A stretch of DNA of 63,538 bases, filler included, from Folioceros fuciformis (Eukaryota), in the NCBI GenBank assembly GCA_049999805.1. It is 9 parts of 9 records of this genome, joined end to end, with 100 filler letters (N's around TTAATTAATTAA, not from the genome) between each part and the next. Parts side by side here need not be neighbours in the genome. Positions count along the whole stretch, not along the records: positions 28,356 to 38,606 come from JBNGIO010001114.1; 8 more parts are not named here. One strand, given 5' to 3'. A program made the translations under genes and the position numbers. A model generated the notes under the pieces. The model did no database searches. It saw nothing but the letters and a program-made list of their open reading frames with translations, and had not been told where the DNA came from. Shown here piece after piece: positions 1 to 63,538 of this stretch; positions within the stretch are counted from its first letter, which is position 1, and each line of letters begins with the position of its first letter.

Positions 1-2014
1 CGGGGGATTGGGGAAGAACGAGCAGGGGCGGGCTACTCCGATAGAGGCCAAGCTGCGGCCCAAGAACATGGGCATGGGGTTTAATGACTTCAAGGAGGCG
101 GGGACGGGGCTGCCGGCGCCGCCCACGGCGGAGCAGCCGGATGAGAAGGTCAAGGATGTCAAGGCCAAGGCCAAGGACAAGGCCTGGTCCAAGAAGAACC
201 AGGGGAGGAAGCGGCACTACGTGTCGGCGGCGGAGCTGCTGGTGCAGAAGCAGGAGAGGGGCTTTGATAGTATGCAGACTGTGCTGGACATGCGAGGACC
301 GCAGGTGCGGGTTTTGACCAACCTGGAGAATCTGAATGCGCAGCCTGCTGTGGAGGATAGGGATACTCCCTTCCCTGAACTGCAGCATAATCTGCGGCTC
401 ATTGTGGATCTTGCCGAGGCTGACATCCAGGTGTGTGACCGCAAGCTGAGGCACGAGAAGGATACTGTCATATTGGTGGAGAAGGAAAGGGTTAGGTTAC
501 AGGCGGAGGCTGATCAGCAGAGGCAGCAGATCGAGTCCATGGAGGCCATCATGGGTGCTGTGGACCATATTCAGCAGTGTGCTGTGTCCGGCAGCATGAC
601 TCTGGAAGAGATTGCGGCTTCGTTTCAGGCTTTGCAGGTCAAGCATAAGGAGGACTTCAAGATTTACAATGTGGGAATCATGGCTCTGGCTGTGGCACTG
701 CCGCGCATGATTGCTCACTTCAGGGGGTGGGAGCCATTCAAGGATCCTTTGCATGGCACGGACATCGTGCGGCTGTGGCGACGGGTGCTCGTAGGGGATG
801 ATCCCATGGATGTTTCCATCTTTGCTGATGTGGAGGGTCCGTATGCTGCTTCGCACTTCAACCCCTATAACCACCTTGTGGCAGAGGCTGTGCTGCCGGC
901 TGTGAGAATGGCTGCGGTGAATCGGTGGGAGCCCCGGGACCCAGAGCCCATGTTGCGGTTTCTTGAGGCCTGGGACAAGTTGCTTCCCCCACCTTTGTTG
1001 CAAGATGTTTTGGAGCATCTTGTCATGCCCAAGCTCACAGCTGCAGTGGATGCCTGGGATCCGCGGGTGGAAACGGTCCCCATCCACGCGTGGCTGCACC
1101 CTTGGCTGCCTCTGCTAGGCACGAGAATGGAGCCTTTGTACTTGCCCATCCGTTTCAAGTTAGGGAGTGCACTGCAGGCGTGGCACCCTAGTGATACCTC
1201 TGCTTTGGCTCTCTTGTACCCTTGGAAGACGGTGTTCGACCCTGCCAGTTGGGAACAGTTGCTTGTGAGGTCCATCTTTCCTAAGCTCATGTATGCCCTT
1301 CAGGAGCTGGTGATCAACCCGGCGCGCCAACAGTACGATCAGTTCAACTGGGTCATGGCATGGGCTTCCGCTGCTCCCGTGCACCACATGGCAGGAATGC
1401 TCGAGGTGGGGTTTTTCCCAAAGTGGCAGCAGGTCCTTTACCATTGGCTTTGCTCCAGCCCCAATTTCGATGAGGTGACGCAGTGGTTTCTGGGTTGGAA
1501 GTCACTGCTGCCTCCACAGCTGTCAGCCAATGAGAGGATCGAGAGGCAGTTCAATATAGGTTTGGACATGATGAATCAGGCAGTGGACGGTATGCCGGTA
1601 GCGCAGCCGGGAGCCAGGGAGGCCCTGAGCCAGCTGCGGGCGGGCCAGCAGCAGCAGCAGCAACAACAGTACGAGTCACAACTACAGCAGCCAGAACATG
1701 CTTCCACCAGCTATGCACAACAGCGGGCAGCTCTTGTTGAGCTCATGGAAAACGGTGGTGCAGGTGCCACTGACATTAGGAAAGCAGATGTGGAGTATTT
1801 TGCAGAGCAGAATGACATCCCTTTTGTGCCTAAAGTGGGTCGGATGCACGAAGGTCTCCAGGTGTACGGTTTTGGATCTATTAGCATGTGTTTAGACACC
1901 TCACACCAGACACTTCCAGTTCTTGCACTGGTTGGCGATCGATGGAACCGTGTATCTTTAGATGAGCTGCTGGAGATGCACCGTTCCAAAACTGGAGGAA
2001 GCCGATGGAAGTGA
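1..2014 (+). CDS. TFIP11: Tuftelin-interacting protein 11 / STIPL-type spliceosome disassembly factor (G-patch + GCFC domain), 5'-truncated
   Basis: Uninterrupted frame starting in the G-patch tail (GLGKNEQG...RPKNMGMGF), then DMRGPQVRVL, PELQHNLRL, IHAWLHPWLP and EVTQWFLGWK. Stop TGA at 2012-2014. True start lies upstream of the window. Confidence 0.93.
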   Translation, partial: GGLGKNEQGRATPIEAKLRPKNMGMGFNDFKEAGTGLPAPPTAEQPDEKVKDVKAKAKDKAWSKKNQGRKRHYVSAAELLVQKQERGFDSMQTVLDMRGPQVRVLTNLENLNAQPAVEDRDTPFPELQHNLRLIVDLAEADIQVCDRKLRHEKDTVILVEKERVRLQAEADQQRQQIESMEAIMGAVDHIQQCAVSGSMTLEEIAASFQALQVKHKEDFKIYNVGIMALAVALPRMIAHFRGWEPFKDPLHGTDIVRLWRRVLVGDDPMDVSIFADVEGPYAASHFNPYNHLVAEAVLPAVRMAAVNRWEPRDPEPMLRFLEAWDKLLPPPLLQDVLEHLVMPKLTAAVDAWDPRVETVPIHAWLHPWLPLLGTRMEPLYLPIRFKLGSALQAWHPSDTSALALLYPWKTVFDPASWEQLLVRSIFPKLMYALQELVINPARQQYDQFNWVMAWASAAPVHHMAGMLEVGFFPKWQQVLYHWLCSSPNFDEVTQWFLGWKSLLPPQLSANERIERQFNIGLDMMNQAVDGMPVAQPGAREALSQLRAGQQQQQQQQYESQLQQPEHASTSYAQQRAALVELMENGGAGATDIRKADVEYFAEQNDIPFVPKVGRMHEGLQVYGFGSISMCLDTSHQTLPVLALVGDRWNRVSLDELLEMHRSKTGGSRWK

Positions 2015-5000
2015 ATTATATACACGTTTGTTTGGCAAATATCGTCAGTGAGCATTCGGATGGCAGCTAGTGGAGGGACAGGCACAGCCAGCGGAGGTTA
2101 TTTTCACTTCGTAAGTACCTGTTTCTTTTTGTTTATTCGTTACTGAATGTCTCCGTCTCCGTGGCAGTGTGGTGAACCATCCAAGTGTGGTGCTCAATAC
2201 CTGTGCCTTTGAAATGTGTAGATTGAAGACCTTGGTGACAGCGATCCGCGTCTGGCGGTGATCCAGGCTACACGTGAAGCCCGCTGCCCTGATCTGCTGT
2301 GGCGAATGTATTGAGTGTGCAGGCCGGTCCGCTCAACTCAGACTTGGCAAAAGTCACATGTTGCTTCCTTGTGCACAGTGTGTGGAGAAGGGGACGACGA
2401 CGGTGATGTTTGGCCATATATGCAGTGTGATAACGTCAGTGGTGTGTAAGTAAGTCCTGGCGAAGTCGACCCATGACTGAAACTGGTCACCAGTTTCCTT
2501 CCATATACGTAGATGACCCTCTTGAGAGCGCACGTGAATTTGGGGTTTGCGATTCTTGCCATGAGGCAGCAACCAACCTTATCCTGGGACCACCTACTTT
2601 TCATTATGTGACGAGAGTAAGCAACGATGCAGTCCCAACCATGTATGTGCATGACGTGTTTGTTTCTTTTTCTTCAAATTGAGTCGAGTGACTGACGTTG
2701 GTGGTGCTCACACTTAGTGTACATTTGTAGTAGTTTCCGGGGTGGAGGGGGAGGTGGCCAAGTCTGTGTAACGTGATGGTCTTACCGTGGAATCTTTTCC
2801 AGGTCTGTGCAGATGATGGTATGATGCTGGTGTGACGGTGGCACAGGCTTGTACATACATGCCTGCAGAATATAGTTGGACGGGGTTCCGTCGGGCAGTT
2901 TTTTTAGTGGCCGCAGAAATAATCCTGACAGGAGTTTGTATATGTGGCACACGTCCGTCCAAATGGGATGCCTAATTCGCATCCCAAGGCAGAAAGTGAT
3001 GCATCATATCCGTCCAGGCAGCACCCCTGACCTGGCTGCCTCCACTTTGTGACTGTTGACATTTTCCTGGGCGTGGCGTGCTTGCATTGCAGTCTGTCTC
3101 CCTCTCCCACATTTGGGCTTCCGATGCAAGTCTGTGGCAACGCGGCTAGGGAAGGACGGTCGCCATCCTTGGTGGATGTTCCTCAAGCGTCCGAAAGCGT
3201 GCAGCATGAGCAGGGCCTGGTAGTGTAGTTACTCTACACTCATCGGTGCAGCTACTTGCGTGCTTACCCACTCAGGCATCCATGTGGGTTGGCCTGCAGT
3301 GCATTGTCCCAGTGTCACAGTAGTAACGCCGCTGCTGTGTGTATAAAGTGAGCAGGAGGCGTATGAAACGGAACTGTTGGAGAGTCCACTCGCAGTGGAA
3401 TGTGGTTGGGTGTCGAGGATGATCCTCAGCCTACGAGTCTATCCTGTTTTTGGAAGTACGTGCCCAAGGAATTAGGTGAATGGGTGTAGGAGCCATGAGA
3501 CTGGGTGTGGTGTGATGATTTGTACATGTACTTGGCTCAAGCAAGGGCAATTGTTTGGGAGCGGTTCTCGCATTGCATTGGCGGAACCTGAGGATGTGCG
3601 TTCCTTGCCGGGTTCCTGGTGGGCGCGCCTCCTCATCCTTGGTATGTCATCTTTGGTATGTCTGTTTGTGCGTAAGAAATGGAAGTGGAGTGGAGCTAAG
3701 TGAAGGAAGGAGAGGAGAGGGAAGGGACGGGAGAAAGAAAAGAAAGGGAAGGGAAGGAGAAAGAAAGGGGGAAGTTTTGAAAAACTGGTATGAAGGTGAG
3801 CAGAGAAAGGACAGAGAGGTATGATGCCGCCATAAATGGGTGAGGGTGCAGCAGACTCCATCAGCTGAAGCTCCGGTCCAGCTCCATTACCGTATCTACT
3901 ACATCGGGTAGAGAATCCACATGGGGAATGAAGCCGACCCGACTACTCAGTCCCAGTCATGACGCACTAAAACTCGCAGTCCGAGTTTCCAGACTTCGTC
4001 TCCTTTCTTCCCCCTGAGTCCCATCCCCTCCCCTCACCTTGCTGTCTGTGTCGCATGCTTGGTGGATGATTGAAGGAGGCGAGCAAAGCAGAAGAAATCA
4101 AAGCAAAGCAAAGCATTATTGGGGGCTGGAACTGGACAAGCCCAAGTACCGACCTCCCATACACACTGACATTGTTATCCCACATAGTGGTTACCTTACC
4201 ACCTCCGATGCGGCTGTAGAGGGCTGCGCAGGGCTGCAGCCTGAGTGATGACAGAGCACAACGTAAAGGAATGTGCTGGCCCGGGATGAAGTTTAAGTAC
4301 GTGTATAACTAACTTCCTTACCCAACACGTTGAACAAGGAAAAATGAAGTACCGTGTACAGCGCCGTGGCGTACTGTACAACGGTCTTCACAAGCCCCAG
4401 CACAGCTGTACAGTGCAATATATGTATGTGCTACATACATACAGACATACATACATAGTTGTTGCTGGACAGCTAATGACATGGCATGGACATGATGGAA
4501 CGGCTTGGCTTTGCTTTGCTTTAAAAGAAGAATGCACAGACTGTCGCATGCATTTAGTTAGGGAGGGGACGGTGGCAGGCTGGGAAATTAAATTCACAAA
4601 ACGAAAGGTGGAGGTTTTGCGCCACGGGACATGGTCCCATGGACTACCATGAGGTTGTGGCGTCCAGAGCAGCCCGGCCCGCCGCGCGCCGCTGTCCTGG
4701 TAGTGCTGCAGGCAGGGCAGGTTTTTGAGACGTGATAGGGGCATTGCAGTGCAGTTTTACATACCGCCAAATTAGGCGAAAGAAACGGAACGGAACGGAA
4801 GTGAAGGGAAAAGAAAGGCAAGGAAAGCGGGCCCCACATGGCAAAAGGGCGCCCAACGCAGCTTACACTCACTCAAGGCAAATCGGCAGACACGGACAGA
4901 CAGAACGCAGACACAGACAGATAGCCAGACACATTCCAGCGCTTCCTGCGACCCCGCCCTGGCCCCCGCCTCCGGATGCCCTGCTCTTCTCTGCTCTGCA

Positions 5001-5689
5001 CTGCTCTGCTCGGTGATGTCCATACCATACCATTCCATACATTCCATCCCCATACCCATCCGGGAATGTCGGTCAATGTGGACTACTGGACCGCTCTGCG
5101 TCTCTGCGTCTGCCATTTGCCAGCGCCCGCCACTCCTCAGTCATCACTCCATGCCTGCCTGCCTCTCCACCTCTCCACACCAAGCTCTGGGCCTGGCCTG
5201 GCCTGGCCTCCCCCTGCGCTGCGCTGCGCTGCCCTGCCCTGCCCACTTTCCTCCCGTCTGCCTCGCCTGAGCCTTCGGCTTCTGAGAGCGTGCCTATTTT
5301 GAGAGTGAGATGGATGACTTTAATACAAGCTGCTGCTGCTGCAGCAGCAGCAAGTGTTTGCTCTCGCTCTGGAGCACCCTCAGCCTCAGCCTCTGCTCCG
5401 GCCCCAGCCTCTCAGCTTCCCAGCCTCTCATCAGCCTCTCATCAGCCTCTCAGCAGCCTCTCAGCAGCCTCTCAGCCTCCCAGCCTCTCAGCCTCAGACT
5501 GTTTGTGAGAGAGATTGGAGGGTTTTAGCACACGCTGCTGCAGCAGCTTTAGCCGCTGGTCCCGCTCCGCCCACGCCTACGCGTCGTCACCTTCGCCTCC
5601 TCCTTGGTACCTACCCGCTGCTGCCCTACCCCCCTGCCCCGCCTCTCTGCTGCCGGGGGACGACGGCCCTCCACTGGACCCGACCGGAC

Positions 5690-8600
5690 ATGACCATTCC
5701 CTTCGACGCGGGTTCTCCGCCTGCAGGCTCCAGCCTCAAGGATGGAAGCGCCCATCTCGCAATGACCCATTTCTACCAGACATTTGACCATATATTCCAA
5801 TCCGCTGCCGAGCAAGACTCCCCTCTCGACTCCGCCACGCTGCTCCAACCACCGGGCTCGGGCATGATCACCTTGGATTTCAATACTGTGGGCCAAGGGA
5901 CGGACCTGCTCCACTCCCACTTTCAACTGCTGCAGGAGGACCACCCGCCGCACAAGCAGGTGCAGCAGCAGGAAGACCAAGAGGAGGAAGACCTGGAGAA
6001 GAAGGAGAAGGAGGTGGAGCTGGAGCCCGAGCTGGAGCTGGAGCTGGAGCTGGAGCCCGATATTGGGCTGGAACGCCACTCCTCCAAGCCGCAGCCCGTT
6101 TACAACACCAGGATTGGAGCCGCTCTGCAGCGTAACATCACTGCCTGGTTAGTAGTACCCACTCCCACTCCCTGTCGTGGGCCGCGTGGGGCGGCATTGT
6201 CTGCTGCTGCCATGTCTCGTTTTCCTCCTTGTCGTGTCATGGGGCCACAGGCGCCTGCGCGGGATTGGGTCTGTGACTATGAAATTCAAATTTTCTTGGG
6301 CCGGTCGGATTGCTTGGGCTGATTGCCTTGCCCTCCCCCCGGTGGAATGCAGGTGCGAGGCTACTGGCCTGCCCACCAGCATCACGCTCTATGTGGGAGA
6401 TCGTGTCTTCAAGCTTCACAAGGTATGGCTGTACACACATGCAGTGTGTTGCGTGATGCAGCGCCCATGTGGTGCCACATGGGGTGGCGGATGACGGCAA
6501 GACGCTCATTTGTGGGACGCTTGTGTGCGTGCAGTATCCGCTCGTGTCCAAGAGCGGCTACCTCAAGCGGATGCTGGCGGAATCCAAGGAGCTGCACCTG
6601 CCCGCTGACTGCCCGGGGGGAAGCGACGTGCTGGAGCTGGCGCTCAACTTCTGCTACGGCTCCACCATCCTCATGGACCCCTCCAACGTCGCCGCGCTCA
6701 GGTGCGCCGCCGAGTTCCTGGAGATGACCAACCAGTACGGCCGAGGGAACCTGTGCGAGCGCAGCGACGTCTACCTCACGCAGGTGGCGTTGCAGAGCTG
6801 GGAGGACACCGTCATGGTGCTGCTGCAGTGCCACTCGCAGGCCCTCTTGCCCATGGCCGACCACCTGCGCATCGTCTCCCGCTGCGTGCGCGCGCTCGCC
6901 CGCATGGCCGCCCTGGAGCTCATGGATCCTGCGGAGCGTGAGCGTGAGCGGGAGCAGGAGCAGGAGCAGGAACGGGAGCGGCAGCGGAGCAGCAGCAGGG
7001 GTAGTGGCAGTGGCAGTGGCAGTGGCAACCAGTTTTGGCGGGACTTCGGGGCCAGCAAGCGCATGGCTATGGCCGCCTCCTGCTGCTCCCGGGACTGGTG
7101 GGTCAAGGATCTCCTGTGCCTGCCCTTCGGCCTCTTCGAGCGCGTCGTGGCTGCTATGCGGGAGCAGGGCATGGAGGAGCACCACGTCACCCAGGTCGTG
7201 ATCAAGTACGCCGAGAAGCACGTGTTCCAGGCTATGGATAGGGAGTCTACGGACGACGCTGGGATTGTGCCGCAGCTTAAGCGCGGCTTGGTAGAGGGGA
7301 CCGTCAGGTTGTTGCCTCCTGCTGCTGTCCCTGGTTCTGCTGCGGAGGAGGAGGAGGCGGGAGAGGAGGATGAAGAGTGTGGTGGTCGCGGGCTTGGGGA
7401 TTTGGTACCGGTGGGCTTTTTGTTTGCTCTGCTGCGCTGTGCACTGGCGTGTGAGGTGCACCCGAGGTGCCTGGCGCAGCTGGAGAGGATGATTGCTGCT
7501 CAGCTGGAATGCGCCACCATCAATGACTACCTCCTGCCGTGCAAGGCTGCTGGGGCCTTCCAGCAGACCAGTGTGGCCGCTGCGTCTGAGCTCAAGAGCA
7601 TGCACCGCATTCTGGGTCTCTTCCTCTCCCGGTGGCAGCCCCGTCACCGCCACCTGCACCAGCACCAGTACCAGATTCAGCTCATGCAACAGCATGGACC
7701 TGGGCAGAGGGCTCTCATGAAGGTGGCCAAGGTTTGGGATCAGTACTTGGGGGAGATCGGTGCTGATGCTGGGCTCACTGCTGGAAGGTTTCTGGAGCTG
7801 GCCGAGGTCATTCCTGCCTCTGCTCGCTCCAGCCATGATCTGCTGTACAAGGCCATTCATGTTTTCCTCAAGGTAGGCAACCATGGTGAGGCATTCGGTG
7901 CAACTTGGTGGTGTTGGGGAGTGTGTGGGTTATGGGCAGTGGCTGGTTTGGGAGACTGCTTGGGATCTTGATGGGCTGTGGAGATAGCAGTTCAATGCCG
8001 CAACGCAGTTCGCTGTGCATTGCATGATGCATTTGGTGGTGTTGGGTTGCTCTGCGCATTGTGATGAAGGCACAACAGTGTGAGTGACGGGTGGAGGTGC
8101 GCGCATTGAACTCCTGCAGGCACACCCCAGGACCACAGAGGAGGAGAGGTCGAACATGTGCCGCATGCTCAACTGCCAGCGATTGTCCCAGGAGATGTGT
8201 TCCCACGCAGTGCAGAACGAGCTGATGCCGCTGCGAATGCTGGTGCAAGCCATGTTTCTGCAGCAGCTGCAGACGCGGAACACGCTGTGCGAGCATCTGC
8301 AGAGCGTTTCCGCGTCTGGGAGGCTGGACAGCAGGGTGGTCGGGCTGGCCACTGCGTCCTTCCGCAAGAGCAACGTGGCGCAGCAGCTGCAGCAGGCGAT
8401 GCAGCAGGATGCGCAGGAGGAGGAGGAGCACGAGGAGGAGGTTGCTGCCCATGCTGCTAACAATGCATCCATGGCATCTCCGGGGCCTCCTCAGGAATGG
8501 AGGGTGTTGCCGCACCAACAGGCGGCTCTGCTGAAGGCGGATTACGAGGCCACGTACTCCAGGCTCCGGAATCTGGAGGAGGAGCTGGCCCGTATGCGGC

Positions 8601-9136
8601 ACAACCTGGAGGCGGAGACGGGCAGTCAGTGCGGGCAATGGCCGGAGCAAGGGCATCAGCGGCAGGAAAGTAGCGACACACAGTGCAGGAGTAGTAGCGG
8701 TAGGGATCTGTACCCTGGTGTTGGAAAGTCTGGTAGGATGTCCAAGAAGGAAGTTCAAGGTCAGGGCGGAAGTGGTAACGGTAATGGCAGCAATAGCAAT
8801 AGTAGCAGTGGGTGCCTGGGACACAGCGGCCTGGCTCTCAGCTTCTCCAGGACGCTGCACCGGCTGGGCCTGACAGGAGGAGGATCCTTCTGGAAATCCA
8901 GCAAGAGCAAGAAGAAGAGCAGCAACAGCTCCAGGCCCGAGCTTGACAACAATGCAGGAGCAGGTCCAGCAGCAGCAGCGCCTTCTGTAGGATCTCCGGA
9001 GTGGGTTCCAACGTCGTCGTCTTCCCTGTCCCAGCTTGGCGCGAGGAGCAGCTCGATGCGGTACTCCTCGACATCCACTGGCTTTGGGTCTTCAACGACC
9101 AGGCCTCGCAGCAGGCGCACCAACTCCATCGCTTGA
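5690..9136 (+). CDS. NPH3/RPT2-like (NRL) BTB/POZ + NPH3-domain protein; exons ~5690-6147, 6353-6422, 6535-7872, 8120-9136
   Basis: BTB motifs VFKLHK/YPLVSKSG/PGGSDVLELALNFCYG/AALRCAAEFLEMT. NPH3 motifs WWVKDL, HDLLYKAIHVFLK-AHP, LNCQRLSQEMCSHAVQNELMPLR. C-terminal coiled coil. GT-AG boundaries join in frame, including the short ...LHK exon typical of NRL genes. Start codon is a best guess. Confidence 0.9.
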
Positions 9137-11313
9137 CGAAAGCCAAGCGTCGCCCACAGCATCCACATTTCTGTACAGTACCTCTCGAAGCAGCTGTCTG
9201 GAGTGAATGTCGGTGTAGCAGGTAGTTCCTGATAGACTGAGCAAGTGGAGGCGGCGAGTGGGATGGAGAGAGCTTCTACACTTTGGATCGATAATCGAGT
9301 GTAGGGCCTCTCTCACGCCCCTTCCACCAGTGCCAGTCACAGCCACAACACAGCCGGCGCCCGAGCCTGAGCCTTGTCTTGCGTACGTGCTTGACATCCA
9401 GGGTAAATTATCTCTGACCACCAAAGTTCAGTCTTCTGTGAGAGGACGTTTCCATGCAGTGATGCGTAAGCGAAGATAATCTGATAGATCATCTGACACC
9501 CGTGTAATGACAAAACAGAAGAACTGCGGCAGGAGGCACTGACTGGATGACCGTCCGTCCGTTGCTGGACCTGGATGTCTGCCACTGCCACTCGCACATG
9601 GCTACAAGGCAGGCCGCCCACTGCCCAACCACACTGCTGGAATGCTATCAACATTGGCCCGGGATGCGTTGCGCAATGTGTGTGTACAGTCGTTGCGTGC
9701 TTGCCTTTCGATGCCGGTGCATGCAAAGCCAGACTGAGTCCCAAATCTAGCTTCTGTCTTCGTCGCAGAGCCAGTTTGCAGGCTGTGCATGTTCAAGCAG
9801 TGTGATACTAAAACGTAAAGCTTTCAGCGTCGCAAGGTTGGGCCACAGTTTGTGCCTCCGGGGAGGCCAGGCAACATTTTTGTATTGGTAAGTGGGCACA
9901 GTCTGGGCTCCACTTCTGGCAGCAACAGTTACCCACAAAACTCCTGTGTGTGTGTGTGGATGTCTGTTTTCCTGTGTCTGTGTCTGTCTGTAGGGGAAGA
10001 CGATACGATGCGATACGATACGATTCGCCGCTTCCTCCTCCTCCAACTGTTGATGTGAGATGAGGGTCGGAGGCGGAACACATCCCCAGAGAGACTCAAA
10101 CCGCATTCCGTTGTTACAAACATTCATCGTTGCAAAAAGATCCTTGTCGGCAGGTCAGCATTCCAGGCTAGTCTAGTCATGTAAATCATTCCCTGTTTCC
10201 CAGAACGGGAGACTCCACACACCCACCGTCATATCTGCAAATATGATAAAACACATGTTTGCTGCATGCCTGGGGCTGGGGACCTCCAGTTGCACAGACC
10301 GAAAAAACAAAACAAAACAAAAGCTGTGCTTGTCAGGAGGCCACGGCTCCGCTTCTTCCCAGGAATCCCCATCCCAGCCTATCCAGTGACGGCATTTCAT
10401 TTCAGCCCAGGCAGGTCGGGACTGGGACTGGGACTAGGGCTAGGCAGTCTCCCATTCCCCGCCGTGCTTTGCGTTCCTGCGTGTCGATTCATCAGGGCAA
10501 CAGTTCTCGAGGTTGACGATTCGTATGTCGAAACAGCTCCTCCCGGAGTCCCGGGCTGGTGTTGCTGCTGCCGCCACCATCCCATCCCGAATTGATTGAT
10601 TGATTGATTCATGGATTGCGTGACGTGTGTCCCTCCGTCTTCTCACGTCAGCTCATCCGACGGTGCGTGATTTGTGCGCAACTCTTTCCTCACCATCCTA
10701 CAAGCCGCAAGCCCCATGGGAGTCGTGTAACACGCAAATGCACCTCATATAGTTGAACGGCCAACCAACATGTTCGGACGCGATGCAGCCCACCAAGACA
10801 TTGTAAAATGTAAAAGCGGTGGCCACCACAAGACGAACAGACGCACGTTACTGGCAGCGCACTGGCTCCTCTCCTCCCATCCTGCTAATCACGTCTCTTT
10901 GCCTCCCTCCCCAGCCTATCAAGCTTAGCGAATTCCTTGGGTCCCGATTGGGCCTGCCCTTCACTGGACCCTAGTACGTGCTGCCCCAGCCTTATCCACC
11001 AAGCCCCTTTTCCTTCTTCCTCCTTTACAGATTCCATGGGATTCCATCGCTGCCCAGTCATTCATTCCTTGATGAATCTGCCCTCCTTCAATGATCCAAC
11101 CCAACAGCCGCACACAACACATGTATTTGTCGCTCCATATTCCACACCATCTTCTTGTACCATAACAAATCGAAACCCACCTGGATAAATTTCTTCAAGA
11201 TTCTATTAATTATTAAATTATATATTAATTCTAGACACATGCAACAACTTGGTTGCAGAGCTTAGTAGTCAACTATATCCTACTCCTCCTCTTTTCGTCA
11301 TTCCATGAGTCAG

Positions 11314-11354
11314 TTTAGGGTTTAGAGTTTAGAGTTTAGAACCCTAAACCCTAA
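11314..11354. repeat. Short interstitial telomere-like repeats in inverted arrangement
   Basis: TTTAGGG TTTAGAG TTTAGAG TTTAG joined to AACCCTAAACCCTAA. Confidence 0.6.
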
Positions 11355-11649
11355 TTAAGGTAAATATAAATGAATAATTAAGCTTCAATCGATCAACATG
11401 AGTGCAGGTGGAACCAAAGCCACTTGTCCCGTATGAAGGGACAAGTAAGTTCTCCTTCTTAGTCTTGGAATCTATATATTTATTGAACTGTCCACAAACT
11501 AATTATGTAGGCATATATTATTATTATTTTATAAAATATAAAAATCAGATGAAGATGAAGACGTATAGATGTTGGAGACACAACTATGCAACACCGCAAA
11601 GCCGGGCAGGGCAACTGTTGTTTGATTGCCTCGCACACGAAACACCAAA

Positions 11650-11822
11650 GGAAGCAAGCAAGCAAGGGACCAAGGAGGCAAGCAAGGGACCAAGGAGGCA
11701 AGCAAGGAAGGAAGGAAGGAAGGAAGGACGGAGGAAAGGAAGGAAGAAAGGAAGGAAGGAAGAAAGGAAGGAAGAAAGGAAGGAAGGAAGAAAGGAAGGA
11801 AGGAAGAAAGGAAGGAAGGAGG
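11650..11822. repeat. (GGAA)n/(GCAA)n polypurine microsatellite upstream of the invertase
   Basis: Directly visible. Confidence 0.9.
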
Positions 11823-12140
11823 ACCAAGATGAAAGCCGAATCGAAGGGCTACGTAAGCGGCCCCACTAGCAGCGATTTATGTGTGTAGACTGGCTCATGC
11901 CACTTTTTGTTTCACCTCGCCAAGCTTTCCAACACTTCCAGCGAAAGCATCACAGCAGCAGCAGCAAACAGGGAGACTCGTTCCATTGCTTTCGTCAGCC
12001 TTCTTCCTCCTCCTTCTTGCTGCTGCTGCTGCCGTGGGAGTGCAATTGCGGGAGCGCCCATCGTTATCGTCGTCGCCATCGCCATCGCCACCGGCTTGCT
12101 GTTGTTGCCATTTTGGATAGGATCGCCAAGATCGCGCTTT

Positions 12141-14688
12141 ATGAAGCTCGGGGCTGGGACAGCTACGGCCGGCCGCACCACGCCATCGCCACCAGCAGCA
12201 ATTGCAACCGCGGGAGCAACAGGGGGAGGAAGAGGAGGAGGTCCGGGAGGACTGGCGTCACCCAGGGTGGTGGCGTTGCGGCTCCTGCGACTCTCGCACG
12301 ATTATGGCGTCCGCTCTCTCGGCCGCTGGCATCAGGATGTTGCCGCTCTTTCAGCCTGCTGGGATCAGCACACAAGCACGAGCAAGGGCCGGGACAAAGG
12401 CCTGTATCCCTGCCTCGCAACAGGACGTCGCTCCCGCGCCTTATCTTCTTTCCAACCGCGCTGCCTGAACAATGCTGTGGACCAGGCAGCCTCTCCGCGC
12501 AATGAGGACGACCTGCTCCGCTCCGAGCTCCTCTTCGCGCAGGCCGGGGTGGCCACGCTCGCGGACGGGCAGACGGAACAGGTCGTGAACTCCACATTGT
12601 TGCAGCTCTCGGAGCGGGAGCGGGAGCGAGAAAGGAAGCGGGACGCGAGCGTTGTCTCGCCGGATCTCAAGCTCGTGCCGGATCATGCCGAAAGCGAGCT
12701 GGAGAAAGAGGCCTGGGAGCTGCTGCGGGCTTCCGTTGTGTCCTACTGCGGCAGCCCCGTGGGAACCCTGGCGGCATGTGATCCCAACGATGCAAGCCCG
12801 CTCAATTATGATCAGGTCTTTATCCGGGACTTTGTGCCGTCCGCCATCGCCTTTCTGCTCAAGGGAGAGCATGACATTGTCAGGAACTTCATTCTGCATA
12901 CACTCCAATTGCAGGTCAGCATCTCGCAGCCATTCTTGTTCCTCTTCTTCCCATGCTTTTCGGCCGTCAATTTGCGTCCTTTGCTGAGCCGGTGAGGGAT
13001 TTGTGGTGGAGCAGAGCTGGGAGAAGACGGTAGACTGCTACACTCCTGGCCAAGGCTTGATGCCAGCCAGTTTTAAGGTTCGGACTGTGCCTCTGGAGGG
13101 TGGCGATCCGGATGCCACCGAAGAAGTGTTGGATCCCGACTTCGGGGAGGCTGCTATCGGCAGAGTGGCACCAGTCGACTCAGGTAGGTTCCTATTCCGT
13201 GCTTCCTTGCTTCGCATGCTGCCTTTCCTCGGCCTTGAGACTCCTCTCACTGAGAACTTCATGCCTCCTGGATTTATCAGGTTTATGGTGGATTATCCTT
13301 CTTAGGGCTTATGGCAGGAGCACTGGAGATAAATCGTTGCAGGATCGGGTTGACGTCCAGACGGGCATTAAGATGATCCTCAAGCTCTGCTTAGCGGATG
13401 GTTTTGACATGTTCCCCACCTTGCTGGTCACGGATGGATCATGCATGATTGACAGGCGGATGGGCATTCACGGCCACCCTCTGGAAATTCAGGTACCCTT
13501 ATCTTGGAGCCGAACTTCCTCCACATGCTGATCCGTAATTCTGTGATCGAAACTCTTCTCATTCACTGATATGTTCTCTGATCATATGCGAGCAGGCCCT
13601 ATTTTATTCTGCCCTTCGCTGTGCACGTGAAATGCTTGTTCCTGAGGATGGTGCAATTGAATTGATACGGGCCCTCAACAGTCGCCTCAGCGCCTTGTCA
13701 TTTCACATCAGGGAGTACTACTGGGTAGACATGAGGAAACTGAATGAGATCTACCGATACAAAACAGAGGAGTACTCCTACGATGCAGTGAACAAATTCA
13801 ACATCTATCCAGAGCAGGTTTCTCCCTGGTTGGTGGAATGGATGCCTGAGCAAGGAGGATACCTAATCGGCAACCTGCAGCCTGCCCACATGGATTTTCG
13901 AGTTTTCTCGCTGGGAAACCTGTGGTCGATAGTTGGCTCCCTTGCAACCCAAGAGCAAGCAGAAGCCATACTTGACTTATTTGAAGCCAGATGGACAGAT
14001 TTTGTGGGCAATATGCCACTCAAGATCTGTTTCCCTGCTTTTGAGGCGGAAGAGTGGCGGATTATCACCGGCAGTGATCCCAAAAATACGTGAGTTTCTT
14101 GACAGAGCAGTCTTTGCCTTTTGCTTAGTAGGTCATGTTCCCCTTATCTGTTCATCTCTCTTACGTAACGGATGTTGTTCTATTGCACACAGCCCTTGGT
14201 CCTACCACAACGGTGGCTCCTGGCCCACGCTCCTCTGGCAGGTAAATTTCCAGTCCTTGAGAATTTCCCAGGTCTGTGAAGAGGGTGTGTGTGCATACGG
14301 TAGTAACAGTGAAAGCTGGAAGGTGGTGTACTCAAACGAATCTGTTTGGGGTCTTCTGTTGCAGTTCACTGTGGCCTGCATCAAAATGAACCGGCCAGAG
14401 CTTGCCCAAAGGGCCGTTGACGTTGCGGAGAAGAGGATCTCTAGAGATCGGTGGCCTGAATATTACGACACTCGAACTGCCAGGTTCATTGGGAAGCAGG
14501 CCCGGTTGTATCAAACTTGGAGCATTGCAGGCTATCTAGTCGCAAAGCTGTTGCTGGCTAACCCACAAGCAGCTCAGATCCTTACTTGTGAGGAGGATAT
14601 TGCCCTACTTGAAGCAACCACCTGCCTGTTGGAAGCGAATCCTCGAAAGAAGAGGGGCAAGAAGGTGCCCAAACCCGTCATCGTGTAA
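12141..14688 (+). CDS. Alkaline/neutral invertase (GH100), organelle-type; exons ~12141-12914, 13015-13183, 13281-13492, 13596-14089, 14193-14241, 14365-14688
   Basis: [91 protein letters not shown]. All introns GT-AG and in frame. Long N-terminal extension is consistent with a transit peptide. Start codon uncertain. Confidence 0.95.
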
Positions 14689-15261
14689 CATGTAATGTGT
14701 GAAACCATCATCTCACAGTAGCAAACTCAGGGTCGTCATGGCCACCACCTACATTCATGATCCATGGTGAACGTCAGTGAATCATCTGGTTACTTCTGTA
14801 CTTGTCTGTAAGCGTTCATTATGTAATATCTTCTCGGTGTACTCACTCCCATATATACAATTTATCACGTGCCAAGGCACTATTCGTCCGCGGCCTGAGG
14901 TCATTCTCGCAGCACTGCTTCCATCGCGCAGGGTGTTTGTGCTCTCAATGCTGTTGACTAGAAACAAAACCGAAGAAAGTAGGTGTCTTAAATCTGTCAT
15001 GTCGGGACAGTCGTGAGTTGATGTACAAAAATATGCCTTGTTTTGAGTTTTTTCTGGTGAACATACAAGACTGTTCTAGGGCTCTGCTCCACATTCCTTG
15101 TCTGCAAGTACATGAGAAACTTCCACCTGATCTGCTCTGGTGTGGAAACCCACAAAATAGCACAGGGCAAGCCTTGCTGCGTGCGTCCAGTACAGGGAAC
15201 TGAAACTTCCTGGATCCTCCTCTCTGGCCGGTGGCAGGACCGTAATGTTGGAGTGAGTGCT

Positions 15262-16366
15262 TCACTGGTTCAGAAAATGGGCAAGAGCCTTCTCCTCGTC
15301 GTTGTCGTAGGTATGCAACACTCCAGCCACTTCTTCAGAGGGAAAGCCCATCTCTCGTAACAACATGTACACGGGGCAGAAATCCACCACCTGCAAACAA
15401 GCCCAGTGAGGGGAAACACTTCACTCACTGTCCACCCCTGACGACCCATCGAGCCAAGCCGAGCCAAGCCAAGCAAAGCCAAGCAGCGGGAGCCCCGAAA
15501 TCCTATGCCTCACGAAACGAAGGACCTTGTTTTGCACGTCCCCGAACGTTGCCACTGCCATTGCAACAGCCTCCTTGTTCAATCCCATGGTCACATACTT
15601 GGCAACAACTGGATCTTCTGGCGCAGCCTGGAAACAGACAATTCCTCGATTTTCATTCCACACATCCACAGAGCAAACCACACACACCACAAGGCAGAAC
15701 GGAAGCACATATGGTTGAAGACGAGAAGGGTCTTAGGGTGGTGTTGACTCACCGATGGCATGGCCGTATCATCCCCGTTGGCTTGCCGCAGAGCTTCAGA
15801 GGGTCCTCGAGGCCAGGCTCCCGATTCCAGATCCTGAATCAACCGGCGCTCGAACTCGAAGTCGAATTGGAACAGGCTCCTAGGCACCTCGTTGGCCGGG
15901 GGTTGCAATTGAGCAGGGGCAGCAACCTGGTACTCTCGCTTGATCACAACTGTGATGCCATAACCGCCTCCTTCTACAACCAAACCCATTGGCAAACACA
16001 TCAGATCCAATCCATCCAGACCTGCGATGCTCCAGCAGCAAGCAGCAGCATCCTTTCCTGAGGGGAGCAAGCTGCCTGCAAGCAATCAAGAGAGTGAACT
16101 TACTACTCACGTGGAGCAGATGGAGCAGCCGTAGGCACCAGGGGAGGAGGTCGATTGGTGGGCGGTCCTGCGGTCTGTCCAATCCGCGGATAGAAGGGGG
16201 GAGGTTGGCTGTGGCCCGGCGAGGGGACGCCGCCCGTGGAGGAAGACGCGATGCGGTTGTAAGGAGGAGGCGGCTGCGTTGGTGGGTATCCCATAGGCCT
16301 GTTGAAGGTTGTGAGCTGCTGCGGAGCCGCGGTGGCCCCCTTCCGGTAATCGTACGTCGCGTCCAT
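15262..16366 (-). CDS. UBAP1-like protein (UMA region + C-terminal UBA-like domains), putative ESCRT-I-associated; exons ~16366-16111, (16075-16022 optional), 15973-15753, 15627-15526, 15390-15262
   Basis: MDATYDYR...PPFYPRIGQ, GITVVIKREYQV...FQFDFEFERRLI, DPVVAKYVTMGLNKEAVAMAVATFGD and LREMGFPSEEVAGVLHTYDNDEEKALAHFL match the conserved plant UBA/UMA family as I recall it. Canonical splice sites. Confidence 0.8.
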
Positions 16367-16521
16367 GTATCCCCCAGCAGCGCGGCAGCCAGCACCCAGC
16401 AGCAAGAGCAAGCAGCGGCAGGAGAAGTGGAAGATTCAATCCACACGGCTTCTGCTCATCAGAAGTATGTATATAGGTTTTGTGTAGGCACACCCTCGAG
16501 GTGAGGCGTCTAAAAAGAAAC

Positions 16522-17860
16522 ATGGCCTCGGTGCAATGTGCTTTGTGGGTTCGGGTTCCTCCCGACCTCGGGCCCTGCCTATCCAGCACAAGGGAGGCTA
16601 CATGTCACCGGCAGCGGCACAGGATGAGGATGAGGATGCGGATGCGGATGAAGAAGAGCATGTACCGGTCTTCTTCTTCCACCATCCTCATGCGCGGGGG
16701 GAACGATGGGGACGAGGGATCTGCAGGTCAGTGCAATTATGTGTGCTGCTGATGCTGTTTTCGTGAGGACGTGGCTGAGGCCGACGTTGGGTGATAGGAA
16801 ACGTTCTTAGATGATAGTAGGTACCCATGGTGCTGCTTTGGTGGGTTGATGATGGCAGCAGGTGAGGATGCTCCCGAAACCTTGTTCCTGAGGGAACTCC
16901 GGAGGAGAGGCATGTCCAAGGGTGCAGCAGGGGGGCAGGATGCAGGCTCGTCTGTGGGCACGGAGGTGGACGTGGGCTCTTCTTCTTCTTCTTCTTCCTC
17001 CTCCTCCTCTTCTGCTGGTAGTGGGAAGTCTAACGAGGTTCCCACGGGGAGGAAAGTGCCATTGTCAGAAGGAGATCGGAACAACCAGCGGGCACGGTCC
17101 ATGGCTTTGAATAGCGAAGGCATCGATGTGAGTTGAGAGGAAAGGCATGGCGTGAATGAAGGTTTCGCATGTGTCAAACGAGGGGCACGCACGGGTAGGG
17201 AAGGGAAGCCTTGCTTCTTCAACTGTGATGGGATGTGTGTGGGGATGTGGTGCAGGGCTTGATTCCCAGGGCGTGGGAGCTGCTGAAGCTGGGGAGCTCT
17301 TTCGTGCTGCTCTTCTGGCCTTTCATGCTGGCGACCATTGCTGCCTTCGCTGCCGCGTACATTGTGAGTCCAGAGCCCGAGTAGATGAAAGAATTTCTGA
17401 CGGCAAGGCAATGCATGCATCTGCTTCATTTTTCATCCCTCCGCTTCCTCCTTGCGTGCCTGCATGTCTGGCTGCCTGCCGTTCTCTCTCTCTCTTTTTC
17501 TCTCTCTCTCTCTGACTTGTCTGTCTGTATCTGCCCCATCACTCACCGGGGATGTGATGATGTAATTGCTGGGCTGGACTGGTTTGCATGCAGTACCTCG
17601 GTGCAAGCTTCGTACACTCGGGAAGCGGGTACTACCAGCAGCAGAGTCGAGTCGGGACGCCAGCACCTTATGTGGATGCTTACAAGCTACTGCAAGAGCT
17701 GGAGCTGCAACAGCAACAGGAGCAGCGGCAGCAGGAGCGGGAGCAGGAGCAGGAGCAGATGCAGGAGCAGCGGCAGCAGGCCCAGCGGGGGGGAGGAAGC
17801 GTATCTTCCACTCAGGTCCTGCCAGCTCCTGCCCCAGTCCCAGGCCCAGGCCCACAATGA
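16522..17860 (+). CDS. Conserved uncharacterised plant membrane protein, probably plastid-targeted; exons 16522-16726, 16862-17127, 17256-17363, 17594-17860
   Basis: Conserved blocks PETLFLRELRRRGM, QRARSMALNSEG-GLIPRA, a hydrophobic segment FVLLFWPFMLATIAAFAAAYI-YLGASFVH, and PYVDAYKLL. Basic Ser/Arg-rich N-terminus. In-frame GT-AG introns. Confidence 0.75.
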
Positions 17861-19112
17861 TTCCCTTCCTTCAAGACAGCAGGAAAGCCAAGATTACAGG
17901 CCGTGGCAGGGCTCAGCAGACAGGCAAGAGGGCAGGCAGCCTATGCCCTGCGCTTTCTTGCACCCTCGCTTCCTTCCTTTTTCTTACATTCCATTCCATT
18001 CCACATTCTCCCAACCCACCAACATAGGGAGAGAGATTTTATTGTTTGGCTTTTTGTTGACCATGCACGCTGGCCCTTCCGCTGCCACTGGCGTGGGCAT
18101 GTCGTTCATTGCCACTGTCTCCAAAGACAATTGCTCTCTTCCGTGCACTCCACCCGGCTCCGACGCGCTCGAGCGGCCGAGCCGGAGCCCCAGAGCCTCA
18201 GCTCTCGCACAGTATCTCGGATCCTCCCACTTCCACAGACCCTGCGTACACAACACACATTCCATGTCGCATGCGGCATGCGCATGTCTCTCCCACGCGC
18301 TATACAGCATGCATGTATGGCATGCGAGTGGATGCGGCGGCGCATCGCCTCGGCCCGCTGCCCGCTGCCCGCTGCCCGAGGCCCCCTGCCCGCACCTGGC
18401 CTCCCCACATTCCATGGCGCGGGCATCGGCGTGGGGAATCCGGTGCCAGAACGTGCCCGGAGCTGCCCGGTCCCGGTCCCGGACTCGGACTCGGACTCGG
18501 ACTCGGACTCGGCCCCGGCCCCGGACCCGGACGGCCCGGGCAGGTGTGTGTATGACAGGCAGCCAGTGTCGGAATGTCGGTGGCCGGGAACCGGGATGAC
18601 CGGCACTACCGGGACCACTGGGGTTGACCGGGAACATAGAGAGAGGATGTCGGGGTGAGCATGCGGGTAAGGGCCGTGGCAGGCCCTGCCCGGGCATCTG
18701 GGGGTCACGCAAAGCATCGGTGACAGCAGCACAAGAGCTAAAGTGCGCGAGGGGCCCGCAAGGCCTGAAACGGGCCTCTATAAAATATTATGTTATGACG
18801 CATGGGGGCCATGAGGGTGACGCAAGCTGACAGGCCCAGTGCCGGCGCCGGCCCCACTGCCTTCCATTAACTTACGCTACCGGGAACCCCTCTCCATGTG
18901 CTCATCATTCCGCTTGCGTCGCTCGGTCCACCCCATCCGTACGCCTCCCGTTTCCTTTTTCCCGTTTCCCTCGTTTCCTACGTTCCTAATCTCATCCTAC
19001 CTTCTCCCGCTACGCCATCTTCATACTCTACAGTGTACATATATATACTCAAGAAGAACATACACTGTTCCTCCCTTTCCTGCCCTTCCCCCCTTCTCTT
19101 CCCTTCCCTTCC

Positions 19113-19212
19113 NNNNNNNNNNNNNNNNNNNNNNNNNNNNNNNNNNNNNNNNNNNNTTAATTAATTAANNNNNNNNNNNNNNNNNNNNNNNNNNNNNNNN
19201 NNNNNNNNNNNN
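19113..19212. other. Artificial contig spacer N44-TTAATTAATTAA-N44 (also at ~28256, 38607, 41417, 48789, 53795, 57509, 59984)
   Basis: Identical 100-nt unit occurring eight times. The core gives stop codons in all six frames. Confidence 0.97.
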
Positions 19213-19320
19213 CCTCTAATCTAGCCTAATCTCCTAACCACTTCTCTACGAAATTCAATCAGAAACCACAAAAACTAAGGGGAATCAAAATCCACAAACA
19301 CTACCATTTTCCAGGGGATT
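19213..19320 (+). repeat. Dispersed repeat shared with 53942-54030
   Basis: CTAATCTAGCCTAATCTCCTAACC..TTCTCTACGAAATTCAAT...CTACCATTTTCCAGGG occurs, with a few substitutions, at both contig starts. Confidence 0.8.
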
Positions 19321-20101
19321 TGTTCGTCATGTGGACTCCACACTCACCCAGCCCGTTGACCTCCTTACTTGTACCTTGGGCACCACCATGAGCTGTTGCA
19401 CCCCAACGACCCCATTGCTCACCTCTTGCAAGTCCTCATTGGCCTACTTCCACTTTAATCATGATGGCACTGGCCGTCCCATACCCTTAGTAAATCCATA
19501 GGCTTGCCTCTACAAGACTTAGCACTGAACCTAACTCCTGGAAAAAAAAGGAAAACAAAATAAAAGAAAAAAAGAAATGAAAATTCTTACTAGGCCGCAT
19601 CTCGCCCTTTCCTAACAAAAATTAGCTATGGTCAGTTTGAAATAGATTTCAATACTTTGATACCAATTATATATTTGATATTATATTTCATAAGAAATTT
19701 GTGTATATGAAGACTTGTAATAGATACTATGACCATCTTGTTTGTTTTTGAGGTTGCTACCACACTTTTTTCTCTAAATCATTTGATTAAAGGACATATT
19801 TATAGTTTCCATAATTATGTTTTGAATGCAAATGATTACCTGTTCTGCATTTTGTCCCTCAAACTTTTGAGACATCCAATTATCTCGGTTATTACTAAGA
19901 TATACAATTGCTTCATCAGTTAACCTTGGTAAGAAAAAGGCTGTTGCCTCATACATGGGTTTGGCAATTAAGTCAATGCATCCAGTGGTCATTGATCTAT
20001 TTACATAAATATACATATTAGTTAGTATCTCATTTTGTAGCATAGCTAAGAGCATATAGTTCAAGATTTATAAGTAGTTACTTATATTGCATAGCATTTA
20101 C

Positions 20102-20800
20102 TCAAATTTCTTTGCAAATTATGAAGAATTGAGAATTGCAATATGAATAAAGATTAAAATTCAACAAAAGACCATCAACCAAGCAGTATGGGGCTGTTCT
20201 GTGCAAGAACACTGCCCTACCCTCATGGCTCAATCTAGTTGGCATGATTCCAAACTCTAGAAATCTTCTCACTTCAGCTAGCAGCAACTATCTAGTACAA
20301 GGCCTCCCTAATCTATCACCACAATAGCTCCTCTTTTTAGAAGCTTTGCTAATCTCTTGATTGTTGTTAACCCTTGTAGAGGTTCCTCCTCCCTCTTGGG
20401 CTAGCTGTCCATCAACTTCTCCATCTCCTGTTGTATGTATAGTAGCTATTAGCTCCTCATTAGGAAACTTGTCATTGGTTTCTCTCACCTTCCCTTTGGT
20501 TTTGAGCCTGGAAATAAAATGAGCATTGACATAGCTCTTCATTGCCCTTGTTTCCATCTCAAAATCAAACTCCTAGAGCAAGAGAATCCACCTAGCTATC
20601 CTCTCTGATAGATTAGATTGTTCACAAGATACTTCAAGGCAACATGGTTCACATGAAACACTACATTACAAGCTAGAAGGTAGTGACCAAACTTCTTGCA
20701 AGCATAGATGATGCCCAAGCCCTCTTTGTTGTGAAGTAGTTCCTCTCCGCATTCGTGAGTTGCCTTTCGGCATAGAGGATAGAGTGATCCCTCTGCCTGT
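20102..20800 (-). mobile_element. Degenerate Ty3/gypsy pol fragment (RNase H to integrase linker)
   Basis: Minus strand reads ILYAERQLTNAERNY..., GIIYACKKFGHYLL, ARWILLL*EFDFE, NAHFISRL, with frameshifts and stops. Confidence 0.8.
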
Positions 20801-21634
20801 CCATAACATTTATGCGAACAAGAGGAAAAGAATGGGGTTCATCGAGCAAGTCAGTGTATTCATGATGAGCTCAACATATTTACTCAAACTCATTCTTCGG
20901 ATGAGAAGCCCCCTGTAAAATGGAAGTTCAACCTCTATAGGTTGTTAGGGATGACATATGAAGGGGGAGATCAGCACAACACAAACTAGGTACAAAAAAT
21001 GGTTGACATGCATACTCTTCCCTACAGAGTGGCAAGATGTAGTGGAGTTCTATGGGACGACGTGGACAAGATTTTTAGAATGTGAGAGAATTGTGGATTG
21101 CCGAAACAGGTGAGCATCGCTAGTACAGGTACAAGAAAAAGAGCTAAGGCGAAGAGGAAGGCCCCTGGGACTCTACAATTCCTAGTTCTAGCATGCAGAT
21201 GTCCAAAGACAACAACTGAAAGGTCGGGCCAATGCAAGGAAGGCTGTGGAGAGCCTTTCAAGGAGTCCCAACTGGTGGGAAGGGAGAGGAAATGCTCATT
21301 GCAGTCACACCAAAAGTCATTCAAGGGAAGCTCCATCTCAAAGACATGGATACTGAGGTAGGCAAGAAAAAGAAGATACACCTCATTCAGCATGCTTTCA
21401 GGATAGCAATGAAGCGTTCGACTTTTGAAGAGGCTGAAGCGATGTTCCCCAAACACACTGAAGATGGGCATCTCCTGAAATTCCAAACAACTTTCACGAA
21501 AGTGGTAAGTTTATATGATCTGCATTCTTCTGTCTGAAGTTTTGCCACATTTGTACTATTCTGCGCCATTGTCTCAATCTATGAGAGCATCATGGCCAAT
21601 ACTAGCTCCAGTGCGCCGGTAGAACGGTGCATTG

Positions 21635-21826
21635 TGTTACGATAGGTTATCATTAGGTAAACCTATCCACAACATAAATGATATTAAAGGGCATGTTTTA
21701 GGTTTGTATCTTTGAACTGTTCGTAGATAGTATATAAACATTTCTTCTTGTGTGGATAGTTTAATCTAACTATCAAAGTTTTGCAAGTTTTTGCTGCTGC
21801 TCTATTTTACACGTAGTATCAGAGCC
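21635..21826 (+). mobile_element. Short LTR (TG...CA, ~21635-21811) followed by a mutated tRNA-Met primer-binding site
   Basis: Starts TGTTACG and ends TTTTACA, followed by TAGTATCAGAGCC (canonical TGGTATCAGAGC with one G>A). A decayed gag-like region follows. Confidence 0.6.
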
Positions 21827-23039
21827 ATGTTTTCCTTTCTATGCTAAGAGTTCCTAATCATGCCGAGACGGGGTGGATCTAGAGGTAGTCAGGGTGGCGA
21901 GCCTTCAAGACACTATAGTCATGGAGGTCATCCACAAAGACAAACAACAACCTTGCCTCGTGACATGTTGTTGAACCTCTATGATCACAACCACCCTGTC
22001 TTCTAGCCAAATCACGTTGTGCCTCAACGTAGCTACACTCCTGGATTGGCTCCTATTCCTCAAAGGACTCCAGAAATTAATCGGTCTATAAGGAGCGCTA
22101 TCGCAAGAGAGAACAACATCCAGATTTGTTATTTACACCTAGACCTGAACCTTCTTCATGTCTGCAGTCTATAGCACAACAACAGAACAACACTATTAGT
22201 GATTCCACACAATTCAAGAACAACACTGGTGATAGAGAGCACTTGTAACCCTAATTTGTGTAGAGAAGGTGCTGTCTCTAGTGATCTCAAATTAGGAACT
22301 TATTAGGAGCAGAATTGACAGCCTAAATTCCAACATAAATCGTGCAATTTCAGAAAGCAAACAAGAAATTAAGCAGGGCATCAACTACTTGGCTGATCTT
22401 CTTCAACAAATGAACTCTAGGCTACAGGAATTTGTAATTGGCGACCCTCATTTAGTTGTGGATCAGCAGCTTCATCTTTCTTGAGCACTTCCACTGCGAT
22501 TGAGAGGAGCAATCTTGGCATAGGAGCAATCCATACCAAAATTTGAAGTGTCGCAAGACAACATGTACCTGTTTGCATTGTAGATCTTGTTTACATCTGA
22601 TTAATCCACCTGAAGGCGTCCATCTACATTGCAGGGACACAACGGTTAGTTTCACAAACCCTAATTCAGATTTTCTTAAAATGACATGAGCTTTTAGGGA
22701 TATGTTGTTGAATTTTTTTTTATGGCTAAGTATTTTGCTTAGGGTGTTTAGCACACAAGTTGTCTTAACCAGTCTCTAAGCTGCAGGCTAGTAATTGAGT
22801 ACACACAAGATGACCACTTCTTCTTTTTTCGCGAAGTACTAAAGCCCTTTCAAAATAAAATGATAAGTACAAAGGGCCCCCAAGGTTCGTATATGGACCC
22901 AATGAGGGAAGATGGCCACTTATCTATCCTAGAGGAACCAGAGATTTTTGTAGTCATTTAATTGTCCATGTCCATTGGTACTCAGTCGAATGCACTAGTC
23001 CATTAGTTTAGCCATCTTTGCTTGCAATCAAACGTAAGC

Positions 23040-26000
23040 ATGGGTTCAAATCAACCTTCAGCCTCGTTCACCTTTGATCTAAAGGAAAAAGATTGTTCTA
23101 AGGGAACTGGTTACTTCATTTGGCGAGTCAAGATCAAAGCCATTTTATTTGCTCGAGGAGTTTGGTCTAGTGTTGATGGCTCCTATTAGAAACCAGATCC
23201 CAACATAGATCCTAATGATTATGCCAAGTGGAAATACCATAATAGTGTGGCTATGGCCCTTCTTATCAACGGCCTGGATGCCAACCTGGTACCCAATATA
23301 GAATTCCTAGGAATAGCAAAGGAGATTTGGGATCAATTGGAGAAAACTTATCACTCCACTAATATGATGACCCTCTCAGCTGTACATATGGAATTCTACT
23401 CACTAAAAATCAAGGAGGGAGAGAAGATTGTTGCACATACCAGCAAGTTTTGACATATGAGAGCCCAAATCACATCACTTATTGGTCACAAGATGCCAGA
23501 AGTTGAGGATGTATCCCAACTCCTCATTAGTCAACCACCTTCATACCACAATTTTGTCACAAGCCAAAACGAACCTATCTAGCCTAAGGGAACTGCTATC
23601 CCTACTACCCTCCCTATTGAGGACATCATTGGAGTACTCTATCAAGAGTAACATGCCCGCATTCTCTCAGAAGTTGCTCCTAAGAATAGACCTAAGAAAG
23701 TTTTAGTTGTGAATTCTCACCCCTTCAAAGGCAAGGCAAAATTTAAAGGGGGAAATCAATTTTCAACTTATGCTAGACAGCAAACTGATTTTGCCAGCAC
23801 CTTATCTTCTCCAAAACGGCCAGGCACCTACAACTGGTGTGGTATTCCTGGCCATTGGGCCAAAGAATGCCGTAAGAAAAAGGCAAGAGTGCCTCAACGA
23901 CAACCCAGAGTAAATTTTGCTGTCAAAGGAAAGAGTTATGTAGATACTAAGGCACTAGTAAAGATACTCACTATATGCCTTTCCAGTTCTCTACATGATG
24001 ATGGCAGTTGGTACTTAGATTCCGGAGCCACCACCCATATTTGTAAAGACAGATTTATTTGCTACCCATGACCTTGGTCATGTCATGACAAGGTTATGCT
24101 TGGCAATGAGCAGAGTACAACCATCTTATAGGTTGAAGGCAAAGGTACTTGTATTTTCATATTGCAAGACAACACAGACCTTAGGTTAGAAGATGTCTTG
24201 TATGTACCAAATATGGCTAAAAACCTGATGTCCATGAGCCAACTACTCCGTTTACATACCTTTTGTATGCGTGCTGATTCTAATCACTGCTCCTTCTACA
24301 AAAACGCATATCTAGATGTTTGTGTTTTTAAAGGCATCTTAGACCATGATTTGTATAGACTGAACATTACTTGTAGTCAAGCATCTGCCCCTAAACATGT
24401 TGCACATTCCACTAGAAGAAATTCAATATGTGCTACGCAAGAGGCAATGCCATGGCATGCCAGACTAGGTCACGGAAAGAGGTCCAAGTTGATTGATCTG
24501 TCAACAATGGAATGTCAGAGAGAGCCACTTCCCAAATGTTTCAAGTACTTACCAGCTTGTGAATCTTGTACTTTGGCTAAGCAAAAGGAATCCCCGTTTC
24601 CTATTACTCCTGCCCACAGAGCCACACAAGTTATGGAGTTAGTACATGCAAACATATAAGGAAAAATCCAGGAACCGTCTTTAGGTGGCTCACAATATTT
24701 CTTTACCCTAACTAATGACTACACTCATTACACATGGACTTTTCCTATACATGTGAAGAGTGACACATTCCGTTGTTTTAAAGATTGGCTATTTACTGCT
24801 CAAAGACAATCAGGCATGCTTCTCAAGATTTTAAGGACAAACAATGGATCAGAGTTTGTTAATTCATCTTTTGATGAATTGCTTCAAGAGCATGGGATCC
24901 TTCATCAATTGATTGTACCCTACACACCACAACAAAATGGTGTTTTAGAAAGGAAAAACCAAACTCTACTTGGGATGACGAGGAGAATGCTGATTTGGGC
25001 AGGCCTACCTCAGGGATATTGGGCAGAGGCAATTGTCACGACAACCTACATATTGAACAGGGTTCTTACCAGCTCTATTCCTCAAAAGACTCCATATGAG
25101 GTGTTTTGCCATAGATGACCAAGCTTGCTCCACCTGAGGATTTTTGGATCAAAGGCATTTGCCTACATTCCCGCTGAAAAACGAAGGAGGTTAGATTCTC
25201 GTGCCCAAGGTCTCATTTTTGTGGGCTATAGTGAGCATGTCAAAGCTTATAGACTTTACAACCCACGAACTGATTCTCTGGTACTTTGCTCGAAGTGTGA
25301 CTTTTCTGGAACCAAGTGAGTCTACATATCAACTTTCATACGCTCCTGTAGCAATACTTGGAGATTCATATGTGTTATCCTCCTATGAAATACATGACTA
25401 CCCACTTGATGATATGGAACCTGCTGTTGTTCCTCCCCTACTACCAACTTTTGACATTGATGATGATGGGCAATCTTTTGATGTTCCTGAGGATGATCAA
25501 ATGGTACAGCTTCACCAAGATGATAATCTACCAATTAATGTTGAGCCTGCTCCACCTGCTCATGACAACCAACTAATTCGGAAACATGGAGAGCCAATCC
25601 AATAGAATGAAGAATTACTTATGGAACATGAGCTTGCAACAGAAGTACTTCATGTACTTGGTTTTGAACCAAGGCGCTCTACATGTCATCGTCCATCTTC
25701 CTCATAATGGGTAGAACCTAGATATCAATCCACAAACTTCAAGACAAATCTTGTTGTTAACCCCTCATCGCCAGATGAGCCTACTTCTTTATCTCAAGCC
25801 TTCAATGGTCCTGAACATGAACAGTGGAAATCGACTGTGGAGGACGAATATCAATCTTTGGTGAAAAATAAAACATGGGTACTAGCAGACCTACCTCTTG
25901 GACGTAAGGCCATTTCTTGCAAGTGGGTCTTCAAGTTGAAGCTCAATGCCAAAGGTGAGGTGGCTAGGTTCAAGGCCCACCTTGTTGCAAGGGGTTTACC

Positions 26001-26208
26001 CAGGTTGAGGTTTGGACTATCAAGAGACTTTTTCTCCTGTTGTCCGCTCCAAGTCTATTTGCATTTTGCTAGCATATGCCACATAATTTGACTTGGATCT
26101 TCAACAAATGGACGTTTGTACAACATTTTTGTATGGTACCTTAGACAAAAAACTTTACATGTTGCAGCCAGAAGGGTATGAAAATCAGAAATACCCACAT
26201 AAAGTACT
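23040..26208 (+). mobile_element. Ty1/copia gag-pol, pseudogenised, RT interrupted at 26208
   Basis: Copia domain order: gag, Zn-knuckle (WCGIPGHWAKEC), protease (WYLDSGATTHI), WHARLGH...CESC, integrase (YTPQQNGVLERKN), RT (LVKNKTWVL, AISCKWVFKLK, QQMDV). Many stops and frameshifts. Confidence 0.93.
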
Positions 26209-26483
26209 TGTTACGGAATGGATAATCTGCCCGTAACCCTACTGACCAGCTAGTTCTCGTAGACTATAATTAATAGTGTTTAATAATTACAAACGAGAGT
26301 GCCTCTTTGGAACAGATACCTAGTGACACTATTTAAGACACACTTTGTATACACCTTCTGCAGATTAAAACACGAAATATCTTTCTAAGCATTGCATCTT
26401 GATCATGCTAGACTAGATGCAATCCTAATCATGCTAGATTCGATGCAATCCTACTGCTAGGATTTTCACATGGTATCAGAGCC
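26209..26483 (+). mobile_element. Nested 5' LTR (26209-26470) + intact tRNA-Met PBS inserted into the copia RT
   Basis: RT homology stops abruptly at TGTTACGG. The segment ends TTTCACA and is immediately followed by TGGTATCAGAGCC. Confidence 0.8.
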
Positions 26484-26796
26484 GTGCCTCACATGGTCTT
26501 CTGATCATGGCTAGAAACATGTTGAGGTTGCGCAAGCGGTATCCAAAGTTTTGAGAACCTTACCTGCTTGCTGTTAGATCTTCTCAATGAGCTTTTCCGG
26601 CTCTGCAAAAGAAATCATGCATCAGATCATCATAGTTTTTTTTTTTGTTCGAGCTACGAGAAGAATCTTGCAGATGCTAGTCGAGACCTATCGATTTAGA
26701 ATAGGGAAAATCTAAGCTAAAAGAAGGTTGTCTGTCCTATAATGTCTAGGAAACATAGTGCCTAGGCTTATAAAATGCTATCAAAATTTTCCCTAT

Positions 26797-26890
26797 AAAA
26801 ATAGTGCACCATAGTAGGTCACCCATCCAAGTCCTGATCCAGACCCAGTGCACTTAACTTTGTAGATCTGAATGAGCATGGGCTATCCTC
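26797..26890 (-). pseudogene. 5S rRNA-derived sequence (box A / box C internal promoter region + T5)
   Basis: Minus strand CTCATTCAGATCTACAAAGTTAAGTGCACTGGGTCTGGATCAGGACTTGGATGGGTGACCTACTATGGTGCACTATTTTT contains the 5S hallmarks AGTTAAG and GGATGGGTGACCT at 5S-like spacing. Confidence 0.65.
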
Positions 26891-29521
26891 TCCACTCTCC
26901 TTTCCGCGGTATTCAAAATCTACATATTTTTTGTAGATATGAACCATTAGAGAGCCTCAATTGGATTAAAAAGCCACGGGAGAGGCACCATGCCCCTCCC
27001 TTCCCTTCTCCCTCCACGCTTCAGCTTTGTGAGACATCTTCCAAAAAATTTGTCAGGAAATCATGGCGAGAACCCACCGATCTAGCACCCGGCGCCCTCG
27101 CCACCTTGAGGTACGTTCGCGTAGACCAGCTCGCTCAGGAGCTCACCATCGATCCACACTGTACGGTCAAAGCTCCGCACCAAGATGGGTGCAACGAGCT
27201 GTAGAAACCTTGACCAAGAACCCTAATTTGGACATTTGCAACAAGCAAACCAAACACAGATGTTTGGCAGGCCTCAATCCTCACCAGGGCTGTGACGGCA
27301 GGCCATGGCGTGCCTCACCCTCATCTAATCTGCTCCCTCCCGATACCTGCAAATGCCATATTCGCAAATTTGCAGAAGAAGAGGGTGCAGAAGGCAGGAG
27401 GCACGCATAGCCTGCCCAGGGGCACCCCTTTTGAAGCCATATCTAAGCAAAATTGGTTAAGATCTAAGGAGGAATTGAGTGCATATGCCGGATTGCAGCA
27501 CGACGGCCAATTCACAGCAAATTTCGATCCAAAATTGGGCAGCTCCAAAGCAGATTTACAACCGGAGGAGATGCTTGGGCCTCGCGGATCTTCACCCGCA
27601 GCCGATCAACATCGCAATCTACCGCAAGCGCTGCATGATCAGCGCGCCATCGCGGAGGTCGGACCGCCCACAAAGCGACGCGCGGGCGGGCGGGCACTCG
27701 TGAAGCGATGCCCAGGCCGAAACGACAACTTAAGTTGTCATTTTGGAGGCGAGACATTGCCCTACCCGTGAAACGACAAGTTAAGTTGCCGTTTTGGTGT
27801 TGAACCGATTTGGGCCTCCCCAACCGGTGTGAAAGCGGCTTTTTCGGGCACCGGTTCCGAACCGGTTCTCCCTAGCGCCGTTTCACACGAGCATTTGGAC
27901 CCTGGGAGTTTTGAACCAACACTAGTATATGTGCAAGTGAAGATTGAGCCAACTTTGCCTATCCTGCAATTGGAATCTTTGGCTTTTGCGGATCAAACTT
28001 CTCTTCTTTTGGGATTAACTAAAGCACACAACTCAATGTTTGGTGGACCTAGTTTTTTGCTTTCATGGTATAGCAAAATCGGAGGTGGATAGCTTGCAAG
28101 TTCCTGACTAGTCGGACATTGAGTGGTCCTGAGCACTGTGGAGGCAAAACCCCGGGCACTGATTGCCGACGGGTTCCACCTTTAGTGGCCACACTTATCC
28201 CACTGTCGTTGAGACATTGGGTTTCGTTCCCACGAAGGAGCGATGGGGTTCCTTGNNNNNNNNNNNNNNNNNNNNNNNNNNNNNNNNNNNNNNNNNNNNT
28301 TAATTAATTAANNNNNNNNNNNNNNNNNNNNNNNNNNNNNNNNNNNNNNNNNNNNATCCCTCGTGACATCGTGTCTGAAGCACATTTTCAACTTACCCTT
28401 CCACTTGTTCATCATAGTGAAATTTTGCTCCAGGTTGAGAAAATCTCTCAGCAAATGCTGTTGTACCCGAGCTCTCTACATGATAGGTGTAGTTAAAGCC
28501 TTGGACCGAAAGATCCGTTGAGGCATCAGAGCAAGGAAAACAGCCATGAATATGGCTGGGAGGGCAGTGTACCTGGCTAGCACCTGCCGGTTTAAAGTTG
28601 AGGCACCGCTGGCGCTGAGGGCCTGCTTACCGGGAATATATGTACTTGGCAATTGGAACTGAAGGTTTGATCTGCATCAGATTGACGTCTGTCAGTTGAT
28701 CTACATCAATAGTGATCCTCACATGCTCGAAGATAAATAAGTGGGGCCGGTTTCACGTGTCATCGTGCACAGAAACACTTTTTCTGTGTTTCAAAGCTTC
28801 AATGGCCAGCTATGGAGAAGGTATCAATATGTGATGCTAAGATACATGGGGAGAAGGCACGTACCAGGACTGTGATTCTGGACTTCAAGAGGGACCACCA
28901 GCATGCAGTAAGCAATTGATGCAGTACGCACTTCTCGTAAGCCTCCGCGAAGTCCATCTTGGGCGCATACCGAGCTGCCGATAGGAGATCATACGTTTGG
29001 GGCAACAGTGGACACTTGATCCCCACCCTAAGATTGTGTGAGACATGGAGAACTCGGTTGCGGAGAGACTTGCGTCCGACGTGCTGGGTTCGTGCCTCCC
29101 CAGCCTCATCAAACCGCGGATCAGTGCCTCCCCAGCTCGACCAACCAGCGGACACCCTCCGCTGGGCACCCCCTGCCACAGCTGGAAACTCAATCCTGCA
29201 AGCACATCCCTGCTTACATGGGATCTGGGCTAAATTCGAGGCCTGCAACCCTGATTCCATCTCCTGCAGTTGCCCATCGCTCACAGGTGAGCTCGTCCGA
29301 CACCGTGACCCTGCCAAATTGCAAGCCCCCGCTCGAGGCAGGCGCCGCCCAATTCTGATATCTTATTTAGCAGTTCGATGGGTATTATCAACCATCCATG
29401 TCCATGTCTCACTTTGGACAGGGATGCAGGTAAGCAAGTTCATTACCATCCCCCCCCCCCCTCTCCCCGGAAAGTAACATTCCCTGGCACAGAAACTTGA
29501 GCCCTGGGCGCTTCTTCATCT

Positions 29522-32500
29522 TCAGGGTCGACCCTTACAACTACAAGAACCAGCAGCAAATCGATGCACACGGTACCCATCCCTTACAACAATGTTTCTC
29601 TGTTCAAGCCTTGACATGACCTCCGTGGAACTGTGGCAGTCACTGCACATGCGTAGATTCTTCGTTACTACCAGAGGTGTCCCACTCGGAGTGTTCAAGA
29701 GACCAAACGCCAGAGCTAGCTTTTCAGCATGCCCACAAAGCGCATCTTCCTTTTCCTTCTCACACATTGGCTTCAACACCAACTTGGTGTGAGGTATGTG
29801 GCCTCCTTCCTGATTCAAGCGTGCATTCGTGCTCTGTGCCTTGACCGCAACACCCTCCCTCATTTCTCCCACCATAAACGTATGTACCTCCTTGTTCACC
29901 TCAATACTTGCCATTGCTGGTTTCTTGTTAGCTCCTGCTGCCATTCTCTGTCTTTCAATCCTGTCTACATCGGTCCACCTACCTGCATCTGCATAGGCAT
30001 TGGCCATGAGCACATGCGCAGATGCATTTTGAGGGTCAAGCTTAACAATGTTTTCAAAACACCGTATCGCCCTCTCTACATCCCCGTGAGTTTTGCAAGC
30101 ATTTAACAAGGAAGTCAAGCCCACAAGATTATTTTGACCCTCATGCAATACAAGCACTTTCTCTGCCTCATCTAAATGGCCAGCACGCCCAAGAAGATCA
30201 ATCATGCTACTGCAATGCTCAACAGTAGGTTTGATGCCATGCAGTTCAGTCATGGAATCAAAGTGCTTGCGACCCTCTTGGACCAGTCCCTCATGACTGC
30301 ATGATACTAGAAGGCAAGTGAAAGTAGCACAATCAGGCTGAATACCAGCAACTAACATCTCCTCAAAACAAGTCAGTGCTTTGTGCCCGTCATCATTAGC
30401 ACCATACCCACATATCAGGGCATTCCAAGTCACCACATCCTTTGTGGACAAGCTGTCAAAAACCTGGCGTGCAGCTTCCAGTTCACCACACTTAGCATAC
30501 ATATCCACCAAGCCGTTGCCCACCAGTACGGCATCCAGCAGTCCTCTTTTGACAATCTGTGAGTGCAGCTGTCTGCCCTTCTGCAAGGCACCAGTGATCC
30601 CACAGGCCTTCAGAAGGCAAGCAAAAGTCACATAGTTAGCCATAATCAGACCCTCCTGCTCCATTTGTGCATACACAAAAAGAGCTTCTTGGCCGAGTCC
30701 TTGCTGTGCATACCCAGCTATCAGGGCATTCCACGTCACCACATCCTTTGTTGTCAAGCTGTCAAAAACCTGGCGTGCATCTTTCAGCTCACCACATTTT
30801 GCATACATGTCCACCAGGGAGTTACCCAACACTACGTTATCCAGCAGTCCTCTCTGAACAATCTGTGAGTGCAGCTGCCTGCCCGTCTGTAAGCCACCAA
30901 TGCTTGCACAGGCCTTCAGAAGGCAAGCAAATGTAACGTGATCCGGCAAAATCAGGCCCTCCTGCTCCATTTGTCCATACAAAGAAAGAGCCTCTTGGCC
31001 AAGTCCCTGCTGTGCCAACCCAGCTATCAGGGCATTCCAAGTCACCACATCCTTTGTCGACAAGCTGTCAAAAACCTGGCGTGCATCTTCCAGTTCACCA
31101 CACTTTGCATACATGTCAACCAGGGAGTTACCCACCACTACATTACCCAGCAGCCCTCTTTTAACAATCTGTGAGTGCAGCTGCCTGCCCTTTTGCAAGG
31201 CACCGGTGACTGCACAGGCCTTCAGAAGGCAAGCAAAAGTAACATAGTTTGCCAGAACCAAGCCCTCCTGCTCCATTTGTCCATACAGAACAAGAACCTC
31301 TTGGCCGAGCGCTTGCTCAGCATACCCAGCTATCAGGGTGGTCCATGACACCACATCTTTTGTGTTCATGCTATCAAAGACTTGGCGTGCAGCTTCCAGT
31401 TCACCACATTTCACATACATGTCCATCAGGGAGTTGCCCACCACAATGTTATCCAGCAGTTCTCTTTCAACAATCTGTGAGTGCAGCTGCCTGCCCCTCT
31501 GTAATGCTCCAGTGCTTGCACAGGCCTTGAGAAGGCAAGCAAAAGTAACATGGTTAGCAAAAGCCAGGCCCTCCTGCTCCATTTGTTCATACACAAGAAG
31601 TGCCTCATGTCCGAGCCCTTGGTCGGCAAACGCAGCTATCAGGGAGGTCCATGTCACCACATCCTTCGTGGCCATGTTGTCAAACACGTGGCGTGCATCC
31701 TTCAGTTGGCCGCATTTTGCATACATGTCCACCAGGCAGTTGCCCAAAATGACGTTATCCACCAGCAGTCCTCTTTCGACAATCTGTGAGTGCAGCTGCC
31801 TGCCCTTGTGTAAGGCACCAGTGCTTGCACAGGCCTTCAGAAGGCAAACAAAAGTAACATGGTTGGCCGAAATCAGGCTCTCCTGCTCCATTTGTGCATA
31901 CAGAACAAGTACCTCTTGGCCGAGAGCAGCTTTTGCGGCATAACCGGCTATGAGGGTGGTCCATGTCACCACATCCTTCGTGTTCATGCTGTCAAAAACA
32001 TGGTGAGCGATTTGCAGTTCACCACATTTTACATACATATCTACCAGGCAGTTGCCCACCATAACGTTACCCAGCAGTCCTCTTTTTACAATCTGTGAAT
32101 GCAGATGCCTGCCCTTCTGTAAGGCACCCGTGCTCGCACACGCTTTAAGAAGGTAAGCAAAAGTAACATGATTAGCCAAACTGAGCCCCTCTTGCTCCAT
32201 TTGGTCATACACAACAAGTGCCTCCTGTCCGAGCCCTTGCTGGTAACATCCAGCAACCAGCACCGTCCACGTCACCACATCCTTGGTGGCCATGTTGTCA
32301 AAAACCTGGCGTGCACTTCTCAGCTCGCCACACTTGACATACATGTCCATCAAGCAGTTACCCACAACCAAGTCAGGAGTAATGCGACTCTGCACCACAT
32401 CACAGTGCACTTTTCTGCCAGATTCCAAGTCGGCTGCTAATGCACAAGCTTGAAGGGCGGCTACAAATACGTGAGCATCCGCCGTAACTCCTGACCTGCA

Positions 32501-33367
32501 CATGTCGTGGTACAGTTGTATGGCCTCTGTAGGTTTCCCACGCTTAGCGCAAGCCGAAATTATGGAAGACCACAAGAAGGCATCCGGCCTGACCACCCTG
32601 GTGAAAACATCCATGGCCTCCTCCAGCCTACCTCCAGATGCATACATGCGCAAAATATGGTTGCCCAAGTATGCATTCGAGTCGAGCCCAAGTTCGACAC
32701 AGAGGTCATGAACCCGTCTCCCGACAACGAAATCCTTCCTAGCTGTACACAATTTCAGCACAGTGCAAAGGATAGACTGAGAAACAGCAGAGTCTGTCTG
32801 CGCCAGAGATTCCAGGGCTTCGACGGCCTCAGACAGCCTCCCCTGCTGACATAACGTGCTCACGGTCACAGCCGTAATGACGCCCATTTCCGATCCTGAC
32901 CATCTACCAGATTCAGGCCTACCCGGACAGCTGAGCTCAAAAGGAAAGGCACCACCAACCATCTGCATGTCCAAGGCAACGAGCTGCTCATCAACCCAAG
33001 CTGGCTTAAACACGCTGTTTAACCACAGCACCTCGCCAGACCACTTACACCGGAAGTCAGGCGAACGCGAGCTCTTCTTGACTCGTCTGTTGTCCCACCA
33101 CATGGTAGGGTCCAGAAAAAACTGTTGCCACAATTGCTCCTGCTCCTGGCGACGACCATCGCTGGAAAAGCCATGCCCACCCACACATTTCATCGGATGT
33201 GGAATTGCTGGGCTCATCACACTGCAGCACCTGGAGGCTTGGTCCATACCACGAGGGGTTGACTCCATACAACGAGATGAGCCGGAGCTGCTAGAAGAAT
33301 CCCTGTACATGCACCGTTCTGTTGGATCCACAACGGATCCGATTGCCATAATGTGTCCATCATTCAT
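29522..33367 (-). CDS. PLS-class PPR protein with N-terminal PDF motif, ~26 PPR motifs (L-S, 7x PLS, P2-L2-S2), E1/E2 and a DYW:KP (GRP-ending) domain; candidate organellar U-to-C RNA editing factor
   Basis: Intact 1281-aa ORF with regular P/L/S triplets. KKPAMASIEV stands in place of the PG box, followed by HAEKLA...CSDCH and a terminus CSCKGRP*. The true N-terminus may lie further upstream. Confidence 0.95.
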   Translation of the reverse strand: MNDGHIMAIGSVVDPTERCMYRDSSSSSGSSRCMESTPRGMDQASRCCSVMSPAIPHPMKCVGGHGFSSDGRRQEQEQLWQQFFLDPTMWWDNRRVKKSSRSPDFRCKWSGEVLWLNSVFKPAWVDEQLVALDMQMVGGAFPFELSCPGRPESGRWSGSEMGVITAVTVSTLCQQGRLSEAVEALESLAQTDSAVSQSILCTVLKLCTARKDFVVGRRVHDLCVELGLDSNAYLGNHILRMYASGGRLEEAMDVFTRVVRPDAFLWSSIISACAKRGKPTEAIQLYHDMCRSGVTADAHVFVAALQACALAADLESGRKVHCDVVQSRITPDLVVGNCLMDMYVKCGELRSARQVFDNMATKDVVTWTVLVAGCYQQGLGQEALVVYDQMEQEGLSLANHVTFAYLLKACASTGALQKGRHLHSQIVKRGLLGNVMVGNCLVDMYVKCGELQIAHHVFDSMNTKDVVTWTTLIAGYAAKAALGQEVLVLYAQMEQESLISANHVTFVCLLKACASTGALHKGRQLHSQIVERGLLVDNVILGNCLVDMYAKCGQLKDARHVFDNMATKDVVTWTSLIAAFADQGLGHEALLVYEQMEQEGLAFANHVTFACLLKACASTGALQRGRQLHSQIVERELLDNIVVGNSLMDMYVKCGELEAARQVFDSMNTKDVVSWTTLIAGYAEQALGQEVLVLYGQMEQEGLVLANYVTFACLLKACAVTGALQKGRQLHSQIVKRGLLGNVVVGNSLVDMYAKCGELEDARQVFDSLSTKDVVTWNALIAGLAQQGLGQEALSLYGQMEQEGLILPDHVTFACLLKACASIGGLQTGRQLHSQIVQRGLLDNVVLGNSLVDMYAKCGELKDARQVFDSLTTKDVVTWNALIAGYAQQGLGQEALFVYAQMEQEGLIMANYVTFACLLKACGITGALQKGRQLHSQIVKRGLLDAVLVGNGLVDMYAKCGELEAARQVFDSLSTKDVVTWNALICGYGANDDGHKALTCFEEMLVAGIQPDCATFTCLLVSCSHEGLVQEGRKHFDSMTELHGIKPTVEHCSSMIDLLGRAGHLDEAEKVLVLHEGQNNLVGLTSLLNACKTHGDVERAIRCFENIVKLDPQNASAHVLMANAYADAGRWTDVDRIERQRMAAGANKKPAMASIEVNKEVHTFMVGEMREGVAVKAQSTNARLNQEGGHIPHTKLVLKPMCEKEKEDALCGHAEKLALAFGLLNTPSGTPLVVTKNLRMCSDCHSSTEVMSRLEQRNIVVRDGYRVHRFAAGSCSCKGRP

Positions 33368-34499
33368 CAGAAACCGCCGTCGGAAGATAAATCTGACTCA
33401 CAACAAACTTGTGGCAGGATGCCCGGGAATGCACTTCGATCGACCACACCATACGGGCTGGATCCCAACAGCCCGACCGGCCCCGACCTGAAACCGAAAG
33501 AGCTCGATCGAAAAGCACAAACCTGTGCGCTTGTACGGCAACCATATTACATTGGATACAGATTTGCGGCAGGTAGGGAGTAGTACTCAAATGCTTTAAG
33601 TTACGACTAAATAAAATATGCATATTTCATATCCAAGACTCGGGAGATGGCGCGTAAGACCTAGCTTGTCTGTGTCTGAGAAAGCGGGCAGCGAGAGCAC
33701 TGGAGATGGTTATTCCTCCGTGATCAGGCCAGAGCCGCCACGGCCGACTCGAGTCATTGCTATCCATCCATCCAGGCATTTCACCGTGAAACGAGCTGCA
33801 GAGTCACAGAAGTCGCTCCAGGCGCATTCGCATATGCCAAGAAGCGACAGCTGCTACTCACTGGCCTCACCTCACCACTTATCCTATCGATCACTTTTCT
33901 GTGTTCTGACAGCTGCTCATCACTGGCCTCATCGCCTATACCAGCTATCACTTTTCTGTGTTCGGACAGCTGCTACTGAAGATACAGCATTTCCGTTCAC
34001 GGCTTACAGACTGGACGAGCTTATCTTATCACGATGGGATTCGATGAAACTCAACTCCCCCGGAGAGTCACTGCCAGAGGAACCGGACGCTCGCGACTTG
34101 GAGATATTGCTTTGCAGGTCTTTCGTGTTCCAGATGCCGTACTTCCGGAGCCTCACAGTTTGTGAGGCGGTCGGGGAAGGCAACCACTTGGTGGCACCAG
34201 GAATGAACACGCTGTTCTAGTAGCCAGGGCTGATACCGGCCGGCGACGTAAGCACGCCGCGTCCATGTTCAGACAAGAGCATCCACTTGCTCCACCGGGC
34301 ACACCACTCAGGACGGGACAGACGACCCCTTTCCAACACTAGTTCGATTTAAGTAACATTTCCGCTTATCCGAAAATATAGGGACTGAAAATGTCTTGTC
34401 TCTAGGGTTGCTGCTCGTCGGGAAAGCATAGTGCTCTTAGATCCACCTCCATCCCTTATAAACCAAACTTTGAGCTCGTTGCTCGGGTAAGAATCTAAT

Positions 34500-37320
34500 A
34501 TGGACAAAGATGCGACTGACGCCTCACAAAATGATGAAAATACACAATCCATGGAAACCGCAGTACATAAATTCTTGCATAGTCCCACATATTCACTACC
34601 ACTTTTAAATTTTATTGACGAAAATTGTAGCACATTTGATAGTTGTGAAGAAGACAAGCCTGAGTGTTATGTTGTAAGTATCAGCCCTGTTCCAATTTGG
34701 TCCATGAATATTACATTATGTTATCATGATTAAATATTTTAAATATATTCGGAAGAAGAACTAATGAGAAATAACTTCACATATTGTCCACATCTTGTTG
34801 GCTTTGATTAGGCTCATGAAAACTTCAAGCAGTTAGTTGATGGCCTCATATGTGACTTTGTTACTCATTTAGGAGTTCCAATACACCAATTTGTTGAAAT
34901 GCTTACAAGGTAATGTCTCCTCATGTTTGAAAATAAGTTCACCAATTCTTGAAAAAAAAATTAAAAAATAAGTATGAGAGACTAACCAAATCTTTATGTG
35001 TAGGCAATTGCAGTTGGATTCTTACAGTATAGTTGTGACATTCATCTTAACAGTGGAAGATTTTGTTTTATTTAAGGTATGAAAATTTGTAATCTTAGTA
35101 CAACATGTGTGTTTTAAGTAGAGTTTCAATTGGATAATAACACTTGGCTCGTAATAGGAAATGATGGTGAAAAGAAATGCTCAACTTTTAAATGAAACAC
35201 TAGCTCTTGAACAACTAGAACGATTGCATGGAGATAGATCAAAGTGTGCAATTGATAATGCAATCGCAACCATCCATGCTTTGCAAAACCCACGATTGCA
35301 TGCTAGAGAATTGGAAGAGGTCCTTCATCTTTCGAAGGAGGAACATTTGTATGAAAAGAGTTTACATCATGGTATGATGAGAAATGTTTGTTTTAAGAAG
35401 ATTGAGACAACTTTTTGTATGTGTTACAACTTTGTTCTTAGAACTAACTTTGAACACAGGGCTTTGTTGTAAAACTATGTAGAATTGAGTGAATCTCAGA
35501 AAAGTGAGTTTGATAAGGCTATGTGTTTATCTCTTCCAACATTTGAAGAGCAAAATAAGGTTTGTGTTGTGAGATGTCTTTGTAGATTGGAAATCTATCA
35601 AGAACCCAGTGAGTTGTTTGTGAATTCATTTAACATCTTGTGATGGGTGATTTGATGCAGGTAAAGGATGCGGAACAAGCTGAATTAGAGACGGCAAGTA
35701 ATTTGTAAGTTGCCTGGTTACTTACAATCATGATGTTTTATTTATGATCCATAACAGCATGTTATTGGTTGGCTTCTATGGCATAGTTACAATTTCAACA
35801 TACAGGTCAATTGCAATTGCAAGTGATGAGGAGCGTAAAAAGTTAGGCCAAGAAGTGAGTGGATCCACTTCTAGTTTGCAGAAGGGACAAGATAGCATAA
35901 TGGCTCCGCATGCGAACAATACATGTTGCATGAATGGGATTAGATGTAGGAAAAATTCGACAAATTGCGTGGCTGAAGGATGTGCGTTAGAGTATTGTTC
36001 ATGTGATGTAAACGAAGGGGAATGCCTTCTAGAATCGAAGTCGATGATGAGGCCCTTAAGTAGAGTTGAACCAAACGCTCCAATAACAACTTCCAGGAAT
36101 ATAGAAGTGAGGCCTACAAGTTTAGAGGACATCATGAGGGACTTGAGTCCAGATGAGGCTCAATTGAAATCAAGCAAAAAACTATTGACAATCGTTGTTG
36201 ATCCTGATGTAGAAGAAAGCTCCACCCCACCTAGGATGGGGTGCAAGGTTACGATTGACAAATTCAACATAGATTTCTGTGCTGAACAAACAGAACTTGA
36301 AGAAATTGATCAAAAAGCTGAAGATCTAGAAAAAGAACCTGACAACATTATTGAAGCCCCGGAACAACTTACAAGAAGAAAGATCAAGTAGAATATCCTT
36401 CATCATATAAGATCCGTTCATGTCACAAGATGTGAAATCTTCTCATTTTGCATCACTTGTGACATAGGGATTGTGACCGAGAGGAGCCTGGATTATGTGG
36501 TCATGAGGACTTTTGCTGTCGGAGAGAAAACATAGAGCATATTGAAGAAGCCCATGATATCACAGCAATAGAAACAAAGTAAAATTGCTTATAAGTGTAC
36601 ATTCTTGTACTCATTTTGGATGCTTACTCCATGATTTCATGAAGATTTGCTATTGAAGAATGAGATGCCCACAATTAATTCTGTGATTCGCACAGTGCTA
36701 CAAGTGCGACAATAGAGTATCCTTGGCTCACACAAGACACCCAATCACAGGTAGCCTATGTCCACGTTTGAAATAAGCATCCCTTGTATAGTGAAGACGT
36801 AAAACCCTAATCTCCCAATCCTGCAATGCATATGCGTGCAGGAGGACAGCCTAAGGGTCATAACGCGAAGACAGTATTTGAAGACACAGAGGGATAGAAT
36901 TATTGCTCAGAAGAAAGGTAACGTAGAAGCGCAGCTTCCCGGAGTGGAAAACTGCACGTGAGTGAGTGCCTTGTCCTTGATGTAAAAGTGATGGCAAAAA
37001 CTTGATCTGGCAGCTGTGAGAGATAAGAAGATGGCTGGCCTGGAAGGAGACAAGGACAACTTGCGAGTCAAGGCATCTCTGCACCGCACAAAACTATTTG
37101 CCAAACCTTCCCCAGAAGACATCGAGGTAACAAGTGGATTGACTGCACGTCTCCCGGTTGCACATCGCTTGCATCTTCCGGCCTCCCGATACCGCCCACC
37201 TGGCTTTTGCAGGCCAACAGGAAACGAGAGGCTCTGAGGAAGGAACTGGCCCGGTCGCTGAAAGAGGAGCTCGCTAACAAACAGCTGAGCAGCTCCATGG
37301 ATTTGTTATCCCTAGCGTGA
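34500..37320 (+). CDS. CFAP36: Cilia- and flagella-associated protein 36 (BART-domain, CCDC104-like), multi-exon
   Basis: BART-like N-terminus (FLHSPTYSLPLLNFIDENCSTFD...EEDK, HENFKQLVDGLI, TVEDFVLFK-EMMVKRN) and C-terminal motifs RRQYLKTQRDRIIAQKK and KREALRKELARSLKEEL. Middle exons not fully resolved. Confidence 0.75.
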
Positions 37321-39251
37321 TGTCCGCCTCCACGCTCATTAGCCCTGCGCCACAGCCTCAGAATAACAAAAAGTGGTGTCCATCACGTAACGGTTTTTCG
37401 TTACACTTTTATCACTTCTCTTCTCAAACGCTTGCCCTCTCATCTGCCGTTGCCTTCCCTGCTTCGCGTCCCTTCCCCGTTTGCCTCCCTTTCAAACCGG
37501 TTTTCCCAGGTGCCGAAAGTATCGCCGCGAAAAGCCAGCGAGGCTCGGCGGACCGAGCCTTGGCGTACGGTGTGCGTTTGTGGGCGACGCGAGCTTGGAA
37601 TATAGTACCACAACCCAAGCGACCGGTCAGGACAGGATGCAACAAAGCGGAGAGAGCTCGTCAACCGGCGCCAGCCTGGCACAAGAGCCGGTAGGGGACG
37701 GGGTAGTCATCACTGGTCAAGTGAAGCAACCTGCCACGTCGGCAGGTCCAGTCCAGTCACGTGACTGCGGCGGGGCCCTCCGGTCGCCGACCTGCTGCAG
37801 GTCCAGACTGGACCAGCGAATCAATGTCGCCGTGAGGCCGGAGCTGGTATTGCCGGCCATTGCAGTTGCGCCGTGCAGGGTCGGATGGATTCGCCGCGGC
37901 CTGGAAAGGCCCAGACCAGGCTGGGTTGGTCTGGACGGGTGGCGGGCCGCCGACTATAAATAGCGGCCCGGGTTTCTGGGCCGAACCTAACGCTGGGCGC
38001 AAAGCGCGCGGGCGGCCCTGCTGCAGCTTGGTTGTGTGCCCGTCACCCGGGAGTCTTCTGCTGGGATCGAGCCGGCGCTGATCGCTCGGCCTTTTCTAGG
38101 AAGGAAGGATTCGTGAGAGCGCGCGGCTGTGCGGTGGGTGTCGCCGGCGGCGGAGCTCATGGAGATGCGGGCCGGGTGAGGAGGAGGTGAGTGTGGCGTG
38201 GGTGACACGTTTTGTGATTGATGTTTCACGGTAGAGGATGCGCGGGAAGAGAAGGCGGGGGCTCGGGTGTGGTGCTTCTGCTTGGTGTGTGCAATTGGTG
38301 CTCGGCTCTTGGTTTCTTGGGTTGCGGTGGCGAGTTCTGGTGTGGGCGGTGGCTTATGCGAGTTGATTAGGTTTGGAGGGAATCGGAACGCGGAGTTTGA
38401 ATGTGCGGGACGGTTCCTTGTGTTTGAGGTTTGCGGCGGCGGAATGTAACGATGTATGGTGTGGTTTTGCATCGTCGTGTGTTGTAGGGGGCTATGGTGG
38501 AGGGTGGCGGCGAGAGTGACAGTGAGATGCCGGTTTGTTGATGGCGCTCAGGCTTGGGACGTAGGGGCGGTGAGGTTGTGCTCTGCTCTGCTGTACTGTG
38601 CTGGAGNNNNNNNNNNNNNNNNNNNNNNNNNNNNNNNNNNNNNNNNNNNNTTAATTAATTAANNNNNNNNNNNNNNNNNNNNNNNNNNNNNNNNNNNNNN
38701 NNNNNNGTGTGAGGATCCCCAACACTGAAATTGCAAGTGCAACTCCGACTGCGACTGCAAAGGTCCAGTTCGTTACCTTGCTCCACCAGTTGTCCCAACA
38801 CTGCCACTGCGACGCAACGGCCCGCTCATCTGCAATACAAGATTAAGTGGCCCCCTTACGTTAGATCAAAGGTGTGGGCGAGCACGGACAGGCCTTCGAC
38901 ACAGCACTCTCATGATGGACCCACTTCAATCACCGCCCTGTTTGCTGCGCTCGGCCAGTCCCCAGCTCCAAAGGCTTGAGAGCCTGGTGTTGCAGTCCTG
39001 GTCGATGCTGGGGGAATCGCATTTGCTGCTGGCTGGGCCTCTGCTTCAGTTCAGGCACGAGGCCAGCTTCAACTTTACAGGTCCGCGACGGGGATCAGGT
39101 CTGGGGCACTTCATTCTGCAACATTGTAACAAGATTTGCGCAATTTAAGCGATCACGAAGCTCTCCGTTGCTTTTTGTGGTTTGCTGTCTCGAGTCCTGT
39201 GCTCTCAGGCTTGAGCGATGCCAGCCAGCCCTTTCGGATCGGTACTCTTTC

Positions 39252-39830
39252 TCACAGTCGGGGAAATATTAAAGAGTCACGGGAAATGGTTGGATCTTTG
39301 TCGATTCCCCCGAGCAGGAGCAATCTGAATGTGGACGTGTGCGTGTGCGTGTGCGTGTGCGTGTGCGTGTGCTTGTGCTTGTACTTGTGCTTGTCCTTGT
39401 ACTTATACTTGTGTGTTCGCGGAACCGTATCCAAAGCAGCCAGCTGCTCATTCACCCAGGCGGGCTTGTGCAACTTGTTTAACCAGATGTAGAGGAGCTG
39501 TTGGGCGTGGGTTTGCCGGCAGTTGGGCCGACTGAGGCCATGTCTAAGCTGCCTGTTATCCCACCCGGGCGCGGGATGCTGAAGCGATCGATTGTCGGAG
39601 ACTCCACAAATGCTCCTGGCGAGCAGGACTGTCGGTGGAGGGCGAGGGCAGGGCGGTTGGGTAGGCCTCCACCCTGTTGCGCGCGCGGGGGCGCTGGAAT
39701 TGTGGCCCAGACGCTGCAACCTGAGGACGCAATCCTTGATGCTTGTGTGCAGTGAGGGCAACGAGTTCCGTGGCCCCTGTGGATGTGAGCATGGCTCATT
39801 GCAGCACACCGGCGAGGGCCCATCATCCAT
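39252..39830 (-). CDS. 192-aa ORF carrying a divergent PDF motif homologous to the PPR N-terminus, without PPR repeats (gene or remnant)
   Basis: WDNR...IWLNKLHKPAWVNEQLAALD aligns to WWDNR...LWLNSVFKPAWVDEQLVALD at protein and DNA level (~39430-39490 vs ~32970-33030). Confidence 0.45.
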   Translation of the reverse strand: MDDGPSPVCCNEPCSHPQGPRNSLPSLHTSIKDCVLRLQRLGHNSSAPARATGWRPTQPPCPRPPPTVLLARSICGVSDNRSLQHPAPGWDNRQLRHGLSRPNCRQTHAQQLLYIWLNKLHKPAWVNEQLAALDTVPRTHKYKYKDKHKYKHKHTHTHTHTHTHTSTFRLLLLGGIDKDPTISRDSLIFPRL

Positions 39831-42049
39831 GGCTGCATGTCATCCTGCCAACATTGTTCCCTAGTGCGCTGTGTACGGAGCATGCTTTTTTGTGCTCTGG
39901 TACACGGCTGTCAATCACTTCCTTGGAAGCTGCTGGATGGCAGGGTATGGCATTGCGTGTGGACAACCATGACGTAGCATGACATAACATAAGCTGAGCT
40001 AAGCCAAGCCAAGCCAAGCTAAGGGAAACAAACAACCATAAACATATCCAATCCAATGCAATGCAATCCCATCCCCAGAGACAATGGAGGAGGAGGAGGA
40101 GGAGGAGAAGAAGCTGCTGAAGCAGAACAGAAGAAGAAGAAGAAGCAAGGACACAAAGGAGGAGGAGCGAGGAGGAGAAGAAGCTGCTGAATCAAAACAG
40201 AAGAAGAAGAAGAAGAAGAAGCAAGGACAAAGAAAGGAGGAGGAGCAAGGACGAACCACCATCCAAGAGAAGTGAAGACAAGAGCAGAGCAAAGCATAGC
40301 ATAGCATAGAAGAGAAGAGAAGCGAAGATAAGAGAGGAAAAGAGAAGCTAAGGTGGTGCCATATGGGATGGGCCTCCCTCCCTGTCGTGTCGCCAGGCTG
40401 TTGTGGATTTTGGCGGGATCCGTCTCTCCTTTAACATTCTATTTCTTTATTCAATCTTAATAATAATAATAATAGTATATTATTTTTATTCTGAGTTCAG
40501 TAAATTTAATACGTGAAATGTAATCCCAATTCACTTTGGTCTCCAGGACAATCAAAGTACATATCTATGAGAGGTGAGCCAATGTCCTATTATTGCTTCT
40601 TTTTTTCCCTTTTTTTAGTTAAAAGCTTGATATTATTATTTTTCTCTCTTTCTATTGTTATTATTAATGACATATTCTTGGTTGGAGCCAGAGGAGAGGA
40701 GAGGAGAGGAGAGGAGAGAGTTTTCATGTCCACACACTCCATGTATGTATATATAAAAAGAAATACCGCATCAGGGTTCTTGTCACATGATAGATTTTTG
40801 TACAACATCATCAAAAAAATCATGATTAAACCGTTCCAGCAGCTACCATGACACGCATCATGTGTCGTGTGCACATGTTCTTTTACTTCCTTCAGGGTTT
40901 TTCAAGTACCCAGTACCAGTACCAGTACAGCAACAATTGCAGCAGTAGCAGGTTATCGTTGGACTTTAACGTTCTCTATCAAAGTTGGTTAGTTAGTTAG
41001 TTAGATAGTTAGTTATAGTCCCGGTTGGTTGCTCATGAATACTCAACCCACTGGATGGAGCTAGTCAACTAGGTACCAATACTACCTTCCATGCCTCACT
41101 CACTCACTCACTCAATATCTTATCTTGTTATTCCGTTCCATTGGTTCCTTTCAACTGGCTTGGCTTGGCTCCATTCCGTTCCGTTCCCTTCTTGATTATG
41201 AAATAATTGGTTCGAAAATGATGTGATACATTGTTTCAAAAGGGCTTAACATAATGCGTACATATGTTCCAAGATGACAACTTTGCACAAGAACTCCAAA
41301 CCCCTTGCTTCCCCTCAACAAGACACTTGAAGTATGTACTCTACAATAACTTCTCATGTTATGTTCAATCCTTTATGAAAATCTTATGGCTGATCCATCA
41401 GCCACCATGTGGTGTGNNNNNNNNNNNNNNNNNNNNNNNNNNNNNNNNNNNNNNNNNNNNTTAATTAATTAANNNNNNNNNNNNNNNNNNNNNNNNNNNN
41501 NNNNNNNNNNNNNNNNTTCTTCATTCATGAACTCTACGTTTACAAGATATAATTTTATCCATAATCTGACATGAGGAGAATTACAAGACTCATGTCAATC
41601 TCTATAATTTTTATTGGTTCTTTTAACCATAATATGAAAAAAAATTGGTGCTACATATTGCATATCTATCTACATCCTGTTTTTGTTTAAATACAGAAAA
41701 AATATGATATAAAATAAGTCAAATAAAAATTAAAAATCATATAGTTTTCTCATTTTAATATAAATAGTATACACATAACAATAGGACTTTGATTTCCAGT
41801 GACTGTCAAATTTTGCTTTGTAACAGGTATATAGTAAAGGTCCAGTGTAAGATGTTCTCATTCCACACAGAAAGACTTGGATTCAGACTCCCTGGTGCTT
41901 TCAGTGATAGCCGATCCATGTAGAGTATGAGTGTGCTCAGGGGTAGTCCCCAAAGCAAGTTCACCCACAAGAAGCAAAAAAAACTTCCACACTGGCTTGG
42001 TCTCGGTCTCCTCAGGGTGGACCTGAGTCCTCTCGACATCCCATCCACC

Positions 42050-44190
42050 TACAGGCCTCTGCATAGGCATTGGCCATGGACACCCACGAGGACACCAGCA
42101 GCGGGTCCAGCCTAACAAGTCTTTGAAAACCACTAGATGGACTACATCCCCGTGACATTTGCAGGCATTCCAACAAAGCATTCAGTCCCATTAAATCATG
42201 CATTCAAAGCATTCAACATCACTTTGGCCCTCGCACGATAGGAGCCTGCTCTCAGCGTCATCAAGTAGCCTGCACGCCCTAAAAGATCAACCATGCAGGT
42301 GTAATGCTCGAGAGTAGGTTTGATGCCATGCTGCTCAGACACTGAGTTAAAGTGCTTGCGACCCTCCTGGGCCAGTCCTTCGGTACCGCGTGCTACTAGA
42401 AGGCAAATAAAAGTTAGCACCATCAGGTTGAATACCGGCAACTATCATCTCCTCAAAACAAGAGAGTGCTCTGCGACCATCATCACAAGTACCATACTCA
42501 GACATCAGAGCCGTCCGTGTCACCCCATTTTGCATTCACGTCCCCCAGGAAGTTGCGCAGTATTACTTTGCCCTGCAGTCCTCGTTCCATAATATGAGAG
42601 TGTAGCTACCTGCTCTTCTGTAAGGTACCAGTGTTTCCACAGGCCTTCAGAAGGCAAGGAAAAGTAACATGGTCAGCTACCATCAAGGGCTCGTCCTTCA
42701 TTTGTGTCTGAGCGCTGAGCGCCTCATGTCTGAGCCCCTTGCTTGACTTACCCATCAATCAGCGCCGCCCATGTTTACCACATTCCTAGAAGCCATGCTG
42801 TCAAAAACCCGGCGTGAATCTGTTAGTTCACCATATTTTGCATACATGTTCACCAGACAGGTGCCCGCGAGTATGTCATCCAGCAGTCCTCTTTGACAAT
42901 CGGCGAGTGCAGCTGCCTGCCCTTCTGTATGTAATGCATCAGTGCTTCCACAGGTCTTGAGAAGACAAGGAAAAGCAACACGGTCAGCCACAAATGAGGC
43001 CCTCTTCCTCCATTTATCCTGACAGAACAAGCGCCTCCTGGCTGAGTCCTTGCTGTGCAAACCCACATGTCACGGTATTCCACGTCACCACATTCTTTGT
43101 GGGCACACTGTCAAAAACCTTCTCAGGCATACTGCAGTTCACCACACGTTGCATACTATACATTTCTACCAGGCAGTTGCCGACGACCAAGCTGGCGGGA
43201 ATGCCACTGCGCAACACAAACACAGTGCCCTTTTCTGCCAGATTCCAAGTCGGTGGCAAATGCACCAGCGTGAAGGGCGGGTACAAAGACGTGACCATTC
43301 GCCTTCACTCCTGACGTATGCATCTCATGGCAGAGTTGTATGGCCTCAAGGGGTTTCAGTTGTATGGCCACACGTATAACCAGATGGTTTGCCTACCCTG
43401 GTGAACACATCCATGGCCTCCTCTGGTCTACCTCCACACGCATCCATCCATGTGCAAGTCATGGTCCCCCACGTATGCATCCTACTCATACCCAACATTA
43501 ACACAGAGGTCATGAACTTGAACTCCCCAGAACCAAGTCCTTCTTAGCTGTAAACAGTTTCGCCACAGTGCAGAGCAGAGACTGAAGAGAAGAAGCAAAT
43601 TCTGCTTGCGCCAGAGATTCCAGAGCTCCAACTGCCGCAGAAACTTCACGTGCTGACATGACGTGTTCAGGTTACAGCCGTAACGAAGCCAACTTCCAAT
43701 CCTGCACGCCTGTCAGGTTCAGGCTTATCCGCAGACCTGGACTCGGAAGGAGGGCGCCACGACCGATCTGTAGCTCCAAGGAAACGGGCTACTCATCACT
43801 GTAAGCTGCCTTGAATATGCTGTTTAACTACACTACCTGCCCGGATTCCTTGCGACGGAAGTCAGGCGAATGGGTGCTATTTTTATCTCGTCTGGTATCT
43901 CACTACGTGGTCGAGTCCAGACACAGTTGTTGACGCAAGTGCTCCTGCTCCTGGCCACGACCATCGTTGGAAGACTCGTCCCAACCCACACATTATCTCG
44001 GAAGTGGAAGTGCTAAGCTCCTCAAACTTCAGCACCATGGAGGCTTCGTTTTCCAGGAGTTCTACCGTTAAGATGAGGTGAGCAGTAGCTCCTGATAGAA
44101 TCCCTGTAAACACATCGCTTCGCTGGTTCCACAGCGAATCCGATCGCCGTACTGTGGCCATCGTCCAGGACCCGCTATCGGAAGAAGCTG
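42050..44190 (-). pseudogene. Decayed paralog of the PDF-PLS-PPR gene (PDF, shortened PLS array, P2L2S2, E1, partial E2; no DYW visible)
   Basis: Colinear DNA similarity to ~30000-33390 (e.g. EGLAQEGRKHFNSV..HGIKPTLEHYTCMVDLLGRAG, ALSCFEEMIVAGIQPD, MANAYAEA), with many frameshifts and stops. Confidence 0.9.
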
Positions 44191-44398
44191 AGTCTATCAC
44201 CAGAATCTGTAAGGATAACCAGGTAAAAGCTCCATACAATGACCACGACACCGTGATCAAGAAGAGGGCAGACGGTCTTTTATTGGGTGCTAAATCCTTG
44301 GTAGAGAGTGCAAACATGGCTGTCCACAACGTTGTTCTACGTAACTGGCGAGGTGGAAAGAAGCAAAAAATTGAAAATAAGTTTTGTTTGCGTAGTTT

Positions 44399-45763
44399 CT
44401 ACATCCCTCTTTGAGATGCTTCACCTGCCAATCCAAGTGGCAGGGTCACGGTATGCAGGCAAACTGCCAATATGACGGTGAAGATCACTGGCATCCTGAT
44501 CAATGCCAGCAGACGCGTCTGCAGGTGCAACCCAACAGAGCGAACTACTTTAGAAGTCTGAGTAGCCGTAACACTCAACAGAACATCCATCACATCCATT
44601 ACTAATTGTCTATTGCTGGGCACAGACAGAGTTTGGGACAGTCTACTACACCATGAGGGAAGATCTTCGTCTCTGTGCACAGCGGCTGACGCTTGGTTTG
44701 TGTTTGTGTCTTCGCGAAAGCTGGAGATCTCACCCCTTATCCCAGTGCTCTCACTTCCGGCAGGAAAGCTCGACGATGGCTGGCTTACACACACCTCGTG
44801 TATTGTAGTTATCAAAGTCCGCACTGTAACACCGCTGACTGATTTCAACATTTCCTCCAAGGGCTCGCGGTAGTCAGGTTTAGTCACAGCTGCAGCAATG
44901 TCCTCAAACACGTTCACATGACTCGTTTCCTTGAGGTAAACCGTGACAGCCGTTCCTACAAAGGTCAAAATACATCCAGAAATGATGGCTTGCCCTCTAC
45001 TGCCGCTGACTATGTCCAAGATGCTTTCTGCAGTGCATCCCCACATCAATCCGTTCCGTGTTCGCTCTTCTGAATCCTCAGACATCGGATCGATTCTGCC
45101 CGGTGACCTGTCGAATCTGCAATTCAGTTGATGCGATTGGTCCCTTCTACTGGACTCCATCCCTTCTAACACTCCAATAACAACATTCCTCGCAGCAGCC
45201 CCGACCACTGCAGAGGCAAACCCTGGATTGGCAAGATGCCTGAGAACCTTGTCGGACAATCCCTCCTGTTGCTGTTCGCTGTCCTCGCCGTTCTCTGACG
45301 GAATTGGCGGGCCTTGGGATCGCTCATCCCTGGAGGCAGGGTGAAGCGGATCCAAAGCTCCTTGAATCAAACATCCAGTCACCGCCACGACCGTCTCCCG
45401 GAAGTCCTCAGACCTCCCCAGCTTCATCACTTGTCGGAAACTGCGGGGAATTTCATTATTCTCAGTAACCAAGAAGGAACGGAGGTCGTTGCACAGCAGG
45501 GCCACGCAAGCGCTGGCTTCGCGCACAGCGTCCGCAGCATCAACTGACGCAGCAAAGAGTCGCCGGCTGGCTACCGCCAGCGGCGAGATGTATATCCGGT
45601 AAGAAGCATATCCACCAACAGCCAAAGCAGCACAGCCCATTAGAAGATGCCATCTCCGCCGGCGCATCCAAGCAGGCGGACCTCGCCCTGCTGGTCCCCA
45701 GACTGTCTGCCAATATGACAAGAGACGAACATTGGCCTCAATTTCGGGAGTACGATTCCACAT
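44399..45763 (-). CDS. PHLOEM PROTEIN 2-LIKE A10 family protein, intronless
   Basis: RRRRWHLLMG...GGYASYRIY, NDLRSFL..EIPRSFRQVMKL, GFASAVVGAAARNVV, FVGTAVTVYL.ET..VNVFED and SVPSNRQLVMDV. N- and C-terminal hydrophobic segments. Confidence 0.8.
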   Translation of the reverse strand: MWNRTPEIEANVRLLSYWQTVWGPAGRGPPAWMRRRRWHLLMGCAALAVGGYASYRIYISPLAVASRRLFAASVDAADAVREASACVALLCNDLRSFLVTENNEIPRSFRQVMKLGRSEDFRETVVAVTGCLIQGALDPLHPASRDERSQGPPIPSENGEDSEQQQEGLSDKVLRHLANPGFASAVVGAAARNVVIGVLEGMESSRRDQSHQLNCRFDRSPGRIDPMSEDSEERTRNGLMWGCTAESILDIVSGSRGQAIISGCILTFVGTAVTVYLKETSHVNVFEDIAAAVTKPDYREPLEEMLKSVSGVTVRTLITTIHEVCVSQPSSSFPAGSESTGIRGEISSFREDTNTNQASAAVHRDEDLPSWCSRLSQTLSVPSNRQLVMDVMDVLLSVTATQTSKVVRSVGLHLQTRLLALIRMPVIFTVILAVCLHTVTLPLGLAGEASQRGM

Positions 45764-46773
45764 GAAGCCAGAACCGTGTTCCCCCCTTCACCCCCTTCCT
45801 GATGCCGACCTAAGCCCCTCCCTCGCCCTCATCAAGATCACGCTAAGCACTGCCGATTCCAGCAATCCCATCGAGGCGATGGCATCTCAGCTGGTGACAG
45901 CCATGCTAATTTCCTCCTCAAACAGTTGCAACGGATCCATCGCTCCATCTCCTCCGCCTCATCCAGCTCAAACAGAACGGAAGGTCGATGTCTGCACATG
46001 GAAGCTCCTTGCCACCTCAACCCGATGATGACGACGAGGAGATGGAACTTGGGCCGGGCTGTGAAGAGGAAATGACGGGCCCTGCCAGGCAGGCACGAGC
46101 AGCGCGGGCTGACCGCGCAATGGATACCATTCCGCGTCGGGATGGTATCCGTGCCGCCTTACGGTTTACTTACGGTTTAAAGAATGTCGTTCTTAGCTTT
46201 TTTAGCCTTAGTTAGGAGGCAGGAAAGCTTTTAAAAGATTCTTTCGTCTCCAGGTTCGAACGGAACGCACGACTGTTATCTCACATGCGAAAGCCTTAAC
46301 CAAGGAATCCAGCACAAGAGAATTCTGTCAAAGTCCAATAACGAAGGATTATTTTGCGTCATTTTTTCAATGTACTGATCGAAGCTCGGAAGAGATACTT
46401 AATGTCTGCTCAGAATATGAACGTACATTTGGAGTAACGGAGACTTGAATCAGTCAGTCCTCGTTCCCAAACCCACTACAGCAACTACCTACCTCTTTCC
46501 CACCTCGACACGACTCGCGACTCACGACTCACGCCTCCGAGTCGCATTGACGGCATTTGGAGGACCTCTCTGGCCGCCGCTTGGCCTGTTAGCCTGGCCG
46601 CTTGCTCCTCCGTCGTTCGTGCGTCGCATCAAGGCGGACCGCGCATGCGCACAACCCTGCTTCCAGGGGAGTGAAGGGTTTATGGTGGGACGCACACGTC
46701 AGGTGCCTCGGCCCTCCCAGTCAGGGGATCTAGCAGGGTGGGGCTGGTTCGGAGAAGCTCCTGGTTGCAGGCC

Positions 46774-48076
46774 ATGGTGAAGAAAGTGACGCTGCATTCG
46801 CACATTGAGTCTGTGCAACCCCAGGTGAGTTTGTCCAGTGGGCTTCTCCACCTTGCTAAAGTGGTTGCGCTCGACTGGCATGCCCAGGGATGTTGATGAC
46901 GGCGTTTTTGCGCAGGCCGCTTTCTCGTTCCTCTTCGGCGATGATAGGTTTATTAAGAGGTATCACCTGGAAGTGAATGAGGACCCGAATGCGGAGGTTT
47001 CCAGTTGGTCAGCGGATGGCAGACGCTATGTCAAATTCACTGCTCCGCTCAACGCGCCGGCAGTAGTCAGGAAGCTCGTCGGTGAGCGAGTCTTGCCTTA
47101 CCTAGCCGCTTTGTCTGGCGGGGATCGGCTTCCCTTGTGAGCCTAAGTTTTGTTGTTTACCCTAACTCCCGCTTTGTGCTTGGTGGAAACGATCAGAGGA
47201 TTGGCTTGGACATGCGCTGGCTGAATTCCTCACTTTTATTTGTTTTGTTTTTTTGCAGGTTCTGAGACCCTGAAAGTTACTGAGCGTCAGGAGTACTCTC
47301 GGGCTGGCAACTGCTTCAGAATCACCTCTGATCCGGTCATTGAAATTCCTGGGGGGGAACGTTTTTCTACCGTTGGTGAGATTATTTTGGAGCCAGGCAG
47401 GGACGAAGATGGCACATTTGTCACAATCAACGTTGTTCTGGAGTTCAAGGCGGCGGTTTGGGGTGTACAAGGTAATTTCTCCTTCTCGTCTCGCAAGATA
47501 TAGTTTGTGTGCTTGCACAATTCGGTCTGCACCTGACACGTTGCGAGGATGTTGCTCCCAGGAACCATGGAGAATTTCATGGAGGGGCAGGCAAAAAAGT
47601 CGTTTAGGGGTTGGATAAAGATGGCGGTAGATTTCTGCCACGAAGAACTGGAGTATGCCACTAAGTCTGTACAAAGCGCTGAAGATGAGGAGCCGGAGTT
47701 CTATGACCCTGAGGATTTGCCCTCTGACGATGTCTCGTCCAACCATGTTGAGTCATTACAGGGAACCGCTGTTTATGGTGAGTCCAATGGAAGGGTCGGT
47801 GAGCAACAGCTAGAGGTATGGTTTGTGAATGCAGTTATGAGGGAGCTGAACGGGATACAGATCACTACTAAAGCGGCCAAAAGTCATGTGGAAAAGCTCA
47901 ACTCACAAATGCAAAAGTTGGAAGACCAGTGCAATCTGTTAAGATGCCAGTTGGATAGGCAAAGCTCTCTACTTTTGGCCCAAAGGAGAGCTTGGAATCT
48001 GGTTGGTTTGGGTGTTGCCACTGGCGTGTTGTTGGGAATCGGACACTTCTACATACGAAGGCGTCAGAGTCAATAG
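46774..48076 (+). CDS. VASt/StART-like lipid-transfer domain protein with coiled coil and C-terminal TM anchor; exons ~46774-46824, 46916-47081, 47259-47471, 47562-48076
   Basis: AAFSFLFGDD.FI..YH, VSSW...RRYVKF, KVTERQEY, IPGGERFST and VWGVQG-TMENFM fit a VASt-like fold. Tail LVGLGVATGVLLGIGHFYIRRR. In-frame GT-AG introns. Possible extra 5' mini-exon at 46682-46702. Confidence 0.7.
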
Positions 48077-49194
48077 CCGCTTCACTGCGGTGCCATTGCG
48101 TATCCAACATGGCTGGAGATTTTCGTTGTCTCCAACTCCTGTAGGTGCCTTCGGGTTCCACCGCGTCAAGACGCTGCCGCAAAAACCTGCAGCAGCGTTC
48201 AATTCTTTTGTACAGGGTGTAAAAATTGTACAGAGTTACTGTGGTTACTTTTATGTGGGATCAACAGCGTAAGGGTACATTGAGGCGAATGGAATGAGGC
48301 CGAGTTATATCCTGTTTTGTATGTTTCTACCTCCGTTTGTCAAAGACTTGTGGAGTACGCGTGAAGCTGAGGAGTCCCAGGCGTCTGTGAATTGTCACAG
48401 TCGCACATACTCTGCGCACTGTACTCGCTGCTTCAGAGACACCTCAAATGTCAGGGGGTGTTGAACAAGTCCGATTTGACTGGGAAAACTTTAGACTGAG
48501 AACTTCAGAAAATGGAGCGTGATGTACATGGCACCAGCCTTCAAGGAATTATGTCCTTAGGATGTATAATGTACTTGGTGAACATAAATGGTTCGAATCA
48601 GCAAGTTCACGACAGGATTCGGAGGGTCGGTCCCAGCCTCTGCGATCTGATTTTTCTGCAGGTGGAAGTATGCACTGTCTACCGCCATTATGCTCTGACC
48701 TGTGATGTGCACAGCAGGGTCGAATTTATTGCCGACATCTCCGTGAATTGCAGGCGATGGGACTAGTCTTAGCTCAGCTGGCCGTTCANNNNNNNNNNNN
48801 NNNNNNNNNNNNNNNNNNNNNNNNNNNNNNNNTTAATTAATTAANNNNNNNNNNNNNNNNNNNNNNNNNNNNNNNNNNNNNNNNNNNNTTATTTTGATAA
48901 TAGAAATATATATATTACTATATACCACTAAAGAAATTATGTCTCCTTTAATGGAGAAACAGGATGGCAGGCTCTGGCAGGCTCGAGACAAACCCCGGAA
49001 GGTAACTAGGAAAGAAATTAGGCTACTAGAGGTACATATTTTTCTATCATGTATATTTTCAAAAAATATGGTATAAGCAATTTTTATTTTTTTTTGTCAT
49101 CTCAGAGAAATTTTAACTTACAAGATCATTTTTATGGAATACCCATACGGTTAGGCTGGCTTACAGTGGTATATAATCCAAAATATACTTTACT

Positions 49195-49800
49195 GCAATG
49201 GTATATGGTCCTTTTGGACGTAACACATGTGCCCCTTTGGTCTAACTTTTTTGCGGTATACGGTCCAAATATTTTGGATAGATGTACCCATTTCATTTAC
49301 CGCAGCGGTATACGGTCCAAACATCCCCTTTGGTCTAACTTTATCGGGTATACGGTCCAAATATTTTGGACGTAACACATGTACCCGTTTCAGTTATAAC
49401 TTTACCGCAGCGGTATATGATCCAAACATCCCCTTTGGCCTAACTTTATCGGGTATACGGTCCAAATATTTTGGACGTAACACATGTACCCGTTTCAGTC
49501 GTAACTTTCGTACCCGTTTCAGTCGTAACTTTACCTCAGGAGTATACGGTCCAAACATCCTTTTGGTCTAACTTTATCGGGTATACATCCCCTTTGGTCT
49601 AACTTTATCGGGTATACGGTCCAAACATCCCCTTTGGTCTAACTTTATTGGGTATATATTTTGGACGTAACAGATGTACCTAACTTTATCGGGTATACGG
49701 TCCAAATATTTTGGACCATATACCGTTTCAGTCGTAACTTTACCGCAGCGGTACATGGTCCAAACATTTTAGATGTAAAAGATGTGCCCTTCGGTCATAC
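49195..49800. repeat. Modular array of GGTATACGGTCCAAA / TGGTCTAACTTTATCG / TATTTTGGACGTAACACATGTACC units
   Basis: About ten recurrences of the GGTATACGGTCCAAA core, interleaved with two or three other fixed modules. Confidence 0.9.
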
Positions 49801-49822
49801 GGCACAAAGTAGGTGTCCCGAT

Positions 49823-49924
49823 CGGGACACTTACTTTGTAATAATATTTTATCCCTCGGGATACCTACTTTGTGATAATATTTTATCCCTCGGGACACCT
49901 ACTTTGTGATAATATTTTATCCCT
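49823..49924. repeat. Three tandem ~34-bp units (GGGAYACCTACTTTGTGATAATATTTTATCCCTC)
   Basis: Directly visible tandem copies. Confidence 0.9.
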
Positions 49925-50053
49925 AACATTCTAATTCGTTACGTGTGATAATATTCGAGGGACCCCAGGCACGGCCGGTGGAGCGGTGATGCAGATCGAA
50001 GTATCCGAGGACCCCAAGCAATGGTGCAAAGCAAGACTATTGGCGAGGTGCGA

Positions 50054-50410
50054 GCCTTCATACTTTGTGGTGTGCTCCTCTAGAGAGGAGGAGGATGACA
50101 CACCTATGCGTGGTGCCTTCATACTTTGTGGTGTGCTCCTCTAGAGAGGAGAAGGATGACACACCTATGCGTGGTGCCGCCTGGCCCGTGGAAGCTGACC
50201 ATCTCTCGCTCACTGTGAGGGTCTCACGGTGGTGTCAATCGGTGTATCTTTGAAACACTACCAAACCCTAACCCCGAGGAGGATGACACACATGTGCATC
50301 CACGATGAGGTGCCACCCGGCCTGTGGCAGATGACCATCTCTCCCTCATCGTGAGGGTCTCATGGTGGTGTTAATCGGTGCATCTCTAAAACCCTAGCAA
50401 ACCTGAACCC
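50054..50410. repeat. Two tandem ~61-bp units followed by a diverged ~130-bp duplication
   Basis: GCCTTCATACTTTGTGGTGTGCTCCTCTAGAGAGGAG...CCTATGCGTGGT occurs twice, and TGACCATCTCTC...GTGAGGGTCTCA..GGTGGTGT occurs twice. Confidence 0.85.
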
Positions 50411-53234
50411 TTGACACATTTCATCCTGATTTTTTATGATGAGGATGCATGAACCCATTTCATGATGAGGGTGCATGCATCCAAATAAAAAAATATAGTA
50501 CGTGTCCGTATCAATCCCCATGGATATGTTCAATATGAGAATCTATGGTAGATTCTACCATATATTCCTATCTAAAATACTTATTCCATTCCAGAAAGAA
50601 AAAAAAACCATCGATGTCTAGACCGAGTCCGAATCGTATTCCATATTTATGATCCAAAGTATATAACTTACAAATGTGTTTCTTATAAAGAGAGATAATG
50701 AAACCAAGTGTTTTTATTGAACACAAAAAAAGTATTATATGTTATTATATATATATAATTAAAATACTTTATAAAGTGCATTCTTATTTTTGTGTATTGA
50801 GATACTAAAATATCATCATAAATAAGATACTATATAATTATTTTTTATATTTTATCTCTTTAATATGTGCGTATTCAAATAACATGTCTTAAGATCCATT
50901 TAAATAAAATACTTTGAATATAACACATATATTTCTTTATAACAAGATTAGCATCATGCGCCTCTCGTACTGTAAAGGAAAAAAGTTATCTTTGAGTTTT
51001 ACTATCTAGGTGCCTAAAGCGCAAGAATATTGATAAAATAATTTTTAAGTTTATAAATATATATTTTATCGTTTGAGAATATATTGTGCCAAATTTATCT
51101 TTGGCACACTACATTGTCATGTAGATTACGAGATAAACAATCAAATGAAGATTCCTACAAGCACATAAAAAATAACTAATAAGAGATAAGCATTTATTTA
51201 TGCTAACATTTGGAATACCAATCTTACTAGCGTTTGCTCATGTCGATAGTTTGTTTTTCACCACTAAACATTAACAACAACTAAAACCTACTTGCACATT
51301 AAAACTTACTTAAGCTTATCACCCCTGATTTTATTAAATATGTTGTATCATATTTATTGACAATAAATATGATGACTTGACAATAAATATGTTGTCAACT
51401 TACTTCTAATAAGCTCTCAAAGGCATCTCTACTAAAAGGTACAACTCATTTTTCGTCACACAATGAATGGACTAAGAATAGAGTGAACTCCAAGTTACAC
51501 ATTTTGCACAATCAAGCCTACATGACTAGATTGCACTAGATTGAACATCATCAAACTTTGCTTTGTAGCTACTTCATTGTGGCTCTTGTTCACAGTCATC
51601 CTCTCATTAAACGTTCATGTACTAAAATAAACAACCTTCCAAGTACTCTAGTTTGGTGCTCATCTATTCTGAGTGACATATTCAATCTTATGTTACTATC
51701 CCTAGCCAAACATTATTCAAATATCATGTCGCCTTACACAACCCTACCCTACCCTACCCTAAAATTATGATGTTATCAATCTTCTTTTTAATAATAGATT
51801 GTCTTGTATTAACTCCCATACCATATGATGTTTATAGCCAAACACAACATCAATCATACTCGAAGTTATCCTAGTTGAAGGAATATTCCATGGTGCTTAA
51901 ACTGAGTTGTCCATATGTAATGAGTGATGTTCGACTTCTCTGCAATTTATTTTTGGAAAGAAGACTCGGCTACATCTAACCTAGGCAATTGTATTTTCAT
52001 TGTCTTTCTTATGTTGAGGTACAACCTAGAGCAAGTGCACCTCGAATACCTCAACATTAGGGAGGGAATCAATTCTCTATAGTAAGTGTAATGAGTATAA
52101 CTCTTTTAGAGGATAATTTAAAATAATGATAAATTATATATATAAGAATCTTTTTAGAAGTAATTATTTATTAGGAGTAAAGTTATGATGTTGATTGCTC
52201 CGATGAATAGTATTTTCTGAATTGAGACCCAAAATACCAGTTTTCTTTAGTGGTCTTGGTTCCTCTTGACGTTGATGTGGTCAGAAATGAGGCCTGTGGA
52301 CGGACGGGGAAGCAGCTTGCATTCTTCCGAGAACGTAGTGCGAAGGAATTAGCTTTAACTTCAGGCTATAAGGGTGAAAAACTTCGCCTACGGTTGCGTG
52401 CAGAGAGTGGGTGAGGTTAGGTTCATCCTGGAAGGATTGTGTGAAAGTCCCCATCGGTGAGTGGCAAGTCCTTGTGGACCGGAGGGTGATGTTGGGCATG
52501 GTGCCGGTACTCCCTGAAGTCACTAGTCCGACTCGTTTGGTATTTTGAATTCATTCACCCCACGATCCAGAATGGACGGTTTGGTGAGGAAGCAGCTTTG
52601 GTGTGGATCTCAAACAGACCTGAGCCTGGCACATCGTCTGAAATAACTCTCAAGTTTTAAACTGCAGGTAGACAAGACAAATTCCTTGTCAAGGTCTTCG
52701 TTTGCAAGCCCCGTTCCACAAGAGGAGAAAGCTCCAAGGTCCAGGGGCGTTCAGTACATCCAAGATGAAACTTGATCCAGAGAGAAGCCCAATAAGTGAC
52801 AAGCACATGGCGACATCCTGAAGCCTGCTCGGCGGAGAGGATGTGGACTGAATTCAGTTGGCCTCACTGTCCACCGGGCACGCAGCCACAGCACGGAGGT
52901 GAGAGCATTGCAAGTATGGTGAGATCGAGGCATTGTCAAAAGGGACACCAAGAGCGGGAGCGGGTGTTTGCCGCTCTACGTTAGAAACAAGGACACGACA
53001 CATGCTAAGCAGGGAGACTCCCTTCCTCCCTGATTCAACCTAGCCCAGATTGATACCATACCATGGCAGCCTCAAGTGACAGACATACCGATGCGCGTGC
53101 CCCGTCTACGTGAAGAGTAAATAAAGCTCTAGGTTCGAGGAAGGAGTCAGCGCAATCCCGCCCTCTCATCAGCCGCTCTCCAGGGACATGATCTCCAGCC
53201 CTTGCAGGCGGGAACGCCAGAGCAGGTGCCGGCA

Positions 53235-53794
53235 TCAGGTTCCCCCCATGTGCGCGTCTTCTGCGTCCGTAGAGCCGCCGGATGCAGGCAGACTCGGAGG
53301 TGCAGACCCCGGCTCCAAGCTTGTCCCCGAGGGAGCAGGCACGGGCACGGGCACGGGCGCGGCTTCCGTCGGAGCAGGACTCGCCATAGCTTCTGCTGCC
53401 TGCTCGGGAGCAGGAGCCTCCTTCGCTGGCTGAGGCACAGGCACAGGCACGGAAGGAGGTGGTCCAGGTTGCACAGGGCCTGGCACCGTGGCAGAGCTAG
53501 TAGCTCGCGGAGGTGCCCGGACTGGAGCCGGAGCTGGAGACGGAGCCGGCCGTGGCGGTGGCGGGGGCAGCACAATCCTCTCGTCCTTCCTCACGAACTT
53601 GGCCTCCGGAGCAACGTCGTTGAACTTGGAGGGAGGGACGGATAAACCCGGGCCGAAGAGCACCCCGCGCAGCATCACATCACTCTCCCCCACCCGCACC
53701 GTAAGGAGGTAGCCGGCATCGAAGCATCCATCAAGAACTCCAGACACCGGCTGCCCCACCAAGGCAGGATCCACCGGCGCGGGCGCCGAATTAC
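53235..53794 (-). CDS. 3' part of a METABOLIC NETWORK MODULATOR 1 / AT-hook-associated family protein, 5'-truncated by gap
   Basis: LVGQPVSGVLDGCFDAGYLLTVRVGESDVMLRGVLF.PG.SVP....NDVAP, followed by a Pro/Ala-rich tail. Confidence 0.8.
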
Positions 53795-56289
53795 NNNNNN
53801 NNNNNNNNNNNNNNNNNNNNNNNNNNNNNNNNNNNNNNTTAATTAATTAANNNNNNNNNNNNNNNNNNNNNNNNNNNNNNNNNNNNNNNNNNNNCTTTTT
53901 CAACCAAAACAAACTACTACCCCAAACTTTGGAGGTTCACACCACTAATCTAACCTAATCTCCTAACCGTTTCTCTACAAAATTCAATAAGAGATTCTAA
54001 AAAAAGAAACCCTACCATTTTCCAGGGTCTGTTTCTCCTGTGGCCTCCACAGGGGGGCAGGCGGCTGGCTGCAGGTGGCTGGATCCAGTGGAGATAGGTA
54101 GGCTAGTCGAGGCCGGGCAGAGCAGGCCGGCTTGTGGGCGGCCTGGTTGGTCAGCAAGCTGGCCACTGGCCTGGCCATCCTACCTCCTGCCTGGCTGCTG
54201 AGAACTTGGCAGGCAGCGATGCAAAGCCCGACAACTGGCAGGCGGATCCCAGGTAGTCCAGGGGTGCATCGCGGCAAGGCCGAGAGCATGCAGGTTGGTT
54301 GATCTGATAGGCGAGCTATGTAGCTAGATCAACCAGGTGAGGTACTGGCGAATCCTGGCAGACCGCTGGTCGGCGGCAGGGGCTGAAGCAGGCAGGTGGA
54401 CCTGTGGGTCCAGGCAGCCAGGCCGACTCGTTGGACCACGGCCAATCGGCGGGCTGGCTGAATCATGGCCGAAGCAGCCGGGTTGCAGGTAGGTGCTGCC
54501 ACCAGGCCGGCTGCGAATGAGGCTGGAGCGGACGTAGGCAAGGCGGGTCCAGCAGGCGGAGTGGATCAAGCTGGGTGTGTGTGGGTGGAGGCTGGATCGC
54601 CAAGACAAGCTGAGCATCCGAGCGGGGAGGCAAGCCGAATTGACAAGGCCCGGCTGGATTGGCAGGCAGGCAGATGGTAGGAAGGCATGGGCGCTCTGTA
54701 GACGGCCAGGTCTGAGCGAAGGGCTCTAATAGCACTGTGGAGGGGTGCTGAACCAGGGCAGTACGAAGCGGGGGCTGGTGTCCAGGGAAGAGTACGGGCC
54801 ACATGGTAGTGATGTGTGCAATCGGATGGGGGCCGTATGCAGCGGTGAGATGTGCCTTCAGCCATCAGCACATCTCAACCATCAGCGGTCGGGGCAGCTT
54901 GCCGTTCTCGGACACGCTGCAGGAGTACCTTCTGGATCTAAAGAATGAGCAGCAGTGGAAGTGTCGGCTGGTGTAGTGTTCCAGGTGCCTCTCCTGAAGG
55001 GGGGGAAGTAGTGGGTCCGAGTTCCAGATCCTGCTGGGCTGAGAGGAGATCCAGCTGGGGTTGTTGAGAGGGAGTAAATTGAGAGGGAGTAGGCTTGTTG
55101 TCTAGGGGAAAGCCGGTCCAGGGGGAAGAAGGGGGGTGTTCTAAGTGACACTCCAAGGATGACAGTCTGGATTCCTAGTCTTGAGCTACTGTCAGCTCAT
55201 CTTAGTGCATGGAGGGAGGTATGAGGGAGTTAAGGACAGTTTTGAGAGGTACTGATGATCGTTGATGATTGTTGGTAGGGGCAACCAGCCCTGTCCAAGG
55301 GGTAGCAGGCAATTAGGGTTAGGTTAGGTCAGAGTTAGGGGCGACTTAGGTCAGAGAGAGATTGTTGGGCGGTTGACTGAGGCTAACCCTAGTAGACAAA
55401 GATGGAGGTTTGGGCCAAGGGTAGTAGAAGAGGCCAGACCTGCCATTGAGGAGGGGGTAGTCTACGGTGTGATTTCCCTTGGCCTTGTGTGCAGACTCCC
55501 GGCTTAGAGTGCTGAGCCGGTTGAGATTGAACCAAGGACTTGATTCCCCTTGCCACTAGGGGGACGTGGTGGATCCCAAGACTGCCGAGATCCGTGTGGC
55601 CGGATTCATAACGGCTGATCATTTTGCAGGCCGCCTGAGGTGAGGTGACAAGACCGTGAGCCAGGAGGGCTATCTAGTCCTAGTCCCCATCTCCTTGCTT
55701 GAAGACTACGAGAGGCAAGGCTGTTGTGTCCCAAATTCCAGGGTTGAGTTGAAGAGAAGTGTGGAGGTGTTGGAGTGAGGTGGAGTGAAGTGTGAGCTGT
55801 TGGGGTGCACAAGTGTGAGCTGAAGTGAAGAGGTGAGTGACTGAAGTGAAGTGATGGGCTGAAGGACTGAAGTGCTGGAGTGTGGAATTAGTGGGCTTGA
55901 GTTGAGGATAGGCTAAAGATTCTGACCTTTTTTGCTGGAGTATGGTTAGGGTTAGGAACTGGCTGATAGATAAGATGAGAGTAGGAAATTGTAGGCACCC
56001 TTGACACTAGTTCACTCCCTGGGAGCGAATCATAAGACTACAACAACAATAAGGGGAAGTGTGGCCATTTGGTGGTTCTTGGGTGTAAGAAATCACTCCA
56101 CAGTATCCCGAAAACGGAAACCTGGTGGCTCGTTGCGGCCCCAATCTTGAGGGAATGCGTAGGCAAGGCTCTGAAATTTCCCACCTTTGGCATCCAGTAG
56201 TAGAAAACTTTACCCACCTTCTTCCTCATAAGGACACACACCTTGATGTGCGTGTTGGCTGCGTCCACACTACCCGAGAAGAAACTTTT

Positions 56290-56600
56290 CTAGATTCTAC
56301 TTGCCCACTGCGTTCCGGGGTTGGACCTCCAAGGTTTCTTGAGCACACCTTGAAACCCTGGCAATGGAATCAGAAGCGCCTTCTCCGACTTATCCCCTCC
56401 ATTGCCAACTCTAGCACGGAGAGGGCAAGTCTGCTTAAGGTGGCTCTTCAAGCCACAAACGCCGCACCTGGCAGGCAGATCCGGGTAGTCAAAAAGTTGT
56501 GTAAAACACCTAGCTGGGTCCTCCGGATCTCGGACGATGACACCTTCAGGCAGGTCTAGGAGGCTGTCCACCCTCACACCAAAACACAGGGGGCTTACTG
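56290..56600 (-). mobile_element. LINE (L1-like) ORF1 fragment with CX2CX4HX4C zinc knuckle
   Basis: VRVDSLLDLP...QLFDYPDLPARCGVCGLKSHLKQTCP. Confidence 0.7.
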
Positions 56601-56601
56601 C

Positions 56602-56992
56602 TGTCAAAAAAGTGCAAATCCACCTTGGGAATGTCAATAGGATCGACTCCAGTCTATGTGCAAGTGTAGGAGAGGAGAGAAGAGAAGAGAGAGTGGTATT
56701 GGTGGTCACAACCAAAGACAATACACATCACCACTGTCTTACTATGGAGGTCAAGGTCCTCATTTAAGTAGTACATTTAGGGCTACACAACTTCCAGGTT
56801 TAATATAGGATAATCTACACTATCCTAAGTTCACTAATAACTAAAACTAGTCTAGTATGAACCTAATCGGGATAACTAACACCACATGAGTTTAGCTTAT
56901 ATAGAGCTCGATATCTCAACACTCCCCCTCGAGCTCAACATAGCATCTATATGCCTAACATAGCTCGGAATTTCTTCAGCTTCTCTGCTCCT
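56602..56992 (-). mobile_element. Copia 3' end: RNase H terminus, polypurine tract and 3' LTR, abutting the LINE ORF1
   Basis: Minus strand AEKLKKFRAMLGI*, then PPT GAGGGGGAG (56922-56930) directly followed by TGTTGA. The LTR's far end (~56602-56632) is uncertain. Confidence 0.75.
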
Positions 56993-57875
56993 TGTGAACC
57001 TGTGAACCTCCAAAGTTTGGGGTAGTAGTTTGTTTTGGTTGAAAAAGGGTTAATAGTGGTATGGTTTGGTTTTCTTTTTCAACTTATTTTTCCTAATTTT
57101 CCTTGATTTTCTGGTCATTTTTCCTATTTTTCTTTTTGCTAATTAAGTTAATTGACCAGGAAATAGTTGGTTTGGTTATAAGAGTGGGTATAGGTTTGGT
57201 CCCAGACCTGGGAAGGTTTAGGTTCGGTACCGGGCCATAGGGTTGGGTGATTAGTTTAATATTAATTAAAGATATATAATATTAAATGATTAAACTATAG
57301 TATAATAATATAATAATAAAATAATGGTTTGAACATAGGAACGGGTATCAGGGTATGTCAGTGTCAGGGGTCAGGGTCTGACGATAGGCTGGCTGATTGC
57401 TTGGCTGGCATGAACGGCTGTGGAGGCCATGCCCTAGCAAGAGCTAGAGGCAGGGGTTGCGACCGCCCCCATCCCTTTTCCCCCTTTCTCCCTTCCTCCT
57501 CCATTCCCNNNNNNNNNNNNNNNNNNNNNNNNNNNNNNNNNNNNNNNNNNNNTTAATTAATTAANNNNNNNNNNNNNNNNNNNNNNNNNNNNNNNNNNNN
57601 NNNNNNNNGTCGGCGAGCAGGAGGAAGGGACGGGTGCGGGAGGGGAAGAGGGGGCCTTGGTCGGCCCTGTTCCTGCGCGAGGTCGCAAGCCGAAGCGGCC
57701 CCTTGAATTTGAGCGCGCGTTTCTGGATGCTCTTCCTTCGGCTGCGATGTGAGCTGAATCTCATCGTTTTGCACGTAATTTTGGAACCCCGTGGTTGGAA
57801 AGGGTAACCTCAGCTGAAAATTCCGTCCTTGGTCTGTGCCTGGATTCTTCTCTGAGGTCTGGGTTGCTTTGTCAG

Positions 57876-59927
57876 GTACGAGAAGAGCTATATGCACCGG
57901 GACGTTGTGACACATGTGGCTGTCTCCAGTGCTGACTTCTTTATCACTGGAAGCTGTGATGGTACGCGTGCGTTTGATGGAGCTGTTGCTGCCATTGGTT
58001 TTTTCTCCTTCCTTGTAACAGCGGAGAGTTTTGTTTCATTTTCCGTCTGAGAGTTCTACCGTCATCGGATCTCTTAGTCCCATTGTTGTTTCAACCTGGT
58101 CCAACTTCAAGCGGAGTGCATTGTTTCGACCAGGTCATATCAAGTTTTGGAAAAAGAAGGGCGTCGGCGTGGAGTTTGTGAAACATTTTCGGTCTCATCT
58201 GGGGCCAATTGTAGGTCTTGCGGTACGAATCAGGTCCCATCACCTATCGGTGTTGTGTGGTTGTGGTCCACTAATTGGACGTTTCATAGCAGTTATGCTC
58301 AAGCTTGGTTTCTGCAGTTTTTTCCTTCGAAACTGCGGCAGAAGAATGACACATGAAGTTGGTATGGGTGTTGGTCTGGCAGGTGAGTGCTGACGGCCTT
58401 TTCTGTTGCACAGCCTCAACCGACAAGGCTGTCAAGATATACGATGTGGTAAACTTTGACATGATGTCCATGCTCCGCCTGCCATTCGTTCCGGGTTGCG
58501 TTGAGTGGGTTTTTAGACACGGAGATGCCAGAACTAAGATTGCTATTAGTGATCGCGGTTCACCCGCGGTCCATCTCTATGATGCGAAATCTGGGAGCAC
58601 TGAACCCATTGTTACAAAGCAGGTAAGCCATTGCACAGTGCGTTTTTCGATGTACTATGCGTCAGAATCCATACTGTGCAATGGTCTAGTCCGCATCTCC
58701 TCACAGGTTTGGATGCAGAGTGCAAGTGTGAATGGTTGGAAGCGAGGTCGTTTTACGTGGGTGCAGCGATGGCTAACGTTGTCTTGCTTCTTCAGATTCA
58801 CATGGCACCTGTAACTCTCATGAAGTACAGCCCCCTCTACGACGTTGTTGTGTCTGCTGAGGGCTCAGGGCTTTTGGAATATTGGTGTCCTGATACACTA
58901 TCCTTCAGCTCTAAAAGGTAAGATTTGTTGCAAATCTCAGAGCCTCTGCTTGCTTAAGTCTTGTCTGGCTTCCATATTGGGGTGTTTTTTTTGTCCGATA
59001 TATGATGTGGAGTTTGTTCATAGTTTGCAGTTCAAGCTCAAGAGTGAAACGGATCTGTATGCTTTTGCAAAGGCCAAGACCAAAGTGTCGTCTCTGGAGG
59101 TTAATACTTTTCACTGAGATCCCTTAAGTGTTGGAATATTCTTGCGCGAAGGCTCAAAGTATGCTAGGTTCTGTTCAGGTTAGCCCAGATGGAAAGCAGT
59201 TTGTCACCACATCACCAGACAGGCGGATCAGAGTGTTCTGGTTTCGTAGTGGCAAGCTAAGGCGTACGTATGATGAGTCTTTGGAGGTGGGATGCTCAAT
59301 ATCACGTAATTCATTGGAATCTATGAATTCTTGCAGTGTGGAGCCCTGCCTTGTTTTCTCTTTGTAGACATCACTACTTTCATGGCCATGTTCGCGGTCT
59401 CATAATTCAGCGGACGTGTGCTTAATGCTCAGGTAGCTCAAGACTTGCAGAGAAGTGATGCCCCCTTGTACAGATTGGATGCGATTGACTTTGGTCGCCG
59501 CATGGCCATAGAGAAGGAGATCGAAAAGACAGAGGGTGTGCCCCTTCCGAATGCGGTCTTTGATGAGAGCAGTAACTTCCTGTTGTACACAACCCTGCTG
59601 GGGATTAAGGTGATGTTTCCCAAGTACTATTGTGTACAGATTTTGTCTCTGTTTGAATAGGTGGAGGTCATTCTGACTAGCAAGTCACTGTTTGTAATTC
59701 TTGCAGGTAGTCAATTTGCAAACTAACAAGGTAGTCAGAATCTTGGGGAAGGTGGAGAATACAGAACGGTTCTTGAGAATTGCCTTGTACCAAGGAGGGA
59801 GCAGTGGTAGGAAAGTTAAGAAGCTGCCAGCATTTGCTTCTGCAAGTTCTATGGGCAAGCGGGAGCCATGGATGGATCCTACTATCGTAGCTTGTGCGTT
59901 CAAGAAGCACCGGATATTTTTTTTCAG
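57876..59927 (+). CDS. CYP71: WD40-repeat cyclophilin (CYP71/PPWD1), internal exons only: 57876-57961, 58134-58222, 58383-58622, 58796-58917, 59024-59099, 59179-59286, 59433-59609, 59707-59927
   Basis: [22 protein letters not shown]...[54 protein letters not shown] and [10 protein letters not shown]. Both ends lost in gaps. Confidence 0.95.
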
Positions 59928-60349
59928 GTGTTTGTAATTCTGCTGTCTGTACTGTTCCATGGTAGTTCGTATGTCCTTCTCAANNNNNNNNNNNNNNNNN
60001 NNNNNNNNNNNNNNNNNNNNNNNNNNNTTAATTAATTAANNNNNNNNNNNNNNNNNNNNNNNNNNNNNNNNNNNNNNNNNNNNAGGGCAGTGGGCTTCTC
60101 CTGACAGGCTCGAGGAAGCACGAGGCTGTGAGGAGTAGGTTAGGTGGTGGTGGCGACGCGTAGGCTAACCCTGGAGTGGCGACAAATGGTAGAAGCAATG
60201 GTTGAGATAACCACAATTGATCCTTGCAGGGACGTCGCAACTTGACCTATGGTGCAGGTCGAGGTTGCCTTCTGGCCCAACATGGACCACTGGAGAGTCC
60301 GAGCAGGGGAACTGGTAGAGGAGTTGGGTCTCGGGTTCATGACAAAGCG

Positions 60350-62580
60350 CTGGAACTACACGAACCCGAGCCTGGTGTGAGAGTGTGCACAATAGCTGTG
60401 GGGTAAGGCGTCGATGGGAGGTATCAGAGGCAGACCGCAAGACTGGGACCTGGACTTGGTCAGAGTAGTGTATGAGCACAGTCCAAAGGAAGCTGGAGGA
60501 CTCGTAATCGAATCCATGCGAAAGCGAAGCACAGTGGCAGCAGCAACAACACTGTTCAAGGCAGGCATATGGCGGGAGGCCAACAGCTGGCTGGCATGCG
60601 AGATGGCGTCTGCTCAGCTCATGGGCCTAGCCAAATGGCTCCTCTGCTTCCTACAGCATAAGAAGCAGGATTACTTATCTAACCACATGTTGTTGTTCCT
60701 GCACGAGGTGGTCAAGGGGAGCAGGATCGACTAGGGGAAGATCATTTTTGATAGGCTGAGTGAGGAGAGGTAGAATCTGACCTCTCCCACCCCCGGCCAT
60801 CCTTAATTTCTCCTTTCCTTGTTCATCTGTATTCACATGTTAACTGCTTGCCAAAGTTGGACATCGTGGCTTTCTTACATATATGGAAGCCTGTTAGGGA
60901 GATCAAGTGGAAGCGAGATGAGCCCAAGGAAGAGGTAGAGTTCAGCAGCTAGGAATCCGGAGCGACATCTAGCTCTGAAGAAGAGGTCCCCGTCAGTAGG
61001 AAACAAAAGGTGGGAGGAAGCAGGAAAACTCGTGCGAAGAGGAAGAAGGCGGGTGTGCGCGTCACCAAGTCTAAAGAAAACCTAGCAGTGCAGGAGGCGG
61101 CCAGAAAAATAGAGACCAAGCAACAGGCCACCCCATTCGCGGAACCCAATGAAGAGGTACCAACTGCGGCGGAGAGGTCCACTAATGTGGCTGCAGGCGT
61201 TTCGGAGAAATTAGGGCTGACCCCGACAATGGAACTCTTCCCTGGATGGGAAGAAGTCTCTAAGGGCACCCCTCTGGCGGCGAATTTGCAGACGGAAGAG
61301 CTAGCTAGAGTGCGCACCTTGCTAGGGAAGGGGATATTGGACAGAGGAATGACTACCGGCGGAACCCCTCAGCAGGTGGATTCACTAGGGTTGACAACAG
61401 CCATGGTCCAAGCATAGGCAGACATGCTGGATAAGGCCGCACTAGCGTTCACTTGGCTGAGCATGTAGGGATAGCGAGATGAGGAGGCGAAGACCAAGCT
61501 GGCTGAAGCAAAGGCAAGGCGGAAACAGCTGGAGGAAGCCCAACAGGCCCTTGACAAAGTGAGAGCTCAAGTATAGGAAGAATTACATTGGGCATGGGAA
61601 GAAGTGCAGGCCATGAAGAACCAGCAGGAACTGTTCCTGACTCAAGTCAAGGAAGTGCATGAAGCAAATCAGGAATTGCTGCGGGCATAGAAGCATGAGG
61701 TAGCCGCTGTGGAGAAGGTCCAGAAGCTATTGGACCGTTACAAACGGGAACGGGATGAGGCCTAGAGTCGGGTCAAGGGGAAAGGGAAAGTCAAACCGAG
61801 CAGCAGGTCCACGACCAAGGTAGCGGAAGCTGCTACTGGTAGGGGAGAAACAACGCCCGTAGAGAGAAGCCCTACGGTGCTCGGGGAAGCAGCGACAATT
61901 GTGGAACCAGCAACCGGGGTTGCTAAAACCCGTACCAGCGCTAGGAGGATTGGACTGGAGACAGCTGCAGGCAGAGCGACAGGAGGCACTCCAGCATCCT
62001 TGGTGGACATAGAGCAGGCAGTCAGGGGTGGCCCACTGGAGGAGGGGGTAAGCACCTCATATGCAGCAGGAGGCCATATTGTATTAAAGCACATGGATGA
62101 GGAGTCTTATATTCCTGGTTATGACACATGGACAGTAAGGTTAAGTACATGATCTCCATTTACATAATTCTATAAGTCTCATGTACTTAACCTTACTGTC
62201 CATGTGGGAATAGGAGGGACCAAGGCCTACCGTTTGCAAGTGAGGACCCGCAATGGATGCTTCTCCTATTGTGTCCCGGTGTGGGGGTTAACCCCCTACT
62301 ATTCAGAGGCAGTCTTAAAGGAGCTCACAGAGGAAGAGACATAGGCCTGGGTGGAGAAGGAACCTATGATGGTCCTTAGCAACAGGCGACCAGTGGGGGA
62401 AGAAAGGACTCCAAGGCAGACCCCACCTATGCCTAACTAGGAGAAGTTAGTCAGTAGTGGGAGCGAGGTGGAGATTTTATAGGAAGACCTACCTGACCAA
62501 CAGCGAGGAAGGAGAGCTTAGGGGTTTGGCGGCAGAGGAAGGAGGGGCCGAAGGACGGATAGGAGGAGAACGCGGCGTTG
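60350..62580 (+). mobile_element. Heavily decayed retrotransposon-associated ORF region (coiled-coil, low complexity)
   Basis: Long purine-rich near-frame broken by repeated TAG stops, with no introns. The motif ...FLHEVVKGSRID*GKIIFDRL resembles accessory ORFs of plant LTR elements. Family not identified. Confidence 0.4.
62125..62206. repeat. Perfect 28-bp inverted repeat with 26-nt loop
   Basis: CACATGGACAGTAAGGTTAAGTACATGA (62125-62152) and its exact reverse complement (62179-62206). Confidence 0.95.
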
Positions 62581-63538
62581 AAGTAGGCCAGAAGTTATTG
62601 CATCTTAAAAATAGAATTTAGATGAGATTTGATAAAGATGCTATTGTGGAACTAATGTCGCCCGCAATTAAGGGCACCTTGCAAGTTGACCGTTCTTAGA
62701 CCAGACTTTATGGCAGGCTGTGGCTCCCGCTCTAAAAACTTTGTACAAAGAGGCCTTTTGGTGCCTCTCTAATCAGACAATGTTGGAGACCACTCCCTGG
62801 TTGAGATCCTCACGTTGCCAAGGTGGGTGCAAGAAGCTCCTAGGAGCAGTCGAGAGCATTGCTCCGCAGCTAGTGGTGAGGGGGACGAATCCGCAAGTTC
62901 TGCTAGCATGGGAGGTTTCCCCTCCCTTATTCCCTGAGCTACCCATCGTGTTTCGAAATTCTGAGTGTGGAAGCGTGTGTGTGAAGACGAAGGTTGAAGG
63001 AGTGAGTGAAGAAAGTGTGTGTGGTTGAATGAGTTGAGTGAGTTGAGAAGAGAAGACGAGAAGGAGAGGAGTGTGGCCAAGCACTAGACGCGATGCGAGG
63101 TGTGAGGCGGGTGATTGAGATTGAGAAGGAGCACTAACTGAACTAACTGAAAAATTGTACGAGATTGCTGAGAGATCGGAGACGTTTGCTAAAAGATTGT
63201 TAGAGATTGGGGTGGATTTCTGGAAGATTTTTGAGAGATTTCTAGACGTTTGTGGGAGATTGTTGAATATTGTTGGAGAATGGTGGAGATTGCTGCAAGA
63301 TTCCTATAGACTAAAGAGGATTGCTGAGGGCTACTGCAGGTTTGTGGACATTGCTGGAGGACTGGAGACATTTGGAATCAGGCCCGTGAGAAACAAGTGT
63401 GAACCAGAGCTCTTGTGTGTTTTGCATGTGTGGAGAGTCTTGTATGTGTGTGTGAGGGAGTGTGGCTGATCCGCGGGGTCTTGTTTTCCAAGGATTGGCA
63501 TTTGCATATGTGGAGGGCATGCAATAAAACTAGATCTG

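Follow-up and report, generated by a model that had tools for sequence, protein, structure and literature searches.

The DYW:KP class of deaminase-like domains, described since 2020, is to our knowledge the sole means by which protein alone can bring about U-to-C conversion at specific RNA sites, and hornwort genomes hold many genes of its GRP type. DYW:KP domains occur in hornworts, lycophytes and ferns, lineages with U-to-C editing. They are recognized by KP in place of PG, a deletion of three to four residues, HAE and a variable tail, with xHP missing, a domain length of 132–133 residues, and Ala or Cys substituting for Ser in HxE (PMC11845758; PMC11332814). Hornwort DYW:KP domains fall into two subgroups, GRP and DRH (Gerke et al., 2020, cited in PMC9478123), the former defined by its GRP tail and by a Glu at the position whose Lys, in PG domains, hydrogen-bonds the DYW Asp (PMC9478123).

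KP2 and KP3, consensus designs derived from GRP sequences, carry out U-to-C conversion in E. coli (about 26% and 22% respectively) and in human (HEK293T) cells, with no C-to-U conversion in either host, and changing HAE to HAA abolishes editing (PMC9478123). A third design, KP6, edits in both directions when expressed in human cells and shows C-to-U editing in vitro, and E64G, L113V, F133H or any change of Lys88 turns it into a C-to-U enzyme (PMC11845758; PMC11332814). Among KP6 point mutants, Gly64 and Val113 favoured C-to-U and Val119 favoured U-to-C, the first two states deriving from the KP consensus itself (PMC11845758). KP2, KP3 and KP6 all require Lys88 (PMC11845758), and a lysine Schiff-base crosslink model implicates a conserved lysine as nitrogen donor (PMC11332814). 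All three designs stay covalently bound to RNA in bacteria, and native KP factors have been considered possible suicide enzymes, whereas the U-to-C-edited RNAs of the fern Ceratopteris were described as free of protein crosslinks; the authors suggest that the reaction may be completed by a cofactor or by amino acids in their native configuration (PMC11332814). For natural KP proteins, activity was stated in February 2025 to be something that 'remains unknown' (PMC11845758), and a review of December 2025, in its available part, cites designer work alone for U-to-C activity. The original prediction for the locus described here held that KP-type domains have been reported to perform U-to-C editing, which has been shown for the consensus designs only, and that the chemistry and amino donor are poorly understood, a view now qualified by the Schiff-base model and the requirement for Lys88.

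Results

Gene structure and genomic context

The window analysed is a 63,538-nucleotide stretch of Folioceros fuciformis DNA (assembly GCA_049999805.1) assembled from nine parts of nine records. Translation of its minus strand revealed a 3,846-nt ORF with no stops and no frameshifts inside:

29522–33367, minus strand: whole ORF, read as encoding a PPR protein of the PLS class that ends in a DYW:KP (GRP) domain; 1281 codons plus a TGA stop

The encoded protein carries near its N-terminus a conserved module, followed by nine PLS triplets, the E1 and E2 motifs and, at the C-terminus, a deaminase domain of the DYW family. Searches of Pfam matched PPR families at E values of 1e-120 or better, E_motif at 5e-13 and DYW_deaminase at 1.6e-31, and Pfam matches combined with manual segmentation placed the P-L-S triplets, P2-L2-S2, E1 and E2 ahead of the DYW domain, the last of them ending exactly at residue 1147. 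The ORF's last 134 codons and stop occupy 29522–29926 (minus strand), and the peptide that they encode begins KKPAMASIEVNKEVHTF and finishes CSCKGRP*. A chance frame or another genetic code was considered as well and dropped, the table 1 and table 11 readings being identical.

Other genes in the window, encoding NPH3, neutral invertase and GCFC, are plant nuclear genes, and a tblastn search at E of 0.1 or better found no second DYW domain within the window. A decayed PPR paralog lies on the same strand about 12 kb from the ORF in the window and provides an example of an unconstrained copy. To judge from its sequence, the ORF is an intact plant nuclear PLS-class PPR gene and an ordinary member of the described GRP class. 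An intact natural member of that class was what the original prediction had proposed, and the uninterrupted 1281-codon frame, together with the full set of KP and GRP traits detailed below, agrees with it; since GRP and DYW:KP domains are already in the literature, the ORF is a further example of a described class.

Sequence traits of the C-terminal domain

Traits were counted over 242 full-length DYW domains, 39 of which are of a short/HAE/M type and 175 of a long/HSE type. The features of the query domain are as follows:

29525–29926, minus strand: DYW:KP deaminase-like domain, assigned to the GRP subgroup; 134 residues, or 133 in KP numbering, which counts from the second Lys
29915–29923, minus strand: K-P-A at the PG-box position, from translation
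29723–29731, minus strand: H-A-E, comprising the zinc-binding His, class-typical Ala and catalytic Glu, with His and Glu unchanged in all 44 aligned domains
29660–29662, minus strand: Lys88 in KP numbering, the Lys required for U-to-C editing in KP2, KP3 and KP6 according to PMC11845758
29633–29647, minus strand: C-S-D-C-H, the CxxC zinc ligands and the next His, with Met before them (LRMC), from translation and alignment
29525–29533, minus strand: terminal G-R-P replacing D-Y-W, from translation

Translation thus bears out the individual traits that had first drawn attention to this domain, namely replacement of the PG box (by KPA), HAEKLA and not HSEKLA at the active site, an intact CxxCH (CSDCH) and an end in GRP instead of DYW. 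The KPA box is found in 21 of the 39 short/HAE/M domains, and PG in 137 of the 175 long/HSE ones. The shortened region without the usual HP is likewise present: the stretch from VH.F to the GH.P turn has 31 residues in the query against the usual 34 (34–35 in 195 of the 242 domains), and the HP within it, found in 136/175 long/HSE domains, is missing in the query as in all of the short/HAE/M type (0/39). LRMC stands in the GRP domain where LRVC is usual. The GRP tail is common to only five of the 242 domains, all in one clade; being the trait that defines the variant, its presence instead of Asp-Tyr-Trp gives no ground for excluding the domain from the DYW fold family. The query has Glu in a column where 214 of the 237 non-GRP domains have Lys, the five GRP-tailed rows reading E, E, E, T and Q. 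The Lys88 column, by comparison, is Lys in 240/242 domains, PG types included, and so does not discriminate between classes.

All 44 aligned domains agree at H66, E68, C94, C97, H98, H121, C128, C130 and K89 (P0002 numbering), and the second His/Cys cluster, formed by the His after CxxC, the His of H-x-F and the CxC, is complete (H98, H121, C128 and C130). This cluster is reportedly a structural zinc site in the OTP86 structure paper, which is also said to be the origin of the name 'gating region' that the original prediction had given to the shortened stretch. The same deletion is placed in the PG-box region in PMC11332814. Taken together, these traits support assignment of the domain to DYW:KP and to the hornwort GRP subgroup, for both of which it carries every defining sequence feature.

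Whether such traits also specify the direction of the reaction was considered at the positions that shift the balance in KP6, where the query has, by inferred numbering, Gly64, Val113 and Val119. The protein might be a C-to-U or dual editor in which KP traits mark ancestry and not reaction direction: KP6 does both and becomes a C-to-U enzyme through single substitutions (PMC11845758; PMC11332814), two of the states concerned, Gly64 and Val113, are those of the query, and every residue for canonical hydrolytic deamination is intact in it. Since one substitution is enough to switch KP6 from U-to-C to C-to-U or back, the direction of catalysis is not readable from sequence alone. The claim that this domain is a signature of reverse editing holds in so far as it concerns class membership, by traits and by tree, and not as to direction. 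Nonetheless, KP2 and KP3, which are GRP-based, gave U-to-C and no C-to-U editing (PMC9478123); Gly64 and Val113 are the KP consensus states (PMC11845758); and Lys88 is retained in the query, with HAE, Met92 and the deletion all in the KP state. We therefore regard a C-to-U or dual editor as unlikely and retain U-to-C as the preferred direction.

Fold and phylogeny

The domain alone matched Pfam PF14432 (DYW_deaminase) with 113.3 bits, over a cut-off of 24 (E 4.8e-33), and phmmer matched it to the solved DYW structures 9kfx (E 7e-35), 7w86 (2.9e-29) and 7o4e (4.2e-26), in alignments with a gap of 3–4 residues exactly at the shortened stretch. With such scores the match to the DYW family is not due to chance. 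An AF2 model of the domain had a mean pLDDT of 82, falling below 50 at residues 43–54, which are part of the stretch past the deletion; the best Foldseek matches of the model were 9kfx (TM 0.85, E 1.8e-14), 7o4e (TM 0.80) and 7w86 (TM 0.69). As modelled, the domain shows the DYW-domain fold. No DYW:KP structure was among the PDB matches from phmmer or Foldseek.

A maximum-likelihood tree was built from 90 DYW domains over 137 columns, with 200 bootstrap trees, support given as bootstrap/SH-aLRT and classes assigned by sequence traits. All five GRP-tailed rows, including the query, formed one clade (100/98; 100% of the 200 bootstrap trees), nested with DRH-type domains in a clade of 15 rows (98/84). 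All 39 KP-like rows fell in one 44-row clade, albeit with weak support (83/54). The query lies among the short-stretch HAE domains and apart from the canonical HSE...DYW domains, so that the phylogeny proposed as a check on the original prediction places it outside the canonical C-to-U domains and in the GRP clade. The nearest relative found is 74% identical to the query within the domain and 67% within the C-terminal 282 residues, and for the nearest named relatives, from ferns and lycophytes, identity is 53% or less. The closest GRP relative, P0003, is 58% identical overall to the ORF protein.

Compared with described systems, the query is most like the GRP subgroup and KP2/KP3, with which it shares KPA, the lack of xHP, HAE, LRMC, CxxCH, the GRP tail, Glu for the PG-domain Lys and a PLS-P2L2S2-E1-E2-DYW architecture; its P2 motif also resembles the KP3 row of Supplementary Fig. 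2 in PMC9478123, as far as that figure is legible. KP2 and KP3 are, however, consensus designs with three triplets and P2L2S2, whereas the query is a natural gene with nine PLS triplets and a conserved extra N-terminal module. The DRH subgroup and the fern and lycophyte DYW:KP domains (the basis of KP1, KP5 and KP6) have the deletion, HAE, Met92, Lys88 and clade in common with the query domain, to which they are 46–67% identical, but retain the Asp of DYW, their tails reading DRH, DMF or otherwise, and have kept Lys in the paired column. Canonical DYW:PG proteins (OTP86, 7o4e/7o4f; DYW1, 7w86; synthetic PPR-DYW, 9kfx) are alike in fold (TM 0.69–0.85), HxE, CxxC, the second His/Cys cluster and Lys at the Lys88 position. 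They differ by PG, by 3–4 extra residues (xHP among them), by HSE, by a residue before CxxC that is usually Val or Ile, and by an end in DYW, and they sit outside the clade of all 39 KP-like rows, though across the weak split noted above.

PPR repeat array

Between the N-terminal module and the deaminase-like domain, the repeats are arranged as follows:

32279–32884, minus strand: first two PLS triplets, divergent from the later ones; residues 162–363, by manual segmentation
30437–32278, minus strand: six self-similar P1-L1-S1 triplets with a 306-bp tandem unit; residues 364–977
29927–30436, minus strand: P2-L2-S2-E1-E2 motifs; residues 978–1147, by segmentation, with Pfam E_motif at residues 1094–1156

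TRF reported a period of 306 with 6.4 copies and 82% matches. The six units are 78–86% identical to one another in nucleotides and 71–82% in amino acids, and the first two triplets are 54–57% identical in nucleotides to the later units. This self-similar PLS array is one of the gene's more unusual points, the PDF-like N-terminal module described below being the other. The array is under purifying selection, with dN/dS of 0.19–0.43 (mean 0.27) at dS of 0.38–0.78 in pairwise comparisons of the six triplets.

These values bear on whether the gene might be a silent or decaying copy of a very large paralogous family, intact by virtue of youth and without an editing role. A very large family of look-alikes is evident from the 3,351 to 25,202 contigs per run that matched the ORF stretch at 90% likeness across four contig sets; one of these sets, guessed to be RNA, also spans flanking non-coding DNA, and thousands of paralogous contigs stack on the gene. 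A decayed paralog lies nearby, as noted above, and GRP proteins are under-represented in transcriptomes (PMC9478123). Against this, the 3,846-nt frame is uninterrupted, none of the invariant catalytic and zinc columns has been lost, P0003 shares the N-terminal module at an overall identity of 58%, and internal repeats that have diverged to dS of about 0.4–0.8 still show dN/dS of about 0.27. A silent copy thus seems to us quite unlikely, and the reading of the ORF as an editing factor is kept in what follows.

The PPR code reads nucleotides through position 5 and the last residue of P and S motifs. Applied to the P and S motifs of the ORF, it predicts the upstream element nnU GnU AnU AnU AnU AnU UnU YnU UnA, with the edited base about three nucleotides past it in the predicted target.

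N-terminal module

Upstream of the repeats lies the module shared with P0003, in alignment with which it is collinear:

32972–33151, minus strand: conserved N-terminal module, PDF-motif-like, WWDNR...PDF...LW...KPAWVDEQL; residues 73–132

P0262 carries three tandem copies of this module, each with PDF. The module appears to resemble in detail the PDF motif found in OSB proteins, which are plant proteins that bind single-stranded DNA, and we know of no PDF-type motif other than in these organellar DNA-binding proteins. The OSB motif is about 50 residues long, has a conserved Pro-Asp-Phe and occurs in one or several copies (PMC6963530), to which correspond the length of about 50–60 residues, the Pro-Asp-Phe, and the single copy in the ORF and three tandem copies in P0262. 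Unlike in OSB proteins, the module has no adjoining OB-fold in the ORF and is placed at the N-terminus of a PPR protein. With about 70 residues before the module, PPR motifs after it and no upstream OB-fold-like domain, the ORF product is not an OSB protein.

Searches with the module gave no Pfam match at E up to 10, no usable match in the ESM Atlas and, in the PDB, matches at chance level alone; among shorter proteins six candidates were compared and none scored, and no OSB protein appeared in the sequence searches. The strings 'WWDNR' and 'PDFKHK' are absent from the supplements of PMC13393729. That some natural hornwort PPR proteins of GRP type, and related ones lacking DYW, bear one to three N-terminal PDF-type motifs binding single-stranded nucleic acid, a combination that would be undescribed, is accordingly put forward as a tentative suggestion, to which we give less than even weight.

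Discussion

We consider it likely that the ORF encodes a nuclear PLS-class PPR RNA editing factor whose C-terminal domain, of the DYW:KP GRP subgroup, would act in the U-to-C direction. The protein would be imported into a plastid or mitochondrion, where its 27 PLS motifs with E1 and E2 would bind single-stranded RNA at one motif per nucleotide, and a uridine lying some four nucleotides beyond the S2 contact in the downstream direction would be placed in the His-Ala-Glu/Cys-x-x-Cys zinc site. Organelle targeting, target site, U-to-C direction and turnover are points that we only infer.

As to turnover, the protein might act stoichiometrically, binding or crosslinking RNA at a specific site as a suicide reactant and affecting the stability or translation of its target. 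The persistence of KP2, KP3 and KP6 on RNA in bacteria and the published suicide-enzyme idea are in keeping with this, whereas the U-to-C-edited RNAs of Ceratopteris were not protein-crosslinked (PMC11332814), and native systems therefore do release cytidine; the query sequence is itself silent on turnover. We hold a stoichiometric role to be very unlikely and prefer an editing factor that releases its product.

Nothing sets the ORF enzymatically apart from other such hornwort genes, and annotating it in a genome is routine. Nevertheless, because KP designs end as a covalent protein–RNA adduct in bacteria, an intact native GRP-type gene is a reasonable test object, and it would let the question of nitrogen donor and turnover be put to a natural protein. 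If the suggestion about the N-terminus is true, the PDF-type module, absent from the KP designs that stall at the crosslink, could add a nucleic-acid or partner contact to the native factor.

The C-terminal domain of the PPR ORF

Translation of 29522–29926 (minus strand) yielded 134 residues and a stop codon, beginning with KKPAMASIEVNKEVHTF and ending in CSCKGRP*, and this domain forms the 3′ end of an unbroken 1281-codon ORF in which Pfam identified the following:

29522–33367, minus strand: ORF, with PPR families at E 1e-120 or better
Residues 1094–1156: E motif, E 5e-13
Residues 1189–1279: DYW_deaminase (PF14432), E 1.6e-31

Alone, the domain scored 113.3 bits against PF14432 (cut-off 24), and phmmer matched it in the PDB to only three distinct DYW sequences:

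9kfx: synthetic PPR-DYW, E 7e-35
7w86: DYW1, E 2.9e-29
7o4e: OTP86, E 4.2e-26

In contrast to these solved domains of the canonical C-to-U (PG) type, which have ...SHP... at this site, the query is shorter by three or four residues directly after the VH.F strand. The features from which a DYW:KP, GRP-type domain had originally been predicted were each present where they had been placed in translation, Pfam and phmmer alignments, and that feature list is therefore wholly borne out.

An AlphaFold2 model of the domain, built from an input alignment of 44 rows, had a mean pLDDT of 82 and a pTM of 0.75, with values below 50 at residues 43–54, directly after the deletion. Its best Foldseek matches were 9kfx (TM 0.85), 7o4e/7o4f (0.77–0.80) and 7w86 (0.69), with bacterial DYW-like deaminases and other cytidine deaminases ranking far lower; no KP-type structure was among the PDB matches from phmmer or Foldseek. 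Invariant in 44/44 rows were His66, Glu68, Lys89, Cys94, Cys97, His98, His121, Cys128 and Cys130 (domain numbering from the first Lys).

KP traits and phylogeny

Relatives were collected in two sets, one with the last 282 residues as query (E at most 0.001, proteins of 704–2242 aa; best 120 of 168 relatives, from 1,706 candidates) and one comprising the best 150 of 2,383 representatives of any length whose domain match had an E of 0.001 or less. Among the former, the highest identity over the 282 residues was 67%, and the best named relatives were from ferns and lycophytes, at 53% or less. Across both sets 260 proteins had a domain match, near end-to-end in 242. Among these matches, 138/242 domains combined PG and HSE with a long stretch of at least 33 residues, 39/242, the query included, combined HAE and a Met preceding CxxC with a short stretch of at most 31, and the rest had mixed combinations. 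A KPA box was found in 21 of the 39, and HP occurred within the stretch in none of them versus 136/175 long/HSE domains. KP-like tails in these matches were DMF (8), GRP (5), DRH (5) and many singletons, PG-like ones DYW (110), DFW (29) and varied others. The column known in the literature as Lys88 was Lys in 240/242 and thus does not separate the two classes. Another column, with Lys in 214/237 non-GRP rows, had Glu in three of the five GRP rows, the query among them, and Thr and Gln in the other two.

Two database proteins among the best 150 of 2,383, P0123 and P0125, had two DYW-domain matches per chain, near full length and back to back in P0123 (463 aa); these may be true tandems, or assembly or gene-model artefacts.

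A tree of 90 domains, with classes defined by sequence traits rather than by named reference domains, was built from every row showing two or more KP traits (48) and a random sample of 42 of the 194 PG-like rows, the remaining 152 being omitted for tractability. In a careful IQ-TREE run on 137 columns, whose bootstrap was not fully settled (correlation 0.962), the five GRP-tailed rows formed a single clade (100/98; in 100% of 200 bootstrap trees), nested in a 15-row clade (98/84) whose other members were DRH-type and similar and included one long-branch HVE row labelled PG-like by trait score. When a canonical DYW row served as root, the 39 KP-like rows all fell inside one 44-row clade with weak support (83/54), its five non-KP-like rows being HAE or HVE variants; a quick tree agreed. 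The GRP and 44-row clades therefore place the domain apart from canonical C-to-U domains, the separation that the original prediction had proposed to check.

PPR array and predicted target

Manual segmentation, in which motif lengths summed exactly with no residue over, gave:

Residues 162–1080: nine PLS triplets, the last P2-L2-S2
Residues 1081–1114: E1
Residues 1115–1147: E2
Residues 1148–1281: DYW-family domain

Specificity residues (position 5 and last residue of P and S motifs)
First triplet: P AS, S ND
Second triplet: P SD, S ND
Third to sixth triplets: P TN, S ND
Seventh triplet: P ND, S ND
Eighth triplet: P NN, S ND
P2 and S2: ND, SN
E1: TN

In the PPR code, TN and SN specify A, SD specifies G, ND specifies U and NN specifies C or U. 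On this code, the element upstream of the edited base is predicted to be nnU GnU AnU AnU AnU AnU UnU YnU UnA.

Much of the array is a tandem repeat:

30437–32278, minus strand (residues 364–977): six self-similar P1-L1-S1 triplets in a 306-bp tandem array

The array has 6.4 copies with 82% matches at a period of 306 bp. Its specificity residues are near-uniform (TN or ND in P motifs, ND in all S motifs), so the predicted target is periodic and U-rich. Pairwise, the six triplets showed 78–86% nucleotide and 71–82% protein identity, with dS of 0.38–0.78 and dN/dS of 0.19–0.43 (mean 0.27), which speaks for constrained coding sequence and not a fresh neutral copy. P0003, the closest relative among the matches listed and likewise GRP-tailed, has 950 aa compared to 1281 here, the 331-residue difference corresponding to about three triplets; it was 58% identical over a 776-residue alignment including the C-terminal parts and 50% over one beginning at the N-terminal modules.

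N-terminal module

A further conserved segment precedes the PPR array:

32972–33151, minus strand (residues 73–132): N-terminal module with the words WWDNR, PDF, LW and KPAWVDEQL

Residues 58–117 of P0003 align collinearly with it, and P0262, a 1371-aa PLS protein without a DYW domain, has it three times in tandem (residues 33–290); a WWDNR-type word occurred in only 2/261 collected proteins. We take the module to resemble the PDF motif of OSB single-stranded-DNA-binding proteins. In the literature searched, a single paper contained both 'PDF motif' and 'pentatricopeptide', a review on the components of mitochondrial DNA replication.

Genomic surroundings

Other genes in the window were represented by:

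2–2014, 6469–9136 and 11907–14688, plus strand: ORF pieces with three matches, named in order GCFC + G-patch, NPH3 and alkaline/neutral invertase

Those to NPH3 and to invertase each extended over two or more ORFs, fitting genes with introns, and the three genes together identify plant nuclear DNA. A decayed PPR paralog (about 41800–43700, minus strand), ~12 kb along the window from the intact gene and on the same strand, consists of S, P, L, L2/S2 and E1 pieces in several frames with stops between; tblastn found no DYW remnant in it. At 28257–28356, ~1.2 kb past the stop codon of the intact gene along the window, two N runs flank TTAATTAATTAA, read as a gap with linker. The segment 28900–34000 matched 3,351 to 25,202 contigs at 90% likeness in single sequencing runs from three organisms, chiefly over the DYW and PLS parts, indicating that similar PPR genes form a very large family in those organisms.

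Relation to known DYW:KP proteins

PMC9478123 confines DYW:KP domains to hornworts, lycophytes and ferns, and names two hornwort variants, DRH and GRP, by their last three residues. By this statement on GRP, the present gene would be a hornwort one. GRP sequences, under-represented in transcriptomes, were the design source of KP2 and KP3; U-to-C editing in E. coli was ~26% for KP2, ~22% for KP3 and ~50% for KP6, and was lost on HAE-to-HAA or CxxC-to-AxxA mutation. It also describes a Lys of PG domains that bonds the Asp of DYW, replaced by Glu in GRP proteins. In PMC11845758, which sets out the class criteria, U-to-C activity needs Lys88, whose substitution gives C-to-U, a few substitutions in KP6 suffice to shift the balance to either reaction, and the activity of natural KP proteins is described as still unknown. 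The chemistry proposed in PMC11332814 is attack of an enzyme lysine on uridine C4; Glu and zinc-bound hydroxide would then convert the resulting Schiff base into cytidine. There, designs remain crosslinked to RNA in bacteria, fern RNAs carry no crosslink, and completion is suggested to come via native sequence, a cofactor or translation. The available part of a December 2025 review cites designer work only in support of U-to-C editing, and we found no later work on natural KP proteins in the literature searched, which lay largely outside subscription journals.

Sequence traits and the 90-domain tree uphold the class originally predicted, and the protein very probably belongs to the DYW:KP GRP class. 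It would probably act as a U-to-C editing factor, the direction of the reaction (U-to-C or C-to-U) being beyond what sequence alone can settle. Descriptions of the DYW:KP class go back to 2020, and the gene is very probably one further member.

Follow-up and report, generated by a model that had tools for sequence, protein, structure and literature searches.

We report a protein of Folioceros fuciformis (assembly GCA_049999805.1) in which a homologue of the PDF motif of OSB proteins, which bind single-stranded DNA in organelles, is fused to the N-terminus of a candidate U-to-C RNA editase. Judging by sequence, the N-terminal segment is a true homologue of the OSB motif, with a resemblance far beyond chance, and the fusion is real and common in ferns and clubmosses. 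It also seems undescribed, since no description of a PDF and PPR fusion was found in the searchable literature, outside whose scope lie Zaegel et al. 2006, Gerke et al. 2020 and Gutmann et al. 2020. The window, that is, the whole stretch of DNA analysed, is 63,538 nt long, and the part at 28,356-38,606 comes from JBNGIO010001114.1; positions are those of the whole window (Table 1).

Architecture of the fusion protein

The interval that had drawn attention to the fusion translates on the minus strand into the core of the motif, and the 51 residues originally quoted for it match exactly; its plus-strand translation is an unrelated peptide that contains a stop. Met1 is preceded, at a distance of 9 codons, by an in-frame stop, and two further methionines, Met133 and Met135, follow shortly after the motif. 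The list of open reading frames and the Pfam searches agree with the proposed order, in which the PDF motif stands N-terminal to a PLS array within a single continuous frame. That adjacent genes were merged as an annotation artefact can be set aside, since the protein (P0001) is one unbroken open reading frame and P0003 (1371 aa) is found on a contig of 4755 nt. Pieces of a sequencing run, X1, are identical to the window and some of them extend outside the reading frame, so the material is probably DNA from the source of the window or from an organism nearly identical to it.

Table 1. Features of the fusion gene and its decayed copies, in positions of the window
Feature	Position	Strand	Basis
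PDF + PLS-PPR + E + DYW:KP protein (P0001)	29522..33367	minus	complete uninterrupted ORF, 1281 codons + stop
Non-conserved N-terminal presequence, residues 1-73, presumed organelle-targeting	33149..33367	minus	unlike P0111 before residue 76
PDF domain, residues 74-134 (HMM envelope); core 79-129 = 32981-33133	32966..33148	minus	phmmer, BLASTP, profile envelope
Predicted flexible linker between PDF domain and PPR solenoid, residues 140-157	32897..32950	minus	pLDDT <50; gapped, unconserved against P0111
PLS-type PPR array, residues 160-1093, ~27 motifs (by eye), tandem PLS triplets of ~306 nt	30089..32890	minus	Pfam PPR, PPR_1, PPR_2, PPR_3
E motif (E1/E2), residues 1094-1156	29900..30088	minus	full profile (1-63 of 63) of Pfam PF20431, E=5e-13
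DYW:KP deaminase-like domain, GRP variant, residues 1148-1281	29525..29926	minus	KPAMA, HAE...CSDCH, Lys88, GRP end
Isolated degenerate PDF remnant within stop-to-stop frame 39255-39839	39429..39578	minus	phmmer E=2e-09, frame residues 88-137
Frameshifted pseudogene paralogue, including region homologous to presequence and PDF	42028..44185	minus	blastn 72.6% over 1706 nt to 31710-33387

The first 50 residues of the presequence contain 26% Ser/Thr and 6 acidic residues. Their net charge of -1 means that this is no classical transit peptide, and both the targeting of the protein and its start at Met1 are tentative. The PPR array is matched by the Pfam families PF01535 (E=1.4e-120, 19 stretches) and PF13041 (E=4.6e-126), and its landmark motifs recur with a period of 101-104 residues; correspondingly spaced segments of the gene, ~306-309 nt apart, align to one and the same stretch of the pseudogene. 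With tandem P, L and S motifs followed by E1/E2, the protein has the make-up of a PLS-class PPR editing factor.

The C-terminal domain had been assigned to the KP type, and this assignment held. Its box reads KKPAMASIEV, where an alignment made by eye shows K.PG.SWIEV for six PG-type proteins, the consensus of the KP-type box being 'KPAxA'. Pfam places DYW_deaminase at residues 1189-1279, where the active site reads HAEK (1213-1216), with Ala and not the Ser of HSE, and the zinc ligands CSDCH lie at 1241-1245; the protein ends in ...CSCKGRP, not in DYW. Numbering from the K of KPAMA gives a domain of 133 residues, in which the K of VVTKNLRMC takes position 88. The same lysine is K89 if the count begins at the preceding K. 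In the accessible accounts, a KP-type box replaces the PG box of DYW:KP domains, an alanine is highly conserved and the hornwort domains end in DRH or GRP (PMC9478123), and the domain measures 132-133 residues with a conserved Lys at position 88 (PMC11845758). The C-terminus fits every one of these sequence features in the GRP variant, and the protein is a candidate U-to-C editase.

Homology and predicted fold of the PDF domain

A phmmer search with residues 70-135 against 1,835,955,588 representative proteins gave 577 matches at E<=0.001, of which 138 were at E<=1e-10. Among them was 'protein OSB1, mitochondrial-like' from Populus nigra (P0031), matched over two stretches with E=1.1e-22. Pairwise BLASTP against its PDF copies gave 32/63 identities for one (51%, E=1e-17) and 27/55 for the other (49%, E=2e-15), and a profile search brought in many matches named OSB2, OSB3 or OSB4. 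The profile comparison was thus significant, and the identification of residues 79-129 as an OSB-type PDF motif was upheld. In an alignment of 42 sequences the protein retains all 16 conserved positions, comprising 6 of 6 invariant columns (D92, R94, K97, D104, F105, W124) and 10 of 10 near-invariant ones (W80, F84, P87, W90, W91, P103, K108, L114, W115, P122). The motif is defined (PMC6963530) as about 50 residues with a conserved Pro-Asp-Phe, on either side of which aromatic and basic residues are also conserved, and here PDF stands at residues 103-105 and WWDNR at 90-94. Pfam, which has no model for the PDF motif, gave nothing significant over the N-terminal 193 residues. Of lower sensitivity, and superseded by the phmmer and profile matches, was a word-indexed protein search with a 66-aa fragment (8 candidates, none scored). 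A region search with residues 1-260 yielded 2 matches only, and the best score in the ESM Atlas for residues 60-140 (0.75, a phage cluster) was below a useful level.

Structure prediction points to a compact domain. The AlphaFold model of residues 66-140 has a pLDDT of 91.9 and shows a helix at 69-85, strands at 90-92 and 105-107 and a second helix at 125-138, so that we are confident in predicting an independently folded helix-hairpin-helix mini-domain of ~65 residues. In a model of 341 residues the pLDDT falls below 50 at model residues 81-98, which correspond to the linker, and PPR helical hairpins begin at residue 160; the linker of ~18 residues is predicted to be disordered and the PDF fold to be separate from the solenoid. 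No similar PDB structure was recovered by Foldseek (14 matches, all at E>=5.3; 0 at E<=0.001). A sequence profile search of the PDB with the PDF domain likewise gave 0 matches at E<=1, and the solved structures include no relative of this domain.

Similarity to P0111, the closest PDF-PPR relative among the matches listed, sets in at residue 76 of the Folioceros protein, is interrupted at the linker and picks up again with the first PPR, and the 75-residue presequence is unrelated. Conservation of the PDF domain beside a diverging presequence is what would be expected if the former were functional and the latter a fast-evolving targeting peptide. The motif of P0111 is nevertheless partly eroded, with CWDIR for WWDNR and RDF for PDF. 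The window itself holds two decayed copies, a pseudogene reduced to short, broken PPR/DYW-like frames, and an isolated PDF remnant in which WDNR and the C-terminal portion persist and the middle of the motif is gone. Together with the erosion in P0111 these copies suggest that constraint may be weak in this lineage.

PDF domains in other PPR proteins

The fusion proved to be no one-off, being recurrent and expanded in lycophytes and ferns. Thirteen of the best 150 of the 577 phmmer matches were PPR proteins, and 8 of the 8 that were put through Pfam matched PPR families; PPR Pfam families were also found in 42 of the 120 profile matches listed, 40 of them from Diphasiastrum complanatum. Including the Folioceros protein, 57 proteins among the matches listed combine PDF and PPR (56 further ones, some of them isoforms), their sources including Diphasiastrum (40 clusters), Adiantum, Ceratopteris and Selaginella. 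A single PDF copy is present in 14 of the 57, two in 35, three in 7 and four in 1, and the commonest spacing between tandem copies is 18 residues. P0187, with two copies at 631-737, is the one protein whose copies are not N-terminal. At least 20 residues precede the first PDF in 45 of the 57 models (median 62); fewer than 20 do so in the other 12, which is why some gene models may be truncated or wrong.

A special link between the PDF motif and the KP-type domain, as the initial annotation implied, was not borne out. Among these database matches a complete DYW domain is found in 8 of the 57 proteins, 2 of KP type as against 6 of canonical PG type, and the remaining 49, PLS proteins or gene models, lack a complete DYW domain. 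With the PG-type proteins and these 49 carrying the same module, the idea of the PDF domain as a KP-specific accessory is rejected.

The signature positions are conserved in 14 PPR-linked motifs from at least 4 genera. In trees the PPR-linked PDFs group in a cluster or clusters of their own, separate from the OSB-linked ones, with 5 label changes against 65.6 expected among 198 segments and 4 against 23 expected in a smaller set of 70 segments. Constraining the PPR-linked PDFs to a single clade gave a tree 6.58 lnL better (AU p=0.63), and a single origin is accordingly not rejected by these sequences.

Relation to known systems

OSB proteins share with the Folioceros protein the same motif of ~50-60 residues, W..F..P..WWDNR..K..PDF..K..LW..P.WV, and in OSB proteins and PPR proteins alike it occurs in one to several tandem copies with short linkers. 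In OSB proteins, as far as the accessible descriptions go, the PDF copies are C-terminal to an OB/SSB-like domain, whereas here the motif is N-terminal to the PPR array, and neither the full 1281 aa nor the N-terminal 193 residues gave a Pfam match to SSB (PF00436). By this domain content the protein carries a PDF motif yet is no OSB protein.

With the hornwort GRP-variant PPR-DYW:KP proteins it has in common the PLS array, the E motif, the KP domain of 133 residues, KPAMA, HAE, CxxC, Lys88 and GRP. The accessible parts of PMC9478123, PMC11845758 and PMC13386178 mention no domain before the PPR array of KP proteins, and in the designer KP proteins of PMC9478123, unlike here, the PPR motifs come directly behind the tag. 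MORF proteins and the ORRM/RRM-PPR fusions, the latter catalogued in PMC13386178, likewise join an extra, non-specific RNA-handling module to PPR specificity, although their fold and family differ from those of the PDF domain. Any functional equivalence is putative. MORF genes are reported in the accessible text of PMC13386178 solely from seed plants; PDF-PPR proteins of named origin were, among the matches listed, from ferns and lycophytes only.

Proposed function of the PDF domain

We favour the view, to which we give an even chance, that the protein is a nuclear-encoded organelle editing factor of the PLS-DYW:KP class and that its PDF domain serves the mature protein as an accessory module for binding single-stranded nucleic acid. 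This view builds on homology, architecture, the confidence of the predicted fold, recurrence and conservation, all of which the analysis shows. The mature protein would begin with one PDF domain, retained after import and hung on a disordered linker of ~18 residues before the PPR solenoid. In an RNA-bound PPR array the N-terminal repeats point toward the 5' side of the target, which would place the domain 5' of the footprint. There it could grip single-stranded nucleic acid immediately beside the footprint and without sequence specificity, by means of an aromatic and basic hairpin (WWDNR...K...PDF.K). Its ligand in this protein would be RNA rather than DNA, and its effect on editing would come from a raised affinity or on-rate and from holding the target unfolded, with specificity left to the PPR code and the chemistry to the DYW:KP domain. 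The PDF motif of AtOSB1 suffices for ssDNA binding according to reviews (PMC6963530; PMC6451138), and OSB1 and OSB2 reportedly prefer ssDNA over dsDNA or RNA (PMC4166229), a preference that makes RNA binding by the present domain putative. For the moss factor PPR56, RNA farther upstream of the PPR footprint is described as increasing editing efficiency (PMC10482289), so contact on the 5' side can matter. A PLS-PPR gene may have gained the domain once, or on a few occasions, and the domain may afterwards have spread with the expansion of the PPR family in seed-free plants, as a generic accessory to PLS editing factors and not as a KP-specific device. The roles suggested in the initial annotation, namely tethering to nucleoids, melting of RNA, replacement of MORF proteins and activity on ssDNA, are speculative.

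Alternatively, the domain could bind ssDNA and anchor the factor to organelle nucleoids or transcription bubbles, coupling editing to transcription without any contact with the substrate RNA. We regard this as unlikely. The flexible linker (pLDDT <50) would permit such anchoring; however, we know of no evidence that PPR editing factors require DNA contact, and contact with RNA accounts just as well for an N-terminal position that lines up with the bound RNA's 5' end. The biochemistry reported for the motif in the accessible literature is ssDNA binding only, preferred over RNA (PMC4166229; PMC6963530), which speaks for an anchor, whereas PPR-DYW proteins have been described as editing alone in E. 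coli (PMC6397227).

Decidedly unlikely, in our estimate, is that the domain is an inherited passenger that became joined to an ancestral PLS-PPR gene, multiplied along with the family, has no role in editing and is now decaying in this lineage. The substitutions at signature positions in P0111 and the two decayed copies in the same 63,538-nt window would fit such a history. So would the occurrence of the PDF on all subtypes, be they KP, PG, E-type or truncated, a spread that speaks against a role tied to one of them. Against it stand the full set of conserved positions in the Folioceros protein, the identical positions kept across PPR-linked motifs of several genera, the free divergence of presequence and linker where the PDF does not diverge, and the rise to 2-4 copies in many proteins.

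We see a slim chance that the PDF is a protein-protein module which drives oligomerisation or recruits nucleoid or RNA-processing proteins and does not bind nucleic acid. Tandem copies could serve as interaction platforms and AtOSB2 is reported as a tetramer (PMC6963530), but the accessible text of that source does not assign OSB oligomerisation to the PDF motif, and the conserved aromatic and basic residues would be typical of single-strand binders. That the motif lies outside the working protein, because translation begins at Met133 or Met135, because an exon or intron not seen here alters the N-terminus from upstream, or because the motif is removed with the transit peptide, has a very slim chance: the methionine codons right after the motif and the atypical presequence allow it, but the reading frame runs uninterrupted from Met1 through the motif, downstream of an in-frame stop, most models have a separate presequence before the PDF, the predicted fold is compact and unlike a transit peptide, and a discarded motif would not be expected to retain the OSB-type signature across ferns, lycophytes and Folioceros.

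Implications

The usual description of a PPR editing factor comprises a targeting peptide, a PPR array and E/DYW domains. In dozens of proteins of seed-free plants, a conserved domain, predicted to be folded and akin to DNA-binding proteins, precedes the array, and for want of a PDF model in Pfam this part escapes current classifications. The use of the PDF motif is thereby widened beyond OSB proteins, with a predicted fold that has no solved relative, and the fusion opens the question of how native factors, including the uncharacterised KP-type U-to-C candidates, find and hold their targets. If the accessory module we favour improves RNA capture, it could be added to designer PPR editors. It is possible, though rather unlikely, that PDF-PPR fusions form an unrecognised, ancient class of 'self-sufficient' editing factors descended from a single fusion, in which the domain would act in cis as a single-strand-binding module or chaperone, as MORFs do in trans in seed plants, or would couple editing to the ssDNA of transcribing nucleoids, and in either case would have favoured the evolution of the very large editing systems that hornworts, lycophytes and ferns possess, including U-to-C editing. 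Were this true, the PDF domain would also be a general binder of single-stranded RNA/DNA with a new fold and could improve synthetic PPR editors.

Architecture of the window protein

The reading frame has an in-frame stop nine codons upstream of its first Met, and plus-strand translation of the interval encoding the PDF core is nonsense. In its product, Pfam recognises a PLS-type PPR array (PF01535, E=1.4e-120; PF13041, E=4.6e-126), a complete E motif at residues 1094-1156 and a DYW deaminase domain at residues 1189-1279. The first 193 residues gave no Pfam match, and Pfam therefore holds no model for the PDF segment. The array is built of tandemly repeated PLS triplets of ~306 nt (101-104 aa), and the same stretch of a pseudogene paralogue aligns with several offsets of the window PPR gene; this comparison suggests that the triplets were duplicated internally and recently. 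Three further genes in the window are ordinary plant nuclear genes with long exons, in a gene-dense region of ~50% GC. Eight pairs of 44-base N runs, with 12 bases between the two runs of each pair (704 N in total), lie at 19113-19212, 28256-28355, 38607-38706, 41417-41516, 48789-48888, 53795-53894, 57509-57608 and 59984-60083; their regularity resembles masking more than assembly gaps.

Features of the window and their positions
Feature	Position	Strand	Remarks
PDF + PLS-PPR + E + DYW ORF	29522..33367	minus	uninterrupted, 1281 residues
PDF core, ORF residues 79-129	32981-33133	minus	from translation
Tandem PLS-triplet region	29959-32363	minus	
Frameshifted PDF-PPR-DYW paralogue (pseudogene)	42028-44185	minus	72.6% identity over 1706 nt to 31710-33387
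Isolated degenerate PDF remnant	~39429-39578	minus	in frame 39255-39839; phmmer E=2e-09
GCFC/G-patch gene	2-2014	plus	
NPH3-family gene	6469-7971 + 8084-9136	plus	
Alkaline/neutral invertase fragment	11907-12995	plus	

The C-terminal domain contains KKPAMASIEV..., HAEK and CSDCH and terminates in GRP; it measures 133 residues from the K of KPAMA, with the conserved Lys at position 88. KP domains are described as having 132-133 residues and Lys88 (PMC11845758), and hornwort KP proteins divide into DRH and GRP variants (PMC9478123). The candidate KP-type editase domain proposed in the initial annotation agreed in every sequence feature considered, and by all of these the C-terminus is, in sequence, a KP-type domain of the GRP variant. 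The GRP ending and the plant nuclear character of the other genes would together fit a hornwort source.

Homology and predicted fold of the PDF segment

With residues 70-135 as query, phmmer returned 577 matches at E<=0.001 among 1.84 billion representative proteins (138 at E<=1e-10 and 15 at E<=1e-30), many of them proteins of 300-500 residues carrying 2-13 matched stretches. Ten matches were run through Pfam: seven gave a match to the SSB family (two above the cut-off), two gave nothing and one was a kinesin. P0031 (E=1.1e-22) was identified by cluster look-up as 'protein OSB1, mitochondrial-like [Populus nigra]', and its PDF copies share 32/63 (E=1e-17) and 27/55 (E=2e-15) identities with the window segment in BLASTP. 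Proteins named OSB2, OSB3 and OSB4 are numerous among the profile-search matches listed, and all six invariant and ten near-invariant columns of a 42-sequence alignment are kept by the window protein. The PDF motif claimed from the pattern of residues is thereby confirmed at the sequence level as a true homologue, beyond a chance pattern. Other PDF architectures, in which gene-model artefacts are possible, were three PDF stretches with a kinesin motor in P0054 (Coptis chinensis, 1526 aa), a 13-copy array in P0002 (Kingdonia uniflora, 1160 aa) and five copies in the green-alga protein P0008 (Sanguina aurantia, 521 aa).

An AlphaFold2 model of residues 66-140, built from the 42-sequence alignment (mean pLDDT 91.9, pTM 0.77), consists of a helix (69-85), a hairpin with strands at 90-92 (WWD of WWDNR) and 105-107 (F of PDF with the two residues that follow) joined by a basic loop, and a second helix (125-138). 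The fold was unchanged in a model of residues 60-400, where pLDDT drops below 50 at 140-157 and PPR helix pairs begin at 160. The PDF is thus predicted to fold on its own as a mini-domain, attached by a flexible tether. No similar PDB structure was found by Foldseek (best E=5.3), nor did a sequence-profile search of PDB chains return anything.

Recurrence and origin of PDF-PPR proteins

The window PPR region was also matched by 13 of the best 150 of the 577 phmmer matches, and PPR families were present in all eight of these tested with Pfam. Named carriers are Adiantum capillus-veneris, Ceratopteris richardii, Diphasiastrum complanatum and Selaginella moellendorffii. Profile A1, made from 14 PPR-linked motifs, retrieved 696 proteins at E<=0.001; PPR Pfam families occurred in 42 of the best 120, comprising, among the matches listed, 40 D. 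complanatum clusters with P0003 and P0044 (Adiantum). These taxa are those among the best 150 phmmer and best 120 A1 matches, and mosses, liverworts and seed plants may lie beyond. At least 57 proteins combine PDF and PPR, a figure in which the window protein itself and a small number of isoforms are counted, with one (14 proteins), two (35), three (7) or four (1) PDF copies, most commonly spaced by 18 residues. The copies lie N-terminal to the PPR repeats, except that P0187 has two further copies at 631-737.

A complete DYW domain is found in 8 of the 57. The two of KP type are the window protein and P0111, its closest PDF-PPR relative (both HAE...GRP); the other six (P0138, P0186, P0199, P0226, P0234 and P0260) are canonical PG-type with PG box, HSE and terminal DYW. 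E-type or truncated models make up the remaining 49. The proposed PDF + PLS + DYW:KP architecture therefore stands as a fusion but not as a tie to KP, the window protein being one case of a general PDF + PLS architecture.

Of the 198 PDF segments in the FastTree analysis, 92 were PPR-linked; the other 106 belonged to 45 non-PPR proteins chosen at random (at most four copies each). Seven isoforms or near-duplicates had been removed beforehand, as had every segment with fewer than 49 profile positions covered. On this tree the PPR label changed five times against 65.6 expected after shuffling (0/500 shuffles as low), and four times against 23 expected on an IQ-TREE subset of 70 segments (30 PPR-linked, 40 other; eight long-branch rows removed beforehand). 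In the latter, the window and P0111 motifs paired (SH-aLRT 91) within a group of nine, all PPR-linked (support 92), that also holds P0003, Adiantum P0081, P0085, P0121 and Ceratopteris P0150. With all PPR-linked motifs constrained to a single clade, the tree exceeded that of the unconstrained search by 6.58 lnL units (AU p=0.63); one origin is therefore compatible with the 61 columns, short of proof.

A literature search, limited to texts without their supplements, returned no paper in which the whole words OSB, DYW and PDF all occur. The term 'PDF motif' turned up in five papers, the three relevant ones using it, in the passages covered, solely for OSBs (PMC6963530, PMC4166229, PMC6451138), and a 2026 survey of OSB evolution has 'PDF domain' 21 times and 'PPR' or 'pentatricopeptide' never (PMC13393729). 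Another 2026 survey, of editing factors across the whole kingdom, in its accessible parts catalogues fusions among PPR, MORF, ORRM and OZ hallmark domains, and 'single-stranded' and 'SSB' are absent from its text (PMC13386178). No earlier description of a PDF-PPR fusion was found in the texts searched; supplements or other papers may mention one.

Possible roles of the PDF

The PDF motif of AtOSB1 is reported to suffice for ssDNA binding (PMC6963530; PMC6451138), and OSB1 and OSB2 reportedly prefer ssDNA over dsDNA or RNA (PMC4166229). That the PDF tethers the protein to ssDNA or nucleoids is unlikely, and nothing supports editing that acts on ssDNA.

Somewhat less likely still is a passenger domain. 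Similarity between the window protein and P0111 starts at residue 76, vanishes in the linker and returns in the first PPR, their 75-residue presequences being unrelated. In public runs X2, X6 and X7, from three studies, the PDF-coding stretch (32977-33163) is matched at >=90% by ~27-54 distinct contigs per run, and summed contig depth, uninformative on expression, falls at least 15-fold just upstream; this is a weak hint that related organisms may have a large PDF-PPR paralogue family, many members sharing the PDF without the presequence. Against strong constraint, the P0111 motif is eroded at signature positions, and the pseudogene paralogue and PDF remnant in the window also count against it. 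The former spans the region homologous to presequence and PDF with only short broken frames left; the latter has no PPR remnant alongside and is followed by a dinucleotide-type microsatellite translating as K/H/T repeats.

A protein-interaction module is improbable.

Absence of the PDF from the working protein is the least probable reading: at least 20 residues precede the first PDF in 45 of the 57 models (median 62). In public runs X2, X6 and X7, from three studies, the PDF-coding stretch (32977-33163) is matched at >=90% by ~27-54 distinct contigs per run, and summed contig depth, uninformative on expression, falls at least 15-fold just upstream; this is a weak hint that related organisms may have a large PDF-PPR paralogue family, many members sharing the PDF without the presequence.

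In the moss factor PPR56, editing is boosted by RNA upstream of the PPR footprint (PMC10482289). MORF helpers are reported from seed plants only (PMC13386178, accessible parts). The reading we favour, at about an even chance, is that the PDF is an accessory single-strand binder in an editing factor. PPR arrays lie on RNA with the N-terminus towards the 5' side, so that a tethered N-terminal PDF would contact RNA as a single-strand binder just 5' of the PPR-recognised sequence.
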